From the NCBI RefSeq assembly GCF_013122565.1, contig NZ_CP053258.1: DNA of 64,000 nucleotides. One strand, 5' to 3'. How positions within the stretch are numbered: the stretch's first letter is position 1; every line of letters starts with the position of its first letter. The position numbers and the translations under genes were made by a program. This DNA is from Escherichia coli (GTDB lineage Bacteria > Pseudomonadota > Gammaproteobacteria > Enterobacterales > Enterobacteriaceae). Positions 1 to 64,000 of this stretch are shown here, piece by piece. The notes beneath the pieces are model-generated. The model searched no databases, was not told where the DNA came from, and saw only the letters and a list, made by a program, of their open reading frames with translations.

Positions 1-264
1 CATGGCTGGATTGAGGTTGTTGAGTCCATGACCTTATCCGTCTGATTCCGCCACTCTGTGCCGGTTTACTGCACCGGCACATTCCCCCTCCGGCAAAATT
101 TGTCCAACCTGTTGTACTCAATAAGAAAAAATCCGTGCGCTGATTCACAAATTTGTGCGTAATTTCTCCAGTCCGTTGGACGAGGAGCGGGATTTGATGC
201 GCTTCACAATTTTACTCCCCCTGAGCAACGAGACTGATTCCAGTATCTAAGACTGGAGTCCAGT

Positions 265-1047
265 ATGTTGGAATCAAGCAAAGTTCCCGCCCTGACACGG
301 GCTATTGATATTCTCAATTTGATTGCCCGCATTGGCCCCTGTAATGCTGCGACGATCATTGACACATTGGGGATCCCTAAAAGCACGACCTATTTGCTGC
401 TTAATGAACTCAGGCGTCAGCGTTTTCTTAGCCTTGATCACCAGGAAAATTTTTGTTTGTGGACCAGGCTGGTGGAGCTTTCCGGTCATGCGTTAAGCAA
501 GATGGATCTCCGGGAACTGGCTCGACCGCGTTTGACGCAACTGATGGATACCACCGGGCTGTTATGTCACCTGGGGATTATTGATAACGGCAGCGCTTAT
601 TACATTTTAAAAGTGGAGTCATCAGCCACTATCAGCGTGCGTTCCCATGAAGGAAAAAGCCTTTCGCTTTATCGCTCCGGAATAGGTAAATGCCTGCTTG
701 CCTGGCAACCTGCAGCGGTACAGCAAAGTATTATCGAAGGGCTGGTCTGGGAGCAGACGACACCCACAACGATTACTCATCCACAGCAACTTCACGAAGA
801 ACTGGCGCGTATTCGCCGTCAGGGCTGGAGCTATGACAACGGCGAAGATTACGCCGATGTCCGTTGTGTCGCTGCGCCGGTGTTTAACGCCAATAACGAG
901 CTTACCGCTGCGATCTCGGTGGTCGGTACCCGCTTACAAATCAATGAAGAATACCGTGATTATCTGGCGGGCAAGGCCATTGCCTGCGCCAGGGATATTT
1001 CACGTCTGTTGGGATGGAAAAGTCCCTTTGACTTACAAGCCTCATAA
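265..1047 (+). CDS. rhmR: IclR-family transcriptional regulator of the L-rhamnonate operon
   Basis: 260-aa ORF with N-terminal IclR-type HTH; GGAG SD 6 nt upstream of ATG; directly precedes rhmD-rhmT-rhmA as K-12 yfaX does. Confidence 0.85.
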
Positions 1048-1061
1048 CAATGGAGAACATC

Positions 1062-2267
1062 ATGACCCTACCAAAAATTAAACAGGTTCGCGCCTGGTTT
1101 ACTGGCGGTGCGACAGCAGAAAAAGGCGCTGGCGGCGGTGATTATCACGACCAGGGGGCGAATCACTGGATAGACGATCATATTGCCACCCCGATGAGTA
1201 AATACCGCGATTACGAGCAGTCACGCCAGTCATTTGGCATTAACGTTCTTGGCACGTTGGTTGTTGAAGTCGAAGCAGAAAACGGCCAGACCGGATTCGC
1301 TGTTTCGACAGCCGGTGAAATGGGCTGTTTTATCGTCGAAAAACACCTTAACCGTTTCATTGAGGGTAAATGTGTCAGTGATATCAAACTGATCCACGAT
1401 CAAATGCTCAATGCCACCCTGTATTACTCCGGCTCTGGTGGCCTGGTGATGAATACGATTTCCTGTGTCGATCTGGCTCTGTGGGATCTGTTCGGCAAAG
1501 TGGTTGGGCTTCCGATTTATAAACTTTTAGGCGGCGCTGTTCGTGATGAGATTCAGTTCTACGCCACAGGTGCGCGTCCGGATCTGGCAAAAGAGATGGG
1601 CTTTATCGGTGGCAAAATGCCGACGCACTGGGGGCCACATGATGGCGATGCGGGGATCCGCAAAGATGCCGCTATGGTCGCGGATATGCGTGAAAAATGC
1701 GGTGAGGATTTCTGGTTAATGCTCGACTGCTGGATGAGTCAGGACGTGAACTATGCCACCAAACTGGCCCACGCTTGCGCGCCCTATAACCTGAAATGGA
1801 TCGAAGAGTGCCTGCCGCCACAGCAGTATGAAGGTTATCGCGAACTGAAACGCAACGCCCCAGCGGGGATGATGGTCACCAGTGGTGAGCACCACGGCAC
1901 ACTGCAATCTTTTCGTACGCTTTCAGAAACCGGTATCGACATCATGCAGCCGGATGTTGGCTGGTGCGGTGGCTTAACCACGCTGGTGGAAATTGCCGCA
2001 ATCGCCAAATCCAGGGGGCAACTGGTGGTGCCGCACGGTTCGTCTGTTTACTCCCACCATGCGGTGATCACCTTCACCAATACGCCATTCAGTGAATTCC
2101 TGATGACCAGCCCGGATTGTTCAACGATGCGTCCGCAATTTGATCCGATTCTGCTTAATGAGCCGGTTCCGGTGAATGGTCGTATTCATAAATCAGTGCT
2201 TGATAAGCCCGGTTTCGGCGTCGAACTCAATCGTGACTGCAATTTGAAACGCCCCTACAGCCACTAA
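1062..2267 (+). CDS. rhmD: L-rhamnonate dehydratase (enolase superfamily)
   Basis: Enolase/mandelate-racemase-like protein; start placed at second ATG (1062), which has a GGAG SD 6 nt upstream, whereas the ORF-track ATG at 1050 has none; giving 401 aa. Confidence 0.85.
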
Positions 2268-2323
2268 TCACTCCGGGCGTTGCTGTGAGAACGGTAATGC
2301 CCACATATTCTAAGGAGCTTTTT

Positions 2324-3613
2324 ATGAGCACCGCTTTGCTTGACGCCGTGGTGAAGAAAAACCGTGCGCGTTTAATTCCGTTTATGTTGGCGCTGTATGT
2401 GCTGGCGTTTCTCGACCGTTCGAATATTGGTTTTGCCAAACAGACCTACCAGATTGATACCGGGCTGAGTAATGAAGCTTATGCGCTGGGAGCAGGCATT
2501 TTCTTTGTGGTATACGCGTTTCTGGGGGTTCCGGCGAATCTTTTGATGCGAAAACTGGGGGCCAGAACCTGGATTGGTACGACAACACTGCTGTGGGGAT
2601 TTCTTTCGGCAGCCATGGCATGGGCCGATACTGAAGCGAAATTTCTGATTGTTCGCACTCTGCTTGGTGCTGCGGAGGCTGGGTTTTTCCCTGGTATGAT
2701 TTATCTCACCTCGCAATGGTTTCCGCAGAGTAATCGCGCCAGCATTATGGGGCTGTTCTATATGGGCGCACCGCTGGCGTTAACACTGGGATCACCGCTT
2801 TCTGGCGCGCTGCTGGAGATGCATGGATTTATGGGGCATCCCGGCTGGTTCTGGATGTTTGTGATTGAAGGATTGTTGGCAGTCGGCGCTGGGGTATTCA
2901 CATTCTTTTGGCTTGATGACACACCGGAGCAGGCACGTTTTCTGAGTAAACAAGAAAAAAAGTTGCTTATCAATCAACTGGCAAGTGAAGAACAACAGAA
3001 AGTGACTTCCCGAATGAGCGATGCGCTGCGTAATGGGCGAGTCTGGCAACTGGCGATTATCTACCTGACCATTCAGGTGGCGGTTTACGGATTAATTTTC
3101 TTCTTGCCGACCCAGGTTGCTGCATTGCTGGGGACAAAAGTGGGCTTTACGGCGTCGGTGGTCACCGCCATTCCGTGGGTTGCTGCCTTATTTGGGACCT
3201 GGCTTATTCCGCGCTATTCCGATAAAACCGGCGAACGGCGTAATGTCGCAGCGCTGACATTACTGGCGGCGGGCATTGGTATTGGTCTGTCCGGGCTGCT
3301 TTCTCCAGTAATGGCGATCGTAGCGCTGTGTGTTGCAGCCATCGGGTTTATTGCCGTGCAGCCGGTGTTCTGGACGATGCCGACACAACTGCTTTCCGGT
3401 ACGGCGCTGGCTGCGGGGATTGGTTTTGTAAACCTGTTTGGTGCAGTGGGCGGGTTTATTGCCCCGATCCTGCGCGTGAAAGCAGAAACGTTATTTGCCA
3501 GCGATGCGGCGGGATTACTGACGCTGGCAGCGGTGGCGGTCATCGGTTCGCTGATTATTTTCACTCTGCGTGTATATCGTACTGTTGCGCAGACCGATGT
3601 GGCACATCATTAA
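2324..3613 (+). CDS. rhmT: MFS transporter, probable L-rhamnonate importer
   Basis: Polytopic MFS-like protein; ORF track starts at GTG 2285, but ATG 2324 has a strong AAGGAG SD 7 nt upstream, giving 429 aa. Confidence 0.85.
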
Positions 3614-3630
3614 ATAGGTTAAGGAACACG

Positions 3631-4434
3631 ATGAACGCATTATTAACCAATCCCTTTAAAGAACGTTTACGCAAGGGCGAAGTGCAAATTGGTCTGTGGT
3701 TAAGCTCAACAACTGCCTATATGGCAGAAATTGCCGCCACTTCCGGTTATGACTGGTTGCTGATTGACGGGGAGCACGCGCCAAACACCATTCAGGATCT
3801 TTATCACCAGCTACAGGCGGTAGCGCCCTATGCCAGCCAACCCGTGATCCGTCCGGTGGAAGGCAGTAAACCGCTGATTAAACAAGTCCTGGATATTGGC
3901 GCGCAAACTCTACTGATCCCGATGGTCGATACTGCCGATCAGGCACGTCAGGTGGTGTCTGCCACGCGCTATCCTCCCTACGGTGAGCGTGGTGTCGGGG
4001 CCAGTGTGGCACGGGCTGCGCGCTGGGGACGCATTGAGAATTACATGGCGCAAGTTAACGATTCACTTTGTCTGTTGGTGCAGGTGGAAAGTAAAACGGC
4101 ACTGGATAACCTGGACGAAATCCTCGACGTCGAAGGGATTGATGGCGTGTTTATTGGACCTGCGGATCTTTCTGCGTCGTTGGGCTACCCGGATAACGCC
4201 GGGCACCCGGAAGTGCAGCGAATTATTGAAACCAGTATTCGGCGGATCCGTGCTGCGGGTAAAGCGGCTGGTTTTCTGGCTGTGGCTCCTGATATGGCGC
4301 AGCAATGCCTGGCGTGGGGAGCGAACTTTGTCGCTGTTGGCGTTGACACGATGCTCTACAGCAATGCCCTGGATCAACGACTGGCGATGTTTAAATCAGG
4401 CAAAAATGGGCCACGCATAAAAGGTAGTTATTGA
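3631..4434 (+). CDS. rhmA: 2-keto-3-deoxy-L-rhamnonate aldolase (HpcH/HpaI family)
   Basis: 267-aa protein from ATG 3631 (SD AAGGAA upstream); the ORF-track entry 3328..4434 is an artefactual N-terminal extension overlapping rhmT. Confidence 0.85.
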
Positions 4435-4440
4435 TATCAA

Positions 4441-4467
4441 AGGCCCATGGGGATCGGCTGTGGGCCT
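4441..4467. terminator. Hairpin between convergent rhmA and ypaA (aggccca...tgggcct)
   Basis: 7-bp inverted repeat with 13-nt loop in the 40-bp gap between convergent genes. Confidence 0.4.
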
Positions 4468-4474
4468 GTGTTAA

Positions 4475-4696
4475 TTAGTGGTTATTCGCTGCCAGATCGG
4501 CTTCGCTTAGCTGGGTGGCCGCGAGCACCAGGTCACGATCAATGCCCTGTTCCAGCATGCGCAAAGCAATTTTAATGGCTTGTTCATGCATACCTTCCTG
4601 CAAACCTTCTAATTTACCTTGCTGCAAACCTACTAATTTACCTTCTTGCCAGCCAATTTGATGTCCTTCCTGCCGTAGCCGTTCAGCAATAGTCAT
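4475..4696 (-). CDS. ypaA: Small protein paralogous to the C-terminal ~56 aa of RpnB, with a repeat expansion
   Basis: 73 aa from ATG 4696 (ORF track begins one codon earlier at TTG); AAGGAGAG SD; near-identical at DNA level to rpnB 3' end; 12 nt downstream of rpnB stop. Confidence 0.7.
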   Translation of the reverse strand: MTIAERLRQEGHQIGWQEGKLVGLQQGKLEGLQEGMHEQAIKIALRMLEQGIDRDLVLAATQLSEADLAANNH

Positions 4697-4708
4697 CAAT
4701 CTCTCCTT

Positions 4709-4879
4709 TTAATGACAGTTCGGAATATCAGCATCAGTGAGTTGGGTTGCCGCCAGCACAATCTCACGTTCAAAGCCCTGCTCCAGCATGCGCAAAGCAA
4801 TTTTAATGGCTTGTTCATGCATACCTTCCTGCCAGCCAATTTGATGTCCTTCCTGCCGTAGCCGTTCAGCAATAGTCAT
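4709..4879 (-). CDS. Candidate in-frame internal small ORF within rpnB (56 aa, RpnS-like)
   Basis: Internal ATG at 4879 preceded by SD AAGGAGAG with 5-nt spacing, the same context as ypaA; shares frame and stop with rpnB. Confidence 0.45.
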
Positions 4880-5608
4880 CAATCTCTCCTTTTGTAGTGG
4901 TGAACGTTCGGCAATCTCCTCAATAAAACGGGTGAAACGGGAGGTATCGCCGCATTGCAGCAGATAATTAAACAGTGTTTGTAGCTGGCTGTCATTAGTG
5001 AAGCCTTTAACCAAAAGCGTGGTGATCCTGTCGACCATACCGATTAAATCGCGGTCGCGAATATGCTTTTGAATCAGTTCAAGCAGAGCTATACGCCGAT
5101 GTTGCATGATCTCATCGTCAGGTACGATGGTGATATCCACCAACGGAAAAGCTTCGGTGTACAACTGCCGGGCAAGTTGCGGATCGTCAAACTCATCCAG
5201 CCAGTTAAGTGAGTACGGGTAGGGCGAGGTTTCGCCATGATAAAACAGCAATGGCACCACCAGCGGAACTCTGTCATAGCCTTTATCCAGGTGACGCTGC
5301 ATGGCGGCAGTGGCATAGCGCATTAGCCGAAAAGCCATATTCTTTTCTGCAGAGCTTTGATGTTCAATCACGCAGTAGATATAACCGTCACCGTCGCTGG
5401 TTTCCACGGACCACAAAACATCCGAGTAGTAAGCGCGTAAACTTTTTTCAATAAAACTGGTGGGTTCCAGGCGTAAGGTTTGCAGGTTGCAAAGCTTGCG
5501 CAGCGGCTCTGGTAGATGTATTTCCAGAAAATCCCGTGCGGTTTCGGGTGTGAACATAAAGGTTTTAAACACCGCATCATGCGGGGAGGAGGTTGTTGAT
5601 TCGGTCAT
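4709..5608 (-). CDS. rpnB: Recombination-promoting nuclease, YhgA-like (Rpn) family
   Basis: 299-aa ORF; synteny with K-12 yfaD between glpC and rhmA; family assignment from recall. Confidence 0.8.
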
Positions 5609-5754
5609 GGTTGTCCGTCACCTGATATTTATGATGACGCGACATTACGGTTATCCCAGGCCTTTGACATCTGCCAGTTTCAGCCTTTGCGAGACGTTTT
5701 CAGAGGAATTTTCACTGCGTTGCAACGCATACATTGGGCACGGAATCGTGTACG

Positions 5755-5790
5755 CAAAAATGCCCGGTAACAACATGCTTACCGGGCATC
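5755..5790 (-). terminator. Rho-independent terminator of glpACB
   Basis: Read on minus strand: gcccggtaagc-loop-gttaccgggc hairpin followed by TTTTT, immediately 3' of glpC stop. Confidence 0.6.
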
Positions 5791-5800
5791 AGAAGGGAGT

Positions 5801-9865
<4,065 letters not shown>

Positions 9866-9945
9866 TGTTATCCCTCTGAAGTTCGTTTTTTACCATTTAG
9901 CCATAGTAAAAACATGAATTGTTTGATTTCGCGCATATTCGCTCA

Positions 9946-9995
9946 TAATTCGAAAATGAAACGTGATTTCATGCGTCATTTTGAACATTTTGTAA
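9946..9995. promoter_or_regulatory. Palindromic operator-like elements in the glpA/glpT control region (candidate GlpR sites)
   Basis: atgaaacgtgatttcat palindrome and ttttgaacat half-site in the divergent intergenic region. Confidence 0.4.
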
Positions 9996-10011
9996 ATCTT
10001 ATTTAATAATG

Positions 10012-10027
10012 TGTGCGGCAATTCACA
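10012..10027. promoter_or_regulatory. CRP-like site tgtgcggcaattcaca
   Basis: TGTG-N8-CACA with the correct 16-bp geometry in the glpA/glpT divergent region. Confidence 0.5.
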
Positions 10028-10137
10028 TTTAATTTCTGAATGTTTTCTTAACATCGCGGCAACTCAAGAAACGGCTGGTTCTCCCACTGAATCAGGCTGT
10101 TAATCATAAATAAGACCACGGGCCACGGAGGCTTTCA

Positions 10138-11496
10138 ATGTTGAGTATTTTTAAACCGGCGCCACACAAAGCGCGCTTACCTGCTGCGGAGATCGATCCG
10201 ACTTATCGTCGATTGCGCTGGCAAATTTTCCTGGGGATATTCTTTGGCTATGCTGCTTACTATTTGGTTCGTAAGAACTTTGCGCTCGCTATGCCTTACC
10301 TGGTGGAGCAGGGATTCTCACGCGGTGATTTAGGTTTTGCGCTTTCTGGGATCTCGATCGCCTATGGATTTTCGAAATTCATCATGGGTTCGGTATCGGA
10401 TCGCTCGAATCCGCGCGTTTTCCTGCCCGCAGGTTTGATTCTGGCGGCGGCAGTGATGTTGTTTATGGGCTTTGTGCCATGGGCGACGTCGAGCATTGCG
10501 GTGATGTTTGTACTGTTGTTCCTCTGCGGCTGGTTCCAGGGAATGGGGTGGCCGCCGTGTGGTCGTACTATGGTGCACTGGTGGTCGCAGAAAGAACGTG
10601 GCGGCATTGTGTCAGTATGGAACTGTGCGCACAACGTCGGTGGTGGTATTCCGCCGCTGCTGTTCCTGCTGGGGATGGCCTGGTTCAATGACTGGCACGC
10701 GGCGCTCTATATGCCCGCTTTCTGCGCCATTCTGGTGGCACTATTCGCCTTTGCGATGATGCGCGATACCCCGCAATCCTGTGGTCTGCCGCCGATCGAA
10801 GAGTACAAAAATGATTATCCGGACGACTATAACGAAAAAGCGGAACAGGAGCTGACTGCGAAGCAAATCTTCATGCAGTACGTGCTGCCGAACAAATTGC
10901 TGTGGTACATCGCCATCGCCAACGTGTTCGTTTATCTGCTGCGTTACGGCATCCTCGACTGGTCACCAACTTATCTGAAAGAGGTTAAGCATTTCGCGCT
11001 GGATAAATCCTCCTGGGCCTACTTCCTTTATGAATATGCAGGAATTCCGGGCACCCTGCTGTGTGGATGGATGTCGGATAAAGTCTTCCGTGGCAACCGT
11101 GGGGCAACCGGCGTCTTCTTTATGACACTGGTGACCATCGCGACTATCGTTTACTGGATGAACCCAGCGGGCAATCCGAACGTCGATATGATTTGTATGA
11201 TTGTTATCGGCTTCCTGATTTACGGCCCTGTGATGCTGATCGGTCTGCATGCGCTGGAACTGGCACCGAAAAAAGCGGCAGGTACGGCAGCGGGCTTTAC
11301 CGGGCTGTTTGGTTACCTGGGCGGTTCGGTGGCGGCGAGCGCGATTGTTGGCTATACCGTGGACTTCTTTGGCTGGGATGGCGGCTTTATGGTAATGATT
11401 GGCGGCAGCATTCTGGCGGTTATCTTGTTGATTGTTGTGATGATTGGCGAAAAACGTCGCCATCAGGAATTACTGCAAAAACGCAACGGAGGCTAA
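10138..11496 (+). CDS. glpT: Glycerol-3-phosphate:phosphate antiporter (MFS)
   Basis: 452-aa MFS protein; GGAGG SD upstream; synteny with glpQ. Confidence 0.93.
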
Positions 11497-11500
11497 TGGC

Positions 11501-12577
11501 ATGAAATTGACGCTGAAAAACCTTAGCATGGCGATCATGATGAGTGGAATGATCATGGGAAGCAGTGCAATGGCGGCGGACAGCAACGAAAAAATAGTCA
11601 TCGCCCATCGCGGTGCCAGTGGATATTTGCCGGAGCATACGCTGCCAGCAAAAGCGATGGCGTATGCGCAGGGAGCGGATTATCTTGAACAGGATTTGGT
11701 GATGACCAAAGACGACCATCTGGTTGTTCTGCATGACCATTATCTCGATCGTGTTACTGATGTTGCCGATCGTTTCCCGGATCGGGCGCGCAAAGACGGT
11801 CGTTACTACGCGATAGATTTCACGCTGGATGAAATTAAGTCGCTGAAATTTACCGAAGGTTTCGATATTGAAAACGGTAAAAAAGTGCAGACTTATCCGG
11901 GGCGTTTCCCAATGGGTAAGTCCGACTTTCGGGTGCACACCTTTGAAGAAGAGATTGAATTTGTTCAGGGGTTAAATCACTCTACCGGGAAAAATATCGG
12001 TATCTATCCAGAAATCAAAGCGCCGTGGTTCCATCATCAGGAAGGGAAGGATATTGCGGCAAAAACGCTGGAAGTGCTGAAGAAATATGGTTACACCGGT
12101 AAGGACGATAAAGTTTATTTGCAATGTTTTGATGCTGATGAGCTGAAGCGTATTAAGAATGAGCTGGAACCTAAAATGGGCATGGATCTCAATCTGGTAC
12201 AGCTGATTGCCTATACCGACTGGAATGAAACGCAGCAGAAACAGCCGGATGGAAGCTGGGTTAATTACAACTACGACTGGATGTTTAATCCGGGTGCGAT
12301 GAAACAGGTGGCGGAATATGCTGATGGTATTGGTCCGGATTACCATATGTTGATTGAGGAGACATCGCAGCCGGGTAATATCAAACTCACTGGCATGGTG
12401 CAAGATGCTCAGCAGAATAAACTAGTAGTGCATCCTTATACCGTGCGGTCAGATAAACTGCCTGAATACACTACTGATGTGAATCAGTTATATGATGCTC
12501 TGTATAACAAAGCGGGTGTAAATGGGCTGTTTACTGATTTCCCTGACAAGGCAGTAAAATTTCTTAATAAAGAGTAA
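11501..12577 (+). CDS. glpQ: Periplasmic glycerophosphodiester phosphodiesterase
   Basis: 358 aa from ATG 11501 (SD GGAGG); signal peptide; GP-PDE HRG motif (IAHRGASGYLPEHT). Confidence 0.92.
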   Translation: MKLTLKNLSMAIMMSGMIMGSSAMAADSNEKIVIAHRGASGYLPEHTLPAKAMAYAQGADYLEQDLVMTKDDHLVVLHDHYLDRVTDVADRFPDRARKDGRYYAIDFTLDEIKSLKFTEGFDIENGKKVQTYPGRFPMGKSDFRVHTFEEEIEFVQGLNHSTGKNIGIYPEIKAPWFHHQEGKDIAAKTLEVLKKYGYTGKDDKVYLQCFDADELKRIKNELEPKMGMDLNLVQLIAYTDWNETQQKQPDGSWVNYNYDWMFNPGAMKQVAEYADGIGPDYHMLIEETSQPGNIKLTGMVQDAQQNKLVVHPYTVRSDKLPEYTTDVNQLYDALYNKAGVNGLFTDFPDKAVKFLNKE

Positions 12578-12585
12578 TGCTACTG

Positions 12586-12611
12586 CAGGATGGCGTTCAT
12601 GCGCCATCCTG
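12586..12611. terminator. Bidirectional hairpin between glpQ and the LysR gene
   Basis: caggatggcg-ttcat-cgccatcctg perfect inverted repeat. Confidence 0.5.
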
Positions 12612-12618
12612 TCTCACA

Positions 12619-13497
12619 TCAAATTTTTCCACTCTCCACTAATTGTTCCGTGCACATTTGCAGTAAAAACAGTGGGCTGCCTTCTACCGGCTTTTCTTTA
12701 GCCAGCAACGAAATCTGTCGATAGAAGGTTGGTTCGAGAGGAACGGAACACAATTCACCTGCAATGGTTTTCAGAGTTAACTCTGGTAATAAGGCGATAC
12801 CTAATCCCTGTCGAATAAAACTGATCGCTGTATCCGGGTGATTAAATTCATATTTTATCTGCGGGGTAATATTCTTTTCTTTAAATAACGTCATAATGCT
12901 TAATTCATAGCGCCCTTTACTAATAATTAACGATTCACCCATTAGCTCTTCCACTGTAATAGTGCTGCTTTTTGCCAGAGCATGGTCGGGCGGTAACACT
13001 ACGGTGAATTTATCCTGATAAATGGGCACGGAGTACATTCCGCTTACCGGAAAATGAACAAAACCGGCATCAATGGATTCATTCTGAAGCGAATCAATAA
13101 TCGCTGTGCTATTTTCCTCAAAAGGAATAATTTTTATATTCGGATGATGAATTTCAAAGTAGCGAATCACAACCGGTAAGATACAGGCGCAGACGCTGGG
13201 GAAACAACCAAGTCGCAGCGTTCTTTGAGGGTTCTGCTTTTCCTGTTCGGCTATCTCTTTTACTGCGTTAACTTCCCGATTAATGGCGCGCAGATGATGC
13301 ACAATGCGGTGGCCTGCTGTGGTCAGTTGTATAGTTTTACGGCGATCGCGTAACAGTATATTCACGCCAAGTTCTTGTTCGAGGGCAGCAATTGCCTGGC
13401 TTACCGCCGACTGCGTCATGAACAATCGCTTGCTGGCTTCAGTAAAGCCACCGTAATCCAGCACGGCGAGTAAAGAATTTATTTGGGTAAGAGTCAT
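12619..13497 (-). CDS. LysR-family transcriptional regulator
   Basis: 292 aa with N-terminal LysR HTH; occupies the position of the K-12 yfaH fragment as I recall. Confidence 0.8.
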   Translation of the reverse strand: MTLTQINSLLAVLDYGGFTEASKRLFMTQSAVSQAIAALEQELGVNILLRDRRKTIQLTTAGHRIVHHLRAINREVNAVKEIAEQEKQNPQRTLRLGCFPSVCACILPVVIRYFEIHHPNIKIIPFEENSTAIIDSLQNESIDAGFVHFPVSGMYSVPIYQDKFTVVLPPDHALAKSSTITVEELMGESLIISKGRYELSIMTLFKEKNITPQIKYEFNHPDTAISFIRQGLGIALLPELTLKTIAGELCSVPLEPTFYRQISLLAKEKPVEGSPLFLLQMCTEQLVESGKI

Positions 13498-13648
13498 TAG
13501 GGTGTACTAATCAATAATATTAAAACGATTAATTTCTCTAATAGCATGCCGCCATTTATACTTTTGTTCTGCAAAGTACATCACAATTTGACGCAACCGC
13601 AGTAACGGGAGTGTTGTCTGCGTGCGTCATCCTGATAGGCGGTAGGGT

Positions 13649-14839
13649 ATGAAAGAGAAGTTATGGACGAAGGATTTTTGGGCAATAACCATCATCAGCT
13701 TTATTATTTTCTTCGTCTTTTATGTTTTACTAACATTGTTGCCAATTTATATCTCTGACCGCTTACATGCCTCTCCTGATAAAGCCGGTTTGTTGGTGAC
13801 TTTATTTTTAATTGCCGCCATTGTTATTCGCCCCTTTGCCGGGCAATGGGTGGGTAAATATTCGAATAAAACTATTCTGGTGCTCTCTTCTCTGGCCTTT
13901 TTATTGGTCACAGCGTTGTATCCTTTTTGCCACTCAATTGAATCACTACTTTTTATTCGGGTGCTTCATGGTATTACCTTCGGGGTTATCACTACGGTAA
14001 AAGGAACGATTTCCGCGCGGCTGATCCCGGCCTCCCGACGTGGGGAGGGCATCAGTTTTTTCTCCCTGGCAATGGGGCTGGCAATGGTGGTCGGGCCGTG
14101 GATTGGTCTGAATATGGCGCGCTGGGAAGCCTTTAATCTGGCTTTCTGGCTATGCACGGGCGTGGCAGCGGTGGGGATTATCCTGTCGCTGATTATGACA
14201 GTGCCACCGGTTATCAGCCATGCTGATGGTTCAAAGCCGAAAGTGGGCTTCGCCGCCATGTTCGATCGCGCAGCGTTGCCATTTGCGATGGTCACCTTTT
14301 TTATGACCTTTTCGTATGCCGGGGTTTCTGCTTTTCTGGCGCTTTATGCTCGCGAACTTAACCTGATGTCGGCGGCCAGTAATTTCCTGCTTTGCTATGC
14401 CATCTTCCTGATGATCTGCCGTACCTTTACCGGCAATGTCTGCGACAAAAAAGGACCGAAATATGTGGTTTACCCTTGCCTTGTGTTCTTTACGGTAGGA
14501 CTGGTGGTTCTCGGCTACACCCAGGGAAGCATAATGATGGTTATTTCTGGCGCGTTGATTGGTATCGGGTATGGTTCTGTGACGCCAGTTTTTCAGACGC
14601 AGATTATCAGTTCAGTGGAGCCGCATAAAATCGGTGTCGCAAACTCTCTCTTCTTCAATGCGATGGATGCAGGCCTGGCGCTGGGAGCCTTTGTGATGGG
14701 GATGATGGTTGCACATACTGGCTATCGGATGATCTATCTGCTGGGCGCACTATTAGTGGTAGTGGCTGGTGGAGTCTATGCGCTGCAAATGAAGGGTAAA
14801 AGCCCTGTCGCGCTAGTAGTGGCAAAAGAAATTCATTAA
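13649..14839 (+). CDS. MFS transporter (probable efflux/permease), divergent from the LysR gene
   Basis: 396-aa highly hydrophobic protein, about 12 predicted TM segments. Confidence 0.8.
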   Translation: MKEKLWTKDFWAITIISFIIFFVFYVLLTLLPIYISDRLHASPDKAGLLVTLFLIAAIVIRPFAGQWVGKYSNKTILVLSSLAFLLVTALYPFCHSIESLLFIRVLHGITFGVITTVKGTISARLIPASRRGEGISFFSLAMGLAMVVGPWIGLNMARWEAFNLAFWLCTGVAAVGIILSLIMTVPPVISHADGSKPKVGFAAMFDRAALPFAMVTFFMTFSYAGVSAFLALYARELNLMSAASNFLLCYAIFLMICRTFTGNVCDKKGPKYVVYPCLVFFTVGLVVLGYTQGSIMMVISGALIGIGYGSVTPVFQTQIISSVEPHKIGVANSLFFNAMDAGLALGAFVMGMMVAHTGYRMIYLLGALLVVVAGGVYALQMKGKSPVALVVAKEIH

Positions 14840-14919
14840 TACGACACGTTTCATTAAGATTTTTCGCAGGTAACCACCTATAGTCATTGTCGTTAATAAA
14901 AAATGACAGGCGATAGGGT

Positions 14920-15570
14920 ATGGCAGTTTCAGCAAAGCACGACGAATTTAATCACTGGTGGGCAACAGAGGGCGACTGGGTTGAAGAGCCTAACTATCGC
15001 CGTAATGGTATGAGCGGGGTGCAATGCGTCGAGCGCAACGGCAAAAAGCTGTATGTAAAGCGCATGACGCATCATCTGTTTCATTCCGTACGTTATCCGT
15101 TCGGCCGACCAACGATTGTCCGTGAGGTTGCGGTAATTAAAGAACTGGAACGGGCCGGTGTCATCGTGCCGAAGATCGTTTTTGGTGAAGCGGTGAAAAT
15201 TGAGGGTGAATGGCGCGCGTTGCTGGTGACTGAAGATATGGCGGGGTTCATCAGCATTGCTGACTGGTATGCCCGGCATGCAGTAACGCCTTATTCTGAC
15301 GAAGTACGGCAAGCCATGTTGAAAGCAGTGGCGCTGGCGTTTAAGAAAATGCATAGCATTAATCGTCAGCATGGCTGTTGTTATGTTCGCCATATCTATG
15401 TGAAAACAGAAGGTAAGGCAGAAGCTGGTTTTCTTGACCTGGAGAAAAGTCGTCGCCGCTTGCGTCGCCATAAAGCGATCAATCATGACTTCCGCCAGCT
15501 GGAAAAATATCTGGAGCCAATTCCCAAAGCGGACTGGGAGCAGGTGAAAGCGTATTACTACGCTATGTAA
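14920..15570 (+). CDS. inaA: Acid-inducible Kdo/WaaP-family protein kinase-like protein
   Basis: 216 aa; synteny next to yfaE-nrdB; the 225-aa minus-strand ORF over the same span is judged antisense artefact. Confidence 0.8.
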   Translation: MAVSAKHDEFNHWWATEGDWVEEPNYRRNGMSGVQCVERNGKKLYVKRMTHHLFHSVRYPFGRPTIVREVAVIKELERAGVIVPKIVFGEAVKIEGEWRALLVTEDMAGFISIADWYARHAVTPYSDEVRQAMLKAVALAFKKMHSINRQHGCCYVRHIYVKTEGKAEAGFLDLEKSRRRLRRHKAINHDFRQLEKYLEPIPKADWEQVKAYYYAM

Positions 15571-15573
15571 TCG

Positions 15574-15620
15574 TTGTAGGCCAGATAAAACGCATAAGCG
15601 CCGCATCTGGCACTACAACC
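15574..15620. repeat. REP palindromic unit
   Basis: gtaggccagataaaacgcataagcgccgcatctggcactac between inaA and yfaE. Confidence 0.6.
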
Positions 15621-15623
15621 AAT

Positions 15624-15878
15624 TCACATCTCGATTTCAATATCGCCTTTTGCCCGGCAACAACAGGGCAAAATTTCCCCCGGCTGAATAAAGGCTAACG
15701 GTTCGGCAATCCAGTCCACCTGACCTGCAACCAGGCGTGTGCGACAGGAGCCGCAGTAACCTTCGCGACACTGGTACTCAACCGCCACATTGTGGGATTC
15801 CAGCGCCGCCAGAAGAGAAGGGTGTTCATCCTGGCACAGCAGTTGTGTGCCAGTGATGCGCAGGGTAACGCGGGCCAT
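15624..15878 (-). CDS. yfaE: 2Fe-2S ferredoxin associated with ribonucleotide reductase
   Basis: 84 aa with CxxxxCxxC...C cluster; start overlaps nrdB stop by 1 nt. Confidence 0.88.
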   Translation of the reverse strand: MARVTLRITGTQLLCQDEHPSLLAALESHNVAVEYQCREGYCGSCRTRLVAGQVDWIAEPLAFIQPGEILPCCCRAKGDIEIEM

Positions 15879-17008
15879 CAGAGCTGGAAGTTACTCAAAT
15901 CGTCGGTGTCCACTTCCGCGTCAATCTGCCCGACCAGATAAGAACTGACTTCCACTTCCTGCGGAGCAACCTGCACGTTATCGGACACCAGCCAGGTGTT
16001 GATCCACGGGATCGGGTTGGAGCGAGTCTGGAACGGCAGATCCAAACCGACCGCCTGCATACGGATATTGGTGATGTACTCAACGTACTGGCAGAGAATG
16101 TCTTTATTCAGACCAATCATCGAACCGTCGCGGAACAGATAATCCGCCCAGTCTTTCTCCTGTTGAGCTGCCTGAACAAACAGGTCATAGCACTCCTGCT
16201 TACACTCTTCGGCAATTTCCGCCATCTCCGGATCATCTGCGCCGCTGCGCAGCAGATTCAGCATATGCTGAGTACCGGTCAGGTGCAGGGCTTCGTCGCG
16301 GGCAATCAGGCGAATAATTTTGGCGTTGCCTTCCATCAGTTCGCGTTCTGCAAAGGCAAAGGAGCAAGCAAAGCTGACGTAGAAACGAATCGCTTCCAGC
16401 GCGTTAACGCTCATCAGGCAGAGATACAGTTTTTTCTTCAGCTCGCGCAGGCTAACGGTTACGGTTTTACCGTTAACGGTGTGGGTGCCTTCGCCCAGAA
16501 GGTGCCAGTAGCTGGTCATTTCGATCAGTTCATCGTAATAGCTGGAGATCCCTTCCGCACGTTTCTGGATCTGCTCGTTGGTGACGATATCGTCAAACAC
16601 AACAGACGGATCGTTAATGATATTACGAATGATATGAGTATAGGAGCGGGAATGAATCGTTTCTGAGAACGCCCAGGTTTCGACCCAGGTTTCCAGTTCC
16701 GGGATCGAGATCAGCGGCAGCAGTGCCACGTTCGGGCTACGACCCTGAATGGAGTCCAGCAGCGTCTGATATTTCAGGTTGCTGATAAAGATGTGTTTTT
16801 CGTGTTCAGGCAGTGCCTGGTAATCGATACGGTCGCGAGAAACGTCAACTTCTTCCGGACGCCAGAAGAAAGAGAGCTGCTTTTCGATCAGCTTTTCGAA
16901 GATGTCATATTTTTGCTGATCGTAGCGAGCCACGTTGACCGGCTGACCAAAAAACATCGGTTCTTTAAGCTGATCATTTTTCGTCTGTGAAAAAGTGGTA
17001 TATGCCAT
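15878..17008 (-). CDS. nrdB: Class Ia ribonucleotide reductase beta subunit
   Basis: 376 aa, R2 family. Confidence 0.95.
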
Positions 17009-17044
17009 GAGTGTGTCCTGTGGTTTTATTACCCCTCACCCTAA

Positions 17045-17067
17045 CCCTCTCCCGCAAGGGGAGAGGG
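17045..17067 (-). other. GC-rich intercistronic hairpin between nrdA and nrdB
   Basis: ccctctccc-gcaa-ggggagaggg, 9-10-bp perfect stem. Confidence 0.5.
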
Positions 17068-17096
17068 GACGGTTTGGTGCAAAGGCTGGGGGATTA

Positions 17097-19382
17097 TCAG
17101 ATCTTACATGCGCCGCTTTCGCAGCCATCGTCCTGGATTGACGGCACCAGATCGTCCTGCGCGTCTTCAGCGCCGTCACGGGTGTTCTGATAATACAGCG
17201 TTTTGACCCCGAATTTGTAGGCGGTGAGCAGGTCTTTCAGCAGTTGCTGCATCGGCACTTTTCCTGACGGGAAGCGTGACGGATCGTAGTTGGTGTTGGC
17301 AGAGATCGACTGATCGATAAATTTCTGCATGATACCCACCAGTTGCAGATAACCATCGTTACCCGGCATTTCCCACAGCAGCTCATAAGCGTCGTGCAGG
17401 TGCTCGTAGTCCGGCACCACCTGGCGCAGAATACCGTCTTTCGACGCTTTGATGCTGACGTAACCGCGCGGCGGTTCAATACCGTTGGTGGCGTTAGAGA
17501 TCTGCGAAGAAGTCTCGGACGGCATCAGGGCAGAAAGCGTGGAGTTACGCAGGCCGTGCGTTTTGATTGATTCACGCAATGCTTCCCAGTCGTAATGCAG
17601 CGGCTCATTAGCGATGGCATCCAGATCTTTCTTATAGGTATCGATCGGCAGGATCCCTTTCGCGTAAGTGGTTTCGTTAAACCACGGGCACGCGCCTTGC
17701 TCTTTCGCCAGCTCGTTAGACGCTTTCAGCAGGTAATACTGAATCGCTTCGAAGGTTTTATGCGTCAGGTTGTTGGCGCTGCCGTCGGAGTAGCGTTTAC
17801 CGTGCTTCGCCAGGTAGTAAGCGAAGTTGATCACACCAATACCCAGCGTACGACGACCCATCGCTCCACGTTTGGCGGCCGGGATCGGGTAATCCTGATA
17901 ATCAAGCAGCGCGTCAAGTGCACGAACCGCCAGAATCGCCAGCTCTTCCAGTTCATCCAGGCTATTAATTGCGCCCAGGTTGAAAGCAGACAGCGTACAC
18001 AGCGCGATTTCACCGTTCTCGTCGTTGACGTCGTTCAGCGGTTTGGTCGGCAGGGCAATTTCCAGGCACAGGTTAGACTGGCGCACTGGCGCGATGGCCG
18101 GATCAAACGGGCTATGGGTATTGCAGTGGTCAACGTTCTGAATATAGATACGACCGGTAGACGCACGTTCCTGCATCATCAGCGAGAACAGCTCAACGGC
18201 TTTCACACGCTGCTTGCGGATGCTGTCGTCTTTCTCATATTTGGTATACAGGCGTTCAAACTCTTCCTGATCGGCGAAGAACGCGTCGTACAGCCCCGGT
18301 ACGTCGGACGGGCTGAACAGGGTGATATCTTCACCTTTCAGCAGGCGGGTATACATCAGTTTGTTGATTTGTACCCCGTAGTCCATATGACGCACGCGGT
18401 TGCCTTCAACCCCACGGTTGTTTTTCAACACCAGCAGGCTTTCCACTTCCAGATGCCACATCGGGTAGAACAGCGTTGCCGCACCGCCGCGCACACCGCC
18501 CTGAGAGCAGGATTTCACCGCTGTCTGGAAATGTTTGTAGAACGGGATACAGCCGGTATGGAACGCTTCGCCACCGCGAATCGGGCTACCCAGCGCACGA
18601 ATACGTCCGGCGTTGATGCCGATCCCGGCACGCTGGGAAACATATTTCACAATCGCGCTGGAGGTGGCGTTGATGGAATCCAGGCTGTCACCGCACTCGA
18701 TCAGTACGCAGGAGCTGAACTGACGAGTCGGGGTACGCACGCCGGACATGATTGGCGTCGGCAGCGAAATTTTAAATGTGGAAACCGCGTCGTAAAAACG
18801 CTTCACATATTGCAGGCGCGTTTCACGCGGGTAGTTCGAGAACAGGCACGCAGCAACCAGAATATAAAGGAACTGGGCGCTCTCATAGATTTCGCCGGTC
18901 ACACGGTTCTGTACCAGATATTTCCCTTCCAGCTGCTTAACGGCAGCATAAGAGAAGGTCATATCACGGTCGTGATCGATAAACGTGTCCATCTGCTTGA
19001 ACTCTTCTTCCGTGTAGTCTTCCAGCAGATGATTATCGTATTTGCCCATCTCGACCATTTTCACCACATGGTCGTACAGCGCAGGCGGCTCAAACTGGCC
19101 GTAGGCTTTTTTACGCAGGTGGAAGATCGCCAGGCGCGCGGCGAGATACTGATAATCCGGCGCATCACGGGAGATCAGGTCTGCGGCAGCCTTGATAATG
19201 GTTTCGTGGATGTCAGAGGTCTTGATACCGTCATAAAACTGAATGTGGGAGCGCAGCTCGACCTGGGAAATCGAAACGTTATGCAGTCCTTCTGCCGCCC
19301 AATCCAGAACGCGATGGATTTTGTCGAGATTGATGCGCTCTGTGCTACCGTCGCGCTTTGTCACCAGCAGATTCTGATTCAT
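17097..19382 (-). CDS. nrdA: Class Ia ribonucleotide reductase alpha subunit
   Basis: 761 aa with N-terminal ATP-cone; the 625-aa plus-strand ORF inside it is antisense artefact. Confidence 0.95.
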   Translation of the reverse strand: MNQNLLVTKRDGSTERINLDKIHRVLDWAAEGLHNVSISQVELRSHIQFYDGIKTSDIHETIIKAAADLISRDAPDYQYLAARLAIFHLRKKAYGQFEPPALYDHVVKMVEMGKYDNHLLEDYTEEEFKQMDTFIDHDRDMTFSYAAVKQLEGKYLVQNRVTGEIYESAQFLYILVAACLFSNYPRETRLQYVKRFYDAVSTFKISLPTPIMSGVRTPTRQFSSCVLIECGDSLDSINATSSAIVKYVSQRAGIGINAGRIRALGSPIRGGEAFHTGCIPFYKHFQTAVKSCSQGGVRGGAATLFYPMWHLEVESLLVLKNNRGVEGNRVRHMDYGVQINKLMYTRLLKGEDITLFSPSDVPGLYDAFFADQEEFERLYTKYEKDDSIRKQRVKAVELFSLMMQERASTGRIYIQNVDHCNTHSPFDPAIAPVRQSNLCLEIALPTKPLNDVNDENGEIALCTLSAFNLGAINSLDELEELAILAVRALDALLDYQDYPIPAAKRGAMGRRTLGIGVINFAYYLAKHGKRYSDGSANNLTHKTFEAIQYYLLKASNELAKEQGACPWFNETTYAKGILPIDTYKKDLDAIANEPLHYDWEALRESIKTHGLRNSTLSALMPSETSSQISNATNGIEPPRGYVSIKASKDGILRQVVPDYEHLHDAYELLWEMPGNDGYLQLVGIMQKFIDQSISANTNYDPSRFPSGKVPMQQLLKDLLTAYKFGVKTLYYQNTRDGAEDAQDDLVPSIQDDGCESGACKI

Positions 19383-19458
19383 GTATGTCGTACCTGTTTT
19401 TGGAATTCTTTCCGCAATAGTTTCATGCAGACTACCTGTAGTACGGGAGGCTGCTTAG

Positions 19459-19506
19459 AACACTATATATAGGGGGTATGTTTGGGATTCACTGCAAGAT
19501 AGTGTG
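19459..19506 (-). promoter_or_regulatory. Two NrdR-box-like palindromes in the nrdAB promoter/leader
   Basis: cactatatatag core at 19461-19472 and cactgcaagatagtgtg at 19490-19506, centres about 31 bp apart. Confidence 0.5.
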
Positions 19507-19535
19507 AAAATGGCCCTCTTGCAAGTGCATAACTT

Positions 19536-19544
19536 TGTGGATAA
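19536..19544 (-). promoter_or_regulatory. DnaA box (TTATCCACA on minus strand)
   Basis: Perfect 9-mer upstream of the nrdA promoter region. Confidence 0.5.
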
Positions 19545-20077
19545 CTCAGGAAGGAAAAAGTGGCTTTCGCGCACCTTAGGTCAGACAAGGTGTCCGGGAA
19601 AGTCAATGGGAAGAGAAAAATTTGTTAAAAATAACTGTTCGGCGATTTCTTGAACGGCAGAATAGGTTGGATAAATTGATATAGATGGTTTATTAATCTT
19701 TTTGCTAATGATTGCAAAAATTGATCTAAGCACGAGTCATCACATAATCTGATGTATCAGTTGTGGTCAATATATAAGCGAATGTAAGCGATTGTTGATG
19801 TCGAAATGGTTGTTTTCTATTCGGTTGTTGTTAAATGCTAAGCCATTTTGTTAATTTACCTTATATTATAAGAAAATTATTGATTACTTTAATTCAGTTT
19901 AAATATAACTGATATCCCTAAAGGTTATTAACTTGAATTATGACGCATTGATATTATTCATCAAATAATAACAAAATAGCCATTGCACCGCGTTGAACAA
20001 TTTACAAAAGAAAGAAAAACCTTATTGCATAATACGTTTAAATACGCCGTCTTATATAAAATGATGGTCAGATTAAT

Positions 20078-23000
20078 ATGCGAGTTATCTTTCTACGCAA
20101 GGAGTATTTATCTTTACTCCCGTCAATGATTGCGTCTCTCTTCTCAGCTAATGGCATTGCGGCAGTCACTGATTCATGCCAGGGATATGATATCAAAGCG
20201 AGTTGCCAGGCCAGCAGGCAAAGCCTTTCAGGCATTACGCAGGACTGGAGTATCGCCGATGGGCAATGGCTGGTTTTTTCGGATATGACCAATAACGCCA
20301 GCGGTGGGGCCGTATTTTTGCAACAAGGAGCGAAATTTACATTATCACCAGAAAACGAAACTGGAATGACTCTGTTTGCCAATAACACCGTTACAGGAGA
20401 ATATAATAACGGCGGGGCCATATTTGCTAAAGAAAACTCAACGCTGAATCTTACTGATGTTATTTTTTCCGGTAACGTCGCAGGCGGCTATGGTGGCGCA
20501 ATCTATTCTTCTGGTACTAATGATACTGGTGCCGTCGATTTAAGTGTCACTAACGCCATGTTTCGCAATAACATCGCTAATGATGGCAAAGGTGGCGCAA
20601 TTTATACCATTAATAATGACGTCTATTTAAGTGATGTTATTTTTGATAACAACCAGGCATATACATCAACAAGTTACAGTGATGGCGATGGCGGGGCAAT
20701 CGATGTTACCGATAATAATAGCGACAGCAAGCATCCTTCAGGTTATACGATAATAAATAACACCGCCTTTACAAATAACACAGCCGAAGGTTATGGCGGG
20801 GCGATATATACCAATAGCGCGACGGCTCCCTATCTTATTGATATTTCTGTTGATGACAGCTACAGCCAGAACGGCGGCGTGTTAGTCGATGAGAACAATA
20901 GCGCAGCAGGCTATGGAGAGGGTCCTTCCACTGCGGCGGGTGGCTTTATGTATCTCGGCTTAAGTGAAGTTACCTTTGATATTGCCGACGGAAAAACGCT
21001 GGTTATCGGCAATACAGAGAATGACGGAGCTGTTGACTCTATTGCTGGTACCGGGTTGATCACCAAAACAGGTTCCGGCGATCTGGTACTTAATGCAGAT
21101 AACAATGACTTTACTGGTGAGATGCAGATTGAAAACGGTGAAGTTATCCTGGGCCGCAGCAACTCACTGATGAATGTCGGAGATAGTCATTGCCAGGACG
21201 ATCCGCAACACTGCTACGGTCTGACGATAGGGAGTATTGATAAGTACCAGAATCAGGCAGAACTAAATGTTGGCTCCACCCAACAAACCTTTGTGCACTC
21301 ATTGACGGGCTTTCAGAATGGCACTTTAAATATCGATGCTGGTGGCAACGTTACTGTTAATCAGGGCAGTTTTGCTGGCACCATCGAAGGTGCTGGTCAG
21401 CTCACCATTGCGCAAAACGGCAGCTACGTGCTGGCAGGGGCGCAGTCAATGGCGCTAACTGGCGATATAGTGGTGGATGATGGCGCGGTGCTTTCGCTGG
21501 AAGGCGACGCGGCAGATCTTGCCGCTCTCCAGGACGATCCGCAGTCGATCGTGTTAAACGGCGGTGTGCTCGATCTCTCTGATTTCTCCACCTGGCAGAG
21601 CGGTACATCATACAACGATGGCCTTGAAGTCAGCGGCAGCAGCGGAACGGTTATCGGCAGTCAGGATGTGGTAGATCTTGCAGGCGGAAACGATATGCAT
21701 ATCGGCGGTGACGGGAAAGATGGCGTCTACGTGGTGGTGGATGCGGGCGACGGGCAGGTCAGCCTGGCAAATGACAATCAATACCTCGGCACAACGCAAA
21801 TTGCTTCCGGTACGCTGATGGTGAGCGACAACACGCAGCTTGGAGATACCCATTATAACCGCCAGGTTATCTTTACTGATAATCAACAAGAAAGCGTGAT
21901 GGAGATTACTGCCAATGTCGATACTCGTTCTACAACGGCTGAGCATGGGCGTGATATTGAAATGCGCGCCGACGGTGAAGTGGCAGTTGATGCGGGGGTA
22001 GACACGCAGTGGGGCGCACTGATGGCTGACAGCAGCAGGCAACATCAGGATGAGGGTAGCACATTGACTAAAACGGGGGCGGGTACACTTGAGCTGACCG
22101 CCAGCGGTACAACGCAGTCAGCGGTACGTGTCGAAGAAGGCTCCCTGAAAGGTGATGTTGCGGATATCTTCCCTTATGCTTCGTCGCTGTGGGTCGGTGA
22201 CGGGGCAACGTTCGTTACTGGCGCGGATCAGGATATTCAGTCAATTGATGCTACTTCCAGCGGCACTATCGACATCAGCGATGGTACGGTTTTGCGCCTG
22301 ACCGGGCAGGATACTTCCGTCGCCCTTAATGCCTCACTGTTTAACGGCGATGGGACGCTGGTGAATATCACCGATGGCGTGACGTTGACAGGTGAGCTTA
22401 ATACCAACCTTGAAACTGACAGCCTGACCTATCTTGCCGACGTGACGGTTAATGGTGATCTGACCAATACGTCCGGTGCGGTTAGCCTGCAAAATGGCGT
22501 CGTTGGCGATACGCTGACGGTAAACGGTGATTACACCGGCGGCGGTACGTTACTGCTCGACAGCGAATTAAACGGCGATGACTCAGCAAGCGACCAGTTG
22601 GTGTTGAACGGTAATACTGCTGGCAATACCACGGTTGTGATTAATCCCATTACAGGGATTGGTGAGCCGACATCTACAGGCATTAAAGTGGTTGATTTCG
22701 CAGCTGATCCCACGCAGTTTCAAAACAATGCGCAGTTCAGTCTGGCAGGCAGTGGCTACGTCAACATGGGAGCGTATGACTACACGCTGGTGGAAGATAA
22801 CAACGACTGGTATCTGCGATCGCAAGAAGTAACGCCGCCATCGCCACCTGATCCAGACCCGACTCCCGATCCTGATCCTTCGCCGGATCCTGATCCAACA
22901 CCCGACCCGGCCCCTACGCCTGCCTACAAGCCAGTGTTGAATGCCAAAGTTGGTGGATATTTTAATAACCTGCGGGCGGCAAATCAGGCGTTTATGATGG

Positions 23001-23830
23001 AGCGACGCGATCACGCTGGTGGCGATGGTCAGACGCTGAATTTACGTGTTATCGGCGGAGATTATCATTACACAGCAGCGGGGCAACTGGCTCAGCATGA
23101 AGACACTTCTACAGTGCAGCTTAGCGGCGACCTGTTTAGCGGGCGCTGGGGGGATAATGGCGAGTGGATGCTTGGGGCGGTTGGTGGCTACAGTGATAAT
23201 CAGGGCGACAGCCGCTCGAATCTGACCGGAACTCGCGCCGATAACCAGAACCACGGTTATGCCGTTGGGCTGACCTCAAGCTGGTTTCAGCACGGTAAGC
23301 AGAAGCAGGGGGCCTGGCTGGATAGCTGGCTGCAATACGCGTGGTTTAGCAACGATGTTTCCGAACAAGACGATGGCGCGGATCATTACCATTCGTCGGG
23401 AATTATTGCTTCTCTGGAAGCGGGGTATCAGTGGTTACCGGGGCATGGTGTGGTGATTGAACCGCAGGCGCAGGTGATTTATCAGGGCGTGCAACAGGAT
23501 GATTTTACCGCCGCTAACCATGCGCGCGTGTCACAATCGCAGGGTGATGATATTCAAACGCGGCTGGGTTTACACAGCGAATGGCGTACCGCTGTTCATG
23601 TCATACCAACATTAGATCTGAATTATTATCACGATCCGCATTTGGCAGAAATTGAAGAAGATGGCAGCACTATCAGTGACGATGCGGTGAAGCAACGGGG
23701 TGAAATAAAAGTGGGAGTCACGGGCAATATCAGTCAGCGAGTCTCGCTGCGCGGCAGCGTGGCGTGGCAGAAAGGGAGTGATGATTTTGCCCAGACGGCA
23801 GGGTTTTTATCGATGACGGTGAAATGGTAA
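20078..23830 (+). CDS. yfaL: AIDA-I-type autotransporter adhesin
   Basis: 1250 aa; N-terminal signal; repetitive Gly/Asn/Thr-rich passenger; Pro-rich PDPDPTPDP linker; C-terminal beta-barrel domain. Confidence 0.85.
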   Translation: MRVIFLRKEYLSLLPSMIASLFSANGIAAVTDSCQGYDIKASCQASRQSLSGITQDWSIADGQWLVFSDMTNNASGGAVFLQQGAKFTLSPENETGMTLFANNTVTGEYNNGGAIFAKENSTLNLTDVIFSGNVAGGYGGAIYSSGTNDTGAVDLSVTNAMFRNNIANDGKGGAIYTINNDVYLSDVIFDNNQAYTSTSYSDGDGGAIDVTDNNSDSKHPSGYTIINNTAFTNNTAEGYGGAIYTNSATAPYLIDISVDDSYSQNGGVLVDENNSAAGYGEGPSTAAGGFMYLGLSEVTFDIADGKTLVIGNTENDGAVDSIAGTGLITKTGSGDLVLNADNNDFTGEMQIENGEVILGRSNSLMNVGDSHCQDDPQHCYGLTIGSIDKYQNQAELNVGSTQQTFVHSLTGFQNGTLNIDAGGNVTVNQGSFAGTIEGAGQLTIAQNGSYVLAGAQSMALTGDIVVDDGAVLSLEGDAADLAALQDDPQSIVLNGGVLDLSDFSTWQSGTSYNDGLEVSGSSGTVIGSQDVVDLAGGNDMHIGGDGKDGVYVVVDAGDGQVSLANDNQYLGTTQIASGTLMVSDNTQLGDTHYNRQVIFTDNQQESVMEITANVDTRSTTAEHGRDIEMRADGEVAVDAGVDTQWGALMADSSRQHQDEGSTLTKTGAGTLELTASGTTQSAVRVEEGSLKGDVADIFPYASSLWVGDGATFVTGADQDIQSIDATSSGTIDISDGTVLRLTGQDTSVALNASLFNGDGTLVNITDGVTLTGELNTNLETDSLTYLADVTVNGDLTNTSGAVSLQNGVVGDTLTVNGDYTGGGTLLLDSELNGDDSASDQLVLNGNTAGNTTVVINPITGIGEPTSTGIKVVDFAADPTQFQNNAQFSLAGSGYVNMGAYDYTLVEDNNDWYLRSQEVTPPSPPDPDPTPDPDPSPDPDPTPDPAPTPAYKPVLNAKVGGYFNNLRAANQAFMMERRDHAGGDGQTLNLRVIGGDYHYTAAGQLAQHEDTSTVQLSGDLFSGRWGDNGEWMLGAVGGYSDNQGDSRSNLTGTRADNQNHGYAVGLTSSWFQHGKQKQGAWLDSWLQYAWFSNDVSEQDDGADHYHSSGIIASLEAGYQWLPGHGVVIEPQAQVIYQGVQQDDFTAANHARVSQSQGDDIQTRLGLHSEWRTAVHVIPTLDLNYYHDPHLAEIEEDGSTISDDAVKQRGEIKVGVTGNISQRVSLRGSVAWQKGSDDFAQTAGFLSMTVKW

Positions 23831-23853
23831 TCGCATCTCACCAGGCATCACTG

Positions 23854-23935
23854 CCGGATGCGGCGTAAACGCCTTATCTGGCCTACGGAGAGCATTTGTA
23901 GGCCTGATAAGACGCGGCAAGCGTCGCATCAGGCA
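23854..23935. repeat. BIME: two inverted REP units between yfaL and ubiG
   Basis: gccggatgcggcgtaaacgccttatctggcctac and gtaggcctgataagacgcggcaagcgtcgcatcaggc. Confidence 0.7.
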
Positions 23936-23957
23936 TTGGCGCGGCCAAACATCAACC

Positions 23958-24680
23958 TCACTTATTCTGCGTGTGCAGCATATAGTTCACATCCACGCCG
24001 GGGCCGAGCTTAAAGGAATTAGTGATCGGGTTGTAATGCAGCCCAGTCATATGCCGCTCTTTAAGGCTTGTCTGATCCACCCAGCCAAGCAGCTCTGCCG
24101 GTTTAATAAACTTCTTCACATCATGCGTGCCTTTGGGCACCATGCGCAAAATATATTCCGCGCCAACCACCGCCATCAGCCATGACTTGCCGTTGCGGTT
24201 AAGCGTCGAGAAAAAGACATCGCCGCCCGGTTTCACCAGTTGCGCACAGGCTCTGACCACTGACTGCGGATCGGGAACGTGCTCCAGCATCTCCATGCAG
24301 GTCACCACATCATACTGCCCGGCATGTTTTGCCGCGTGCTCTTCCACGGTTTCCTGCACGTAATCCACCTGAATGCCGCTTTCCAGTGCGTGCAGTTTTG
24401 CCACCTGCAATGGCTCAAAGCCCATATCCAGACCGGTCACCGTCGCGCCTTCGCGCGCCATACTCTCGGCCAGAATGCCGCCGCCACAACCGACATCGAG
24501 CACCTTTTTGCCAAATAAACCGCCAGCACGCTCGGCAATATAGCCCAGACGCAGCGGGTTAATGCGGTGCAGCGGTTTGAACTCACCTTCAAGATCCCAC
24601 CAGCGGGAGGCAACGGCTTCAAATTTAGCGATCTCTTCGTGGTCTACGTTATGGTTTACCGGCGATTTTTCGGCATTCAT
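23958..24680 (-). CDS. ubiG: Ubiquinone biosynthesis O-methyltransferase
   Basis: 240 aa from ATG 24680 (MNAEKSPV); SAM-binding VLDVGCGGG motif. Confidence 0.92.
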
Positions 24681-24826
24681 TGGCACTTCTACTCCGTAAT
24701 TGGCAAGACAAACGAGTATATCAGGCATTGGATGTGAATAAAGCGTATAGGTTTACCTCAATCTGCGCGGCTGTGTTATAATTTGCGACCTTTGAATCCG
24801 GGATACAGTAGAGGGATAGCGGTTAG

Positions 24827-27454
24827 ATGAGCGACCTTGCGAGAGAAATTACACCGGTCAACATTGAGGAAGAGCTGAAGAGCTCCTATCTGGATTATGC
24901 GATGTCGGTCATTGTTGGCCGTGCGCTGCCAGATGTCCGAGATGGCCTGAAGCCGGTACACCGTCGCGTACTTTACGCCATGAACGTACTAGGCAATGAC
25001 TGGAACAAAGCCTATAAAAAATCTGCCCGTGTCGTTGGTGACGTAATCGGTAAATACCATCCCCATGGTGACTCGGCGGTTTATGACACGATCGTCCGTA
25101 TGGCGCAGCCATTCTCGCTGCGTTACATGCTGGTAGACGGTCAGGGTAACTTCGGTTCCATCGACGGCGACTCTGCGGCGGCAATGCGTTATACGGAAAT
25201 CCGTCTGGCGAAAATTGCCCATGAACTGATGGCCGATCTCGAAAAAGAGACGGTCGATTTCGTTGATAACTATGACGGCACGGAAAAAATTCCCGACGTC
25301 ATGCCAACCAAAATTCCTAACCTGCTGGTGAACGGTTCTTCCGGTATCGCCGTAGGTATGGCAACCAACATCCCGCCGCACAACCTGACGGAAGTCATCA
25401 ACGGTTGTCTGGCGTATATCGATGATGAAGACATCAGCATTGAAGGGCTGATGGAACACATCCCGGGGCCGGACTTCCCGACGGCGGCAATCATTAACGG
25501 TCGTCGCGGTATTGAAGAAGCTTACCGTACCGGTCGCGGCAAGGTATATATCCGCGCCCGTGCTGAAGTGGAAGTTGACGCCAAAACCGGACGTGAAACC
25601 ATTATCGTCCACGAAATTCCGTATCAGGTAAACAAAGCGCGCCTGATCGAGAAGATTGCGGAACTGGTAAAAGAAAAACGCGTGGAAGGCATCAGCGCGC
25701 TGCGTGACGAGTCTGACAAAGACGGTATGCGCATCGTGATTGAAGTGAAACGCGATGCGGTCGGTGAAGTTGTGCTCAACAACCTCTACTCCCAGACCCA
25801 GTTGCAGGTTTCTTTCGGTATCAACATGGTGGCATTGCACCATGGTCAGCCAAAGATCATGAACCTGAAAGACATCATCGCGGCGTTTGTTCGTCACCGC
25901 CGTGAAGTGGTGACCCGTCGTACTATTTTCGAACTGCGTAAAGCTCGCGATCGTGCTCATATCCTTGAAGCATTAGCCGTGGCGCTGGCGAACATCGACC
26001 CGATCATCGAACTGATCCGTCATGCGCCGACGCCTGCAGAAGCGAAAACTGCGCTGGTTGCTAATCCGTGGCAGCTGGGTAACGTTGCCGCCATGCTCGA
26101 ACGTGCGGGCGACGATGCTGCGCGTCCGGAATGGCTGGAGCCAGAGTTCGGCGTGCGTGACGGTCTGTACTACCTGACCGAACAGCAAGCCCAGGCAATT
26201 CTGGATCTGCGTTTGCAGAAACTGACCGGCCTTGAGCACGAAAAACTGCTCGACGAATACAAAGAGCTGCTGGATCAGATCGCGGAACTGTTGCGTATTC
26301 TTGGTAGCGCCGATCGTCTGATGGAAGTGATCCGCGAAGAGCTGGAGCTGGTTCGTGAACAGTTCGGTGACAAACGTCGTACTGAAATCACCGCCAACAG
26401 CGCAGACATCAACCTGGAAGATCTGATCACCCAGGAAGATGTGGTCGTGACGCTCTCTCACCAGGGCTACGTTAAATATCAGCCGCTTTCTGAATACGAA
26501 GCGCAGCGTCGTGGCGGGAAAGGTAAATCTGCCGCACGTATTAAAGAAGAAGACTTTATCGACCGACTGCTGGTGGCGAACACGCACGATCATATCCTGT
26601 GCTTCTCCAGCCGTGGTCGCGTCTATTCGATGAAAGTTTATCAGTTGCCAGAAGCCACTCGTGGTGCGCGCGGTCGTCCGATCGTCAACCTGCTGCCGCT
26701 GGAGCAGGACGAACGTATCACCGCGATCTTGCCGGTGACCGAGTTTGAAGAAGGCGTGAAAGTCTTCATGGCGACCGCTAACGGTACCGTGAAGAAAACT
26801 GTCCTCACCGAATTCAACCGTCTGCGTACCGCCGGTAAAGTGGCGATCAAACTGGTTGAAGGCGATGAGTTGATCGGCGTTGACCTGACCAGTGGCGAAG
26901 ATGAAGTAATGCTGTTCTCCGCCGAAGGTAAAGTGGTGCGCTTTAAAGAGTCTTCTGTCCGTGCGATGGGCTGCAATACCACTGGTGTGCGCGGTATTCG
27001 CTTAGGCGAAGGCGATAAAGTCGTCTCTCTGATCGTGCCTCGTGGCGATGGCGCAATCCTCACCGCAACGCAAAACGGTTATGGTAAGCGTACCGCAGTG
27101 GCGGAATACCCAACCAAGTCGCGTGCGACGAAAGGGGTTATCTCCATCAAGGTTACCGAACGTAACGGTTTAGTGGTTGGCGCGGTGCAGGTAGATGACT
27201 GCGACCAGATCATGATGATCACCGATGCCGGTACGCTGGTACGTACTCGCGTTTCGGAAATCAGCATCGTGGGCCGTAACACCCAGGGCGTGATCCTCAT
27301 CCGTACTGCGGAAGATGAAAACGTAGTGGGTCTGCAACGTGTTGCTGAACCGGTTGACGAGGAAGATCTGGATACCATCGACGGCAGTGCCGCGGAAGGG
27401 GACGATGAAATCGCTCCGGAAGTGGACGTTGACGACGAGCCAGAAGAAGAATAA
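24827..27454 (+). CDS. gyrA: DNA gyrase subunit A
   Basis: 875 aa; [15 protein letters not shown]; acidic C-terminal tail. Confidence 0.97.
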
Positions 27455-27474
27455 TTTTACTTCTTCATGCCAAA

Positions 27475-27496
27475 AGGGAGCTATCTCCCTTGTTTG
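27475..27496 (+). terminator. Candidate gyrA terminator hairpin
   Basis: agggag-ctat-ctccct followed by tgtttg; a second imperfect hairpin with T-run at about 27510-27535. Confidence 0.4.
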
Positions 27497-27602
27497 AATT
27501 GAAAAGTCCAGGCTGCAAAGTCTGGGCTTTTGTCGTATTAGGGCGCGGTAAAGTTTGGCTGTGCCCGTAAAAAATGGCTGGCTATACACAAGGAATGTGG
27601 CA

Positions 27603-34449
<6,847 letters not shown>

Positions 34450-36099
34450 GTGAACTGGCGCAGAATCGTCTGGCTATTGGCGTTGGTTACTCAGCCAACG
34501 CTTGCGGAGGAGACGCCGTTACAACTGGCGCTGCGGGGCGCGCAGCACGATCAACTGTATCGGCTGTCGTCATCAGGCGTGACCAAAGTCTCGGCATTAC
34601 CTGACACGCTCACCACGCCGTTAGGGAGTTTGTGGAAACTGTATGTTTACGCCTGGCTGGAGGATACCCATCAACCGGAGCAGCCCTACCAGTGTCGCGG
34701 AAACTCCCCGGAAGAGGTTTATTGTTGTCAGGCTGGGGAGAGCATAACGCGCGATACCGCGCTGGTACGTTCCTGTGGGCTCTATTTTGCGCCGCAGCGG
34801 TTGCATATTGGCGCAGATGTGTGGGGGCAATACTGGCAACAGCGTCAGGCACCTGCGTGGTTAGCGTCTCTTACTACGCTGAAGCCAGAAACCTCGGTAA
34901 CGGTTAAATCGCTGCTTGATTCATTAGCGACGTTACCTGCGCAAAACAAAGCTCAGGAAGTCTTACTGGATGTGGTGCTGGACGAGGCGAAAATCGGTGT
35001 CGCATCCATGCTCGGTAGTCGGGTACGGGTGAAAACCTGGAGCTGGTTTGCCGATGATAAACAGGAAATCCGTCAGGGTGGTTTTGCTGGCTGGTTAACC
35101 GATGGTACACCGCTGTGGGTTACTGGCAGTGGCACCAGCAAAACGGTACTAACCCGTTATGCGACGGTGCTTAATCGGGTTTTGCCAGTGCCGACGCAGG
35201 TTGCCAGTGGGCAATGTGTAGAGGTGGAGCTGTTTGCCCGCTATCCGCTGAAGAAAATCACAGCGGAAAAGAGTACGACGGCAGTAAAACCCGGCGTACT
35301 TAATGGGCGCTATCGTGTGACATTTGCCAATGGTAACCACATTACGTTTGTCAGCCACGGTGAGACGACCTTACTGAGCGAAAAGGGCAAACTGAAATTG
35401 CAGTCGCATCTCGATCGTGAAGAGTATGTTGCCAGAGTTCTGGATCGCGAGGCGAAAAGTACGCCACCTGAGGCAGCGAAAGCCATGACCGTGGCGATAC
35501 GCACTTTTTTACAGCAAAACGCCAATCGGGAAGGCGATTGCCTGACCATCCCTGACAGCAGCGCCACGCAGCGTGTTTCGGCTTCGCCAGCGACCACGGG
35601 GGCGCGAACGATGACCGCCTGGACGCAGGATCTCATCTATGCGGGCGATCCGGTTCATTATCACGGCAGTCGCGCTAGCGAAGGGACGCTTTCCTGGCGG
35701 CAAGCCACGGCCCAGGCGGGGCAGGGAGAGCGTTACGACCAGATACTCGCGTTTGCTTATCCCGACAACAGCCTTAGCCGCTGGGGAGCGCCACGCTCAA
35801 CCTGCCAGTTATTACCCAAAGCGAAAGCCTGGCTGGCGAAAAAAATGCCGCAGTGGCGGCGTATATTACAAGGCGAGACAGGGTACAACGAACCAGACGT
35901 GTTTGCGGTCTGTCGTTTAGTCTCAGGTTTCCCCTATACCGATCGGCAGCAGAAACGGCTGTTTATTCGTAACTTCTTTACGCTTCAGGATCGGCTGGAT
36001 TTAACCCATGAGTATCTGCACCTGGCCTTTGATGGTTATCCCACCGGGCTTGATGAGAACTATATCGAAACGCTGACCCGACAATTATTAATGGACTAA
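34450..36099 (+). CDS. yfaQ: DUF2300-family exported protein
   Basis: 549 aa; GTG start immediately after yfaS TAA stop; signal peptide. Confidence 0.75.
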   Translation: MNWRRIVWLLALVTQPTLAEETPLQLALRGAQHDQLYRLSSSGVTKVSALPDTLTTPLGSLWKLYVYAWLEDTHQPEQPYQCRGNSPEEVYCCQAGESITRDTALVRSCGLYFAPQRLHIGADVWGQYWQQRQAPAWLASLTTLKPETSVTVKSLLDSLATLPAQNKAQEVLLDVVLDEAKIGVASMLGSRVRVKTWSWFADDKQEIRQGGFAGWLTDGTPLWVTGSGTSKTVLTRYATVLNRVLPVPTQVASGQCVEVELFARYPLKKITAEKSTTAVKPGVLNGRYRVTFANGNHITFVSHGETTLLSEKGKLKLQSHLDREEYVARVLDREAKSTPPEAAKAMTVAIRTFLQQNANREGDCLTIPDSSATQRVSASPATTGARTMTAWTQDLIYAGDPVHYHGSRASEGTLSWRQATAQAGQGERYDQILAFAYPDNSLSRWGAPRSTCQLLPKAKAWLAKKMPQWRRILQGETGYNEPDVFAVCRLVSGFPYTDRQQKRLFIRNFFTLQDRLDLTHEYLHLAFDGYPTGLDENYIETLTRQLLMD

Positions 36100-36103
36100 T
36101 GCT

Positions 36104-36880
36104 ATGCGAAAGATTTTTCTTCCGTTGTTACTGGTGGCGCTTTCGCCTGTCGCTCACAGTGAAGGTGTGCAGGAAGTCGAGATTGATGCACCGCTCTCTG
36201 GCTGGCATCCGGCAGAGGGCGAAGATGCCAGTTTTTCACAATCGATCAATTACCCGGCGTCGTCCGTCAACATGGCAGATGATCAAAATATCTCAGCGCA
36301 GATCCGCGGCAAAATAAAAAATTATGCTGCGGCGGGTAAGGTTCAGCAGGGCCGGCTGGTGATCAACGGTGCCAGTATGCCGCAGAGAATTGAATCCGAT
36401 GGTTCATTTGCACGCCCTTATATTTTCACTGAAGGCAGCAACAGCGTGCAGGTCATCAGCCCGGATGGGCAAAGCCGACAAAAAATGCAGTTTTACTCAA
36501 CGCCGGGTACAGGAACGATTCGTGCACGTTTACGGCTGGTTCTCTCGTGGGATACGGACAATACCGATCTCGATCTCCATGTTGTCACGCCCGATGGCGA
36601 ACACGCCTGGTACGGTAACACCGTGCTGAAAAACAGTGGTGCACTGGATATGGATGTCACGACGGGGTACGGACCCGAGATTTTCGCCATGCCAGCACCA
36701 GTTCACGGGCGCTATCAGGTGTATATCAACTACTATGGTGGGCGCAGCGAAACGGAATTAACCACCGCCCAACTGACGCTGATCACCGATGAAGGATCGG
36801 TCAATGAGAAACAGGAAACATTTATTGTACCGATGCGTAATGCTGGCGAGCTGACGCTGGTGAAAAGTTTTGACTGGTGA
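36104..36880 (+). CDS. yfaP: DUF2135-family exported protein
   Basis: 258 aa; ATG 4 nt after yfaQ stop; signal peptide. Confidence 0.8.
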   Translation: MRKIFLPLLLVALSPVAHSEGVQEVEIDAPLSGWHPAEGEDASFSQSINYPASSVNMADDQNISAQIRGKIKNYAAAGKVQQGRLVINGASMPQRIESDGSFARPYIFTEGSNSVQVISPDGQSRQKMQFYSTPGTGTIRARLRLVLSWDTDNTDLDLHVVTPDGEHAWYGNTVLKNSGALDMDVTTGYGPEIFAMPAPVHGRYQVYINYYGGRSETELTTAQLTLITDEGSVNEKQETFIVPMRNAGELTLVKSFDW

Positions 36881-36934
36881 TCCATCCCTTCACACAACCT
36901 GGCGCTCTCTTTTTTCAGATAAGACTGCTGGGCG

Positions 36935-36978
36935 ATCTGCCGACGCCAGGATATAACCATTAACAAGCGTCGGCAGAT
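36935..36978. other. Perfect 12-bp inverted repeat with 20-nt loop at the yfaP-rcsC junction
   Basis: atctgccgacgc ... gcgtcggcagat. Confidence 0.6.
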
Positions 36979-37151
36979 TGGTCATTTCTTATTCGTACTG
37001 AGAACTGTCCATTTACTCTGGCTTTCCTGGTTAAGGCAATGGTTTCCAAGCGATACGCATTATTGCAATGGTGACAGAACATTGCGGTAACACGCTTTTA
37101 CCGCTACCTTAACCACACTCCATCGGTCACCTGAGGCGGAGCTTCGCCCCT

Positions 37152-40001
37152 TTGAAATACCTTGCTTCTTTTCGTACAACCCTGAAAGCCTCGCGCTACA
37201 TGTTCAGAGCATTGGCGTTAGTGCTCTGGCTGTTGATTGCTTTTTCATCCGTTTTTTACATCGTTAATGCGTTACATCAGCGAGAATCGGAAATTCGTCA
37301 GGAATTTAATCTGAGTTCCGATCAGGCTCAGCGCTTTATTCAACGCACCTCTGATGTGATGAAAGAGCTGAAGTACATCGCTGAAAATCGCTTATCGGTA
37401 GAAAACGGTGTGCTTTCCCCGCGTGGACGAGAAACGCAGGCAGATGTGCCTGCGTTTGAACCGCTGTTTGCCGACTCCGATTGTTCCGCAATGAGTAACA
37501 CCTGGCGAGGTTCTCTGGAGTCATTGGCGTGGTTTATGCGCTACTGGCGCGATAATTTTTCTGCGGCTTACGATCTCAACCGGGTATTTTTAATCGGCAG
37601 CGATAACCTCTGCATGGCCAATTTCGGTCTGCGTGATATGCCAGTGGAACGCGATACCGCGTTGAAAGCTTTGCATGAACGCATCAATAAATATCGAAAT
37701 GCACCACAAGATGATAGCGGCAGTAACCTCTACTGGATCAGCGAAGGTCCGCGCCCTGGCGTCGGGTATTTTTACGCGTTGACGCCAGTTTATCTGGCGA
37801 ACCGGTTGCAGGCGCTTTTGGGTGTCGAGCAAACCATCCGGATGGAGAACTTTTTCTTACCGGGTACGTTGCCGATGGGGGTTACCATTCTTGATGAAAA
37901 TGGTCATACCCTGATTTCGCTTACCGGACCAGAAAGCAAAATTAAGGGCGATCCTCGCTGGATGCAGGAACGCTCCTGGTTTGGCTATACGGAAGGGTTC
38001 CGGGAGCTGGTGCTGAAGAAAAATCTGCCACCCTCATCGCTAAGCATCGTGTATTCGGTGCCGGTTGATAAGGTGCTGGAACGCATTCGCATGTTGATCC
38101 TTAACGCAATTTTGCTGAATGTGCTTGCCGGAGCTGCATTGTTTACTCTCGCGCGGATGTACGAGCGACGTATTTTCATTCCGGCGGAAAGCGACGCCCT
38201 GCGACTGGAAGAACATGAGCAGTTCAATCGCAAGATTGTCGCCTCCGCGCCAGTGGGTATCTGCATTTTGCGTACCGCTGATGGCGTCAATATTTTAAGT
38301 AACGAACTGGCGCATACCTATCTCAATATGCTTACGCATGAGGACCGCCAACGACTGACGCAAATTATCTGTGGGCAGCAGGTCAATTTTGTTGATGTCC
38401 TGACCAGCAACAATACCAATCTGCAAATCAGCTTCGTCCATTCGCGCTATCGTAATGAAAACGTGGCCATTTGTGTGCTGGTGGATGTTTCTTCGCGCGT
38501 GAAGATGGAAGAGTCGTTGCAGGAGATGGCACAAGCAGCGGAACAGGCGAGCCAGTCAAAATCGATGTTCCTTGCCACCGTCAGTCATGAGCTGCGAACG
38601 CCGCTGTATGGCATTATCGGTAACCTGGATCTTTTGCAAACCAAAGAGTTACCGAAAGGCGTCGATCGTCTGGTGACGGCAATGAACAACTCTTCCAGCC
38701 TGTTGTTGAAAATTATCAGCGATATTCTCGATTTCTCGAAGATTGAATCGGAACAGTTGAAGATCGAACCGCGTGAGTTTTCACCGCGTGAAGTGATGAA
38801 CCACATCACCGCCAACTATTTACCGCTGGTGGTACGCAAGCAGTTAGGCTTGTACTGCTTTATTGAACCGGATGTGCCAGTGGCCTTAAATGGCGACCCG
38901 ATGCGTTTACAGCAGGTCATCTCCAACCTGTTGAGTAACGCCATAAAATTCACCGATACCGGCTGTATAGTTTTGCATGTCCGCGCTGATGGCGATTATC
39001 TCTCTATCCGTGTTCGCGATACCGGCGTGGGGATCCCGGCGAAAGAAGTGGTGCGCTTGTTTGATCCCTTCTTCCAGGTCGGAACGGGCGTACAGCGAAA
39101 CTTCCAGGGGACCGGTCTGGGTCTGGCGATTTGTGAAAAACTGATCAGCATGATGGACGGCGACATCTCGGTAGATTCAGAACCGGGAATGGGCAGCCAG
39201 TTTACCGTGCGTATTCCGTTGTACGGCGCTCAGTACCCGCAGAAAAAAGGCGTGGAAGGGTTGAGTGGTAAACGCTGCTGGCTGGCGGTCCGCAATGCGT
39301 CACTCTGTCAGTTCCTGGAAACCAGTTTGCAGCGCAGCGGCATCGTCGTAACAACATACGAAGGGCAGGAACCGACTCCCGAAGATGTGTTAATCACTGA
39401 CGAGGTAGTGAGTAAAAAATGGCAGGGCAGAGCGGTAGTGACCTTCTGTCGTCGACATATTGGTATTCCGCTGGAGAAAGCGCCAGGGGAGTGGGTACAC
39501 AGTGTGGCTGCTCCGCATGAGCTACCGGCATTGTTGGCGCGTATTTATTTGATCGAGATGGAGAGCGACGATCCTGCTAACGCTCTGCCGTCGACGGACA
39601 AAGCGGTCAGCGATAATGACGATATGATGTTTCTGGTCGTGGATGATCATCCGATTAACCGACGTCTGCTGGCAGATCAGTTGGGATCGTTGGGCTATCA
39701 ATGTAAAACCGCGAATGATGGCGTCGATGCGCTTAATGTACTTAGCAAGAATCATATTGATATCGTGCTTAGCGACGTCAACATGCCAAATATGGATGGT
39801 TACCGCTTGACGCAACGCATTCGTCAGTTGGGACTGACGTTGCCGGTAATCGGAGTAACTGCTAATGCGTTGGCTGAAGAGAAGCAGCGGTGTCTGGAGT
39901 CCGGTATGGACAGCTGCCTGTCGAAGCCGGTAACGCTGGATGTGATAAAACAGACGCTGACGGTATATGCCGAGAGGGTCAGGAAATCGCGGGAATCGTA
40001 G
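37152..40001 (+). CDS. rcsC: Rcs phosphorelay hybrid sensor histidine kinase
   Basis: 949 aa; HisKA H-box (SHELRTPL), HATPase and C-terminal receiver domain; apparent TTG start. Confidence 0.92.
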   Translation: MKYLASFRTTLKASRYMFRALALVLWLLIAFSSVFYIVNALHQRESEIRQEFNLSSDQAQRFIQRTSDVMKELKYIAENRLSVENGVLSPRGRETQADVPAFEPLFADSDCSAMSNTWRGSLESLAWFMRYWRDNFSAAYDLNRVFLIGSDNLCMANFGLRDMPVERDTALKALHERINKYRNAPQDDSGSNLYWISEGPRPGVGYFYALTPVYLANRLQALLGVEQTIRMENFFLPGTLPMGVTILDENGHTLISLTGPESKIKGDPRWMQERSWFGYTEGFRELVLKKNLPPSSLSIVYSVPVDKVLERIRMLILNAILLNVLAGAALFTLARMYERRIFIPAESDALRLEEHEQFNRKIVASAPVGICILRTADGVNILSNELAHTYLNMLTHEDRQRLTQIICGQQVNFVDVLTSNNTNLQISFVHSRYRNENVAICVLVDVSSRVKMEESLQEMAQAAEQASQSKSMFLATVSHELRTPLYGIIGNLDLLQTKELPKGVDRLVTAMNNSSSLLLKIISDILDFSKIESEQLKIEPREFSPREVMNHITANYLPLVVRKQLGLYCFIEPDVPVALNGDPMRLQQVISNLLSNAIKFTDTGCIVLHVRADGDYLSIRVRDTGVGIPAKEVVRLFDPFFQVGTGVQRNFQGTGLGLAICEKLISMMDGDISVDSEPGMGSQFTVRIPLYGAQYPQKKGVEGLSGKRCWLAVRNASLCQFLETSLQRSGIVVTTYEGQEPTPEDVLITDEVVSKKWQGRAVVTFCRRHIGIPLEKAPGEWVHSVAAPHELPALLARIYLIEMESDDPANALPSTDKAVSDNDDMMFLVVDDHPINRRLLADQLGSLGYQCKTANDGVDALNVLSKNHIDIVLSDVNMPNMDGYRLTQRIRQLGLTLPVIGVTANALAEEKQRCLESGMDSCLSKPVTLDVIKQTLTVYAERVRKSRES

Positions 40002-40200
40002 GACGGATAAGGTGTTTATGCCGCATCTGGCATTCAGTGCAAATGCCAGATGCGACGCTGACGCGTCTTATCTGGCCTACTTTAATGTAATCTGTTGAAA
40101 TAATGGGAATCGTAGGACGGATAAGGCGTTTACGCCGCATCCGGCAATCGGTGCAAATGCCAGATAAGACACTAACTAGTCTTATCTGGCCTACATCTGG
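39991..40200. repeat. Tandem duplication (period 114 bp) of a REP-containing unit
   Basis: gggaatcgtaggacggataagg occurs at 39991 and 40105, each followed by REP palindromes; the first copy includes the last 11 nt of rcsC. Confidence 0.7.
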
Positions 40201-40211
40201 CCTACAGATGA

Positions 40212-40862
40212 TTAGTCTTTATCTGCCGGACTTAAGGTCACAGAAGAGAGATAATTCAGCAGGGCGATATCGTTCTCGACACCCAGCTTCATCATCGCAG
40301 ATTTCTTCTGGCTACTGATGGTTTTAATACTGCGGTTCAGCTTTTTAGCGATCTCGGTCACCAGGAAGCCTTCCGCAAACAGGCGCAGAACTTCACTCTC
40401 TTTTGGCGAGAGACGCTTGTCACCGTAACCACCAGCACTGATTTTTTCCAACAGGCGAGAAACGCTTTCCGGGGTAAATTTCTTCCCTTTCTGCAGCGCG
40501 GCGAGAGCTTTCGGCAGATCGGTCGGTGCACCTTGTTTCAGCACGATCCCTTCAATATCCAGATCCAATACCGCACTAAGAATCGCCGGGTTGTTGTTCA
40601 TAGTCAGAACAATGATCGACAGGCTTGGGAAATGGCGCTTGATGTACTTGATTAAGGTAATACCATCGCCGTACTTATCGCCAGGCATGGAGAGATCGGT
40701 AATCAACACATGCGCATCCAGTTTCGGCAGGTTGTTGATCAGTGCTGTAGAGTCTTCAAATTCGCCGACAACATTCACCCACTCAATTTGCTCAAGTGAT
40801 TTGCGAATACCGAACAAGACTATCGGATGGTCATCGGCAATAATTACGTTCATATTGTTCAT
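40212..40862 (-). CDS. rcsB: Rcs response regulator (LuxR/FixJ family)
   Basis: 216 aa from ATG 40862 (MNNMNVIIADDHPIV); receiver domain plus C-terminal HTH. Confidence 0.95.
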   Translation of the reverse strand: MNNMNVIIADDHPIVLFGIRKSLEQIEWVNVVGEFEDSTALINNLPKLDAHVLITDLSMPGDKYGDGITLIKYIKRHFPSLSIIVLTMNNNPAILSAVLDLDIEGIVLKQGAPTDLPKALAALQKGKKFTPESVSRLLEKISAGGYGDKRLSPKESEVLRLFAEGFLVTEIAKKLNRSIKTISSQKKSAMMKLGVENDIALLNYLSSVTLSPADKD

Positions 40863-40878
40863 GTAATAGGCTACCTTG

Positions 40879-43551
40879 CTACAGCAAGCTCTTGACATAA
40901 CTGTCAATGTCGCTGATGTATTTTTCTATTCCTGGAACATCCTTCTCACGAATCAGATGTTCCAGCGTTTCACATAACTGCTTGCCGGGTACCAGATTTA
41001 GCATGGCAAATACGCCTTTAAGACGATGAGCCGTTTGGGCTAACGCAGCAAAGTCACTGGTTGCTGCTTCAGTATACAGCCTCTTAACATCATCCGGTAC
41101 TGTGTCTACAAAGAGCGCATAATAGCCGCTGGCATGGAGTTGCGCATTTTCATCTCCGCCCAGAGGCGATTCTGTCACCTCTTCCTGCGCCAGTTGCACT
41201 TCAATTAATTGTAAGACCGCTTCCTGCATAGCGTTGCTCATATTGAAGTTGACGCACAATTGACCAGGCCCAATTTCCCGTACGCCAGACTCATCATCGC
41301 TTAAAAGCAAGCCAGAGGCAGTAAGATTAGACGGATTATCCGTTAAAAAGATATCATAATCTTGACTAATTAATCTTTCATCGGGTGTGATACAGGTTGC
41401 ACCCCAATTTTCTAACTGGCGAGTGACAATATTCCGAATTTCTGCCGAAGTAACATCCACCATTACGCAGACATCATCCAGTAAACGCTCTTCTTCCTCT
41501 TCAACTTCCGGGTCAGCTGCGAGCATTTTGATATGCACAGAGTAGCGTGTACCAAGCCCATCCCGCGTTTTGATGTTTAAATGACCGCCCAGTTTACGCG
41601 CCAGTTGATCGCTCAGCCAGAATGCCAGCGGGTCCGCCTTGCCATAGCGATCGTTTTGGGTCTGGTTGATAAACGGGAAGTGCAAATTATCCATTTCATG
41701 AATACTTACGCCTTCTCCCGTGTCCAGAATGCGGAACGTCAGGCGGTCTTCGGAGGACTCATCCTGATCAACCTCAAGGGTGATTTTTCCCAATTGCGTT
41801 GAGGTCACGGCATATTGCATCAGTAGCAGCAAAATACGTCGTAAGGCATCGCGATCGCCGCGGCGCATATCGTGTGCTTTCAGATGATTGTTAATCAGCA
41901 GTTGCAGACCTTTACGCTTGATGGCAGGCAACACTGAAGGCACAACTTCATCAATTAAATCCTGCACGGAGAACAGCACCGTCTCACTTTTCCAGCTATC
42001 GTCCGCAAGCATGTTCGCTAACTGTATTTCATCGACCAGCCGCACCAGCACATCTGCCTGATTCGCCAGTTGTTTGCTTTCCGGGGCGTTGAGTTTAGCC
42101 GCGCTCTCCGCCAGGGACTGTGCGGGTTCTTTCAGCGCATCGCCAATGTTTTTCATAAAGGTCATCCGCCCCTGCTGGTTTTTCTCATACAGACGCTGCG
42201 CCTGCTTGAGTTTCTTGTTTACCAGCACTTCGCGATCCTGATCGCGAATAATGAAAATTTGTGTGCGCGGCGCAACCTGGCTGCGGAACATGCGGATCTC
42301 ATACAGCTCGTTATTGATCGTCGCCTGAATAATCCCCTGATGCTGTTCCGCCATGGTGGTGATGTTTTGCAGATTCAAATGCGGCAGCAAATGATCGGCA
42401 ATTTTGTTACTTATGACAGTGCGGTTCGATTCCTGATCGTGAACCAGCAGGCCGAGCGGCAGCAGTGAGACTATCTCTTCATTAATTGCCCGTAAAATGC
42501 GCAATTCGTTATTGACCGCCGTGTTGGGTAGACTTTCTGTACTGCGACTGGAGAAATGGCGGAATGTGGTATAGCCAAATAACGCCAGCGCCAGCAAACC
42601 GATGTTCAGCAGCAGTGGCAGCAGAATGTTTTGCAACGTATCCAGCAATAAGGTGCCATAAGGAACCTGCCAGACCAGGCGCATATCGGTAGAGTTGAGT
42701 GCCGAGGAGATTTCAATCTTCGTACTGTTAAAGTGGATACTGACGCTATCCGTCCCTTCTTTCTCATTATCATTGTTTCCCGTTGCCGTCGCGTCTGGCT
42801 CAAGGCGGAAACTGTCCAGCGGCATACCCGGTGGGATCAAATCATTAATCGGCAGATCAAAAGCCACGACCGTTGCCAGATGTCCCGGCTGGTTGAACGT
42901 GGTACGCAAGGTAAAGTAATGACCGTTCTGCCAGGCCAGGCGGCGCATGTTAGAAAAACTTTCGCGTTCATCGAGGGCGTTGGCCTGTTGCAACATCTCT
43001 GCACGACGTGAATCAACAATGTCACTGACGGTCGATTCTTTAAATCCGGAGGTGAGATCTTTGAGGGGCAGGGTTGAGATCAGCACCAGACTGTTATCCT
43101 GACCATTCAGGTAATACATCGACCACGGTACATTTTCTGCGCCCCACAATGTATCCAGATAAGTGGACATCCGCTGAGTCATCTCAAGCGTTGAGTTGTC
43201 GTGAGAGCCAAAGATTAACGCTTCCGTTTTGCGACGCGGTTTTTCCAGATAGTAGACATCCTGTTTCAGGCGCGTCTCTTGTAAACCTTCGCCGGAGGAG
43301 GGGGAGGTCGTCGCGGCAATGTTGTCGTAGATCTGCCAGGTCACGTAACGCCAGGTATCGACGCGCTTTTGGATTGCGTGGGTAATGTCGACAATCTGGT
43401 AACTTTTATCTTTCAGCCAGGCGTTAACGGCGCTTTGTACCATTACACCCATCGTCACCAGTAACACAATGATCAACAGTAAAAAGAAGCGGGTAATGCT
43501 CCCCGGTAGGAGTGAAAAGCGGGTCGTGGCCGTTGTCTCTTTCTGACGCAT
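40879..43551 (-). CDS. rcsD: Rcs phosphotransfer protein (HPt)
   Basis: 890 aa; two N-terminal TM segments, degenerate kinase-like core, C-terminal HPt. Confidence 0.92.
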   Translation of the reverse strand: MRQKETTATTRFSLLPGSITRFFLLLIIVLLVTMGVMVQSAVNAWLKDKSYQIVDITHAIQKRVDTWRYVTWQIYDNIAATTSPSSGEGLQETRLKQDVYYLEKPRRKTEALIFGSHDNSTLEMTQRMSTYLDTLWGAENVPWSMYYLNGQDNSLVLISTLPLKDLTSGFKESTVSDIVDSRRAEMLQQANALDERESFSNMRRLAWQNGHYFTLRTTFNQPGHLATVVAFDLPINDLIPPGMPLDSFRLEPDATATGNNDNEKEGTDSVSIHFNSTKIEISSALNSTDMRLVWQVPYGTLLLDTLQNILLPLLLNIGLLALALFGYTTFRHFSSRSTESLPNTAVNNELRILRAINEEIVSLLPLGLLVHDQESNRTVISNKIADHLLPHLNLQNITTMAEQHQGIIQATINNELYEIRMFRSQVAPRTQIFIIRDQDREVLVNKKLKQAQRLYEKNQQGRMTFMKNIGDALKEPAQSLAESAAKLNAPESKQLANQADVLVRLVDEIQLANMLADDSWKSETVLFSVQDLIDEVVPSVLPAIKRKGLQLLINNHLKAHDMRRGDRDALRRILLLLMQYAVTSTQLGKITLEVDQDESSEDRLTFRILDTGEGVSIHEMDNLHFPFINQTQNDRYGKADPLAFWLSDQLARKLGGHLNIKTRDGLGTRYSVHIKMLAADPEVEEEEERLLDDVCVMVDVTSAEIRNIVTRQLENWGATCITPDERLISQDYDIFLTDNPSNLTASGLLLSDDESGVREIGPGQLCVNFNMSNAMQEAVLQLIEVQLAQEEVTESPLGGDENAQLHASGYYALFVDTVPDDVKRLYTEAATSDFAALAQTAHRLKGVFAMLNLVPGKQLCETLEHLIREKDVPGIEKYISDIDSYVKSLL

Positions 43552-43863
43552 TCGTGTTTATGACCTGTTAAAACTTCGCGAAGTGATAGGGCAGTATAAA
43601 GGGTACAGTGTGAAATTCCAGACTCTTACCTGATTGATGATTCTCTATTCTCCCGTGATATTTAACATCCTGTATGGGGGGAAATAGATGTACAAGCGCC
43701 ATTTTGCTGTACAAATAACCTACGAAAAGCCCAACGAAATAAATTGCAAATAAACGAAGATTGCTGGAAATTATGCTGATGTTAATTATTTGTGAAATAG
43801 TTAACAAGCGTTATAGTTTTTCTGTGGTAGCACAGAATAATGAAAAGTGTGTAAAGAAGGGTA

Positions 43864-43956
43864 AAAAAAAACCGGATGCGAGGCATCCGGTTGAAATAGG
43901 GGTAAACAGACATTCAGAAATGAATGACGGTAATAAATAAAGTTAATGATGATAGC
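43864..43956 (-). ncRNA. micF: MicF antisense sRNA
   Basis: Minus strand reads gctatcatcattaactttatttattaccgtcattcatttctgaatgtctgtttacccc...aaccggatgcctcgcatccggtttttttt, the MicF sequence with its terminator hairpin, divergent from ompC. Confidence 0.85.
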
Positions 43957-44111
43957 GGGAGTTATTCTAGTTGCGAGTGAAGGTTTTGTTTTGACATTCA
44001 GTGCTGTCAAATACTTAAGAATAAGTTATTGATTTTAACCTTGAATTATTATTGCTTGATGTTAGGTGCTTATTTCGCCATTCCACAATAATCTTAAAAA
44101 GTTCCCTTGAA

Positions 44112-44171
44112 TTTACATTTTGAAACATCTATAGCGATAAATGAAACATCTTAAAAGTTTTAGTATCATAT
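44112..44171 (+). promoter_or_regulatory. OmpR-binding region (C1-C3) of the ompC promoter
   Basis: tttacattttgaaacatcta / tagcgataaatgaaacatct / taaaagttttagtatcatat, matching the ompC upstream repeats as I recall. Confidence 0.65.
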
Positions 44172-44275
44172 TCGTGTTGGATTATTCTGCATTTTTGGGG
44201 AGAATGGACTTGCCGACTGATTAATGAGGGTTAATCAGTATGCAGTGGCATAAAAAAGCAAATAAAGGCATATAA

Positions 44276-45394
<1,119 letters not shown>

Positions 45395-45412
45395 TCTCGA
45401 TTGATATCGAAC

Positions 45413-45436
45413 AAAGGGCCTGCGGGCCCTTTTTTC
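45413..45436 (+). terminator. Rho-independent terminator of ompC
   Basis: aaagggcc-tgcg-ggcccttttttt. Confidence 0.8.
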
Positions 45437-45505
45437 ATTGTTTTCAGCGTACAAACACAGTTTTTTGGTGTACTCTTGCGACCGTTCGCATGAGGATAAT
45501 CACGT

Positions 45506-46561
45506 ATGGAAATAAGCTTTACCCGCGTGGCACTGCTGGCTGCCGCGCTCTTCTTTGTTGGTTGCGATCAAAAACCACAACCCGCCAAAACCCACGCTAC
45601 TGAAGTTACCGTTCTTGAAGGCAAAACTATGGGTACCTTCTGGCGTGCCAGCATCCCGGGCATTGACGCCAAACGCAGCGCCGAACTTAAAGAAAAGATT
45701 CAGACCCAGCTGGACGCCGACGATCAGCTGCTTTCGACCTATAAAAAAGATTCCGCGCTGATGCGCTTTAACGACTCGCAAAGTTTGTCGCCGTGGCCGG
45801 TAAGTGAAGCGATGGCCGATATCGTCACCACCTCGCTGCGCATTGGCGCAAGGACCGATGGTGCGATGGATATAACCGTCGGGCCGCTGGTGAATCTGTG
45901 GGGCTTTGGCCCGGAACAACAGCCGGTTCAAATTCCGAGCCAGGAACAGATCGATGCGATGAAAGCCAAAACTGGTTTACAGCACCTGACGGTCATTAAT
46001 CAGTCGCATCAGCAATATCTGCAAAAAGACCTACCGGATTTATATGTCGATCTCTCCACCGTCGGTGAAGGTTATGCGGCGGATCACCTGGCACGCTTGA
46101 TGGAGCAGGAAGGAATTTCACGTTATCTGGTGTCAGTTGGTGGTGCTCTGGATAGCCGTGGTATGAACGGTGAAGGCCAGCCGTGGCGGGTAGCGATTCA
46201 AAAACCAACCGATAAAGAAAACGCGGTTCAGGCTGTGGTGGATATCAACGGTCATGGGATTAGCACCTCTGGCAGCTACCGTAACTATTACGAACTGGAC
46301 GGCAAACGTCTTTCCCATGTTATCGATCCGCAAACCGGGCGTCCCATCGAACACAATCTGGTATCCGTGACGGTGATTGCTCCGACGGCGCTGGAAGCCG
46401 ATGCCTGGGATACTGGCTTGATGGTACTCGGGCCGGAGAAAGCCAAAGAGGTTGTTCGCCGGGAAGGGCTGGCGGTTTATATGATCACCAAAGAAGGTGA
46501 TAGCTTTAAAACCTGGATGTCACCACAGTTTAAAAGCTTCCTGGTCAGCGAAAAAAATTAA
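45506..46561 (+). CDS. apbE: FAD:protein FMN transferase (lipoprotein)
   Basis: 351 aa; lipobox FFVGC near N-terminus. Confidence 0.9.
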   Translation: MEISFTRVALLAAALFFVGCDQKPQPAKTHATEVTVLEGKTMGTFWRASIPGIDAKRSAELKEKIQTQLDADDQLLSTYKKDSALMRFNDSQSLSPWPVSEAMADIVTTSLRIGARTDGAMDITVGPLVNLWGFGPEQQPVQIPSQEQIDAMKAKTGLQHLTVINQSHQQYLQKDLPDLYVDLSTVGEGYAADHLARLMEQEGISRYLVSVGGALDSRGMNGEGQPWRVAIQKPTDKENAVQAVVDINGHGISTSGSYRNYYELDGKRLSHVIDPQTGRPIEHNLVSVTVIAPTALEADAWDTGLMVLGPEKAKEVVRREGLAVYMITKEGDSFKTWMSPQFKSFLVSEKN

Positions 46562-46568
46562 TGCGCAA
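46551..46568 (+). promoter_or_regulatory. Ada-box-like element of the ada promoter
   Basis: aaaaaaattaatgcgcaa (AAAT...GCAA) about 70 bp upstream of ada, overlapping the apbE stop. Confidence 0.5.
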
Positions 46569-46634
46569 GATTGTTGGTTTTTGCGTGATGGTGACCGGGC
46601 AGACTAAAGGCTATCCTTAACCAGGGAGCTGATT

Positions 46635-47699
46635 ATGAAAAACGCCACATGCTTAACTGACGATCAACGCTGGCAATCTGTCTTAGCCCGCGACCCGAAT
46701 GCCGACGGCGAATTCGTTTTCGCCGTGCGCACCACGGGTATCTTTTGCCGTCCGTCTTGCCGCGCCAGACATGCCTTGCGGGAAAACGTCTCCTTCTACG
46801 CAAATGCCAGCGAGGCACTCGCCGCTGGCTTTCGCCCCTGCAAACGTTGTCAGCCAGACAAAGCCAATCCCCGGCAACATCGCCTTGATAAAATTACCCA
46901 CGCCTGCCGACTTCTGGAACAGGAAACGCATGTAACGCTGGAAACCTTAGCCGACCAGGTGGCGATGAGCCCGTTCCATCTGCATCGGTTGTTTAAAGCG
47001 ACTACCGGAATGACGCCTAAAGCCTGGCAACAGGCCTGGCGCGCTCGCCGTTTGCGCGAATCGCTGGCGAAAGGGGAGAGCGTGACGACGTCTATTCTTA
47101 ACGCCGGATTCCCCGACATCAGCAGTTACTACCGCAAAGCTGACGAAACGCTGGGCATGACGGCTAAACAATTCCGTCACGGTGGCGAAAATCTGGCGGT
47201 GCGTTACGCGCTGGCTGATTGTGAGCTGGGTCGTTGCCTGGTGGCAGAAAGCGAGCGGGGGATTTGCGCGATATTGCTGGGCGATGATGACGCGACATTA
47301 ATCAGCGAGTTGCAGCAGATGTTTCCCGCTGCCGACAGCGCGCCTGCCGATCTGACGTTTCAGCAACATGTGCGTGACGTGATCGCCAGCCTCAATCAAC
47401 GCGATACGCCGCTGACGTTACCGCTGGACATTCGCGGCACTGCTTTTCAGCAACAAGTCTGGCAGGCACTGCGCACGATACCTTGCGGTGAAACCGTCAG
47501 TTATCAGCAACTGGCGAACGCCATCGGCAAACCGAAAGCGGTACGGGCCGTTGCCAGCGCCTGTGCCGCCAACAAGCTGGCTATCGTAATACCCTGTCAT
47601 CGAGTGGTCCGTGGTGATGGCACTCTTTCTGGTTACCGCTGGGGCGTGTCGCGTAAAGCACAACTGCTGCGCCGCGAAGCTGAAAATGAGGAGAGGTAA
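46635..47699 (+). CDS. ada: Bifunctional transcriptional activator / O6-methylguanine-DNA methyltransferase
   Basis: 354 aa; N-terminal Cys cluster (FCRPSCRAR), AraC-type HTH, C-terminal PCHRV active site. Confidence 0.95.
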   Translation: MKNATCLTDDQRWQSVLARDPNADGEFVFAVRTTGIFCRPSCRARHALRENVSFYANASEALAAGFRPCKRCQPDKANPRQHRLDKITHACRLLEQETHVTLETLADQVAMSPFHLHRLFKATTGMTPKAWQQAWRARRLRESLAKGESVTTSILNAGFPDISSYYRKADETLGMTAKQFRHGGENLAVRYALADCELGRCLVAESERGICAILLGDDDATLISELQQMFPAADSAPADLTFQQHVRDVIASLNQRDTPLTLPLDIRGTAFQQQVWQALRTIPCGETVSYQQLANAIGKPKAVRAVASACAANKLAIVIPCHRVVRGDGTLSGYRWGVSRKAQLLRREAENEER

Positions 47700-48349
47700 T
47701 GTTGGATCTGTTTGCCGATGCTGAACCGTGGCAAGAGCCTCTGGCGGCTGGTGCGGTAATTTTACGGCGTTTTGCTTTTAACGCTGCGGAGCAACTAATC
47801 CGCGATATTAATGACGTTGCCAGCCAGTCGCCGTTTCGCCAGATGGTCACTCCAGGCGGATATACCATGTCGGTGGCGATGACCAACTGCGGGCATCTGG
47901 GCTGGACGACCCATCGGCAAGGTTATCTCTATTCGCCCATTGATCCGCAAACAAATAAACCGTGGCCCGCCATGCCACAAAGCTTTCATGATTTATGCCA
48001 ACGTGCGGCTACGGCGGCGGGCTATCCAGATTTCCAGCCAGATGCTTGTCTTATCAACCGCTACGCTCCTGGCGCGAAACTGTCGCTGCATCAGGATAAA
48101 GACGAACCGGATCTGCGCGCGCCAATTGTTTCTGTTTCTCTGGGCTTACCCGCGATTTTTCAATTTGGCGGCCTGAAACGAAATGATCCGCTAAAAAGAT
48201 TGTTGTTGGAACATGGCGATGTGGTGGTATGGGGCGGTGAATCGCGGCTGTTTTATCACGGCATTCAACCGCTGAAAGCGGGGTTTCATCCACTCACCGG
48301 CGACTGCCGCTACAACCTGACATTCCGGCAGGCAGGTAAAAAAGAATAA
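47699..48349 (+). CDS. alkB: Fe(II)/2-oxoglutarate-dependent DNA/RNA demethylase
   Basis: 216 aa; HxD...H motif (HQDKDE); start overlaps ada stop by 1 nt. Confidence 0.95.
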   Translation: MLDLFADAEPWQEPLAAGAVILRRFAFNAAEQLIRDINDVASQSPFRQMVTPGGYTMSVAMTNCGHLGWTTHRQGYLYSPIDPQTNKPWPAMPQSFHDLCQRAATAAGYPDFQPDACLINRYAPGAKLSLHQDKDEPDLRAPIVSVSLGLPAIFQFGGLKRNDPLKRLLLEHGDVVVWGGESRLFYHGIQPLKAGFHPLTGDCRYNLTFRQAGKKE

Positions 48350-48424
48350 AAATAAGAATTATTATTGCTGTGCGCGCGAAGATGTTTAAACTGCGGGCTG
48401 TAATTCATTGTCCGGGTTTTCTGC

Positions 48425-50068
48425 ATGGAACTTCTTGTACTTGTCTGGCGGCAGTATCGCTGGCCATTTATCAGTGTGATGGCGCTAAGCCTCGCCAGTG
48501 CGGCTTTAGGCATTGGCTTAATTGCTTTTATCAATCAGCGCCTTATCGAAACGGCGGATACCAGTCTGCTGGTGTTGCCGGAGTTTCTGGGATTATTGCT
48601 GCTGTTGATGGCCGTCACTCTCGGATCGCAACTGGCGCTCACCACTTTGGGGCATCACTTCGTTTACCGACTGCGTAGTGAATTTATCAAGCGGATTCTG
48701 GATACCCACGTCGAACGCATTGAACAACTCGGTAGCGCCTCGTTGTTGGCGGGGTTAACCAGCGATGTGCGCAATATCACCATTGCTTTTGTGCGTCTGC
48801 CGGAACTGGTGCAGGGGATCATTCTCACTATCGGTTCCGCGGCGTATCTGTGGATGCTGTCGGGCAAAATGTTGCTGGTAACGGCTATCTGGATGGCGAT
48901 CACCATCTGGGGTGGTTTTGTACTGGTGGCGCGGGTGTACAAACATATGGCGACCCTGCGTGAAACCGAAGACAAGCTGTACACGGATTTTCAAACCGTA
49001 CTCGAAGGGCGCAAAGAGCTGACTCTGAACCGGGAACGCGCCGAGTATGTGTTTAACAACCTCTACATTCCTGATGCGCAAGAGTATCGCCATCATATTA
49101 TCCGCGCAGACACCTTCCATCTTAGTGCCGTGAACTGGTCAAACATCATGATGCTGGGCGCTATCGGCCTGGTGTTCTGGATGGCGAACAGTCTCGGTTG
49201 GGCTGATACCAACGTTGCTGCGACCTATTCGTTGACGCTGTTATTCCTGCGTACGCCGCTGCTTTCGGCGGTTGGCGCATTGCCGACGCTGCTGACGGCG
49301 CAGGTGGCGTTTAACAAGCTGAACAAATTCGCGCTCGCGCCTTTCAAAGCGGAATTTCCGCGTCCGCAGGCGTTTCCCAACTGGCAAACACTGGAATTGC
49401 GTAACGTGACGTTTAGCTATCAGGATAACGCGTTTTCCGTTGGGCCGATTAACCTCACCATCAAACGTGGCGAACTGCTGTTTCTGATTGGCGGCAACGG
49501 TAGCGGAAAATCGACGCTGGCGATGTTGTTGACGGGCTTGTATCAGCCGCAAAGCGGCGAAATCTTGCTGGATGGCAAACCTGTCAGCGGCGAACAACCG
49601 GAAGATTATCGCAAATTGTTTTCGGCAGTGTTTACCGATGTCTGGCTGTTTGATCAACTGCTGGGGCCGGAGGGGCAACCCGCTAACCCGCAACTGGTTG
49701 AGAAGTGGCTGGCGCAGCTGAAAATGGCTCATAAGCTTGAGTTAAGTAACGGGCGTATTGTTAACCTGAAGTTATCGAAAGGGCAGAAAAAACGCGTGGC
49801 GCTGTTGCTGGCGCTGGCAGAAGAACGCGATATTATCCTGCTGGATGAATGGGCGGCGGATCAGGACCCACACTTCCGTCGTGAGTTTTATCAGGTGTTG
49901 CTGCCGCTGATGCAGGAGATGGGTAAAACTATTTTCGCCATCAGTCATGATGATCATTACTTTATCCACGCCGACCGCCTGCTGGAAATGCGCAACGGGC
50001 AACTTAGCGAGCTGACGGGCGAAGAGCGCGATGCCGCTTCGCGTGATGCCGTTGCCCGGACGGCATAA
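48425..50068 (+). CDS. yojI: ABC exporter, fused TMD-NBD (microcin J25 efflux type)
   Basis: 547 aa; N-terminal TM domain; Walker [10 protein letters not shown]. Confidence 0.9.
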
Positions 50069-50273
50069 TATTACGACGCTGACCTGGCGGACTGCTGCCG
50101 CCAGGTCAATATGCTAAAAATCCCTTCATTTCTAATAACCCTATAATTAATCAACGAAATTATAATGTTTCTAAAATTAGAATATAATTTATAAACATTA
50201 TTTAAATGTTGTTACTTAAGTGTTACCGTTGATGCCGCGCAAATCTCACCTGCAATAAAGCGACTAAAAGTAA

Positions 50274-51932
<1,659 letters not shown>

Positions 51933-51938
51933 TGATGT

Positions 51939-51969
51939 GCCACATCCGGCATGGTATGCCGGATGTGGC
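51939..51969 (+). other. 14-bp perfect-stem hairpin immediately 3' of mqo
   Basis: gccacatccggcat-ggt-atgccggatgtggc. Confidence 0.6.
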
Positions 51970-51974
51970 GTATG

Positions 51975-52313
51975 CTGATAAGACGCGCCAGCGTCGCATC
52001 AGGCAACCGGCTTGGGTGTTAGATGTCGGATGCGGCGTAACCGACTTATTCGACCTACGGGGTGGAGCACTTCACAGCGGTGTAGGCCTGATAAGACGCG
52101 TCAGCGTCGCATCAGGCAACCGGCTCGGACGTTGGATGTCGGATGCGGCGTAACCGCCTTATCCGACCTACGGGGTGGAGCACTTCACAGCGGTGTAGGC
52201 CTGATAACACGCGTCAGCGTCGCATCAGGCAACCGGCTCGGGCGTTAGATGTCGGATGCGGCGTGACCGCTTTATCCAACCTACGGGGTGCCGCACTTCA
52301 CGGCAGTTTAGCG
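51975..52313. repeat. BIME array: three tandem ~113-bp REP-containing units
   Basis: Units start at 51975, 52088 and 52201; the third overlaps the eco stop codon. Confidence 0.8.
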
Positions 52314-52796
52314 AACTACTGCGTTGTCAATTTTCTCTTCCGCCTTCCAGACGCGGTACTTCACATCCACATTGTCTGGCGTATACACCACGATCGGCAG
52401 CTTGCTGTTGTAACGCAGCATTCCGGCATCGCCCAGATACGCGGTGACAAATTTCCTCTCTTTCTTGCCATCCGGGCAGGCCATCATCGTGGAAACCGGC
52501 GAGCTACCTTTATCAAAGACATAATAATCATAGCCCCAGCCTTCCAGCGTTTTGCTTTCCAGCTTCCCGCCGAGACGATGCAAATTACAATCGACTTCCA
52601 GCGTCTGACCGATTAACAGTTCTACTTTCAGGGTAGATTCATCTTCTTGCGGGGTTAACTGAATCACCTGACGCTTCATGCCTTTTTCAGCTTGTGGATA
52701 AGGCGCGATTTTTTCCAGTGGCTGGACGCTCTCTGCCGCCCAGGCGGAAGTGGTGGCGAAAGCGGCAAACAATACTGCAGGTAGAATGGTCTTCAT
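52308..52796 (-). CDS. eco: Ecotin, periplasmic serine-protease inhibitor
   Basis: 162 aa from ATG 52796 ([20 protein letters not shown] signal peptide). Confidence 0.92.
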
Positions 52797-53055
52797 TTTT
52801 TTGCTTTCCTTCTTCATTTATAGGTTTTCACCGATGATGTCGCTGAAGGTTAACATATTCATCAGATTTATTAATTTGCTTTATGAATAACTTAAAGAAT
52901 ATTCAGACAATTTTACCTGCTCTTTTAGTGTTAAATTCTGATGAGAGAACAAACCAGCAGAAATATCTCTGGTGAATTAATCGCTATATAAATATGTTTA
53001 TAACCATTAGAAATGTGAGCAAAAGCCCGTTTTTGCCACGCTTCCCGCCACTCTT

Positions 53056-53090
53056 TTGATCCTGCTACAGGTTTTACCCCGATCGGGGTA
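53056..53090 (+). promoter_or_regulatory. napF control region: FNR-like half-site plus perfect NarP/NarL 7-2-7 palindrome
   Basis: ttgatcctgctaca (53056-53069) and taccccgatcggggta (53075-53090), centres 20 bp apart. Confidence 0.6.
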
Positions 53091-53203
53091 TGCACCTTTG
53101 ACACAACCTTTTATATCTTAGCGGCCATAAAAATAGCTTATTAGTTGTGTGGTTTATTTGCTCGCTCTCAATTTTCAGAGCGCGTTAATGATGGAAGGTC
53201 AAT

Positions 53204-53698
53204 GTGAAGATTGATGCATCCCGTCGGGGCATACTCACTGGTCGCTGGCGCAAAGCCAGTAACGGTATCCGTCCGCCCTGGTCCGGTGATGAATCTCATT
53301 TTCTGACCCATTGCACCCGCTGCGACGCCTGTATTAATGCTTGTGAAAACAACATTCTGCAACGCGGCGCGGGTGGCTATCCGAGCGTTAATTTCAAAAA
53401 TAACGAGTGCAGCTTCTGTTACGCCTGCGCGCAGGCTTGCCCCGAATCGCTATTTTCTCCGCGCCACACCAGGGCCTGGGATTTGCAGTTCACCATTGGG
53501 GACGCGTGCCTGGCGTATCAGTCAGTTGAATGCCGCCGCTGTCAGGATAGCTGTGAGCCAATGGCAATTATCTTTCGCCCGACGCTCTCCGGGATCTACC
53601 AGCCGCAACTTAATAGCCAACTTTGCAACGGATGTGGAGCATGTGCAGCCAGCTGTCCGGTATCAGCCATAACTGCGGAGTATCTCCATGCACACTAA
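53204..53698 (+). CDS. napF: Ferredoxin-type protein NapF
   Basis: 164 aa; several Cys clusters; GTG start with GGAAGG SD. Confidence 0.9.
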   Translation: MKIDASRRGILTGRWRKASNGIRPPWSGDESHFLTHCTRCDACINACENNILQRGAGGYPSVNFKNNECSFCYACAQACPESLFSPRHTRAWDLQFTIGDACLAYQSVECRRCQDSCEPMAIIFRPTLSGIYQPQLNSQLCNGCGACAASCPVSAITAEYLHAH

Positions 53699-53951
53699 CT
53701 GGCAAGTTTGCAGCCTGGTCGTGCAGGCCAAAAGCGAACGAATTTCAGACATCAGCACCCAACTGAACGCCTTTCCCGGCTGTGAAGTTGCTGTCAGCGA
53801 CGCGCCAAGCGGTCAGTTGATTGTGGTGGTGGAAGCAGAAGACAGCGAAACGCTGATCCAAACCATTGAGTCAGTACGCAACGTAGAGGGCGTGCTGGCG
53901 GTGTCGCTGGTTTATCACCAGCAGGAAGAGCAAGGTGAGGAAACACCATGA
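53688..53951 (+). CDS. napD: NapA chaperone NapD
   Basis: 87 aa; overlaps napF and napA. Confidence 0.9.
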
Positions 53952-56434
53952 AACTCAGTCGTCGTAGCTTTATGAAAGCTAACGCCGTTGCGGCCGCTGC
54001 GGCGGCTGCCGGTCTCAGCGTGCCGGGCGTTGCCCGTGCCGTTGTTGGTCAGCAGGAAGCCATTAAATGGGATAAAGCGCCGTGCCGTTTCTGCGGTACT
54101 GGTTGCGGCGTTCTGGTCGGAACGCAGCAGGGGCGTGTGGTGGCCTGTCAGGGCGACCCGGATGCACCGGTTAACCGTGGCCTGAACTGCATTAAGGGCT
54201 ATTTCCTGCCCAAAATCATGTACGGTAAAGACCGTTTGACGCAGCCGCTGCTGCGTATGAAAAACGGTAAATATGACAAAGAGGGCGAATTTACCCCAAT
54301 CACCTGGGATCAAGCCTTCGATGTGATGGAAGAGAAATTCAAAACCGCCCTGAAAGAAAAAGGGCCGGAATCGATCGGTATGTTCGGTTCTGGTCAGTGG
54401 ACTATCTGGGAAGGTTATGCCGCGTCCAAGCTGTTCAAAGCGGGCTTCCGTTCGAACAACATCGACCCGAACGCGCGTCACTGTATGGCGTCGGCAGTAG
54501 TTGGCTTTATGCGTACCTTTGGTATGGATGAGCCGATGGGCTGCTATGACGACATCGAGCAGGCTGACGCGTTTGTGCTGTGGGGCGCAAACATGGCGGA
54601 GATGCACCCGATCCTCTGGTCGCGCATCACTAACCGTCGTCTTTCTAACCAGAACGTCACCGTGGCGGTGCTTTCTACCTACCAGCATCGTAGCTTCGAA
54701 CTGGCGGATAACGGCATCATCTTTACGCCACAGTCTGACCTGGTGATCCTGAACTACATCGCTAACTATATCATTCAAAACAATGCGATAAATCAGGACT
54801 TCTTCAGCAAACACGTTAACCTGCGTAAAGGTGCGACGGACATCGGCTACGGTTTACGTCCGACCCATCCGCTGGAAAAAGCAGCGAAGAATCCGGGTTC
54901 TGACGCCTCCGAACCGATGAGCTTTGAAGATTACAAAGCCTTCGTTGCTGAGTATACGCTGGAAAAAACCGCTGAAATGACCGGCGTGCCGAAAGACCAG
55001 TTAGAACAACTGGCGCAGCTGTACGCCGATCCGAACAAGAAAGTCATCTCCTACTGGACGATGGGCTTCAACCAGCACACGCGCGGCGTGTGGGCCAACA
55101 ACCTGGTCTACAACCTGCACCTGCTGACCGGCAAAATTTCCCAGCCGGGTTGCGGTCCGTTCTCCCTGACCGGGCAGCCTTCCGCGTGTGGTACTGCGCG
55201 TGAAGTGGGCACTTTTGCTCACCGTCTGCCTGCGGATATGGTGGTTACCAACGAAAAACACCGTGATATTTGCGAGAAGAAGTGGAATATCCCGAGCGGC
55301 ACCATTCCGGCGAAAATCGGTCTGCACGCGGTGGCACAAGACCGTGCGCTGAAAGACGGCAAACTGAATGTTTACTGGACCATGTGTACCAATAACATGC
55401 AGGCCGGACCGAACATTAATGAAGAGCGTATGCCGGGCTGGCGCGATCCGCGCAACTTTATCATCGTTTCCGATCCGTATCCGACAGTCAGTGCGCTGGC
55501 CGCCGACTTGATCCTGCCGACCGCAATGTGGGTAGAAAAAGAGGGTGCTTACGGTAACGCCGAACGCCGTACTCAGTTCTGGCGTCAGCAGGTACAGGCA
55601 CCGGGCGAAGCGAAATCGGATCTCTGGCAGTTAGTCCAGTTCTCCCGCCGCTTCAAAACCGAAGAAGTATGGCCGGAAGAGCTGCTGGCTAAGAAACCGG
55701 AACTGCGTGGCAAAACGCTGTACGAAGTTCTGTATGCCACCCCCGAAGTGAGCAAATTCCCGGTATCCGAACTGGCGGAAGATCAGCTGAACGATGAATC
55801 CCGCGAGCTGGGCTTCTATCTGCAAAAAGGGCTATTCGAAGAGTACGCATGGTTTGGTCGCGGTCACGGTCACGATCTGGCACCGTTCGATGACTACCAC
55901 AAAGCGCGCGGTCTGCGCTGGCCGGTGGTGAACGGTAAAGAAACGCAGTGGCGTTACAGCGAAGGTAACGACCCGTACGTGAAAGCGGGTGAAGGCTACA
56001 AGTTCTACGGTAAACCGGATGGCAAAGCGGTGATTTTCGCGCTGCCGTTCGAACCGGCGGCGGAAGCACCGGATGAAGAGTACGATCTGTGGCTCTCTAC
56101 CGGACGCGTTCTGGAGCACTGGCACACCGGCAGTATGACTCGCCGTGTGCCGGAACTGCACCGCGCCTTCCCGGAAGCGGTCCTGTTTATTCACCCGCTG
56201 GATGCGAAAGCGCGCGATCTACGCCGTGGCGACAAAGTGAAAGTGGTTTCTCGCCGTGGTGAAGTGATCTCGATTGTCGAAACGCGCGGTCGTAACCGTC
56301 CGCCGCAGGGCCTGGTGTACATGCCGTTCTTCGACGCCGCACAGCTGGTTAACAAACTGACGCTGGATGCGACCGATCCGCTCTCGAAAGAGACGGATTT
56401 CAAGAAGTGCGCGGTCAAACTGGAGAAGGTGTAA
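53948..56434 (+). CDS. napA: Periplasmic nitrate reductase catalytic subunit
   Basis: 828 aa; twin-arginine signal (SRRSFMK); N-terminal Cys cluster. Confidence 0.97.
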
Positions 56435-56440
56435 GCCATT

Positions 56441-57136
56441 ATGTCCCGGTCAGCGAAACCTCAAAATGGTCGCCGCCGCTTTCTGCGCGATGTTGTTCGC
56501 ACAGCAGGCGGGCTGGCTGCCGTGGGTGTGGCGCTGGGGTTACAACAGCAAACCGCACGCGCATCTGGCGTGCGGTTGCGCCCGCCCGGAGCCATAAACG
56601 AGAACGCCTTTGCCAGTGCCTGTGTGCGTTGCGGTCAGTGTGTTCAGGCTTGCCCTTACGACACCTTAAAACTGGCGACGCTGGCTTCTGGCCTGTCGGC
56701 GGGCACGCCATATTTTGTCGCACGGGATATTCCTTGCGAAATGTGTGAGGACATTCCGTGCGCCAAAGTGTGCCCGAGCGGTGCGCTGGATCGTGAGATT
56801 GAATCGATCGACGACGCGCGGATGGGGCTGGCGGTACTGGTGGACCAGGAAAACTGTCTCAACTTTCAGGGGCTGCGCTGCGATGTTTGTTATCGCGAAT
56901 GCCCGAAAATTGATGAGGCCATCACCCTGGAGCTGGAGCGCAACACGCGTACCGGTAAGCACGCCCGCTTTCTGCCGACGGTTCACAGCGACGCCTGTAC
57001 TGGTTGCGGTAAGTGCGAAAAAGTGTGCGTGCTGGAACAACCGGCAATCAAGGTGTTACCGCTGTCACTGGCGAAAGGGGAGTTAGGTCACCATTACCGC
57101 TTCGGCTGGCTGGAGGGGAACAATGGCAAATCGTAA
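56441..57136 (+). CDS. napG: Ferredoxin-type protein NapG
   Basis: 231 aa; RRRF Tat-like motif; four CxxCxxC clusters. Confidence 0.92.
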
Positions 57137-57986
57137 ACGTGACGCCGGGCGCGAGGCGCTGGAGAAAAAAGGCTGGTGGCGCAGTCACCGTTGGCTGGTG
57201 TTACGTCGCCTTTGTCAGTTCTTCGTGCTGGGGATGTTTTTGAGCGGTCCGTGGTTTGGTGTGTGGATCTTGCACGGCAACTACAGCAGTAGCCTGTTAT
57301 TCGACACCGTTCCGCTGACCGATCCGCTGATGACGCTGCAAAGTCTTGCCAGTGGTCATCTGCCTGCCACGGTGGCGTTGACCGGTGCGGTGATTATCAC
57401 CGTGCTCTACGCCCTGGCAGGAAAGCGATTATTTTGCAGCTGGGTCTGCCCGCTGAACCCGATTACCGACTTAGCGAACTGGTTACGCAGGCGCTTTGAC
57501 CTCAATCAGTCTGCGACGATCCCTCGCCACATTCGCTACGTGCTGTTGGTGGTCATTCTGGTGGGATCAGCCTTAACTGGCACGCTCATCTGGGAATGGA
57601 TCAACCCCGTTTCCCTGATGGGGCGTAGCCTGGTAATGGGCTTCGGCAGCGGCGCGCTGCTTATTCTCGCGCTGTTTTTATTTGATCTACTGGTCGTTGA
57701 ACACGGCTGGTGCGGGCACATTTGTCCGGTTGGCGCGCTGTATGGCGTGCTGGGTAGCAAAGGTGTGATTACCGTTGCGGCCACCGATCGGCAGAAATGT
57801 AACCGCTGTATGGATTGTTTTCATGTTTGCCCGGAACCGCATGTGCTACGTGCCCCGGTGCTGGATGAACAAAGCCCGGTGCAGGTCACCAGCCGCGATT
57901 GCATGACGTGCGGTCGCTGCGTGGATGTCTGTTCTGAGGATGTATTTACAATAACTACACGATGGAGTTCGGGAGCGAAATCATGA
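57123..57986 (+). CDS. napH: Membrane ferredoxin-type protein NapH
   Basis: 287 aa; TM segments plus C-terminal Cys clusters. Confidence 0.92.
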
Positions 57987-58432
57987 AAAGCCATGACCTG
58001 AAGAAAGCGCTGTGTCAATGGACGGCGATGCTGGCCCTGGTGGTAAGCGGCGCGGTTTGGGCGGCTAATGGCGTCGATTTTAGCCAGTCGCCGGAAGTAT
58101 CCGGGACGCAGGAAGGGGCCATTCGGATGCCAAAAGAGCAGGAACGGATGCCGCTGAACTATGTGAATCAGCCGCCAATGATCCCGCATAGCGTTGAAGG
58201 TTATCAGGTAACGACCAATACCAACCGCTGCTTACAGTGCCACGGTGTCGAAAGTTATCGCACCACTGGTGCGCCGCGTATCAGTCCTACTCACTTTATG
58301 GACAGCGACGGCAAAGTGGGCGCAGAAGTGGCTCCGCGTCGTTATTTCTGTCTGCAATGTCACGTACCGCAGGCCGATACCGCGCCAATCGTGGGGAATA
58401 CCTTTACCCCATCAAAAGGTTACGGGAAATAA
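57983..58432 (+). CDS. napB: Dihaem cytochrome c NapB
   Basis: 149 aa from ATG 57983 (GGGAG SD); two CxxCH motifs. Confidence 0.92.
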   Translation: MKSHDLKKALCQWTAMLALVVSGAVWAANGVDFSQSPEVSGTQEGAIRMPKEQERMPLNYVNQPPMIPHSVEGYQVTTNTNRCLQCHGVESYRTTGAPRISPTHFMDSDGKVGAEVAPRRYFCLQCHVPQADTAPIVGNTFTPSKGYGK

Positions 58433-58441
58433 GAGGTTATT

Positions 58442-59044
58442 ATGGGAAATTCTGACCGTAAGCCTGGTCTGATTAAGCGCCTGTGGAAATGGTGGCGTAC
58501 CCCCAGCCGTCTGGCGCTGGGGACGCTGCTGTTGATCGGCTTTGTTGGCGGCATCGTCTTCTGGGGCGGCTTTAACACCGGGATGGAAAAAGCCAATACC
58601 GAAGAGTTCTGCATTAGCTGCCACGAAATGCGTAACACGGTGTATCAGGAATACATGGATTCCGTGCACTACAACAACCGTAGCGGCGTTCGTGCGACCT
58701 GTCCGGATTGTCACGTTCCGCACGAGTTTGTGCCGAAAATGATACGCAAGCTCAAAGCAAGTAAAGAGCTGTATGGTAAAATTTTTGGCGTTATTGACAC
58801 GCCGCAGAAATTCGAAGCTCATCGCCTGACTATGGCACAGAATGAGTGGCGGCGAATGAAGGACAACAACTCGCAGGAGTGCCGTAACTGTCACAACTTC
58901 GAGTTTATGGATTTAACCGCCCAGAAAGGTGTTGCCGCGAAGATGCATGACCAGGCGGTGAAAGATGGGCAAACCTGTATTGATTGCCATAAAGGGATAG
59001 CGCACAAGCTGCCCGATATGCGTGAAGTCGAGCCAGGTTTTTAA
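58442..59044 (+). CDS. napC: Membrane tetrahaem cytochrome c NapC (NapC/NirT family)
   Basis: 200 aa; four CxxCH motifs. Confidence 0.95.
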   Translation: MGNSDRKPGLIKRLWKWWRTPSRLALGTLLLIGFVGGIVFWGGFNTGMEKANTEEFCISCHEMRNTVYQEYMDSVHYNNRSGVRATCPDCHVPHEFVPKMIRKLKASKELYGKIFGVIDTPQKFEAHRLTMAQNEWRRMKDNNSQECRNCHNFEFMDLTAQKGVAAKMHDQAVKDGQTCIDCHKGIAHKLPDMREVEPGF

Positions 59045-59056
59045 CAGGGTTATTGC

Positions 59057-59680
59057 GTGGGTATGCTTGAAGCCAGAGAGTTACTTTGTGAGCGGGATGA
59101 ACGAACCTTATTTAGTGGCTTGTCATTTACGCTGAACGCAGGAGAGTGGGTACAAATCACCGGTAGCAACGGCGCGGGGAAGACAACGCTTCTCCGTTTG
59201 CTGACGGGGTTGTCTCGCCCTGACGCAGGCGAGGTTCTCTGGCAAGGGCAGCCCTTGCATCAGGTACGCGACAGCTACCATCAAAACCTGTTATGGATAG
59301 GCCATCAGCCGGGGATCAAAACCCGGCTGACGGCGTTAGAAAATCTGCACTTTTATCATCGCGATGGCGATACCGCACAATGTCTGGACGCCCTGGCGCA
59401 GGCCGGGCTTGCCGGATTCGAAGATATTCCTGTAAATCAACTTTCTGCCGGACAACAACGCCGCGTCGCTTTAGCGCGTTTGTGGCTGACCCGTGCCACG
59501 TTATGGATCCTCGACGAGCCTTTTACCGCGATTGACGTTAACGGCGTCGATCGTCTGACCCAGCGTATGGCGCAGCATACGGAGCAGGGGGGAATTGTGA
59601 TTCTGACTACCCACCAGCCGCTCAACGTTGCTGAAAATAAAATTCGCCGCATTTCACTGACGCAAACGAGGGCCGCATGA
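59057..59680 (+). CDS. ccmA: Cytochrome c maturation ABC ATPase
   Basis: 207 aa; Walker [10 protein letters not shown]; GTG start. Confidence 0.92.
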
Positions 59681-60339
59681 TGTTCTGGCGCATTTTCCGT
59701 CTTGAGCTGCGCGTAGCGTTTCGCCATAGCGCCGAAATCGCCAACCCGCTGTGGTTCTTCCTGATTGTAATTACCCTTTTTCCGCTCAGTATCGGTCCGG
59801 AGCCGCAATTGCTGTCGCGTATTGCACCGGGCATTATCTGGGTTGCTGCGCTGCTTTCATCCTTGCTGGCGCTGGAACGACTGTTCCGTGACGATTTGCA
59901 GGACGGCAGTCTTGAACAATTGATGTTGTTGCCGTTACCCTTGCCCGCCGTTGTGCTGGCGAAGGTGATGGCGCACTGGATGGTAACCGGTCTGCCGTTA
60001 CTCATCCTTTCGCCACTGGTAGCAATGCTACTGGGAATGGATGTTTATGGCTGGCAAGTGATGGCGCTGACGCTGCTGCTGGGAACGCCTACGCTTGGCT
60101 TTCTCGGTGCACCGGGTGTGGCGTTGACAGTGGGACTTAAGCGCGGTGGTGTGCTGCTCAGCATACTGGTGTTACCGCTGACTATCCCATTACTCATCTT
60201 TGCCACCGCCGCGATGGACGCGGCTTCCATGCATTTGCCCGTTGACGGGTATCTGGCAATTTTAGGCGCGTTGCTGGCAGGCACCGCGACATTAAGTCCT
60301 TTTGCGACGGCGGCAGCGTTACGAATCAGCATTCAATAA
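59677..60339 (+). CDS. ccmB: Haem exporter permease CcmB
   Basis: 220 aa polytopic; start overlaps ccmA stop. Confidence 0.92.
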
Positions 60340-60380
60340 CGCTGGATTACTGATTTTTGTTCGAGTCTGGTATCGAAACT

Positions 60381-61118
60381 ATGTGGAAAACACTGCATCA
60401 ACTGGCGATCCCACCACGACTGTATCAAATCTGTGGCTGGTTTATACCGTGGCTGGCAATTGCCAGTGTGGTCGTGCTTACCGTCGGCTGGATCTGGGGA
60501 TTCGGCTTTGCTCCGGCTGATTATCAGCAGGGAAATAGCTACCGCATTATCTACCTGCATGTGCCTGCGGCGATCTGGTCGATGGGCATTTATGCATCAA
60601 TGGCGGTGGCGGCGTTTATTGGCCTTGTCTGGCAGATGAAAATGGCCAACCTGGCGGTGGCGGCGATGGCCCCCATTGGTGCCGTGTTTACTTTTATTGC
60701 CCTGGTTACCGGCTCTGCATGGGGAAAACCGATGTGGGGCACCTGGTGGGTATGGGATGCACGTCTGACTTCTGAACTGGTGCTGCTGTTTCTGTATGTT
60801 GGTGTAATTGCCCTGTGGCACGCCTTCGACGACCGCCGTCTGGCGGGCCGTGCGGCAGGTATCCTGGTGCTGATTGGCGTGGTGAATCTGCCGATTATTC
60901 ATTACTCCGTGGAGTGGTGGAACACCCTGCATCAGGGATCAACGCGGATGCAGCAAAGTATCGATCCGGCGATGCGTTCGCCGCTGCGCTGGTCGATTTT
61001 TGGCTTCCTGCTGCTGTCTGCCACGCTGACGCTGATGCGGATGCGTAATTTGATTTTGCTGATGGAAAAACGCCGTCCGTGGGTGAGTGAACTGATACTG
61101 AAAAGAGGCCGTAAATGA
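60381..61118 (+). CDS. ccmC: Haem exporter protein CcmC
   Basis: 245 aa from ATG 60381 (MWKTLHQLA); ORF track starts earlier at TTG 60357. Confidence 0.9.
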   Translation: MWKTLHQLAIPPRLYQICGWFIPWLAIASVVVLTVGWIWGFGFAPADYQQGNSYRIIYLHVPAAIWSMGIYASMAVAAFIGLVWQMKMANLAVAAMAPIGAVFTFIALVTGSAWGKPMWGTWWVWDARLTSELVLLFLYVGVIALWHAFDDRRLAGRAAGILVLIGVVNLPIIHYSVEWWNTLHQGSTRMQQSIDPAMRSPLRWSIFGFLLLSATLTLMRMRNLILLMEKRRPWVSELILKRGRK

Positions 61119-61324
61119 CCCCTGCATTTGCTTCCTGGAATGAATTTTTCGCAATGGGCGGTTACGCCTTTTTTGTCTGGCTGGCGGTGGTGATGACCGT
61201 TATTCCGCTGGTGGTTTTGGTCGTGCACTCGGTGATGCAACATCGCGCAATTCTGCGTGGCGTGGCGCAACAGTGGGCGCGTGAGGCGCGTTTACGTGCT
61301 GCGCAACAGCAGGAGGCTGCATGA
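61115..61324 (+). CDS. ccmD: Haem exporter small membrane protein CcmD
   Basis: 69 aa, single TM; 4-nt overlaps on both sides. Confidence 0.88.
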
Positions 61325-61800
61325 ATATTCGCCGTAAAAACCGCTTGTGGATTGCCTGTGCTGTGTTGGCAGGGCTGGCGCTGACTATCGGTCTGGTGCT
61401 GTATGCGCTGCGCTCGAATATCGATCTCTTTTATACGCCGGGGGAGATTCTCTACGGCAAGCGTGAAACTCAGCAGATGCCGGAAGTCGGTCAGCGTCTG
61501 CGCGTTGGCGGGATGGTGATGCCGGGTAGCGTGCAGCGCGATCCCAATTCGCTGAAAGTAACGTTCACCATTTACGATGCTGAAGGCTCAGTGGATGTCT
61601 CTTACGAAGGCATTTTGCCGGATCTGTTCCGTGAAGGGCAGGGCGTTGTGGTGCAGGGCGAGCTGGAAAAAGGCAATCATATCCTCGCGAAAGAAGTGCT
61701 GGCGAAACATGATGAAAACTACACGCCGCCAGAAGTTGAGAAAGCGATGGAAGCTAACCACCGTCGCCCGGCGAGTGTTTATAAGGACCCAGCATCATGA
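61321..61800 (+). CDS. ccmE: Haem chaperone CcmE
   Basis: 159 aa, N-terminal TM anchor. Confidence 0.92.
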
Positions 61801-63740
61801 TGCCGGAAATTGGTAACGGACTGCTGTGCCTGGCGCTGGGAATTGCGCTGCTGCTGTCCGTGTATCCGCTATGGGGCGTGGCGCGCGGAGATGCGCGCAT
61901 GATGGCGTCTTCCCGCTTGTTTGCCTGGCTGCTGTTTATGTCTGTAGCTGGCGCATTTCTGGTGCTGGTCAATGCTTTCGTGGTCAACGACTTTACCGTC
62001 ACCTATGTTGCCAGCAACTCCAATACCCAGCTTCCGGTGTGGTATCGCGTGGCGGCTACCTGGGGCGCGCATGAAGGCTCGCTACTGCTGTGGGTGCTGC
62101 TGATGAGCGGCTGGACCTTTGCGGTGGCGATTTTTAGTCAGCGTATTCCGCTGGATATTGTGGCCCGTGTACTGGCGATAATGGGGATGGTCAGCGTCGG
62201 CTTTTTGCTGTTCATTCTCTTTACCTCTAACCCGTTTTCACGCACGTTGCCGAACTTCCCGATTGAAGGGCGCGATCTTAACCCGCTGTTACAGGATCCG
62301 GGGCTGATCTTCCATCCGCCTCTGCTCTATATGGGGTACGTGGGTTTCTCGGTGGCGTTTGCTTTTGCCATTGCTTCTTTGCTGAGCGGGCGTCTGGACA
62401 GCACTTATGCGCGTTTTACTCGTCCGTGGACGCTGGCGGCGTGGATTTTCCTGACGCTCGGCATTGTGCTCGGTTCCGCATGGGCCTATTACGAACTCGG
62501 CTGGGGTGGCTGGTGGTTCTGGGATCCGGTAGAAAACGCCTCGTTTATGCCGTGGTTGGTGGGTACTGCGCTGATGCACTCACTGGCGGTCACTGAACAA
62601 CGCGCCAGCTTCAAAGCGTGGACATTACTGCTGGCAATCAGTGCCTTTTCGCTGTGTCTGTTGGGGACTTTCCTGGTGCGTTCCGGCGTGCTGGTATCGG
62701 TACACGCGTTTGCGTCTGATCCGGCGCGCGGTATGTTTATCCTCGCCTTTATGGTGCTGGTGATTGGCGGTTCGCTGCTGCTGTTTGCCGCGCGTGGACA
62801 CAAAGTTCGCTCACGCGTAAACAATGCGCTGTGGTCGCGGGAATCTTTGCTGTTAGCGAACAACGTTTTGCTGGTCGCCGCAATGCTGGTGGTGTTGCTG
62901 GGGACGCTGCTGCCGCTGGTGCACAAGCAACTGGGACTGGGCAGTATTTCGATTGGCGAACCGTTCTTCAACACCATGTTTACCTGGCTGATGGTGCCGT
63001 TTGCTCTACTGCTGGGTGTCGGTCCTCTGGTGCGCTGGGGGCGCGATCGCCCACGTAAAATCCGCAATTTATTGATTATCGCCTTCATCTCAACGCTGGT
63101 GCTGTCGCTGCTGCTGCCGTGGCTGTTCGAAAGCAAAGTTGTGGCGATGACGGTGCTCGGCCTGGCAATGGCCTGCTGGATTGCGGTGCTGGCAATTGCG
63201 GAAGCTGCGCTGCGTATTTCACGTGGCACGAAAACCACCTTCAGTTATTGGGGAATGGTGGCGGCTCACCTGGGGCTGGCAGTGACAATTGTTGGTATTG
63301 CCTTTAGCCAGAACTATAGCGTTGAGCGTGATGTGCGCATGAAGTCCGGCGATAGTGTCGATATTCATGAATATCGCTTCACCTTCCGTGATGTCAAAGA
63401 GGTGACTGGCCCGAACTGGCGTGGCGGTGTGGCGACTATCGGCGTAACGCGAGAGGGTAAACCAGAAACGGTGCTGTATGCGGAAAAACGTTATTACAAC
63501 ACTGCCGGGTCGATGATGACCGAAGCGGCGATTGACGGCGGCATCACGCGTGACCTGTACGCGGCCCTCGGTGAAGAGCTGGAAAACGGCGCGTGGGCCG
63601 TGCGTCTTTACTACAAACCGTTTGTTCGCTGGATTTGGGCGGGCGGGCTGATGATGGCGTTGGGCGGACTGCTGTGTCTGTTTGATCCTCGCTATCGTAA
63701 GCGCGTGAGCCCGCAAAAAACTGCGCCGGAGGCTGTATGA
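61797..63740 (+). CDS. ccmF: Cytochrome c haem lyase subunit CcmF
   Basis: 647 aa polytopic membrane protein. Confidence 0.93.
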
Positions 63741-64000
63741 AGCGCAAAGTATTGTTAATTCCGTTGATTATCTTCCTGGCGATTGCCGCGGCGCTGCTGT
63801 GGCAGCTGGCGCGTAATGCCGAAGGGGATGATCCGACCAATCTGGAATCGGCGCTCATTGGCAAGCCTGTGCCGAAGTTTCGTCTCGAATCACTGGACAA
63901 TCCAGGGCAGTTTTATCAGGCGGATGTGCTGACTCAGGGCAAACCAGTGCTGCTTAACGTCTGGGCGACCTGGTGTCCGACCTGCCGTGCGGAACATCAA
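63737..64000 (+). CDS. ccmG: Thiol:disulfide interchange protein CcmG/DsbE (5' part; continues beyond window)
   Basis: ATG 63737 overlaps ccmF stop; N-terminal TM then thioredoxin motif WCPTC; truncated by window end. Confidence 0.88.
   Translation, partial: MKRKVLLIPLIIFLAIAAALLWQLARNAEGDDPTNLESALIGKPVPKFRLESLDNPGQFYQADVLTQGKPVLLNVWATWCPTCRAEHQ

Follow-up and report, generated by a model that had tools for sequence, protein, structure and literature searches.

The DNA analysed here, a stretch of 64,000 nucleotides that we call the window, carries the DNA gyrase gene gyrA, and the interval at 25073-25087 is almost certainly part of an intact, expressed-looking copy of that gene that encodes a wild-type, quinolone-sensitive GyrA. 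This agrees with the first-pass annotation, which had read codon 83 as TCG (Ser) at 25073-25075 and codon 87 as GAC (Asp) at 25085-25087; the coordinates, codons and residues are all correct by direct reading. The parts of the gene on which our argument draws are the following.

24827-27454, plus strand: gyrA coding sequence, DNA gyrase subunit A, with an ATG start and 875 codons followed by a TAA stop
25025-25144, plus strand: quinolone-resistance-determining region (QRDR), codons 67-106, with amino acids identical to those of K-12
25073-25075, plus strand: codon 83, TCG, serine, wild type (direct reading, K-12 alignment and assembly SRR11451224)
25085-25087, plus strand: codon 87, GAC, aspartate, wild type (direct reading, K-12 alignment and assembly SRR11451224)
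25187-25192, plus strand: codons 121-122, Arg121-Tyr122, within the motif AAMRYTE at residues 118-124
26504-26524, plus strand: GyrA box QRRGGKG, residues 560-566, a motif read in the translation
26858-26860, plus strand: codon 678 in the C-terminal domain, GAA (glutamate) where K-12 has GAC (aspartate), from the K-12 and 6rks_A alignments

The open reading frame listing and its translation give a single long frame (875 residues) in register with the flagged codons, which is full length and has neither a frameshift nor an internal stop. Its product scores 1309.7 bits against the NCBIfam GyrA equivalog TIGR01063 (cut-off 877) and 1258.7 bits against a second GyrA model, NF004043 (cut-off 902), while Pfam places PF00521 at residues 32-507, followed by six PF03989 stretches of the C-terminal beta-pinwheel. 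Aligned with E. coli GyrA from the Protein Data Bank (6rks_A), the protein runs from 1-875 to 1-875 without a gap and with one mismatch, at residue 678. At the nucleotide level, the window gene and gyrA of K-12 MG1655 (b2231) are both 2628 nt long, differ by no insertion or deletion, and have TCG and GAC at the same codons. The neighbouring genes are likewise arranged as in E. coli, in the order nrdBA, yfaL, ubiG (on the opposite strand), gyrA and yfaA-yfaT-yfaS-yfaQ-yfaP. Counting from the start codon, 24827 + 82x3 gives 25073 and 24827 + 86x3 gives 25085, and the flagged triplets are therefore codons 83 and 87.

These data also bear on whether the frame could be a paralogue such as parC, or its numbering offset, with residues 83 and 87 misplaced as a result. 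ParC, the A subunit of topoisomerase IV, shares the PF00521 N-terminal fold and has a similar drug-contact motif of a serine and an acidic residue at its equivalent Ser80/Glu84 site, and the window protein does give sub-threshold matches to parC models. However, its score against TIGR01062 (parC_Gneg) is 581.5 bits, below the cut-off of 628.9, in contrast to the wide margin by which it passes the GyrA equivalog, and, unlike ParC, it has the GyrA box and the six C-terminal-domain repeats. The GyrA box, found in the first C-terminal-domain blade, is a motif that sets GyrA apart from ParC. In addition, the ubiG-gyrA-yfaA synteny is that of the E. coli gyrA locus. A codon-numbering error, which the first-pass annotation had named as the way its reading could fail, is absent, as the alignments to K-12 GyrA and 6rks_A are both gapless over residues 1-875. 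Given the model scores and these gapless alignments, we rejected a paralogue or numbering error, whose probability we regard as vanishingly small, and we treat the gene as gyrA with its standard numbering. Since gyrA is a strongly conserved essential gene, a chance match is irrelevant to this call. The 64-kb window does not contain parC. The protein also has the acidic tail, and its Tyr122 is the catalytic DNA-cleaving tyrosine of E. coli GyrA.

The segment at 25061-25093 reads CAT CCC CAT GGT GAC TCG GCG GTT TAT GAC ACG, and the 11-residue motif that had been given for the surroundings of codons 83 and 87 is found at residues 78-88. Alignment of the translated gene to a reference, which the first-pass annotation had proposed as a check, shows a QRDR identical to that of K-12, with D678E as the sole difference in the whole protein. 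Three silent differences from K-12 fall within the QRDR, at codons 85 (GTT in the window, GTC in K-12), 91 (CGT, CGC) and 100 (TAC, TAT), and another silent change is found at codon 111. Positions 51, 67, 81, 82, 83, 84, 87, 106, 119 and 196 of GyrA are all wild type, including A51, A119 and A196.

Could the wild-type call be an artefact of assembly or consensus building, or could this gyrA be inactive? We consider either to be practically negligible. An independent Logan assembly of the public sequencing run SRR11451224 contains a contig (_3) that is 100% identical to the window over 23907-40139 (16,233 nt), which includes the whole of gyrA, and it has TCG at codon 83 and GAC at codon 87. As for inactivity, the reading frame is full length, the promoter region is conserved, and gyrA is an essential gene in E. 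coli. The interval is best read as part of an intact wild-type gyrA.

The closest well-characterized counterpart is GyrA of K-12 MG1655 (b2231, NP_416734.1; structures 6RKS, 6RKU, 6RKV, 6RKW, 1AB4 and 3NUH), which has the same length, the same QRDR and 874 of 875 identical residues, and whose gene has the same neighbours, ubiG and yfaA. The differences amount to 43 nucleotides (98.36% identity), of which 42 are synonymous and one, at codon 678, is non-synonymous; this is the pattern of an essential gene, probably one under purifying selection. From the near-identity to the characterized K-12 protein, the window GyrA would be expected to act together with GyrB in ATP-dependent negative supercoiling. 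An exact counterpart of the protein is WP_001281251.1 of E. coli ECNB21-M121, also found in O145:H28 RM12761, which represents the common wild-type allele with D678E only. The ECNB21-M121 gene is the best nucleotide match to the window gyrA among 5,426 complete genomes and differs from it at 25 silent nucleotides (99.05% identity).

Because D678E is all that separates this protein from that of K-12, its own effect matters for whether the allele is functionally wild type. One study (PMC11721436) lists D678E in a strain that had been exposed stepwise to enrofloxacin, counts it among "recently discovered" resistance substitutions and regards it as resistance-inducing, from which it could be argued that D678E itself lowers quinolone susceptibility. 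That report, however, concerns a single strain, without allelic replacement. A pan-genome resistance study (PMC7067475) recorded the E. coli allele with only D678E relative to K-12 in 152 susceptible isolates and one resistant isolate, and the exact window protein is common: at least 1000 contigs carry it, with E. coli gyrase A as its recorded name. In resistant clinical isolates, D678E accompanies S83L/D87N in particular sequence types (ST405, ST38 and ST1193; PMC10638923), as would a lineage polymorphism. To judge from the domain boundaries, residue 678 belongs to the C-terminal domain that wraps DNA and is probably far from the drug pocket. We therefore think it very unlikely that D678E compromises susceptibility. 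The first-pass annotation had predicted no gyrA-mediated resistance from this allele, and Ser83 and Asp87, the wild-type QRDR and, indirectly, the susceptibility of nearly all D678E-only isolates support that prediction.

In E. coli gyrase, the side chains of Ser83 and Asp87 are next to the DNA gate and close to the catalytic Tyr122. The water-metal-ion bridge concept comes from earlier work (PMC3632122), and in E. coli gyrase both Ser83 and Asp87 act as anchors of the bridge (PMC9917921). According to this mechanism, Ser83 and Asp87 of the window GyrA would anchor a water-Mg2+ bridge that joins the enzyme, in the cleavage complex, to the keto-acid of a fluoroquinolone. With both residues present, the bridge could form, and the subunit would be expected to contribute no target-mediated resistance. 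The drug-binding role that we assign to the two residues here is carried over from this established biochemistry.

The surroundings of the gene are consistent with its being expressed, and four elements can be placed by sequence reading or consensus matching.

24681-24826, plus strand: ubiG-gyrA intergenic region, 146 nt (sequence reading)
24774-24782, plus strand: extended -10 element TGtTATAAT (sequence reading)
24811-24815, plus strand: Shine-Dalgarno-like GAGGG (sequence reading)
27474-27501, plus strand: terminator-like hairpin with a T-rich tail, 20 nt past the gyrA stop (consensus match only)

The 176 nt upstream of the gyrA ATG, made up of the intergenic region and 30 nt of ubiG, contain one difference from K-12. 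A generic promoter scan of the intergenic region returned no -35/-10 pair, and we assign the -10 element on the grounds that the upstream region is nearly identical to that of K-12; from what is known of K-12, the TGtTATAAT bases are thus a candidate gyrA promoter. It may be added that one of the 146 intergenic nucleotides differs from K-12, compared with 43 of the 2628 in the coding sequence, and the regulatory region thus shows stronger conservation than the synonymous sites.

To see how common the allele is, we used megablast to count 39-mers over codons 79-91 in the 5,426 complete E. coli genomes. Only exact carriers are reported in this way, because a 39-mer altered at codon 83 or 87 no longer offers a 28-base exact word. 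The counts are as follows.

2,013 genomes: the window's wild-type 39-mer (GTT at codon 85)
639 genomes: the wild-type 39-mer with the K-12 silent variant (GTC)
1,371 genomes: the S83L+D87N 39-mer in the GTT background
331 genomes: the S83L+D87N 39-mer in the GTC background
1,072 genomes: other combinations or silent variants (by subtraction)

A wild-type 39-mer is thus carried by at least 2,652 of the 5,426 genomes (at least 49%), and an S83L+D87N 39-mer by 1,702 (at least 31%). The resistant S83L and S83L+D87N alleles affect the same codons of the same gene, and the S83L+D87N 39-mers differ from that of the window by two bases only (TCG>TTG and GAC>AAC), where the window has Ser and Asp. These counts support both the ordinariness of the window's state and the earlier statement that chromosomal fluoroquinolone resistance in E. 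coli arises mainly through substitutions at codons 83 and 87, which also fits the published work (PMC9917921; PMC3632122). The wild-type Ser83/Asp87 allele is an already known, routine feature of a textbook gene.

The lineage from which the window derives appears less ordinary. Among the 5,426 complete genomes, the best match to the window gyrA reaches 99.0% identity and six genomes reach 99%, while the three thirds of the window find best matches of 97.7%, 97.8% and 98.1%, with top strains that differ between thirds. K-12 is fully collinear with the window over the 64 kb at 97.1-98.1% identity. Our first control for these figures was strain ECNB21-M121, for which only four genomes reach at least 99%, so that it belongs to a rare lineage itself; we next ran K-12 as a control, whose counterpart of 44001-64000 is matched by 1,086 genomes with an identity of 99% or above, in a species range that extends down to 96.9%. 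From the K-12 control, it follows that the window falls inside E. coli diversity and is without close relatives. The comparison with other species agrees: the gyrA region is 91.8% identical to that of Escherichia sp. E1V33, 89.4% to that of E. whittamii and 84.8% to that of E. albertii. Its identity to K-12, well beyond a species limit of about 95%, its E. coli gene order and its greater distance from the other Escherichia species place the window in E. coli. The name applies in the broad sense only, since no complete E. coli genome comes closer to the window than about 98%, and the window does not contain the phylogroup marker genes. A search of the GTDB species representatives with a 60-mer of the QRDR, degenerate at silent positions, matched four other Escherichia at 84.8-95.5% identity over the aligning stretch, and given these identities the window is not any of the four.

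Beyond complete genomes, the exact sequences of three variable proteins of the window, YfaL, RcsC and YfaS, were found only on SRR11451224 contigs in an index of 153 billion genes, and contigs of this assembly are 100% identical to the window over 10078-23886 as well as over the gyrA-containing stretch. Exact look-ups of OmpC and YfaA in the same protein index returned none; the YfaA miss reflects a gap in the index and does not show absence, since the Logan contig has yfaA among its called genes. A full-text search turned up no paper that mentions SRR11451224, and the supplementary data of a survey of cryptic clade I do not list it. Two other sources were considered. Cryptic clade I has an average nucleotide identity above 98.3% internally and is represented by complete genomes (PMC10100065), and it is an unlikely source, as no complete genome labelled E. 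coli is more than 98.1% identical to the window. Shigella likewise seems unlikely, given that the 64 kb are collinear with K-12 and free of IS insertions and pseudogenes. Our tentative reading, which we hold at somewhat less than even confidence, is that the source is an E. coli lineage of phylogroup depth without a close relative among the 5,426 complete RefSeq genomes.

Contig NZ_JAATUR010000019.1 comes from the GTDB species representative "E. coli" SCPM-O-B-8794. Over the ubiG-gyrA stretch, its identity is only about 95.4% to K-12 and about 95.5% to the window, and its gyrA, with an open reading frame of 878 residues, is 95.9% identical to that of the window. In the region compared (1-9907), the yfaA-yfaP cluster is lacking, and atoB-like genes (89.7% identical to K-12) come immediately after gyrA. 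Under the label E. coli, SCPM-O-B-8794 represents a divergent lineage of Escherichia.

Several features elsewhere in the window were noted.

4591-4649: 24-bp tandem repeat of 2.5 copies (88% matches), just downstream of an rpnE-like reading frame at 4709-5608
12619-14839: between glpQ and inaA, a divergent pair of a LysR-family regulator (292 residues, minus strand) and a major facilitator superfamily (MFS) transporter (396 residues, plus strand)
29935-34449: alpha-2-macroglobulin gene yfaS, intact (1504 residues)
36881-37029: junction at which yfaP is followed directly by rcsC
40001-40191: two REP/BIME elements after rcsC
43864-45394: micF (RF00033, 116.8 bits) and an intact OmpC of 367 residues (NF007841, 771.7 bits)
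51975-52301: between eco and mqo, a REP/BIME-type tandem array with a 113-bp unit and 2.9 copies (92% matches)

In K-12, the site of the LysR-MFS pair is occupied only by the yfaH pseudogene remnant, whose model (NF007272) is matched by the C-terminal end of the LysR protein; the ECNB21-M121 copy of the stretch is about 91.6% identical to that of the window, which makes it more divergent than its flanks. The K-12 yfaS is annotated as a pseudogene, and the atoSCDAEB operon that K-12 has between rcsC and yfaP is absent. The eco-mqo array has more copies in K-12, and its elements, like the two after rcsC, match the Rfam family naRNA4 (RF02564). Breaks between the Logan contigs of SRR11451224 fall at REP/BIME-type repeats.

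The genotype at gyrA addresses one route to resistance, and the strain could still be fluoroquinolone non-susceptible through gyrB, parC, parE, marR/acrR/soxR, qnr, aac(6')-Ib-cr, qepA or oqxAB. In that case, the wild-type call would hold but would not predict the phenotype. None of these loci lies within the window, whose gene order follows that of K-12 between yfaX and ccmF, and an additional MFS transporter with a LysR regulator is present. On the other hand, high-level resistance in E. coli normally begins with changes at gyrA S83, the transporter is matched by generic MFS models only and falls far below the cut-off of any resistance family, and both OmpC and micF are intact. We regard non-susceptibility by such routes as unlikely. 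The prediction from the wild-type allele is confined to gyrA-mediated resistance, as the first-pass annotation had correctly worded it; efflux and porin changes, gyrB, parC, parE and plasmid genes may still act.

The gyrA call itself is routine genotype-to-phenotype annotation and adds no new biology. A by-product of the analysis is that the window appears to come from an E. coli lineage that is poorly represented in complete-genome collections. If our tentative reading of the source is true, the wild-type gyrA would represent the baseline allele in a population that is essentially unsampled and probably non-clinical, and the gyrA site would still be an ordinary one. For the isolate, which is without a gyrA target mutation, any fluoroquinolone non-susceptibility must arise elsewhere in the genome.

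Follow-up and report, generated by a model that had tools for sequence, protein, structure and literature searches.

An old ato deletion scar between yfaP and rcsC of Escherichia coli, with a hairpin in its atoS relic that may serve as a replacement yfaP 3'-end structure

Alignment with K-12 and other Escherichia genomes shows that the 271-bp gap between yfaP and rcsC in the E. coli DNA analyzed here (64,000 nucleotides of contig NZ_CP053258.1, called the window below) is an old ato deletion scar. The best explanation of what the scar now contains, which we consider fairly probable, is that the hairpin formed by its atoS relic serves as a replacement 3'-end structure for yfaP. The comparisons show that an ato+ ancestor lost about 7.2 kb, beginning immediately after yfaP, including atoB-E-A-D-C and ending near codon 50 of atoS. 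The deletion also took the bidirectional yfaP/atoB terminator, leaving yfaP co-oriented with rcsC and directly upstream of it. What was left is 28 nt without homology to the K-12 ato region, an 81-nt antisense atoS relic, and a decayed atoS start and intergenic stretch merging at 37076 with the sequence upstream of rcsC. The perfect repeat arose by substitutions within the relic, possibly template-switch events perfecting a quasi-palindrome. In the course of events that we propose, the hairpin that it forms would then have taken over as the 3'-end structure of the yfa transcript, whether as a terminator, an insulator or an mRNA-stabilizing hairpin.

The yfaP-rcsC junction and the atoS relic

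The coordinates of all features discussed are collected in Table 1. The yfaP frame ends in a TGA codon at 36878-36880, and its last 180 nt are 100% identical to the DNA of K-12, a match that stops one base past the stop codon. The gap to rcsC comprises positions 36881-37151, and from 37076 onward it is again 100% identical to K-12. Between these two stretches of complete identity there are 194 bp in the window versus about 7.4 kb in K-12 (NC_000913.3), where the genes atoS-atoC-atoD-atoA-atoE-atoB occupy 7,251 bp (2320043-2327293) between rcsC and yfaP. A tblastn search with the six K-12 Ato proteins found no ato genes in the 64-kb window. The first-pass annotation had reported a 271-bp gap free of ato, and had placed atoSCDAEB (about 7 kb) between rcsC and yfaP on the K-12 map; the open reading frame coordinates and the tblastn search agree with the former, and the 7.25 kb annotated in NC_000913.3 with the latter. 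It was equally correct in calling the configuration non-K-12-type, as K-12 carries ato at this place and the window does not, and in pointing out a perfect inverted repeat at 36935-36978, with 12-bp arms and an N20 spacer.

Table 1. Features of the yfaP-rcsC junction in the window, with sequence divergence where it was counted
Feature	Coordinates	Strand	Basis or description	Differences from E. whittamii	Sites that vary in five E. coli scar alleles
yfaP CDS, 258 aa	36104..36880	+	ORF list; tblastn, 99.2% amino acid identity to K-12 YfaP		
Left scar flank, 28 nt	36881..36908		No homology to the K-12 ato region	12/28	3
atoS relic (conserved island), 81 nt	36909..36989	- (atoS sense)	Homologous to atoS nt ~61-147, codons ~21-49	3/81	0/81
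Extended hairpin	36929..36984	+ (yfaP/rcsC strand)	RNA fold: 14 contiguous and 3 outer pairs, 20-nt loop		
Left arm of the repeat, ATCTGCCGACGC	36935..36946	+	Read directly; repeat search		
Right arm of the repeat, GCGTCGGCAGAT	36967..36978	+	Read directly; repeat search		
U-rich tail	36985..36995	+	UUUCUUAUUCG in the window, UUUCUUAUUUUUCG in most E. coli		
Decayed atoS start and atoS-proximal half of the atoS-rcsC intergenic region	36990..37075	-	Multiple and global alignment		
Scar flanks, as compared	36881-36908 and 36990-37062			32/104	13/104
rcsC-proximal region, as compared	37063-37151			3/89	0/89
rcsC-proximal upstream region, presumed rcsC promoter and 5' UTR	37076..37151	+	Common to ato+ and ato- haplotypes		
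rcsC CDS, 949 aa, TTG start	37152..40001	+	ORF list; tblastn, 99.5% identity to K-12 RcsC		

The left scar flank stands in the place of the bidirectional yfaP/atoB terminator of K-12-type strains, and the left end of the deletion of about 7.2 kb falls within it. This flank is fast evolving, as seen from its counts in Table 1. The sequence that follows is of a different kind. The stretch 36906-36973 matches the antisense strand of atoS nt 79-145 in K-12 at 53 of 68 nt (78%), and a search of 28 Gb with the island matched the annotated atoS genes of 3,717 ato+ genomes (E = 4e-4; identity of 77.8% over 63 nt). The minus-strand translation of the relic, MTNLPTLVNGYILASADRPAVLSEK, aligns with MVIVPTLTIGYIVETEGRSAVLSEK of AtoS (residues ~23-47). 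The relic is colinear with K-12 through the atoS-rcsC intergenic region into rcsC, that is, it is syntenic, in the same orientation as atoS and divergent from rcsC. About 29 atoS codons are left in it. An alignment of K-12, E69, MOD1, the window and E. whittamii places a deletion of ~52 nt relative to K-12 next to the relic, which removes atoS codons ~3-20; the atoS start codon has been lost (ATG to ACG, at about 36994-36996), and a further 11 nt are missing from the intergenic part of 36990..37075. All three marks of an atoS pseudogene relic were thus found together, namely homology, synteny with conserved orientation, and loss of coding capacity.

The AtoS N termini of several genera all keep IGYIVETEGRSAVLSEKEKKL, where the relic has NGYILASADRPAVLSEKRE. 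Changes at residues that do not vary in AtoS mark the relic as a decayed gene and not a divergent working allele. No living atoS allele resembling the relic was found in the complete E. coli genomes, in which every good match was a scar, and the 41-aa ORF of strain M159-1, used as a query, matched only scar-encoded ORFs. We therefore rejected the idea that a divergent functional atoS allele had acted as donor.

Other features of the neighborhood can be mentioned here. In the window, yfaS, the gene for an alpha-2-macroglobulin, has an intact reading frame of 1,539 codons (29830-34449), unlike in K-12, where it is annotated as a pseudogene, and yfaQ of EDL933 is annotated as a pseudogene with an internal stop. 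Within the rcsC-proximal region, a 7-bp inverted repeat (GCGGTAA-N7-TTACCGC, 37084-37104) is common to all haplotypes and to E. whittamii. As this repeat overlaps the putative core promoter of rcsC, it is a possible operator.

Distribution and age of the ato losses

A query of 1,271 bp across the yfaP-rcsC junction was searched in 5,426 complete E. coli genomes, and the contiguous ato-less junction was present in 1,537 of them (~28%). The query splits into a yfaP piece and an rcsC piece in the other genomes, and the rcsC-side match of ato+ genomes begins at positions 37073-37076 of the window; the K-12-type atoS-rcsC arrangement was found in 3,870 genomes. Among the carriers of the ato-less junction are O157:H7 EDL933, O55:H7, SE11, O26:H11, O111, O104:H4 and O145, strains mainly of phylogroups E and B1. 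The source strain itself is poorly covered by this collection: the best identity of positions 27000-47000 to any of the 5,426 genomes is only 98.1%, and four changes at the junction (G at 36904, TTT lost after 36991, T at 37019 and C at 37047) are private to the window and occur in no complete genome. By these comparisons, its lineage is without a representative among the complete genomes.

The locus is the strain-variable ato (atoSC-atoDAEB) locus of E. coli, with the same presence/absence polymorphism. The B1 strain SE11 has been described as being without the acetoacetate metabolism genes of MG1655 (PMC2608844), and in LEE-negative STEC the atoSC-atoDAEB genes are carried on module I of the LAA pathogenicity island (PMC6174562, PMC10562709). 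The presence or absence of ato is an ordinary, common gene-loss polymorphism, already published as a gene-content difference. Text searches found no paper that describes how the junction is built, with its atoS relic, further small deletions and hairpin, or that E. whittamii has it as well; literature searches on atoS together with yfaP and on the rcsC promoter returned nothing, and those on yfaP together with rcsC returned nothing relevant. The junction anatomy appears to be undescribed so far, yet of a familiar kind.

Two genomes show other fates of the operon. The O91:H21 strain FWSEC0008 has an ato copy elsewhere on the chromosome that is 97.5% identical to K-12, while its native locus keeps the rcsC part only. 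The displaced copy adjoins an outer membrane protein gene and a phosphoethanolamine transferase gene and retains only 29 nt of K-12-type sequence upstream of atoS, and it is consistent with module I of the LAA island as described in the literature. In E. coli TUM1223, a strain-specific deletion fuses a truncated atoE to napG and removes atoDA, atoSC, rcsC, rcsB, rcsD, ompC and the genes up to napG; the loss of rcsC, rcsB and rcsD leaves this isolate without the whole Rcs phosphorelay core.

Scanning of species-representative genomes with YfaP gave four informative loci. In E. whittamii, yfaP and rcsC are separated by 276 bp that show the same three deletions as the window. At fourfold-degenerate sites of yfaQ, yfaP and rcsC, 28 to 41% of positions differ between the window and E. 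whittamii, and in the scar flanks 26 to 43% differ (20 of 76 in the stretch 36990-37062). As flank divergence is comparable to that of the fourfold sites, the scar is about as old as the split of the two species' copies. On sequence comparison, the E. whittamii junction is the same ancestral scar as that of the window.

A second loss was found in Escherichia sp. MOD1-EC7003, where atoS codons 1 to 90 are kept in antisense orientation with 91% amino acid identity to K-12, in the order yfaP, REP-like elements and a native-type terminator, antisense atoS relic, rcsC. This independent deletion means that ato has been lost at least twice in the genus. It kept the native terminator, unlike the deletion of the window. 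The E. albertii contig ends 64 bp past yfaP, and those 64 bp are the K-12-type yfaP/atoB terminator. Last, the divergent Escherichia E69 (CP089930.1) has ato intact. Its fourfold-site divergence from K-12 is 0.38 for rcsC versus 0.05 to 0.25 (about 0.11) for the ato genes; with ato so much closer to K-12 than rcsC is, the ato segment must have been exchanged horizontally between Escherichia lineages.

The inverted repeat and its hairpin

Only 10 of 20,000 shuffles of the 271-bp gap gave a perfect repeat like the present one (12 bp or longer, spacer of 3 to 40 nt; p about 5e-4), which is therefore more than a chance feature. The whole 64-kb window has four such loci, versus a mean of 0.13 in shuffled sequence, and the other three are also at gene 3' ends. 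Two of these are between rcsC and rcsB (40022-40054 and 40159-40190), and the third (51939-51969) closely follows an ORF that ends at 51932; with their loops of 3 to 9 nt, they resemble hairpins of the terminator or REP type. The 12-mer of the present repeat occurs within the window in its two arms only. A search with the conserved core found 1,545 places in 1,541 genomes, one place per genome.

The atoS relic contains both arms, which are on the same side of the large deletion, and from this it follows that ato was deleted here and was not inserted in K-12. When the first-pass proposal that the repeat flanks the ato insertion point was checked, it proved not to be so, since both arms are rcsC-proximal of the deletion. 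Its other suggestion, that the repeat is a remnant of the indel site, holds loosely, in that the repeat sits in the remnant of a deleted gene; the homologous atoS sequence of K-12 has no palindrome. This K-12 sequence folds with a dG of -12.1 kcal/mol (z = +0.33), and as it is not palindromic, the repeat was made by substitutions inside the relic. The right arm is close to the ancestral sequence, and the left arm shows clustered changes relative to the K-type (CCGTTTC to CCGACGC) that render it complementary to the right arm. An A-to-T change at 36978, derived in E. coli, extended the perfect repeat from 11 to 12 bp. Quasi-palindrome template switching is an established type of mutation from E. 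coli mutagenesis work, and the present case resembles it in that clustered substitutions in one arm give the perfect complement of the other. It differs in that the process would here be read from the end state, the 11-bp ancestral state implied by E. whittamii being the sole intermediate.

On the strand of yfaP and rcsC, the extended hairpin has a predicted dG of -29.7 kcal/mol (z = -5.45), and none of 200 shuffles folds as well. The same hairpin is seen when the whole 271-bp gap is folded. It begins 48 nt past the end of yfaP, and no other strong structure is predicted on this strand before rcsC. The first-pass annotation had suggested a yfaP terminator, which is plausible: the hairpin is strong and has U-rich sequence behind it on the strand of yfaP, whose native terminator has been lost, while the 20-nt loop and the weakened stem of E. 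whittamii count against it. Directly after the extended stem comes UUUCUUAUU (7 of 9 U), which reads UUUCUUAUUUUU in most E. coli and UUUCUCAUUGUG in E. whittamii; the tail of the window has a private 3-nt deletion, and measured from the perfect 12-bp arm the U tract begins 6 nt later.

The K-12 yfaP/atoB terminator that was deleted here has the canonical arrangement of A tract, stem and U tract. The hairpin of the relic resembles it, and intrinsic terminators in general, in its stable G+C-rich stem (14 to 17 pairs), in the U-rich tract directly after the extended stem, in its stability (-29.7 versus about -30 kcal/mol), and in following a same-strand stop codon at a distance of 48 nt. It differs in its loop of 20 nt versus the 3 to 8 nt that are typical, and in being built from a coding-sequence relic, and termination is here a prediction. 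It has no upstream A tract and so would not be bidirectional, unlike the K-12 terminator. A consensus terminator scan, which considers loops of 3 to 8 nt only, did not call the hairpin, and as the same scan also missed the textbook-like yfaP/atoB terminator of K-12, its silence weighs little. Compared with REP/BIME elements, the palindrome is similarly placed just downstream of a gene and could likewise stabilize the upstream mRNA; unlike them, it is single copy per genome, has no REP consensus, and was derived in place from atoS. A search of positions 36600-37400 against the Rfam 15 covariance models gave no match at E <= 10.

The comparison with E. whittamii is less favorable to the stem. 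Its hairpin is much weaker (dG = -20.4 kcal/mol, z = -1.3), and all three island differences between it and the window fall in the stem, none of them compensatory in register; two of the three are derived in E. whittamii and weaken its hairpin. Positions 36934 and 36978 were considered as a compensatory pair and rejected, because the alignment fold shows them to be out of register, both of them breaking a pair. Across the alignment, 0 of 18 pairs had changed on both sides and 4 were broken in single variants, a count that has low power with only four distinct sequences. A metagenome copy has an uncompensated G-to-C change in the left arm, and in strain EC02 the sequence has changed immediately before the stem.

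From the fold, its position and the loss of the native terminator, we hold with moderate confidence that the hairpin acts as a replacement 3'-end hairpin or terminator for yfaP. Several observations stand against the terminator reading, among them the weak E. whittamii stem and the strains, described below, that survive with a disrupted island. Intrinsic terminators typically have loops much shorter than 20 nt; neither the loop nor the 26 nt 5' of the stem varies, which a plain terminator does not need; and the uncompensated left-arm and EC02 variants do not point to stem-preserving selection.

Conservation of the relic and possible functions

The relic island is conserved to a degree that its flanks are not. 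Its divergence from E. whittamii is about eightfold below that of the immediate scar flanks (Table 1), a difference that is significant both between species (Fisher p = 1e-6) and among the E. coli alleles (p = 6e-4). Compared with the fourfold-degenerate sites of the adjacent genes, the island gives a binomial p below 1e-7. A 62-nt core is identical in 1,478 of 1,541 genomes, and the adjacent 62-nt flank in only 404. No change is seen in the hairpin loop (20 nt) or in the 26 nt that precede the stem. A metagenome scan with a 19-mer of the loop gave seven matches, of which two are real scar copies, both E. coli-like, and revealed no new lineage. The alignments indicate that the relic decayed freely at first, to about 25% from the K-type, and then became constrained, which is the pattern expected if a use was acquired.

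Some strains do without an intact island. An IS3-family element lies in the hairpin loop of E. coli SRY206 (equivalent to ~36953), and in strain BS-04 part of the island is apparently deleted. In E. coli ATCC 43896, a prophage end lies inside the right arm (equivalent to ~36972; end sequence …GCGGCGCATCA). This prophage has baseplate and tail fiber genes and an invertase, and by its end sequence and its tail fiber/invertase gene order the end is probably Mu-like, reflecting random transposition. As the IS3 element, the Mu-like prophage end and the partial deletion are tolerated in a few strains, the island is not essential. The repeat was also considered as an attachment or target site and rejected: insertions occur in 2 of 1,541 genomes, with no hotspot.

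A broader reading, which we put forward tentatively, is that a dead-gene fragment (atoS codons ~21-49) would have been reused as a functional noncoding element, under purifying selection since before the split of E. coli and E. whittamii. The element could separate yfaP from rcsC as a 3'-end hairpin or insulator, or it could act on rcsC as a cis element or an RNA. The ato polymorphism would have outlasted the separation of species, and ato+ haplotypes would have been transferred by recombination and with the LAA island.

It is also possible, if rather doubtful, that the island is kept for a sequence-specific reason unrelated to the hairpin, the palindrome being incidental. It might, for example, be a cis-regulatory element of rcsC, or an unannotated RNA that already overlapped the atoS 5' end before the deletion. 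Such a reason would fit the finding that the three E. coli/E. whittamii differences all hit the stem while the loop and the 26 nt before it are unchanged. A 20-mer, TTTTTCAGATAAGACTGCTG, and a 10-mer, GATATAACCA, are also identical in the relic and in K-12 atoS despite ~25% divergence elsewhere. The ato+ alleles point the same way, as their atoS nt 1-180 are nearly invariant, synonymous sites included, with 0 to 5 differences per 180 nt versus 7 to 20 in the next 220 nt; E69 has 0 differences in these 180 nt although the sequence on either side has diverged (8 of 87 in the adjoining intergenic region), and both independent ato deletions stopped short of this stretch of atoS. Such invariance suggests that the nucleotide sequence itself is constrained upstream of rcsC, by something antisense to the atoS 5' end or overlapping it. 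On the other side, about one position in four differs between the relic and the K-12 type, more than would be expected of a shared element, and the insertions and the partial deletion are tolerated in a few strains. A consensus scan found no sigma-70-like promoter in the island (TATAAC at 36952-36957 has, by eye, no usable -35 partner), and there is no Rfam family and no identified binding-site consensus.

We consider it unlikely that the repeat is functionless, that is, a mutational by-product (for instance of quasi-palindrome template switching) in a neutrally decaying relic whose conservation would reflect recent shared ancestry or local rate variation. The repeat does sit in a dead gene fragment, its clustered left-arm substitutions are the pattern left by template switching, no compensatory change is seen in the stem, and the island is disrupted in several viable strains. 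Neutral decay is hard to reconcile with 3 differences in the 81 nt of the island versus 32 in the 104 nt of the flanks, with invariance among E. coli alleles whose flanks vary, or with the contrast to the fourfold-degenerate sites, and the island is as conserved as the rcsC promoter-proximal region (3/89).

A small protein encoded by the island is very improbable. The candidate is a minus-strand ORF of 31 aa (MTNLPTLVNGYILASADRPAVLSEKRERQVV, 36890-36985) that is open in E. coli; four protein clusters contain related ORFs of 33 to 63 aa, and a few genomes list the ORF as hypothetical in their annotation. We rejected it because codon 15 is TAG in E. whittamii and all three interspecies changes are nonsynonymous or nonsense; a stop codon also breaks its upstream extension, both in the window and in alleles of the EDL933 type. 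Finally, the view that ato is an insertion in K-12-type strains, with the repeat marking or flanking the empty site, has in its favor the coincidence of a palindrome near an indel and retains virtually no credibility, being already refuted, on the alignments, by the atoS relic: both arms are within atoS-homologous sequence, the ato-less allele bears further atoS-inactivating lesions, the outgroup E. albertii has the K-12-type terminator beside yfaP, and neither end of the K-12 ato cluster has flanking repeats, direct repeats or mobile-element ends as bounds.

For the biology of E. coli, the absence of ato is mostly of little consequence, as it is a common and reported lineage difference, with the operon absent here in O157:H7 and many B1 strains and present in K-12. 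What the junction adds is, first, that the history of ato here is one of loss and not of gain and, second, a scar so old that E. whittamii carries it too, which makes the scar a stable marker of haplotype ancestry. The deletion has set the yfa (alpha-2-macroglobulin) operon head to tail with rcsC, the sensor kinase of the Rcs envelope stress system, and the sole conserved structure between the two is the hairpin built from the atoS relic. If this hairpin does set the transcription that reaches rcsC, Rcs signaling could, speculatively, be wired slightly differently in ato-less lineages, including EHEC O157:H7.

Follow-up and report, generated by a model that had tools for sequence, protein, structure and literature searches.

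What is the repeated segment that separates rcsC from rcsB in this Escherichia coli genome, how did it come to be there, and does it matter for the two genes whose ends it touches? The window, by which we mean the whole 64,000-nt stretch of DNA that was analysed, had been described in a first-pass annotation as carrying a 114-bp tandem duplication downstream of rcsC, in which each unit holds a REP pair and the first takes in the end of the coding sequence. The genes and the limits of the repeat were established using NCBIfam equivalogs, translation, a repeat search and pairwise alignment, as follows.

37152–40001, + strand: rcsC coding sequence (949 aa; RcsC equivalog NF008099, 1838 bits over residues 1–948)
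39999–40001, + strand: rcsC stop codon TAG, from the translation
39983–40080: repeat copy 1 (98 nt), comprising the last rcsC codons, a y REP, an S linker and a z2 REP
40097–40194: repeat copy 2 (98 nt)
40212–40862, − strand: rcsB coding sequence (216 aa; RcsB equivalog NF008098, 467 bits)

The array does lie between convergent rcsC and rcsB, and it fills the gap between them, which is 210 bp here. The RcsB profile match spans residues 16–231 of a 231-aa open reading frame, with the TAA stop as the complement of 40212–40214. The two copies are identical at 84 of 98 positions (86%) and repeat with a start-to-start distance of 114, the spacing originally proposed; the 22-mer GGGAATCGTAGGACGGATAAGG on which that proposal was built occurs twice, at 39991–40012 and 40105–40126. 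Copy 1 contains the final rcsC codons AAA TCG CGG GAA TCG TAG (K-S-R-E-S-stop), such that the E-S-stop claimed for the first unit is present and the stop TAG sits within the conserved GTAG (39998–40001) of the first REP. An independent public assembly (Logan SRR11451224) agrees with the window at 180/180 positions, from unit 1 across the spacer into the beginning of unit 2. Four small open reading frames over the array (39890–40090 +, 39967–40098 +, 39979–40140 − and 40103–40318 +) were considered and rejected as spurious, being either inside REPs or antisense to rcsB.

Within each unit, two REPs and the linker between them could be delimited.

39998–40032, + strand: y-type REP of unit 1, with a GTAGG motif, aligned to the first hairpin of naRNA4
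40033–40044: head-to-head linker of unit 1, TTCAGTGCAAAT, unpaired between the hairpins in the Rfam alignment
40045–40080, − strand: z2-type REP of unit 1, with GTAG on the − strand, from the naRNA4 alignment
40112–40146, + strand: y-type REP of unit 2, with a GTAGG motif, from the naRNA4 alignment
40147–40158: head-to-head linker of unit 2, ATCGGTGCAAAT, from the Rfam alignment
40159–40194, − strand: z2-type REP of unit 2, an inverted repeat of 12 nt at 100% with a GTAGG motif, from the naRNA4 alignment

The Rfam model RF02564 (naRNA4), which describes a Z2+Y REP pair and has a gathering threshold of 59.5 bits, matches the + strand of the two unit cores at 66.7 and 66.2 bits over all 77 positions. 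Both inverted hairpins are aligned in each unit, in agreement with the REP pair originally noted, while the − strand scores of 50.6 and 43.3 bits are under threshold. The y and z2 types assigned to these REPs are presumably correct, the labels depending in part on the consensus sequences of the two types. In the array, GTAGG motifs of the + strand lie at 39998 and 40112 and those of the − strand at 40080 and 40194, and each of the four REPs has a GTAG/CTAC tetranucleotide at its outer end.

A GTAG tetranucleotide is conserved 5′ of the foot of each REP palindrome, and the BIME-2 class is defined by z2 and y REPs with a short linker, in tandem copies which are well conserved at each locus and vary in number among strains (PMC3333891). 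In the array, every unit has one y and one z2 REP in inverse orientation, aligned to naRNA4 over its full length, and both head-to-head linkers are 12 nt long and unpaired, as in the short S linker. The units are in tandem, 86% identical and conserved at the locus, and they occur as one-, two- and three-unit alleles among 5,426 genomes. Across all the genomes the tail-to-tail linker (32 nt) matches this locus only, with a cutoff as loose as E ≤ 10, which is consistent with the variable length and sequence of BIME-2 linkers (PMC3333891). On the strength of these sequence features, we class the rcsC–rcsB repeat as a BIME-2-type array of two units, each composed of a y REP, a short linker and an inverted z2 REP. 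Its 31-nt tail-to-tail linker differs from those of BIME-2 elements in general (Gilson/Bachellier classification, PMC3333891) in being locus-specific and partly derived from the 3′ end of a neighbouring gene.

The mismatch bubble of the REP stem is required for binding and cleavage by TnpA(REP). Unpaired model positions are kept in both y REPs and in the z2 REP of unit 1, whereas the bubble is absent from the z2 REP of unit 2 because its outer stem is fully paired as a perfect 12-bp palindrome (GCCAGATAAGAC/GTCTTATCTGGC).

The array is an already known kind of element and, by its position and composition, is the orthologue of the catalogued REP162 of E. coli K-12. In K-12 MG1655, REP162 occupies the same locus with four REPs in identical order and the same pseudo-rcsC tail; its 16-nt spacer is one base apart from that of the window, and the unit 1 z2 hairpin region is identical at 44/44 positions to a K-12 terminator entry discussed below. 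The window differs from REP162 in that the loop region of its unit 2 z2 REP reads CTAG and not CGCG, in compensating wobble changes in the unit 1 y REP, and in a microduplication at the rcsB-proximal end, which makes the gap 210 bp as opposed to 199 bp. The feature table of the curated K-12 record NC_000913.3 shows zero REP features across 45 kb and is uninformative. The microduplication is placed as follows.

40195–40205: second copy, ATCTGGCCTAC, of an 11-bp microduplication whose first copy is 40184–40194; an insertion when compared with each of the aligned E. coli alleles

The 11-bp duplication has zero full matches in the 5,426 E. coli genomes and zero exact matches in the metagenome collection, and the sole public contig with an identical RcsC stops short of its position. 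Only this microduplication is private to the window. It places the true z2 hairpin 11 nt farther from the rcsB stop, at about 21 nt instead of about 10 nt.

The array as a whole is much more widely distributed. Of the 5,426 complete E. coli genomes, 4,436 (about 82%) contain the junction between the units, which occurs at 4,471 places in all. It is missing from about 18%, and the examples inspected contain one unit; when the length of the rcsC–rcsB gap was compared across strains, as the first-pass annotation had suggested, the one-unit alleles inspected fell short by exactly 114 bp. Three units are present in at least 28 genomes. The allele shares are roughly 81% for two units, 18% for lack of the junction and under 1% for three or more. 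The two-unit state is the majority E. coli allele and is neither new nor strain-specific. Beyond E. coli, two full unit cores and a homologous spacer are found in E. albertii, where the units match each other at 73/77 positions and any E. coli unit at 65–71/77, and in another two Escherichia lineages both units are present but carry internal deletions.

This distribution refutes a recent, strain-specific tandem duplication creating a new 3′ UTR structure for rcsC. The copies are adjacent and have a non-REP flank in common, as such an event would predict, but they are only 86% identical, the same layout and spacer recur in about 82% of the 5,426 genomes, and other Escherichia species, E. albertii among them, have two units with a homologous spacer. 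We give a recent origin virtually no credence.

The junction between the units has the following parts.

40081–40096: 16-nt spacer, TTTAATGTAATCTGTT, restricted to alleles of at least two units and locus-specific across the 5,426 genomes
40097–40115: decayed copy of the rcsC 3′ end, GAAATAATGGGAATCGTAG against GAAATCGCGGGAATCGTAG, 16/19 identical

Alignment of the units had been set beforehand as the test of duplication, the opposing possibility being that the copies share the REP palindrome alone. The sharing exceeds the palindrome, since the 15 nt 5′ of the GTAG in unit 2 match the rcsC codons at 12/15 positions (P about 1e-5 in register). The sequence GGGAATCGTAGG has no other locus in the 64-kb window, while the REP core motif has 12 occurrences at five loci; together with the matched flank, this refutes sharing of the palindrome only. 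The K-S-R-E-S codons are also present in genera without REPs at the rcsC–rcsB locus, and the unit 2 flank is thus derived from the rcsC 3′ end rather than the reverse.

A different origin would be that a RAYT/TnpA(REP) transposase inserted the two REP pairs independently, with no segmental duplication. TnpA(REP) is thought to spread REPs, cleaves C/T sites (C|T) in inverted REPs and their linkers, and can recombine them in vitro, with possible amplification of BIMEs (PMC3333891). It also gains from the 16-nt spacer, for which a simple tandem duplication does not account (5–8/16 in register against the sequence after unit 2). However, an inserted REP pair would not carry the tail of the neighbouring gene, and unit 2 bears 15 nt of non-REP sequence matching the coding end of rcsC at 12/15, corresponding to codons found where there is no REP; moreover, the linker occurs at no other locus. 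We consider independent insertion improbable. Two other sources for the junction sequence were tried without support. Similarity of the spacer to the rcsB 3′ end, as expected of a duplication across both gene ends, is not significant (5–8/16 in register in six lineages, P = 0.09–0.76). The tail-to-tail linker does not behave as a dispersed BIME motif: the junction (60 nt) and the linker alone (32 nt, E ≤ 10) each match one locus only, about once per genome.

The decaying rcsC tail at the junction instead points to a tandem-copied segment that began within rcsC, and to growth of the array by local segmental duplication as opposed to fresh REP insertion. We propose that in an Escherichia ancestor a tandem copy was made of the segment that begins at rcsC codon −6 and takes in the first REP pair. 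Given the unexplained spacer, the original event may have been more complex than this, or may have involved TnpA(REP). As the mosaics and copy counts show, homologous exchange between the units has since cut some alleles to one unit, expanded others to three and left converted tracts. The one-unit alleles are chimeric, with their left part from unit 1 and their right part from unit 2, and in the verified three-unit allele of strain SCU-113 the middle unit is the reciprocal mosaic. Such mosaic units point to unequal recombination and exchange between units.

Other genera differ at the locus. REPs are arranged in another way in Salmonella and Citrobacter, and in Trabulsiella and Pseudocitrobacter the gaps are REP-free, 41–51 bp long and preceded by an RcsC ending ...RES. 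A formal terminator was found by scanning the Pseudocitrobacter gap; the Trabulsiella gap has none by the scan rule, though its sequence shows a G+C-rich hairpin. The REP hairpins would replace the plain hairpin present at this position in some REP-free genera, a hairpin that the scan counts as a terminator in Pseudocitrobacter at least.

Whichever strand is transcribed, the palindromes of the array are predicted to fold into stable hairpins: folding energies are −99 and −91 kcal/mol for the two strands, far better than shuffled controls (z = −7.4 and −7.6). These hairpins do not resemble intrinsic (Rho-independent) terminators, as the REPs of the array are without a T-tract. A search of 39500–40700 for a canonical hairpin followed by T residues gave one weak match only, a 6-bp stem at 40194–40210 on the + strand made by the 11-bp duplication, and a single weak match is also the number given by shuffled sequence. 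For K-12, a table reproduced in the Harris et al. preprint (Supplementary Table 16, rows 182 and 183) records the two z2 hairpins of REP162 among its bidirectional-terminator overlap regions, in log and/or stationary phase. At such a region, 3′ ends of transcripts from the two strands overlap around a single hairpin. The region in row 183 (2316942–2316985) corresponds to the unit 1 z2 REP at 40043–40086 of the window (44/44), and that in row 182 (2316832–2316874) to the unit 2 z2 REP at 40154–40196 (40/43). REPs in general have been assigned a dual role as terminators and stabilisers (preprint 10.64898/2026.03.23.713779); in that preprint they do not uniformly change mRNA half-life, and Rho dependence was undetectable for fragments of 2–4 hairpins. 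From the K-12 data and this general literature we infer a terminator or barrier function at the present locus. The suggestion in the first-pass annotation that the array influences termination or stability of both transcripts thus appears compatible with the external K-12 data. The hairpins would serve as tandem bidirectional terminators or barriers, forming the 3′ ends of the rcsC and rcsDB transcripts.

A second effect could be exerted on translation. A REP less than 16 nt downstream of a stop codon down-regulates translation, according to Liang, Rudd and Deutscher 2015 as relayed in PMC12306157. Both genes resemble the stop-proximal REPs of that account in the distance given there: it is 0 for rcsC, where the stop is within the GTAG, and on the rcsB transcript the first GTAG is 6 nt after the stop. 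With the first hairpin beginning at the rcsC stop and the last lying a few nucleotides past that of rcsB, the REPs may also dampen translation termination of RcsC and RcsB.

Alternatively, the array might act mainly as DNA, providing a site for gyrase or a nucleoid protein which relieves supercoiling between the convergent units, with the RNA hairpins secondary. Positive supercoils accumulate between convergent genes, where this array lies, and BIME-2 elements are reportedly high-affinity gyrase sites. About 60% of E. coli REPs are likewise located between convergent genes (preprint). Against this, REP325 had no effect on nucleoid compaction and no REP–REP contacts were seen (preprint), and the 3′ ends of K-12 transcripts coincide with the z2 hairpins. 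A primarily DNA-level role seems unlikely to us. The DNA-level and RNA-level roles are compatible and not mutually exclusive.

The Rfam matches raise one further possibility, namely that the units are stand-alone small RNAs of the naRNA4 type which organise the nucleoid with HU. Both units exceed the gathering threshold, yet the model is in effect a generic Y+Z2 REP pair, a third match in the window (52085–52168) scores higher than the units of the array, and a scan found no promoter-like site in the region. The description of naRNA4 as a processed 77-nt, HU-binding, nucleoid-condensing RNA is itself disputed by the 2026 preprint. REP325 (yjdM–yjdN), the naRNA4 locus and the model REP array, is built of the two-hairpin Y+Z2 unit that the present array matches in Rfam above threshold. 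It differs in having 12 hairpins between tandem genes of one operon, whereas the present array has four, between convergent genes, and abuts both stops. REP325 has been proposed as a terminator and mRNA stabiliser in a 3′ UTR (preprint 10.64898/2026.03.23.713779). For the array, a small RNA of this type is exceedingly improbable.

Taken as a whole, an orthologue of REP162 forming a BIME-2-type array, which arose by segmental copying in an Escherichia ancestor, was reshaped by exchange between units, and supplies hairpin terminators or barriers, is in our judgement very probably the correct explanation. The array is ordinary for Escherichia except for the decayed last codons of rcsC in its second copy. 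Its importance beyond careful annotation is small, as the tandem structure and strain-variable copy number of such elements have already been described; for annotation, REP-derived open reading frames in the rcsC–rcsB gap should not be recorded as genes. A broader pair of ideas, offered jointly as a long shot, is that BIME arrays can grow by segmental duplication which captures neighbouring coding sequence and not by REP transposition, and that the one-, two- and three-unit alleles and the 11-bp shift tune the stoichiometry of the Rcs phosphorelay. If true, the junction would be a fossil of an ancestral rcsC 3′ end, and the alleles would form a non-coding dial, working via the efficiency of termination and via a REP-dependent disturbance of translation termination. 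The natural allelic series offers a means of testing the proposed terminator/stabiliser and stop-proximal roles of REPs in a well-studied signalling system.

The first-pass annotation had described a 114-bp tandem duplication downstream of rcsC whose unit takes in the last codons of that gene, and we found both the observation and its interpretation to be correct. The 22-mer GGGAATCGTAGGACGGATAAGG is present at 39991 and again at 40105, and a repeat finder reports a 98-nt match between 39983-40080 (copy 1) and 40097-40194 (copy 2) at 86% identity (84/98) and a period of 114. Copy 1 holds the codons K-S-R-E-S-stop. The likeness between the copies is not confined to the REP palindrome: the 15 nt immediately 5' of GTAG match at 12/15 positions, for which the chance probability in register is ~1e-5. 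Whereas the window has 12 occurrences of the REP core motif, spread over five loci, it has no further occurrence of GGGAATCGTAGG. Over 180 nt, from unit 1 through the spacer into the beginning of unit 2, an independent public contig is identical. The array and its surroundings are laid out as follows.

37152-40001, + strand: rcsC (NCBIfam equivalog match)
39999-40001: rcsC stop codon TAG, within the conserved GTAG of the first REP
39998-40032: y REP of unit 1, GTAG on the + strand
40033-40044: linker of unit 1
40045-40080: inverted z2 REP of unit 1
40081-40096: 16-nt spacer
40097-40115: 19-nt copy of the rcsC end, GAAATAATGGGAATCGTAG (16/19 identity)
40112-40146: y REP of unit 2
40147-40158: linker of unit 2
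40159-40194: z2 REP of unit 2
40195-40205: extra 11-bp copy of ATCTGGCCTAC, then six bases to the rcsB stop codon
40212-40862, - strand: rcsB (NCBIfam equivalog match)
upstream of rcsB: rcsD (NCBIfam equivalog match)
43864-43957, - strand: MicF small RNA gene (Rfam RF00033, 116.8 bits), upstream of rcsD as in K-12

The unit cores (40001-40077 and 40115-40191) are both full-length matches to naRNA4, the Rfam model of the Y+Z2 REP pair (10.64898/2026.03.23.713779), scoring 66.7 and 66.2 bits where the threshold is 59.5, and the alignment places two hairpins in each unit with the 12-nt linker between them. This layout agrees with the published definition of BIME-2, in which z2 and y REPs are joined by a short linker, tandem copies are well conserved at each locus with variable linkers, and copy number varies from strain to strain (PMC3333891). 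In the z2 REP of unit 2 (40159-40190), a stem mismatch has been lost (GATGCGAC to GATAAGAC) to leave a perfect 12-bp palindrome. A y REP from which the mismatch has been removed is neither bound nor cleaved by the REP-associated transposase TnpA(REP) (PMC3333891); the z2 REP of unit 2 may therefore have ceased to be an enzyme substrate while forming a stronger hairpin. At the rcsB-proximal foot of the same REP lies an 11-bp tandem microduplication (ATCTGGCCTAC twice; 40184-40205) which has no full match among 5,426 complete E. coli genomes and no exact match in the metagenome collection. The sole contig with an identical RcsC stops short of this position. The microduplication may be genuine or may stem from an assembly error; a genuine one would put the true z2 hairpin 11 nt farther from the rcsB stop codon.

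A scan for RcsB with one genome per species returned 80 loci. In Trabulsiella and Pseudocitrobacter, the gaps are 41-51 bp long with a plain G+C-rich hairpin, and RcsC also terminates in ...RES, which makes the K-S-R-E-S codons ancestral coding sequence. This rules out a REP-associated motif as the source of the stretch heading unit 2 which, as judged by sequence comparison, is a copy of the rcsC end. In Salmonella and Citrobacter the REPs are arranged the opposite way (tail-to-tail), and the stop codon, TAA, is not part of the REP. Within Escherichia, a homologous spacer joins two full unit cores in E. albertii, two other lineages carry two units but with internal REP deletions, and a further lineage has only one unit. 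These comparisons argue that the two-unit state is older than the split between E. coli and E. albertii, and that one-unit alleles are secondary losses. In Enterobacteriaceae bacterium MGYG-HGUT-00110, the rcsC-rcsB gap is 324 bp long and contains three tandem repeats of ~98-100 bp, each appearing to hold a different REP type and a stretch resembling the rcsC 3' end (GGAAAGCGCGGGAGTCAG...); this would be an apparently separate case of a REP-containing unit copying a gene tail.

The 60-nt junction between units was found in 4,436 of the 5,426 complete E. coli genomes, as was the 32-nt linker alone, at 4,471 places in total (median one per genome, maximum three). With about one place per genome, the linker is therefore specific to the rcsC-rcsB locus, and ~82% of genomes therefore carry at least two units. 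The junction is absent from ~18% of the 5,426, and in the junction-less examples inspected the gap is 85 bp versus 199 bp, exactly 114 bp less; this shorter span was seen in 7/40 rows of an evenly spaced sample. Three-unit alleles also exist, with at least 28 genomes matching a synthetic three-unit query as a single colinear 414-bp piece and strain SCU-113, whose sequence was read directly, containing three units at a period of 114. Strain 88-3493 carries a variant with an 18-bp deletion inside unit 2.

Eleven diagnostic sites separating unit 1 from unit 2 in K-12 were scored across these alleles. One short allele (one unit, no junction) starts out as unit-1 type and becomes unit-2 type between positions 54 and 70, while a second is of unit-1 type along its whole length. 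The middle unit of the three-unit allele is the reciprocal of the short alleles, being unit-2-type at its left end and unit-1-type at its right, where the spacer follows, and in strain SEV4 the right half of unit 2 is unit-1-type. The E. albertii units match each other at 73/77 positions versus 65-71/77 to any E. coli unit. Patterns of this kind are what unequal crossing-over and gene conversion between direct repeats would be expected to leave. Under a simple tandem duplication, the 16 nt that follow unit 1 are expected to be similar to those that follow unit 2. They match at only 5-8/16 positions across six lineages (P = 0.09-0.76), and the array may have been founded by something more complex. 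One candidate agent is TnpA(REP), which cuts inverted REPs and linkers at C|T sites and, in vitro, joins them (PMC3333891).

The highest identity to the 30000-50000 region over 20 kb is just 98.2% among the 5,426 genomes and the exact RcsC protein is recorded in a single public sequencing run, so the source would seem to belong to a lineage that is close to E. coli and has rarely been sampled. The ato operon (atoSC-atoDAEB), located between rcsC and yfaP in K-12, is missing at 36880-37152, leaving 271 bp from the end of yfaP to rcsC; this arrangement appears common, because the 20-kb stretch is colinear in 4,532/5,426 genomes. Another four-REP cluster at 52045-52208 (naRNA4 match at 52085-52168, - strand, 75.3 bits) is probably orthologous, going by its position, to REP161 of K-12, which occupies the mqo-eco gap. 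At 23873-23911 there is a tail-to-tail REP pair whose distance to rcsC makes it a possible orthologue of REP163, and single REP-like motifs lie at 15576 and 58277.

Both strands of the rcsC-rcsB gap fold much more stably than shuffled controls do, at -99 and -91.2 kcal/mol (z = -7.4 and -7.6). The gap contains no canonical hairpin-plus-T terminator except one weak stem (40194-40210) made by the 11-bp duplication; a canonical terminator is present in the REP-free gap of Pseudocitrobacter. The K-12 counterpart of the array, REP162, contributes two regions to a list of REPs that coincide with bidirectional terminators mapped earlier between convergent genes: 2316832-2316874 (log and stationary) and 2316942-2316985 (stationary) (Supplementary Table 16 in 10.64898/2026.03.23.713779). 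The former is the z2 hairpin of unit 2 (window 40154-40196, 40/43) and the latter that of unit 1 (40043-40086, 44/44). The mapping behind this list is probably that of Ju et al. 2019. About 60% of REPs are situated between convergent genes, and REP325 partially terminates transcription and also stabilises mRNA (10.64898/2026.03.23.713779). From the folding, the terminator scan, the K-12 z2 terminator regions and the REP325 findings, we infer that the two units would serve as tandem bidirectional elements at which the rcsC and rcsDB transcripts acquire their 3' ends. An additional effect, on translation of rcsC or rcsB, is possible: according to the summary of Liang et al. 2015 in PMC12306157, REPs <16 nt from a stop codon down-regulate translation, and here the distance from the stop codon is 0 nt in rcsC, while in rcsB the first GTAG comes after 6 nt. 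The array itself is nothing out of the ordinary: a BIME-2-type REP array that had already been catalogued and that shows the usual polymorphism in copy number. The captured rcsC tail is a small curiosity concerning how the array grew.

Follow-up and report, generated by a model that had tools for sequence, protein, structure and literature searches.

Translation of rcsC in Escherichia coli begins at a TTG codon 16 codons ahead of the first in-frame ATG, and this TTG is invariant in 113 species while the Shine-Dalgarno element before it is not conserved, which is the point that our analysis adds to the picture. The stretch of E. coli DNA under study (hereafter the window) spans 64,000 nucleotides. 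Decoded as formyl-methionine, the TTG opens the 949-residue RcsC, the hybrid sensor kinase of the Rcs envelope-stress phosphorelay, in which the first 19 residues are a conserved basic cytoplasmic tail that precedes transmembrane segment 1. Initiation at this TTG is directly documented, and we hold the overall reading, in which selection may also have kept the initiation region weak, with high confidence.

The rcsC reading frame and its product

In the list of open reading frames, the TTG at 37152-37154 on the + strand opens a frame of 949 codons that ends at 40001. The N-terminus of its product reads (M)KYLASFRTTLK, and the residues that follow the start are KYLASFRTTLKASRY before the ATG at 37200 is reached. 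An in-frame TAA lies 14 codons 5' of the TTG, and no in-frame ATG, GTG or TTG is found between the two. The features that define the frame are the following:

37110..37112, + strand: in-frame TAA, the upstream boundary of the frame (from the reading frame)
37152..37154, + strand: TTG initiation codon of rcsC (earliest canonical start past the in-frame stop, RefSeq and K-12 CDS start, conservation, N-terminal peptide)
37152..40001, + strand: rcsC coding sequence, 949 codons plus stop (ORF list, Pfam, NCBIfam NF008099)
37200..37202, + strand: ATG at codon 17, the rival start, an internal Met (ATG in 5/110 species, no Shine-Dalgarno pairing upstream)

The sequence-only reading had already placed the first in-frame ATG 16 codons past the TTG (MFRALALV), and this is right, with codon 17 being the earliest in-frame ATG. 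It had also named GTG as the start of three other genes in the window, and for each of these (napF at 53204, yfaQ at 34450 and ccmA at 59057) the GTG is the RefSeq start of the orthologous gene.

The product is the RcsC hybrid sensor histidine kinase of the Rcs phosphorelay, for which every gene-identity feature that we tested was found. Pfam domains comprise HisKA (residues 470-534), HATPase_c (581-690), RcsC ABL (709-799) and Response_reg (828-936), and hydropathy peaks at residues 20-41 and about 314-334 mark two transmembrane segments that flank a periplasmic domain. The NCBIfam RcsC equivalog NF008099 matches with 1838 bits (cut-off 920) and aligns residues 1-948 with profile positions 1-948 of 949.

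UUG is one of three canonical bacterial start codons, and the sequence alone is insufficient to settle where rcsC starts because an upstream in-frame TTG arises by chance in many genes. The neighboring locus provides such a case. The rcsC gene is convergent with the rcsD-rcsB operon, which occupies minus-strand frames directly downstream (rcsB at 40212-40907 and rcsD at 40879-43551, with names taken from the RefSeq annotation of the same locus). Taken at its longest, the rcsB frame would begin at TTG 40907, but the true start is ATG 40862, 15 codons later, which has been confirmed by the N-terminal peptide MNNMNVIIADDHPIVLFGIR (PMC13245402). An upstream in-frame TTG is thus weak evidence when taken alone, and rcsC called for separate lines of evidence; comparative data and published experiments indeed lift its TTG above chance. 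The proposal that rcsC initiates at TTG 37152 is borne out by RefSeq, the equivalog match, all 113 relatives, coding periodicity, and a published peptide together with Ribo-RET.

Annotation and genomic context

RefSeq starts rcsC at this TTG both in a genome without the ato operon, like the window, and in a genome with it, and the K-12 MG1655 gene (b2218, NP_416722.2, complement 2317027..2319876) is annotated from the same codon. The locus of the window is matched by 5423 of 5426 complete E. coli genomes, and in 5402 of 5422 the identity over the 81 nt around the TTG (-40 to +41) is 99% or more. The window lacks the ato operon, and yfaP lies 5' of rcsC in the same orientation, an arrangement shared with about 1540 of the 5426 complete genomes, whereas a divergent atoS is found upstream of rcsC in K-12. 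Apart from this difference, the two genes are alike: the 81 nt at the start are identical to those of K-12 rcsC (b2218; UniProt P0DMC5 as cited in PMC13245402 Table S1), and so are the TTG start, the length of 949 residues, the domain set and the full-length RcsC equivalog match. The TTG start of rcsC is therefore already known from the curated K-12 annotation, the NCBI family model and the published N-terminal peptide, though our literature search found no discussion of the rcsC start codon.

Published experimental evidence

N-terminal proteomics or initiation profiling had been proposed as a check on the TTG, and published data of both kinds put the start there. The TRAINSPOTTER N-terminomics study of E. 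coli K-12 (Nucleic Acids Res 2026, PMC13245402) lists rcsC b2218 in row 477 of its Table S1 with the annotated TTG start. The N-terminus there is the peptide MKYLASFR, which covers residues 1-8 of 949, and both Ribo-RET (in BL21) and REPARATION support the start. The 60-nt context given in that row is identical to the window at about 37122-37181. Overall, the study confirmed 10 TTG starts by peptides, including that of ribosomal protein S20 (PMC13245402). No second rcsC N-terminus is reported there, which is uninformative because a start at M17 would give the peptide MFR, too short to detect.

The start codon across relatives

GTDB species representatives, one genome each, were searched with a degenerate DNA pattern that encodes the motif D-[VI]-x-x-[DE]-x-K-Y-[IVM]-[AT]-x-N-R. 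This anchor is 201 nt past the TTG, so the scan made no demand on the start codon or on the 16 codons in dispute. The motif had been chosen from a protein search with the first 340 residues, the matches of which were mostly fragments and were used for this choice only because starts set by gene callers are not independent evidence. All 120 scan matches are rcsC, and 110 have enough upstream sequence. These 110 loci come from many genera of Enterobacteriaceae, Erwiniaceae and Yersiniaceae, among them Escherichia, Salmonella, Citrobacter, Klebsiella, Raoultella, Enterobacter, Kluyvera, Kosakonia, Cedecea, Buttiauxella, Pantoea, Erwinia, Mixta, Serratia and Yersinia.

All 110 of these Enterobacterales genomes have TTG at the start position, and so do three more distant relatives (43-52% identity over the first 340 residues; one is a Sodalis praecaptivus record), which brings the count to 113 of 113 phylogenetically related species. 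Codon 17 is far more variable, with CTG in 71 of the 110 species, CTT in 23, ATG in 5, TTA and TTG in 4 each, CTA in 2 and TTT in 1. Because leucine at codon 17 varies freely among its synonymous codons, the TTG at the start position is not behaving as a leucine codon. The ATG at codon 17, judging from this distribution, is an ordinary internal methionine of recent origin in Escherichia and a few more lineages.

The three-base signature of coding constraint sets in precisely with the TTG, and codons 2-16, the segment in dispute, show it most strongly. Entropies at codon positions 1/2/3 are 1.77/1.70/1.68 over the 20 codons upstream of the TTG, 0.29/0.24/1.23 over codons 2-16, and 0.66/0.37/1.24 over codons 17-67.

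The N-terminal tail and transmembrane segment 1

The part of the protein at stake between the two candidate starts is described by two features:

37155..37208, + strand: basic cytoplasmic N-terminal tail, codons 2-19, KYLASFRTTLKASRYMFR (charge count, conservation)
37209..37274, + strand: transmembrane segment 1, residues 20-41, ALALVLWLLIAFSSVFYIVNAL (Kyte-Doolittle hydropathy)

The 19-residue Kyte-Doolittle maximum of 2.52 falls on residues 20-38 within an uncharged stretch from 20 to 41, and the tail (residues 2-19) holds five K/R and no D/E. No other part of the first 67 residues is conserved as well as the tail, which has a mean majority-residue fraction of 0.90 compared to 0.80 for transmembrane segment 1 and 0.74 for residues 42-67. 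The sequence-only reading held that a start at the ATG would cut into the first transmembrane segment, which is wrong: by hydropathy, M17 lies three residues ahead of it. An ATG start would instead spare the segment and delete a 16-residue cytoplasmic tail that carries K2, R8, K12 and R15, that is, four of the five positive charges. That the tail forms an amphipathic helix is only suggestive, with a hydrophobic moment of 0.48 that is reached by 8.7% of shuffles.

The Shine-Dalgarno element and the upstream region

Two further features lie upstream of the TTG:

37133..37141, + strand: Shine-Dalgarno-like element GAGGCGGAG, lineage-specific (ends 10 nt before the TTG, anti-Shine-Dalgarno duplex -7.6 kcal/mol)
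37082..37110, + strand: putative weak sigma-70 promoter, TTGCGG, 17 nt, TACCTT (predicted)

The Shine-Dalgarno-like element is the sole one before the TTG in the window and is reasonably strong in its pairing, though with a long spacing, which the TRAINSPOTTER table gives as 11 (PMC13245402). The representatives of Escherichia, Citrobacter and Salmonella have it, as do some other Enterobacteriaceae. Conservation of both the TTG and an upstream Shine-Dalgarno element in relatives had been proposed as a check; the TTG is conserved in all 113 species, and 71 of 110 species have no 4-nt Shine-Dalgarno core at -20 to -5. Over the species, the median anti-Shine-Dalgarno duplex energy is -3.05 kcal/mol, close to the -2.5 of shuffles. 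A Shine-Dalgarno element is not obligatory for initiation. Upstream of the ATG at 37200, no pairing of this kind was detected (-0.1 kcal/mol). RNA structure that sequesters the rcsC start was ruled out (z = +1.22; 182 of 200 shuffles fold at least as well).

Further upstream, 41 of 107 loci share an invariant core ACCGCTAC (37100-37107 in the window) that is 43-55 nt ahead of the TTG, and in most of these it sits inside a longer TTTACCGCTACYTTA-like block preceded by TTGCGr. A scan with the sigma-70 consensus gave no site at threshold, and the putative promoter at 37082-37110, which would give a leader of about 35 nt, scores below it. The palindrome GCGGTAA-N7-TTACCGC at 37084-37104 was considered as a regulatory site and dropped, as it is not conserved in other genera.

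Alternative readings and the case for a weak start

That the ATG at 37200 is the sole start, giving a protein of 933 residues with the TTG as a mere mechanical opening of the frame, was the original 1990 reading of rcsC. ATG is the strongest type of start codon, but at codon 17 it is present in only 5 of the 110 species and lacks a Shine-Dalgarno element before it. An upstream in-frame TTG can be spurious, as at rcsB, and a revised start would fit the version number.2 that the K-12 protein record carries; still, codons 2-16 of rcsC are under stronger protein-level constraint than the next 50 codons, and the peptide MKYLASFR has been observed (PMC13245402). By the peptide and the conservation, the ATG as sole start is effectively excluded, and a minor second start at this codon in Escherichia is possible but unsupported. 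Another reading accepts the TTG as the start and ascribes its invariance to a constraint on the nucleic acid, with TTGAAATA as a putative protein or small-RNA site or as a target of CsrA-type control. The third base of codon 2, almost always AAA, is nearly invariant (entropy 0.13) although AAG is synonymous, but this is also expected if A-rich sequence past the start aids initiation. The GGA of the Shine-Dalgarno-like element lies in or beside a small GGCG...CGCC hairpin in the window, but the region has no significant structure. A putative CsrA site has been proposed upstream of the Salmonella rcsC start codon, though rcsC mRNA is not among the mapped Salmonella CsrA targets (PMC7241856). The lack of cross-family conservation 5' of the TTG (entropy about 1.7 bits) makes this reading less convincing as a cause of order-wide invariance, and we regard it as quite improbable.

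The TTG might also be a start without adaptive meaning, an inherited state of which a change would have little effect, with the level of RcsC being set by the promoter and by mRNA features. TTG starts form an ordinary minority among E. coli genes, and TTG alone does not mean low expression since the abundant S20 uses it and is among the 10 starts confirmed by peptides (PMC13245402). Synonymous sites are near saturation, however (third-position entropy 1.2-1.9 bits), and ATG or GTG has arisen in none of the 113 lineages, with which neutral persistence of the TTG is hard to square. We consider this reading unlikely, while allowing it some chance. From the same observation, that saturated synonymous sites coexist with no switch in any lineage, it may be argued that a stronger start has been selected against, which would fit a scarce sensor kinase; on this point we see the chances as close to balanced.

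Our preferred reading is that the rcsC initiation region is intrinsically weak, combining, as we infer, a UUG codon with a Shine-Dalgarno element that is distant (10 nt) or, in 71 of the 110 species, absent, to which the weak-looking putative promoter probably adds. Selection would have kept initiation weak, in line with the complete lack of switches to ATG or GTG though both are one base away. The weak start may plausibly hold the bifunctional kinase/phosphatase low relative to RcsB; the sequence-only reading had likewise suggested that a weak start keeps RcsC levels low, and this fits the invariance of the TTG and the lack of a conserved Shine-Dalgarno element. Our literature search for the copy number or abundance of RcsC found nothing usable. 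As a tentative proposal, for which we see slightly less than an even chance, the initiation region could be a deliberately weak, order-wide conserved translational set-point, with UUG held in all sampled lineages, most of them without a Shine-Dalgarno element. If so, the kinase-to-regulator ratio of the Rcs system would be set partly at the start codon, and a change from TTG to ATG would mis-set envelope-stress signaling. With the TTG invariant over 113 species and the Shine-Dalgarno element not conserved, rcsC is therefore a clean candidate, and one that is readily tested, for a two-component sensor in which selection acts on the weakness of the start codon.

Comparison with other non-ATG starts

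As in rcsC, the near-cognate UUG is decoded as initiator methionine in peptide-confirmed TTG genes such as rpsT, of which the annotated TTG start is confirmed by an N-terminal peptide, and in Salmonella sirA/uvrY, for which a TTG start is used in the literature. The rpsT gene, which encodes an abundant protein, has a GGAG core 8 nt from its TTG, whereas the Shine-Dalgarno element of rcsC is distant or, in most species, missing. The gene of IF3, infC, has an autoregulated AUU start codon against which IF3 discriminates. Like rcsC, it has a conserved non-AUG start for which a role in setting or regulating the amount of the protein has been put forward; unlike for infC, nothing here points to feedback control of rcsC translation.

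The position of the rcsC start carries little weight for discovery and is of practical value for work on RcsC. The 949-residue form is the one on which constructs, deletions and residue numbers should be based, and truncating RcsC to the ATG would strip the most conserved stretch of its N-terminal region.

The yfaP-rcsC spacer and its history

The window lacks the ato operon (atoSCDAEB), which in K-12 lies upstream of rcsC, the gene of the Rcs phosphorelay hybrid sensor kinase; yfaP precedes rcsC by 271 nt and is read in the same direction. Three features mark the interval between the two genes:

36882-37075, yfaP-rcsC spacer of 194 nt
~36900-36918, T-run directly after the yfaP stop codon
36935-36978, perfect inverted repeat within the spacer, with 12-bp arms (ATCTGCCGACGC / GCGTCGGCAGAT) around a 20-nt loop

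Among 5426 complete E. coli genomes, just 1541 carry this spacer, with identities of at most 96.4% among the matches listed and below 99% in all 1541, and the rcsC start region of the window is identical to that of the spacer-carrying E. coli genomes. The match to ato-containing genomes restarts at ~37073-37076, immediately upstream of the putative -35 element described below. The inverted repeat and the T-run may represent either a terminator or a deletion scar. In more distant relatives, a Sodalis record and a metagenomic contig, rcsC directly follows gyrA (loci L124, 1-604, and L126, 1-515); therefore, the yfa genes that precede rcsC in the window were inserted later into a neighbourhood of gyrA and rcsC.

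Conserved elements around the rcsC start

Two conserved elements flank the TTG start codon of rcsC:

37082-37110, promoter-like block TTGCGr - 17 nt - TACYTT
37155-37208, rcsC codons 2-19, cytoplasmic N-terminal tail MKYL(A/V)SFRTTLK(V/I)SRYLFR of RcsC

The promoter-like block is kept in 41 of 107 Enterobacteriaceae loci, 43 to 55 nt upstream of the rcsC TTG, and harbors an invariant core, ACCGCTAC, that is in most loci part of a longer TTTACCGCTACYTTA-like block. The promoter-like element scores under the threshold of a consensus promoter scan; as a putative promoter, it would give rcsC a predicted leader of ca. 35 nt. Because its conservation exceeds what a -10 element needs, the block may double as a regulator site. 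Downstream of the start codon, the N-terminal tail shows the highest conservation within the first 67 residues of RcsC from Escherichia to Yersinia and Pantoea, and codon 2 (AAA) hardly varies at its third base.

Start codons and N-termini of other genes in the window

Three further genes have start codons or N-termini of note:

40212-40907, minus strand, rcsB frame
40879-43551, minus strand, rcsD frame
59057-59065, ccmA start, annotated as GTG

The longest rcsB frame begins with TTG at 40907, and the true start is the ATG at 40862. Internal N-termini without Ribo-seq support are listed in the TRAINSPOTTER table of E. coli K-12 N-terminomics for both rcsB (AAG, residue 149) and rcsD (CTG, residue 552, giving a proteoform of 339 residues) (PMC13245402). 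For ccmA, an ATG follows just two codons past the annotated GTG (VGMLEAR) and Shine-Dalgarno pairing is almost nil (-3.3 kcal/mol); this GTG start is less secure than the start of rcsC.

Several public records among the compared rcsC loci look mislabelled. The start region of a metagenome-assembled genome named Pseudomonas sp. UBA4617 (L097) is almost identical to that of Leclercia sp. 29361 (L106), the sequence of Enterobacter cancerogenus M004 (L055) is of Pantoea type, and that of a metagenome-assembled genome labelled uncultured Raoultella (L107) is of Citrobacter type.

Follow-up and report, generated by a model that had tools for sequence, protein, structure and literature searches.

A private one-base variant at a strongly conserved base in the centre of the Ada operator of an Escherichia coli strain

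Results

Location and layout of the Ada site

The 18 bases found at 46551-46568 of a 64,000-nucleotide stretch of Escherichia coli DNA, hereafter called the window, read aaaaaaattaatgcgcaa and correspond, by their sequence, to the long-known Ada operator of the ada-alkB operon. The element is already known, and the initial annotation had placed it correctly, both in sequence and in position; the sole new fact is a private allele, T in place of A, at a single, deeply conserved base in its centre. The comparisons described below argue strongly for an Ada operator of ada-alkB carrying this private change and most likely still functional, its affinity being possibly somewhat altered. The features of the region are listed in Table 1.

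Table 1. Features of the apbE-ada junction and of the neighbouring genes in the window. Positions are those of the window; for each feature the basis of the assignment, or a remark, is given in the last column.
Feature	Position	Strand	Basis or remark
ompC	44291-45394	+	ORF table
apbE, FAD:protein FMN transferase	45506-46561	+	NCBIfam equivalog NF007774, 725 bits; stop TAA at 46559-46561
A-run and Ada site	46551-46568	+	gapless alignment to the K-12 ada promoter, one difference at 46562
A box AAT	46556-46558	+	also the final apbE sense codon, Asn351
6-nt spacer TAATGC (K-12: TAAAGC)	46559-46564	+	between A box and B box
Variant base T (A in K-12)	46562	+	spacer position 4
B box GCAA	46565-46568	+	K-12 alignment; separated from the A box by exactly 6 nt
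Conserved segment GATTGTTGGTTTTT	46569-46582	+	per-position conservation in 79 species; near-invariant G14, T17 and GGTTTTT
Candidate -10 hexamer CAGACT (CAnnnT)	46600-46605	+	C, A and T conserved in 78 of 79 species, gapless register
ada, regulated gene and source of the regulator	46635-47699	+	NCBIfam equivalog NF011964, 743 bits
alkB, second gene of the operon	47699-48349	+	NCBIfam equivalog NF011930, 383 bits
yojI	48425-50068	+	ORF table

The last two apbE codons fall within the Ada site. The first three bases of the spacer (46559-46561) are the TAA stop of this gene, which the element had been described as spanning, and the upstream part of the promoter, formed by the A-run and the A box, sits in the final apbE codons; the ada promoter is embedded in the 3' end of the upstream gene, as originally proposed. 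The 18-mer starts 84 nt and ends 66 nt before the ada ATG (46635), a range of which "about 70 bp upstream" is a fair description. Its whole extent falls, presumably, inside the methyl-Ada footprint.

Base 46562 is at the same time the centre of the 13-bp Ada site and the first base past the apbE stop. The A/T pairs T, A and A at 46559-46561 are unchanged, the variant base is likewise A/T, and the sixth base of the spacer (46564), the C directly 5' of the B box, is preserved. All the features of the modern Ada site, i.e. AAT, the 6-nt spacing, GCAA and C46564, are intact in the window. The variant also alters the context of the apbE stop, from TAAA to TAAT, which, if anything, would strengthen termination.

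Comparison with the K-12 Ada sites

The region was aligned without gaps to K-12 MG1655 and to four other E. coli genomes, and the only difference within the site was found at 46562 (K-12, GAAAAAAATTAAAGCGCAAGATTG; window, GAAAAAAATTAATGCGCAAGATTG). This alignment to the characterised ada promoter, which the initial annotation had suggested, shows that the element shares 17 of its 18 bases with K-12. The K-12 ada site (AATTAAAGCGCAA, with the old box AAAGCGCA) lies at the same locus, contains the apbE stop and is 66 nt from the ATG; it shares with the window both boxes and their spacing, the C that precedes the B box, and the downstream promoter sequence, and differs from it by the single A to T change at 46562. 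The core that the initial annotation had expected, AAAGCGCA, is right for K-12, the window having AATGCGCA in its place.

The original eight-base "Ada box", AAAGCGCA, is said to go back to the definitions of Teo in 1986 and Nakamura in 1988. The exact 8-mer is missing from the site in the window, where AATGCGCA matches it at seven positions out of eight. According to three papers (PMC3788762, PMC6505713, PMC4437013), an Ada site is currently defined by two boxes, A (AAT) and B (GCAA), with 6 nt between them, in place of AAANNAA/AAAGCGCA; the same papers trace the A box to the N-Ada/DNA structure of He et al. 2005, and also cite Landini & Volkert 1995. PMC6505713 treats the 8-mer as superseded and lists the K-12 site, in its Table 7, as AATTAAAGCGCAA, 66 nt upstream of ada, a geometry matched by the window, with the same 66 nt to the ada ATG. 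Since the A box/B box definition has replaced the 8-mer, the variant is better regarded as a spacer base than as a core mismatch.

Two other K-12 Ada sites were compared. The aidB site, AATGTTTTAGCAA, also follows the AAT-N6-GCAA pattern, has T at spacer position 4 as in the window, and lies 69 nt from its start codon, a distance similar to that of the ada site in the window; ada and aidB have been grouped as sharing the same activation geometry (PMC3788762, PMC4437013). It differs in the rest of the spacer and in having A, not C, before the B box, a replacement to which its about 10-fold weaker character has been put down (PMC4437013). The alkA site, AATATGAAAGCAA, has AAT-N6-GCAA in common with the window site, but carries A at spacer position 4 and is closer to its gene, at 53 nt; its mode of activation also differs (PMC4437013).

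Short motifs, on their own, are no evidence either way, as they occur in the window at chance frequency: AAT-N6-GCAA was observed 11 times where 15.6 would be expected, and for AAWGCGCA the figures are 15 observed and 11.6 expected. The element stands out beyond chance because of its orthology to a characterised site and because its position, phase and sequence are conserved in 79 of 80 species, as described below. A motif scan found no second AAT-N6-GCAA between 44223 and ada, that is over about 2.3 kb upstream; over this interval no functional Ada box was found elsewhere, the alternative which the initial annotation had itself raised. The closest copy of the canonical AAAGCGCA lies within apbE, some 870 bp upstream, and has the wrong orientation.

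A 361-bp query matched 5,421 of the 5,426 complete E. coli genomes, and every match fell under apbE/ada. An origin of the window from a cryptic-clade Escherichia or from another species was considered and rejected, the identity to K-12 being 97.5% over apbE-yojI, compared with 88-94% for representatives of other Escherichia species.

Conservation among Enterobacteriaceae

A protein-guided scan of GTDB species representatives yielded 80 Ada loci, including those of Escherichia, Citrobacter, Salmonella, Enterobacter, Kluyvera, Kosakonia, Klebsiella/Raoultella and others. In 79 of the 80 species, ada comes immediately after apbE, with [A/C]ATTAAA-NN-GCAAG as the junction sequence. In this set the apbE stop is always TAA (79/79), TAG or TGA being never seen, and the B box GCAA is invariant (79/79). 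The last apbE sense codon, which forms the A box, is AAT in 78 species, with CAT in the remaining one and no instance of the synonymous AAC. As AAC is avoided in this codon and TAA is the only stop used, in contrast to the variable codons before them, the Ada site limits the synonymous choice at the end of apbE; by this pattern, the two final codons are in dual use, as coding sequence and as part of the Ada site.

Site position 7, corresponding to spacer position 4 and to 46562 in the window, is A in all the 79 species, whereas positions 8-9 vary (AA 58, GC 8, AC 5, CC 4, CA 4). The base is non-coding and yet invariant in 79 species and 5,421 genomes, with neighbours that vary, which indicates that it is under purifying selection and that a T there may not be neutral. 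The ada promoters of other Enterobacteriaceae (GAATTAAAACGCA in Salmonella, AATTAAAAAGCAA in most genera) have the same apbE-ada junction, AATTAAA..GCAAG frame and TAA stop; they differ from the window in having A where it has T, and from E. coli at spacer positions 5-6.

Two species depart from the common arrangement. Citrobacter sedlakii has a different region upstream of ada, without the apbE junction or a recognisable Ada site, and in Enterobacter asburiae the A box is CAT instead of AAT.

Occurrence of the T allele

The distribution of the two alleles was surveyed by blastn, using the corresponding 39-mers (46545-46583), in the 5,421 complete E. coli genomes carrying the locus. The window 39-mer had no exact match in any of the 5,421 genomes, 5,011 of which were one base off and 410 two bases off; the K-12 39-mer was exact in 5,010, one base off in 411 and two bases off in none. 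Taken together, the two sets of counts imply that no genome carries T plus a second change. The suspicion that AATGCGCA might be a strain variant was borne out, with the refinement that T is absent from the 5,421 complete E. coli genomes and is not, hence, a common strain polymorphism, an explanation that was rejected on this count. A megablast search with a T-centred 55-mer gave no match in complete E. coli genomes, in a setting where the K-12-allele control was found only in 3,847 of the 5,421, probably because low-complexity masking of the A-run limits seeding. A 21-mer with the T allele had no match in the metagenome contig collection.

In the sampled genomes with two mismatches, the second change was T to C at 46574, outside the site, a change at site position 8, or the loss of 1 nt from the A-run. 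E. coli isolate 538 (NZ_OW967795.1) offers a further natural variant of the old 8-mer, AAATCGCA, with G to T at site position 8 (46563 in the window), a position that is variable between genera. E. coli ETEC1748 (NZ_CP122719.1) lacks 1 nt of the A7 run in which apbE ends (46551-46557 in the window), a deletion that may reflect either genuine slippage or a sequencing error in the homopolymer; its apbE annotation extends 45 nt further, through the ada promoter, and AAT-N6-GCAA is intact.

The T allele recurs only in the Logan assembly of SRR11451224, where one contig is 100% identical to window 45273-49199 (3,927 bp); the same assembly is the only other place in which the exact Ada protein of the window is recorded. 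The base call is reproduced by this contig, but the run may come from the same isolate, and is thus not necessarily independent. The closest complete E. coli genome shows 98.2% identity over 18 kb (window 38000-56000), which indicates that complete genomes sample the source lineage poorly; as it has no close relatives among them, private SNPs are to be expected.

The same 18-kb query has about 19 matching places per E. coli genome, which are explained by the presence of naRNA4/REP repeats. Rfam matches in the window comprise the MicF sRNA, divergent from ompC, and three repeats of the naRNA4/REP type; the coordinates given for the Rfam matches are 43864-43957 (-), 40001-40191 (+) and 52085-52168 (-). 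No tRNA genes were found in the window.

Core promoter and transcription start

Conservation extends downstream of the B box. When aligned without gaps from the Ada site onwards, the 79 species share a nearly invariant GGTTTTT (46576-82), and the segment in which it lies (46569-46582) is probably the rest of the region contacted by Ada and RNA polymerase around -35. Further downstream, 78 of the 79 species have a CAnnnT hexamer, always 31 nt past the B box. A consensus scan of 46300-46800 found no sigma-70 promoter; as the promoter is activator-dependent, this result is uninformative, and cross-species conservation was used instead.

If CAnnnT is read as the -10 element, transcription would start near 46612-46613, and the variant would lie at about -51. 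Such numbering fits the footprint from -63 to -31 reportedly observed by Sakumi and Sekiguchi in 1989, who are also said to have found that C to G at -47, inside the box, abolishes binding; the fit depends on the inferred start. Between the apbE stop and ada no terminator-like structure was found, so that read-through from apbE could raise the basal expression of ada.

The hexamer itself varies within the species. At the base equivalent to 46603 (2704 in the K-12 sequence used), K-12 has C, its hexamer being CAGCCT, whereas the window and all seven other sampled E. coli have CAGACT. Over the 79 species the equivalent base is A in 58, G in 17, T in 4 and C in none, and the A of the window is the majority allele. 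A K-12 39-mer around 46603 was found exact in just 1,186 of the 5,421 E. coli genomes, which means that the strain used to characterise the promoter carries a minority haplotype.

The regulator and the regulated genes

The Ada protein encoded in the window differs from that of K-12 by 11 substitutions, all away from the key residues. The zinc ligands C38, C42, C69 and C72 are kept, as are the methyl acceptor C321 and the DNA-contact residues R45, R71, F114, H115 and R118; the sequence matches PDB entries 1ZGW, 1U8B, 1WPK and 1SFE. By these residues, the regulator is intact. The start of alkB overlaps the ada stop by 1 nt. Operator, core-promoter phase, regulator and ada-alkB operon are all present and conserved.

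Discussion

In the mechanism described in the literature, Ada moves a methyl group from a DNA methylphosphotriester onto its own Cys38. With the consequent loss of negative charge, the N-terminal domain becomes able to bind both boxes, with Arg45 and Arg71 reading the minor groove of AATTAA (the A box and the next three bases), and with F114, H115 and R118, in the helix-turn-helix, reading C-GCAA (the B box). Bound methyl-Ada recruits RNA polymerase through contacts with alpha-CTD and sigma, at a promoter whose -35 and -10 elements are poor, and transcription of ada-alkB is switched on, resulting in positive autoregulation. Contacts have been described of R45, via its main chain, and of R71 with the A box and the following A/T pairs, and of F114, H115 and R118 with the B box and the preceding C (PMC3788762, PMC6505713, PMC4437013). 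In two of these papers, the C 5' of the B box is credited with the about 10-fold higher affinity of the ada site (PMC4437013, PMC3788762). As to the variant base, it lies next to the A/T pairs contacted by R71, and no direct contact at it is listed in the review of the 1ZGW structure (PMC4437013).

It is hardly conceivable that the match is fortuitous and that the functional Ada site of the strain lies elsewhere. Both short motifs do occur at chance frequency in the window, but the element is orthologous, base for base, to the characterised K-12 site, its phase relative to both the CAnnnT hexamer and the start codon of ada is kept in 78-79 species, and any other AAT-N6-GCAA is absent within about 2.3 kb upstream of ada; by these comparisons, a chance motif is effectively refuted. 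A mistake of sequencing or assembly at 46562, the true sequence being the canonical AAAGCGCA, is also very improbable, if a little less so. It would account for a singleton allele, absent from the other genomes and from the metagenome contigs searched, and for its location next to an A7/T2/A2 low-complexity run. However, the same base is found in the separately assembled Logan contig of SRR11451224, identical over its 3,927 bp; the change is a substitution, unlike the errors in homopolymer length that are typical of such runs; and the window carries many further differences from every complete genome, the best of which reaches 98.2% over 18 kb.

The effect of a genuine T is a more balanced matter. 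The change could weaken the binding of methyl-Ada, or of the alpha-CTD of RNA polymerase, leading to a blunted or slower adaptive response, an outcome that we consider unlikely, albeit much less so than the two just discussed. It would be in keeping with the invariance of a non-coding base across the 79 species and all the 5,421 E. coli genomes, next to spacer bases that vary, with the interruption of the AAA run on which the original Ada box (AAAGCGCA / AAANNAA) was defined, with the vicinity of the A/T pairs contacted by R71, and with the restriction of the allele to one lineage, as for a mildly deleterious private mutation. On the other hand, an A/T pair is kept at 46562, and minor-groove reading is largely degenerate between A·T and T·A. 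No direct contact to this base is given in the review mentioned above, T also occupies this spacer position in the functional aidB site, and the A box, the B box, their spacing and the affinity-determining C are all intact.

The change spares both boxes and the 6 nt between them, as well as C46564, and leaves an A/T pair at 46562; the operator is, therefore, most likely still functional. On the sequence evidence, we expect with reasonable confidence an operator that is still inducible, with at most a modest change, and hold a measurable weakening by T to be a lesser prospect. Comparably doubtful, on the same grounds, is the view of T at 46562 as a natural operator mutation that would measurably change the affinity for methyl-Ada and shift the adaptive response in this lineage. 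As ada is autoregulated starting from few molecules per cell, a change in affinity would shift the threshold, the speed or the cell-to-cell heterogeneity of the response.

The main use of these results is for annotation, the ada-alkB operon of the strain being confirmed to have a normal Ada-dependent promoter, and the consequences of the allele are probably small. The central spacer base is an "N" in the A box/B box definition and yet is constrained in 79 species and 5,421 genomes, a feature that the consensus misses; the strain provides a ready natural allele for probing this constraint. Should the allele alter induction, it would represent a small case of natural variation in a positive-feedback DNA-repair switch.

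Follow-up and report, generated by a model that had tools for sequence, protein, structure and literature searches.

The genes for malate:quinone oxidoreductase (mqo) and ecotin (eco) converge on a 375-bp gap, measured from stop codon to stop codon, in the Escherichia coli DNA considered here, and an array of tandem repeats lies entirely within that gap. What is this repeated DNA, is it already known, and does it serve the two genes on either side of it? The window, by which we mean the whole stretch of DNA that was analyzed, comprises 64,000 nucleotides of one strand of contig NZ_CP053258.1. An earlier note on the window had read the gap as tandem, REP-containing units of a kind that varies in copy number between strains, and this reading is supported by the observations described below. 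The three-unit array is real, and it is an allele of a BIME-2 element that has already been annotated and studied experimentally. We put at close to nine in ten the probability that the full account is right, namely that this is the three-unit allele of the known E. coli BIME-2 array of the eco/mqo gap, the REP161 element of K-12, working in the manner that we propose. The account builds on direct observation of the anatomy of the array, the identity of its REPs, its copy-number variation, its conservation and its folding energies. The features of the locus are the following.

50286-51932, plus strand: coding sequence of mqo, from the open reading frame (ORF) list; the name comes from the RefSeq annotation of matching E. 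coli loci.
51939-51969, both strands: REP-derived hairpin with a perfect 14-bp stem and a 3-nt loop, from an inverted-repeat search.
51970-52005, minus strand: unit 1 Z2 REP (inverted), 35/37 identical to canonical Z2.
52006-52023: unit 1 head-to-head linker, 18 nt, natural-register reading.
52024-52058, plus strand: unit 1 Y-type REP, 30/35 identical to canonical Y.
52059-52081: unit 1 tail-to-tail linker, 23 nt, locus-specific.
52082-52118, minus strand: unit 2 Z2 REP (inverted), foot GTAGGCC intact, 35/37 identical to canonical Z2.
52119-52136: unit 2 head-to-head linker, 18 nt, natural-register reading.
52137-52171, plus strand: unit 2 Y-type REP, 32/35 identical to canonical Y, fold -20.2 kcal/mol.
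52172-52194: unit 2 tail-to-tail linker, 23 nt, natural-register reading.
52195-52231, minus strand: unit 3 Z2 REP (inverted), 34/37 identical to canonical Z2.
52232-52249: unit 3 head-to-head linker, 18 nt, natural-register reading.
52250-52284, plus strand: unit 3 Y-type REP, more degenerate than the other two Y copies, 29/35 identical to canonical Y, fold -15.1 kcal/mol.
52285-52307: flank on the eco side, 23 nt, with homology to the tail-to-tail linkers, natural-register reading.
52308-52817, minus strand: coding sequence of eco, from the ORF list; the name comes from the RefSeq annotation of matching E. coli loci.

According to the ORF list, mqo ends with a TAA at 51930-51932, and the TAA stop of eco is the complement of 52308-52310. 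Between them, Tandem Repeats Finder reports an array at 51975-52301 with a period of 113, 2.9 copies, 92% matches, no indels and a score of 563, and a repeat search gives the in-register 113-nt copies 51975-52087, 52088-52200 and 52201-52313, which are 100, 94 and 86% identical to the first copy. The units that the earlier note had placed at 51975, 52088 and 52201 are thus recovered by both programs, and every coordinate that it gave proved to be correct. The self-comparison that it had proposed as a check also bears it out: at a lag of 113, identity over 51933-52307 is 0.824, as compared with a maximum of 0.371 among 500 shuffles, and so the 113-bp periodicity is far beyond chance.

Whether the third unit runs across the eco stop codon, as the note had claimed, depends on where one starts counting. 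It does so in the register beginning at 51975. It does not in what we call the natural register, in which the REP foot GTAGGCC is placed first and unit 3 ends at 52307. Tandem Repeats Finder closes the array at 52301, short of the stop codon, and of the 13 positions in 52301-52313, 8 agree with the internal junction (p about 0.006-0.02), which is weak support for an overlap. In the natural register, the TTAGCG that follows 52307 aligns with the GTAGGC of the foot of an absent fourth REP, the TTA that is the complement of the eco stop lying opposite the GTA of the missing GTAGGCC. In this alignment, the eco stop codon sits on a vestigial REP foot.

The inverted-repeat search finds two imperfect palindromes in each unit, and these match the canonical Z2 and Y REPs (we used the sequences quoted in Durrant 2024 as references), so the two REP-like palindromes per unit that had been noticed earlier are indeed REPs. 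A unit consists, in order, of an inverted Z2 REP of 37 nt (GTAGGCCTGATAAGACGCGTCAGCGTCGCATCAGGCA), a head-to-head linker of 18 nt, a Y-type REP of 35 nt (TGTCGGATGCGGCGTAACCGCCTTATCCGACCTAC) and a tail-to-tail linker of 23 nt (GGGGTGGAGCACTTCACAGCGGT). The Z REPs are Z2 rather than Z1 in that they include the extra GACGCTGRCGCGTC core. All three Y copies carry a paired change, GTCGGA...TCCGAC in place of the canonical GCCGGA...TCCGGC. A pattern for REP heads has 24 matches in the window where 4.8 are expected, and all six REPs and both arms of the hairpin are among them. Two traits are required by the REP-associated transposase, TnpA-REP (Ton-Hoang 2012): the GTAG/CTAC foot, which is present in five of the six REPs, and an internal GC/TT stem mismatch (GATGCG opposite CTTATC), which is present in all six. 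The exception among the feet is the first Z2, where GTAGGCC has degenerated to GTATG-C; the clade strains L024 and L009 still have GTAGGCC at this place. The intact foot of the unit 2 Z2 includes a natural target of IS621, GTAGGCCTGAT, which begins at 52082.

Folded as RNA, the individual REP stems reach -15 to -21 kcal/mol; the Z2 of unit 2 is at -21.4 kcal/mol (z -6.5), and the Z2 of unit 3 has a single stem-breaking change (AAGACGC to AACACGC, a C/C at alignment pair 16/29). The gap as a whole folds at -181.7 and -163.3 kcal/mol on the two strands, with z about -5 against shuffles.

To which class of element does the array belong? Its REPs run Z2(-) Y(+) Z2(-) Y(+) Z2(-) Y(+), and BIME-2 elements have been defined as alternating inverted Y and Z2 REPs in tandem copies with linkers that vary in length and sequence (Ton-Hoang 2012). 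The alternating orientation and the tandem copies therefore make this a BIME-2, which is also how the K-12 allele at eco/mqo is classed by Sutormin 2019. The head-to-head linker, at 18 nt, does not look like the textbook S motif and compares with 11-12 nt in two other BIME-2 elements that we examined; tail-to-tail linkers are 11-31 nt in other such elements examined, a range that includes the 23 nt found here. The closest relative is REP161 itself, which has the same locus, flanks, hairpin, 113-bp unit, REP types and linkers. REP161 differs in having six units, so that the distance from stop to stop inclusive is 719 bp rather than the 381 bp of the three-unit window, and in a few substitutions per unit.

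Three other identities for the array can be weighed against this anatomy. Each unit might encode a small nucleoid-associated RNA like naRNA4, which would bind HU and condense the chromosome, since the Rfam model RF02564 matches all three units on the minus strand; the match in unit 2, at 52085-52168 and made of its Z2 and Y REPs, scores 75.3 against a gathering score of 59.5, and units 3 and 1 fall under that threshold at 56.2 and 49.1. REP325, the yjdM/yjdN element that gives rise to naRNA4, a processed HU-binding RNA of about 77 nt whose role is disputed, has the same tandem architecture of Z2 and Y REPs in inverted alternation and is recognized by the same model. However, the model also matches unrelated BIMEs of the window. 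Two of these matches, 40001-40077 and 40115-40191, exceed the gathering score, and three overlapping ones in the region 23818-23946 fall below it. This implies that the model detects REP pairs generally rather than a specific RNA gene, and we dropped naRNA4 as a specific identification. REP325 also has a period of 100 bp instead of 113, linkers of 12 nt (head-to-head) and 17 nt (tail-to-tail) that are unrelated in sequence, the canonical Y REP instead of the GTCGGA/TCCGAC variant, and a position between tandem rather than convergent genes. Moreover, REP325/naRNA4 causes no measurable compaction of the nucleoid and acts as a local 3'UTR element (Harris 2026, a preprint). We consider a small RNA gene in each unit very unlikely.

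Even less probable is an IHF-binding BIME-1 element of the RIB/RIP type. Some BIMEs are associated with IHF in a general way, and BIME-1 elements also place inverted REPs in 3' intergenic regions, but they consist of Z1 and Y REPs with a long L linker carrying the IHF site and occur as single copies (Ton-Hoang 2012). None of this is true of the eco/mqo array, where the REPs are of the long Z2 form, the units are in tandem and a search with the IHF consensus, allowing up to one mismatch, gave no match in 51933-52307. IHF binding, which the earlier note had listed among the possible roles of such arrays, is a trait of the other class and is not supported here. We would give almost no credence to the idea that the repeats encode a repetitive protein. 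The mechanical ORF list does contain plus-strand frames at 51932-52153, 52012-52248 and 52143-52616 that would encode 73-157 amino acids; however, such frames are expected by chance in a G+C-rich repeat with few stop codons, the longest runs antisense through eco, the variable unit number and single-base indels described below would break any frame, and the region is intergenic in every RefSeq genome that we inspected. The RRS elements, 222-bp repeats reported by Pham 2024, had been considered on account of their size and map region, and they are located near dusC/lysO instead.

The BIME-2 assignment brings with it the expectation that copy number varies among strains, as the earlier note had supposed, and it does: E. 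coli genomes have from one to at least eight units at this locus. For example, strain U1 has one unit, strain 33F4 has three, a K-12-like strain has six and strain HH194M has eight, and the two ends of the array are identical in these alleles. We took a census with a query made of the flanks only and read the span in 60 evenly spaced genomes out of 5,426 complete E. coli genomes. One unit was found in 38 of them, three units in 3, four in 2, five in 3 and six in 11, and the remaining 3 gave split matches; of the two split matches that were inspected, one represents eight units and the other four units with an IS621 insertion. The single-unit allele would thus be the allele of about 63% of complete E. 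coli genomes. A 35-mer that spans the junction between units is present at 99% identity or better in 1968 of the 5426 genomes, which agrees with this figure. The 35-mer occurs at up to 11 places per genome, and alleles of about 12 units possibly occur. In K-12 it is found at 5 places, which are its 5 internal junctions, and this implies that the linker is specific to the eco/mqo locus. The flanks in the window are at most 98.5% identical to those of any of the 5,426 genomes.

The larger alleles also indicate how the array may change in size. In K-12 and HH194M, two unit subtypes alternate to give a super-period of 226 bp, as unequal recombination or slippage in register would produce, and we propose that the number of units changes by such recombination or by slippage during replication. 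Unit 1 of K-12 is 112 nt long, and single-base indels distinguish alleles. Polymorphism in BIME copy number has already been described; the distribution reported here, with mostly one unit and a second mode at five to six units, is not in the sources that we consulted.

The hairpin beside mqo, treated in the earlier note as a mere preface to the array, is the part of the locus for which transcript evidence is most direct, and that evidence comes from K-12. Its perfect 14-bp stem was correctly described: the arms, 51939-51952 and 51956-51969, are 100% complementary and leave a 3-nt loop. In RNA of the plus strand, two G.U pairs extend the stem to 18 bp (51935-51973), so that it begins 2 nt past the mqo stop codon. 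It folds at -29.2 kcal/mol (z -6.1) on the plus strand, which is the sense of mqo, and at -27.8 kcal/mol (z -6.6) on the minus strand, which is the sense of eco. Of 5426 E. coli genomes, 5417 contain the hairpin with its flanks, each of them a single time. The hairpin falls outside the textbook definition of an intrinsic terminator: the stem is present, but there is no U-tract or T-run beside it on either strand, and a scan of 51700-52900 for consensus promoters and terminators found none.

It does, however, appear among bidirectional terminators. Table 16 of Harris 2026 lists such terminators between convergent genes, reusing an earlier published map, and the core sequence of its entry 365 is that of the hairpin in the window. 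The entry (eco:mqo, REP161, Convergent) gives a 46-nt overlap, a dG of -33.4 kcal/mol and an 18-3-18 hairpin, and it counts two A and two U in flanks of 8 nt. Both convergent transcripts cover the overlap, and this has two consequences. The mqo mRNA would end just past the hairpin, and the eco transcripts would traverse the whole array, which would make it the 3'UTR of eco and not of mqo. Like known bidirectional intrinsic terminators, then, this is a single strong hairpin common to both transcripts; unlike them, the Escherichia hairpin has neither an A- nor a U-tract, and its arms are REP-head sequence. REPs less than 16 nt from a stop codon have been reported to reduce translation. By distance alone, the mqo hairpin falls within this limit and the first true REP after eco, at 23 nt from the stop, does not. 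On the eco mRNA, the 23-nt flank ahead of that REP folds weakly into a hairpin of 6 bp, beginning 2 nt past the stop codon (-8.5 kcal/mol, z -2.0).

Both arms of the hairpin resemble the head of a Y REP, matching the REP-head pattern as mentioned above. E. whittamii has an intact Y REP whose head is the right arm of the hairpin, and in L024 and L009 this arm adjoins an intact GTAGGCC. From these comparisons, the E. coli hairpin would seem to be a Y REP head base-paired to a complementary copy upstream, the remnant of a deletion between two GGCGTA repeats.

Gyrase, the other protein that had been suggested to act on such arrays, has been seen at work on the K-12 allele. The element has figured in studies of gyrase cleavage since 1997, and table DS3 of Sutormin 2019 lists it as a BIMEs2 of 654 bp, eco>-<mqo, with 11 cleavage sites under ciprofloxacin, 7 under rifampicin plus ciprofloxacin, 2 under microcin B17 and 5 under oxolinic acid; the row is annotated "Espeli, Boccard 1997: 6 cuts". 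In the same study, gyrase cut Y REPs much more often than Z2, and the signal at BIME-2 elements rose when transcription was blocked. The earlier suggestion of gyrase sites has thus been borne out for K-12. Both the cleavage and the bidirectional 3' ends have been established in the literature for the six-unit K-12 allele, and the three-unit allele, which has the same parts, presumably shares them.

Taken together, these results would suggest the following working. REP DNA, chiefly of the Y type, would be a preferred site for gyrase to bind and cleave, and the array would be a site where supercoils are processed as transcription units converge on it from both sides. The 3' end of both transcripts would be set by the hairpin beside the mqo stop codon, the mqo mRNA ending about 40 nt past its stop codon and the eco mRNA carrying the full array as a 3'UTR of roughly 375 nt. 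REP325, which has six units in K-12 and is transcribed as a 3'UTR, serves as a partly Rho-dependent terminator and a stabilizer of mRNA (Harris 2026). By analogy, the REP stem-loops in the eco 3'UTR should block 3'-to-5' exonucleases and would partly attenuate read-through, so that stabilization or attenuation of the eco mRNA, two roles that the earlier note had mentioned for such arrays, is probable here. The same preprint reports higher expression for convergent gene pairs that have a REP in between, and finds that mRNA half-life across the genome is no different for genes with terminal REPs; from the latter it follows that a stabilizing effect on eco is not assured.

The same gap in other bacteria displays some informative patterns. 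The convergent arrangement of eco and mqo is kept across the Enterobacteriaceae. In Klebsiella and in Enterobacter soli, the gap is 37-66 bp long and holds a classic bidirectional terminator (A-run, hairpin, T-run). One or two REPs of their own kind occupy the gap in Citrobacter species, and in a further enterobacterium (L058) it holds a tandem array of 312 bp made of REPs from a different family. Among the Escherichia loci examined, all that still have the mqo side carry an array of Y-variant and Z2 REPs, with about 7 units in E. albertii, about 2.5 in E. whittamii and 3 each in L008 and L024; in L009, an IS has taken the place of mqo and one unit is kept. Across the Escherichia species, the REP cores are conserved far better than the linkers. 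This distribution, with the array Escherichia-wide and plain terminators or unrelated REPs in other genera, is also absent from the sources that we consulted.

The comparison has some bearing on the origin of the array. The 23-nt tail-to-tail linker is homologous to the 3' flank of eco right up to the stop codon, and that flank is kept at the eco end of the array in every Escherichia locus examined. The founding duplication may have captured this piece of host flank, through breakage at a C|T position (GC|TAAAC) resembling the CC|TAC cut by the REP-associated transposase. We set aside the short linker of L008 as proof of such a capture, since by alignment it is equally a deletion derivative of the long linker. 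The homology between linker and flank does not appear in the sources consulted, and its bearing on origin is offered as a hypothesis only.

Is the array kept because it is useful? Covariation gives no support for selection on structure, because the stems are almost invariant: in 27 units from nine Escherichia genomes, 98.3% of stem positions are paired, and the one double change observed was reached by the shuffle control in 120 of 500 runs. A G.T at alignment pair 67/82 is unchanged in all 27 units. Stem substitutions that are compatible with G.U pairing are more numerous when read on the plus strand (18 cells) than on the minus strand (4 cells), or about 11 versus 3 independent events; this asymmetry is weak and possibly reflects mutational bias.

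Two opposite views of the selective value can be taken. In one, the repeats are selfish or neutral DNA: REPs colonized a permissive convergent gap and were multiplied by unequal recombination, and any effects on gyrase or RNA are incidental. The extra units are clearly dispensable, because about 63% of E. coli genomes have one unit, and the drift of copy number from one to at least eight fits this view. So do the other genera, which manage with a short gap and a plain terminator, the independent colonization of the gap by different REP families in Citrobacter and L058, the empty covariation test, and the use of the array as a landing site by IS621. On the other hand, REP cores that are far better conserved than linkers, a hairpin that is found in nearly every E. 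coli genome, and a K-12 allele that ranks with the BIME-2 elements that gyrase cleaves most heavily count against it. We give the neutral view somewhat less than even odds; it is about selective value and not mechanism, and so it is compatible with our main explanation. In the opposite view, the number of units would be a heritable dial for how long and how structured the eco 3'UTR is and for the number of gyrase sites between the two converging genes, and the skewed distribution of alleles would come from the tuning of ecotin expression or of local supercoiling in particular lineages rather than from drift. This we consider unlikely.

In conclusion, the mqo/eco gap of the window is better annotated as a BIME-2 array with a bidirectional terminator hairpin than as small ORFs or an naRNA gene. 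E. coli provides at this one locus a natural allelic series of one to at least eight units, which is usable for studying the effects of BIME-2 dosage on a 3'UTR and on local supercoiling.

Among the inner units of the longer eco/mqo arrays, two kinds occur in turn: one reads GGCTTGGGCGTTAG...TCCGACC, the other GGCTCGGACGTTGG...TCCAACC. This pattern is present in the six-unit, K-12-like allele (L001, 1118-1836) and in the eight-unit allele of strain HH194M (L005, 301-1250), and it gives both arrays a higher-order period of 226 bp. The alternation and its period suggest that the array would grow in two-unit steps.

The REP stems themselves were compared in an alignment of 27 units from the window and the eco/mqo loci L001-L003, L005, L007, L008, L010 and L024. 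The Y stems are far more variable than the Z2 stems; three of 12 pairs never vary in the former and nine of 12 in the latter. Most of the stem substitutions preserve G.U pairing in the + strand (mqo-sense) RNA, with 18 such cells for this strand versus four for the eco-sense RNA, many cells being of shared ancestry. Because of that shared ancestry, the strand skew may reflect a mutational bias.

The gap is interrupted at two loci. IS621, an insertion sequence with a bridge-RNA recombinase, lies within the array of one genome, E. coli 2017-02-2CC (L006, 1476-3250), where it is inserted between units 3 and 4 at GTAG|GCC of a Z2 foot. The published natural target of IS621 is ATCAGGCCTAC, which reads GTAGGCCTGAT on the + strand. 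In Escherichia sp. MOD1-EC7003 (L009, ~3504-4400) the gap is broken on the mqo side; transposase-like sequence takes the place of mqo and abuts the hairpin, the left arm of the hairpin is altered, and one array unit is left, beside eco. The window has three copies of the IS621 target, one of them outside the array, as well as other BIMEs and an antisense RNA:

52082 and 52195, + strand reading: IS621 natural target, in the array
23898: third copy of the IS621 natural target, outside the array
23850-23937: single canonical BIME-2 pair (Y REP, 11-nt tail-to-tail linker, inverted Z2 REP)
39998-40165: second BIME, with Y and Z2 REPs
43864-43957, - strand: MicF antisense RNA (Rfam RF00033, 116.8 bits)

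The single BIME-2 pair served as an internal reference for canonical REP sequence. In the second BIME the head-to-head linkers measure 11 nt, and the tail-to-tail linker, at 31 nt, holds an IHF consensus match with one mismatch (TTTCAACAGATTA, 40088-40100). Two Rfam naRNA4 matches above the gathering score also fall in this BIME (40001-40077 and 40115-40191). MicF adjoins ompC, as expected.

Among 5,426 complete RefSeq E. coli genomes, the best identity is 97.7% over the 6 kb at 44000-50000 and 98.5% for the mqo/eco flanks (51630-52610). The window therefore belongs to an Escherichia coli-like lineage, somewhat divergent and unrepresented among those genomes.

Beyond Escherichia, different REP families have colonised the convergent eco/mqo gap independently. 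L058 has a 312-bp tandem array (3489-3801) with units of ~100 bp built on GTAGCCCGGGCGAGGCG, and Citrobacter species have one or two REPs of their own type. Klebsiella and Enterobacter soli retain a plain bidirectional intrinsic terminator. This comparison covers loci L058, L011-L019, L033 and L045. The eco/mqo gap looks like a recurrent landing site for REPs.

Follow-up and report, generated by a model that had tools for sequence, protein, structure and literature searches.

The eco-napF intergenic region of the window (the whole stretch of 64,000 nucleotides that was analysed) contains a site for the oxygen sensor FNR and a site for the nitrate regulators NarP and NarL, both of which are real, conserved and already part of textbook knowledge. 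Together they almost certainly form the upstream activating region of the promoter of napFDAGHBC, the operon for the periplasmic nitrate reductase, with FNR centred at -64.5 and NarP/NarL at -44.5. The reading is carried by the two sequences themselves, their identity with the corresponding sequences of Escherichia coli K-12, their conservation at a fixed spacing in three genera, and their agreement with the position of an FNR ChIP peak. The earlier note on this DNA, a reading of the raw sequence, had located a genuine and experimentally characterised regulatory module; it holds nothing new for nap regulation.

Architecture of the napF upstream region

The first gene of the regulated operon, napF (53204-53698, plus strand), has a GTG start, encodes 164 amino acids and is named after orthologues annotated as napF. 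It is followed on the plus strand by napD (53688-53951) and napA (53948-56434), and upstream lie mqo (50286-51932, plus strand) and eco (52308-52817, minus strand), these four genes being assigned from the list of open reading frames (ORFs) and the K-12 annotation. The spacer between mqo and eco (51932-52300) contains tandem repeats, in which overlapping ORFs give near-identical peptides (e.g. RRIRQPA..LDVGCGVT..LRGGALHSGVGLI), and it looks like a REP/BIME-type cluster. The length of this spacer varies by strain: approximately 375 bp in the window, 714 bp in K-12 and 148 bp in MFDS1006657.

NarL and NarP recognize the heptamer TACYYMT and FNR the consensus TTGAT-N4-ATCAA (PMC4886647); an inverted heptamer pair separated by a 2-bp gap constitutes a 7-2-7 site (PMC2718512, PMC10853779). 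The 7-2-7 element of the napF region, TACCCCGATCGGGGTA (equivalently taccccgatcggggta, the heptamers TACCCCG and CGGGGTA flanking AT), occupies positions 53075-53090 with its centre at 53082.5 and no strand assigned. It is a perfect 16-bp dyad of 8 + 8 nucleotides, unique in the window even when two mismatches are allowed, and it ends 114 bp upstream of the napF GTG start. The earlier note had presented it as a match to TACYYMT-N2-AKRRGTA; the arrangement is correct, whereas only 12 of the 14 specified positions agree, since each heptamer follows the consensus at six of seven positions and carries G/C rather than T/A at position 7. The FNR-like element TTGATCCTGCTACA (equivalently ttgatcctgctaca or TTGATcctgCTACA), likewise given no strand, occupies positions 53056-53069 with its centre at 53062.5, which leaves 20 bp between the two centres. 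It matches the FNR consensus at seven of ten positions. The left half TTGAT is perfect (5/5) and the right half agrees at two of five positions, as the note had recognized in calling the one good and the other weak. Its coordinates for both elements, the perfect palindrome and the 20-bp centre spacing proved exact to the base on reading the sequence. The characterised sites might have lain elsewhere in the intergenic region; however, the motif check found no other FNR-like match with up to three mismatches between -120 and -40, and the other NarL-type heptamers of the region are isolated and further upstream, none of them in the 7-2-7 arrangement. Each of the two elements also includes a GATC (Dam) motif, at 53058-53061 in the FNR half-site TTGATC and at 53081-53084 in the centre of the palindrome; the former is invariant across genera, whereas the latter varies.

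When the palindrome centre at 53082.5 is equated with the published position -44.5, the transcription start falls at 53127 and the FNR-like site at -64.5. We infer that 53127 is the P1 start, 77 nt upstream of the napF GTG. The core promoter up to this start (53111-53127, plus strand) contains two overlapping -10 candidates, TTATAT (53111-53116), which reads TAATAT in K-12, and TATCTT (53114-53119). The segment ATATCTTA (53113-53120), invariant in nine aligned sequences, is likely the -10 region, and the hexamers are putative assignments. A sigma-70 and terminator scan of the napF upstream region found neither a consensus -35/-10 pair nor a terminator; the missing pair fits an activator-dependent promoter and is uninformative by itself there. 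The mapping studies (Darwin et al. 1998; Stewart et al. 2003) reportedly placed FNR at -64.5 and NarP/NarL at -44.5 in the napF region, counted from the major promoter P1, and are said to have found a weak second promoter, P2, with a start approximately 3 nt upstream.

Two further blocks are located upstream of the FNR-like site. ModE is known to activate nap (PMC8139620), and a ModE-like operator, CGCTATATAaatatgTTTATAACC, is present at 52982-53005 (no strand assigned; centre 52993.5). No other stretch of the window fits CGNTATATA-N6-TATATANCG within three mismatches (0.07 matches expected); the operator itself has two and is conserved in Escherichia and Citrobacter in the nine-sequence alignment. 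A start at 53127 puts this operator at exactly -133.5, the reported position of the napF ModE site, which provides an independent check on the start site. The CRP-like site TGTGAgcaaaaGCCCG (53014-53029, no strand assigned, centre -105.5) is good only in its left half, TGTGA; the block GAAATGTGAGCAAAAGC, which contains this half-site, is 87-90% conserved across Escherichia and Citrobacter. Its position is consistent with the CRP site that Stewart et al. 2009 reportedly described upstream of the napF FNR site. The predicted positions of the FNR (-64.5), NarP/NarL (-44.5) and ModE-like (-133.5) sites match the architecture reported for this promoter.

Conservation and published regulation

Sequence statistics alone place neither the FNR-like element nor the palindrome above chance. 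The window contains two perfect 16-bp palindromes against approximately one expected per 64 kb, two matches to the 7-2-7 consensus with up to two mismatches against 2.55 expected, and 340 FNR-like matches with up to three mismatches against 232 expected, i.e. 5.3 per kb. The composite pattern TTGAT-N14-TAC-N10-GTA occurs once against 0.02 expected, for a pattern that was defined after the site had been seen. Since the consensus-based significance of the FNR, 7-2-7 and palindrome matches is compatible with chance, sequence statistics were dropped as the main argument, and the case rests on homology, conservation and published experiments. The lesson for the method is that a palindrome and a half-site that are at chance level in such a window justify a call only through homology, conservation and published binding data. 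The window has just one further perfect 16-bp palindrome, GATATTCATGAATATC at 63360-63375, inside an ORF of 647 amino acids (61797-63740).

The orthologous locus is the control region of the K-12 napF (aeg-46.5) operon (Choe & Reznikoff 1993; Darwin & Stewart 1995; Darwin et al. 1998; Stewart et al. 2003). Of 5,426 complete E. coli genomes, 5,421 contain the eco-napF intergenic region. When this region is aligned pairwise with that of K-12 MG1655, the comparison that the earlier note had proposed, the FNR-like site, the palindrome and the sequence between them are the same base for base, and the ModE-like and CRP-like blocks are identical or nearly so. A scan of species-representative genomes with NapF identified at least seven true orthologous loci (one in E. 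coli, one in E. albertii, four in Citrobacter and one in Leclercia); no orthologous napF locus of Salmonella or Klebsiella was among the matches listed, generic ferredoxin motifs being matched as well. The 272 bp upstream of napF from these seven loci, the window and K-12 were aligned for phylogenetic footprinting, giving nine sequences from three genera.

A conserved block without gaps, beginning at the FNR-like site and taking in the palindrome as far as the -10 region, is shared by Escherichia, Citrobacter and Leclercia, with column identities of 0.81-0.96 versus 0.4-0.7 in the flanks and less constrained stretches. Within it, TTGATC and the right-half C, A and C of the FNR-like site are invariant and free of indels, and the spacing between the FNR-like site and the palindrome is 20 bp in every aligned sequence. 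Variation of the palindrome is confined to its inner positions. At its centre, other genera have AATT, GATT or CATT instead of GATC but retain the TAC/GTA ends and the C/G tracts, and three Citrobacter sequences share the symmetric variant CCCCAATTGGGG, a double change that preserves the dyad. All ten enterobacterial napF loci carry a single copy of the degenerate 7-2-7 motif TACCYCNATNGGGGTA upstream of the gene, and none of 15 unrelated loci has it.

Published work on K-12 places the napF 7-2-7 site at -40 to -49, i.e. centred at -44.5 (PMC4549865), and napF is one of four genes with a reported site of this type, the only type bound by NarP (PMC2718512). Binding of phospho-NarP and phospho-NarL has been reported for the identical K-12 sequence (PMC9262595, PMC2718512). 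Induction of napF depends on FNR and phospho-NarP, phospho-NarL competes for the same site and blocks NarP binding, and a fragment from -85 to +19 is sufficient for regulated expression (PMC9262595). Control of napF by FNR and NarP across the gamma-proteobacteria has also been predicted by comparative genomics (PMC1805755, Table 1).

For FNR, Myers et al. 2013 listed a K-12 ChIP peak 'napF/yojO' at 2301669 in older K-12 coordinates, which two of four peak callers detected (PMC3688515). Its matrix score (ln p = -5.37) is one of the lowest in their table of bound sites, in agreement with the weak right half of the FNR-like element. The coordinates were converted by using the peak 'within proL' at 2284296 as an anchor: proL lies at 2286211-2286287 in NC_000913.3, which gives an offset of 1915-1991 bp. 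By this anchor the K-12 peak maps to 53041-53117 of the window, directly over both sites. The statement of the earlier note that napF is activated by FNR and modulated by NarP and NarL is thus borne out by the identity with K-12, the published experiments (PMC4549865, PMC2718512, PMC9262595) and the ChIP peak.

The mechanism predicted for this strain takes the binding events, the transcription start and the competition between NarP and NarL from the literature. In anaerobiosis, an FNR dimer would occupy the imperfect site at 53056-53069, centred at -64.5. When nitrate is low or nitrite is present, a phospho-NarP dimer would bind the 7-2-7 palindrome at 53075-53090, which is centred at -44.5 and abuts the -35 region. 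The two activators would jointly recruit RNA polymerase to a promoter that appears to have no usable -35 hexamer, and transcription would start at approximately 53127. At high nitrate, phospho-NarL would bind the same palindrome, displacing NarP and activating poorly, so that nap expression would be expected to peak at low nitrate.

The napF promoter shares its components with other nitrate-responsive promoters and differs from them in their arrangement. The same TACYYMT heptamers in 7-2-7 organization are found at the nirB, nrfA, yeaR and ogt promoters (PMC2718512, PMC10853779, PMC4886647), and those of yeaR and ogt, whose centres are at -43.5 and -44.5, are positioned similarly to that of napF, although NarL activates these two promoters without FNR (PMC10853779). 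At nirB and nrfA, FNR occupies the class II position -41.5 and NarL/NarP bind further upstream. The napF order is the reverse, NarP being the nearer to the start (-44.5) and FNR the farther away (-64.5), which is unusual among FNR/Nar promoters; relative to the predicted start, FNR also departs from -61.5, where it usually sits at class I promoters (PMC4886647). The napF control region of Haemophilus influenzae Rd has the same pair of regulators upstream of its nap operon. According to Stewart & Bledsoe 2005, its sites are reportedly at -81.5 and -42.5, so that their spacing would differ from the 20 bp observed here, and NarL is said to activate there as well as NarP.

Alternative readings of the two elements

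The palindrome could bind NarP and NarL while TTGATcctgCTACA is a chance half-site and FNR acts elsewhere, for example at TTGCTCGCTCTCAA (53158-53171, centred at +38.5). We consider this very improbable. The match at seven of ten positions, a level that is reached 5 times per kb by chance, and the better match at +38.5 do count against our own reading. In favour of the alternative, FNR-like matches with three mismatches are common, the published matrix score for the napF locus is weak, and the +38.5 element has two mismatches to the FNR consensus against three for the element at -64.5. However, conservation of the +38.5 element does not extend to Citrobacter or Leclercia, whereas TTGATC at -64.5 never varies and keeps its spacing, and FNR bound downstream of the start would cause repression, not activation. 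The interval 53041-53117 to which the ChIP peak maps leaves out 53158-53171, and the -85 to +19 fusion, which is devoid of the +38.5 element, is still regulated (PMC9262595). In the napF leader, TTGCTCGCTCTCAA overlaps an imperfect inverted repeat at 53156-53189 (16-nt arms, 75% complementary).

The other two alternatives concern the nature of the conserved block and of the dyad, and we give each of them next to no credence. The block could reflect coding constraint on yojO, a small gene on the opposite strand, rather than binding of regulatory proteins: yojO is annotated across both sites in K-12 and most E. coli genomes, its N-terminus is encoded by the palindrome and the FNR site, and the equivalent ORF of the window (52931-53095, minus strand) overlaps the NarP/NarL, FNR, CRP-like and ModE-like sites. 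Stop codons, though, interrupt the yojO frame in E. albertii, in all four Citrobacter, in Leclercia and in another lineage of E. coli, where the DNA blocks are still conserved; the start codon varies (ATG in K-12, GTG in the window), and conservation tracks the dyad symmetry instead of codon positions. Thus, yojO is probably not a conserved protein-coding gene. A purely structural or accidental palindrome (a hairpin, a terminator or a CGATCG site of PvuI/Dam type) with no role in the response to nitrate would be compatible with the number of such palindromes in the window, two where approximately one is expected, and with GATC at the centre. Yet the scan detected nothing resembling a terminator, neither strand has a T-run after the palindrome, the centre is replaced in other genera while the ends and C/G tracts stay, and the sequence is exactly that of the K-12 site characterised by experiment. 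Conservation of a Dam/PvuI site as such was rejected as an explanation, since the central GATC varies across genera. The inverted-repeat finder returned the imperfect repeat of the 5' untranslated region (5' UTR); the 8-nt arms of the palindrome are below its minimum length.

Divergence of the core promoter and leader

The napF control region differs from K-12 by 13 substitutions in 272 bp, nine of which cluster in approximately 70 bp of core promoter and 5' UTR at 53095-53161. Only this segment is unusually divergent: identity with ordinary E. coli is 98.6% over the surrounding 8 kb, the intergenic region reaches 96.9% with its best match in any complete genome, and the bin 53100-53199 contains eight differences versus 0-2 in the adjacent bins. 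Five of the nine substitutions (at -21, -15, +18, +24 and +35) affect positions that are invariant in all eight other aligned sequences. Over 53091-53203, identity does not exceed 92% in 5,419 of the 5,421 complete E. coli genomes, the two near-matches being MFDS1006657 (99.1%) and 24A16CRGN010 (96.5%). The window therefore looks like a recombinant in which activator sites of K-12 type give way, shortly after the palindrome, to a rare allele of the core promoter and leader.

With nine positions of the core promoter and leader changed, the quantitative behaviour of the promoter may differ from that of K-12. The change at -15 (TAATAT to TTATAT) is inside the upstream of the two overlapping -10 candidates, so the patch could shift the balance between the overlapping napF promoters. 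Either such a shift or an altered post-transcriptional control through the leader is a tentative suggestion drawn from the sequence, and on balance we regard it as rather unlikely; if true, the rare patch would represent a natural promoter-swap variant of nap regulation. Minor leads for the population genomics of E. coli and for cleaning up its annotation are the rare allele and the lack of conservation of yojO. In MFDS1006657, the upstream half of the intergenic region is much more divergent and the palindrome is intact.
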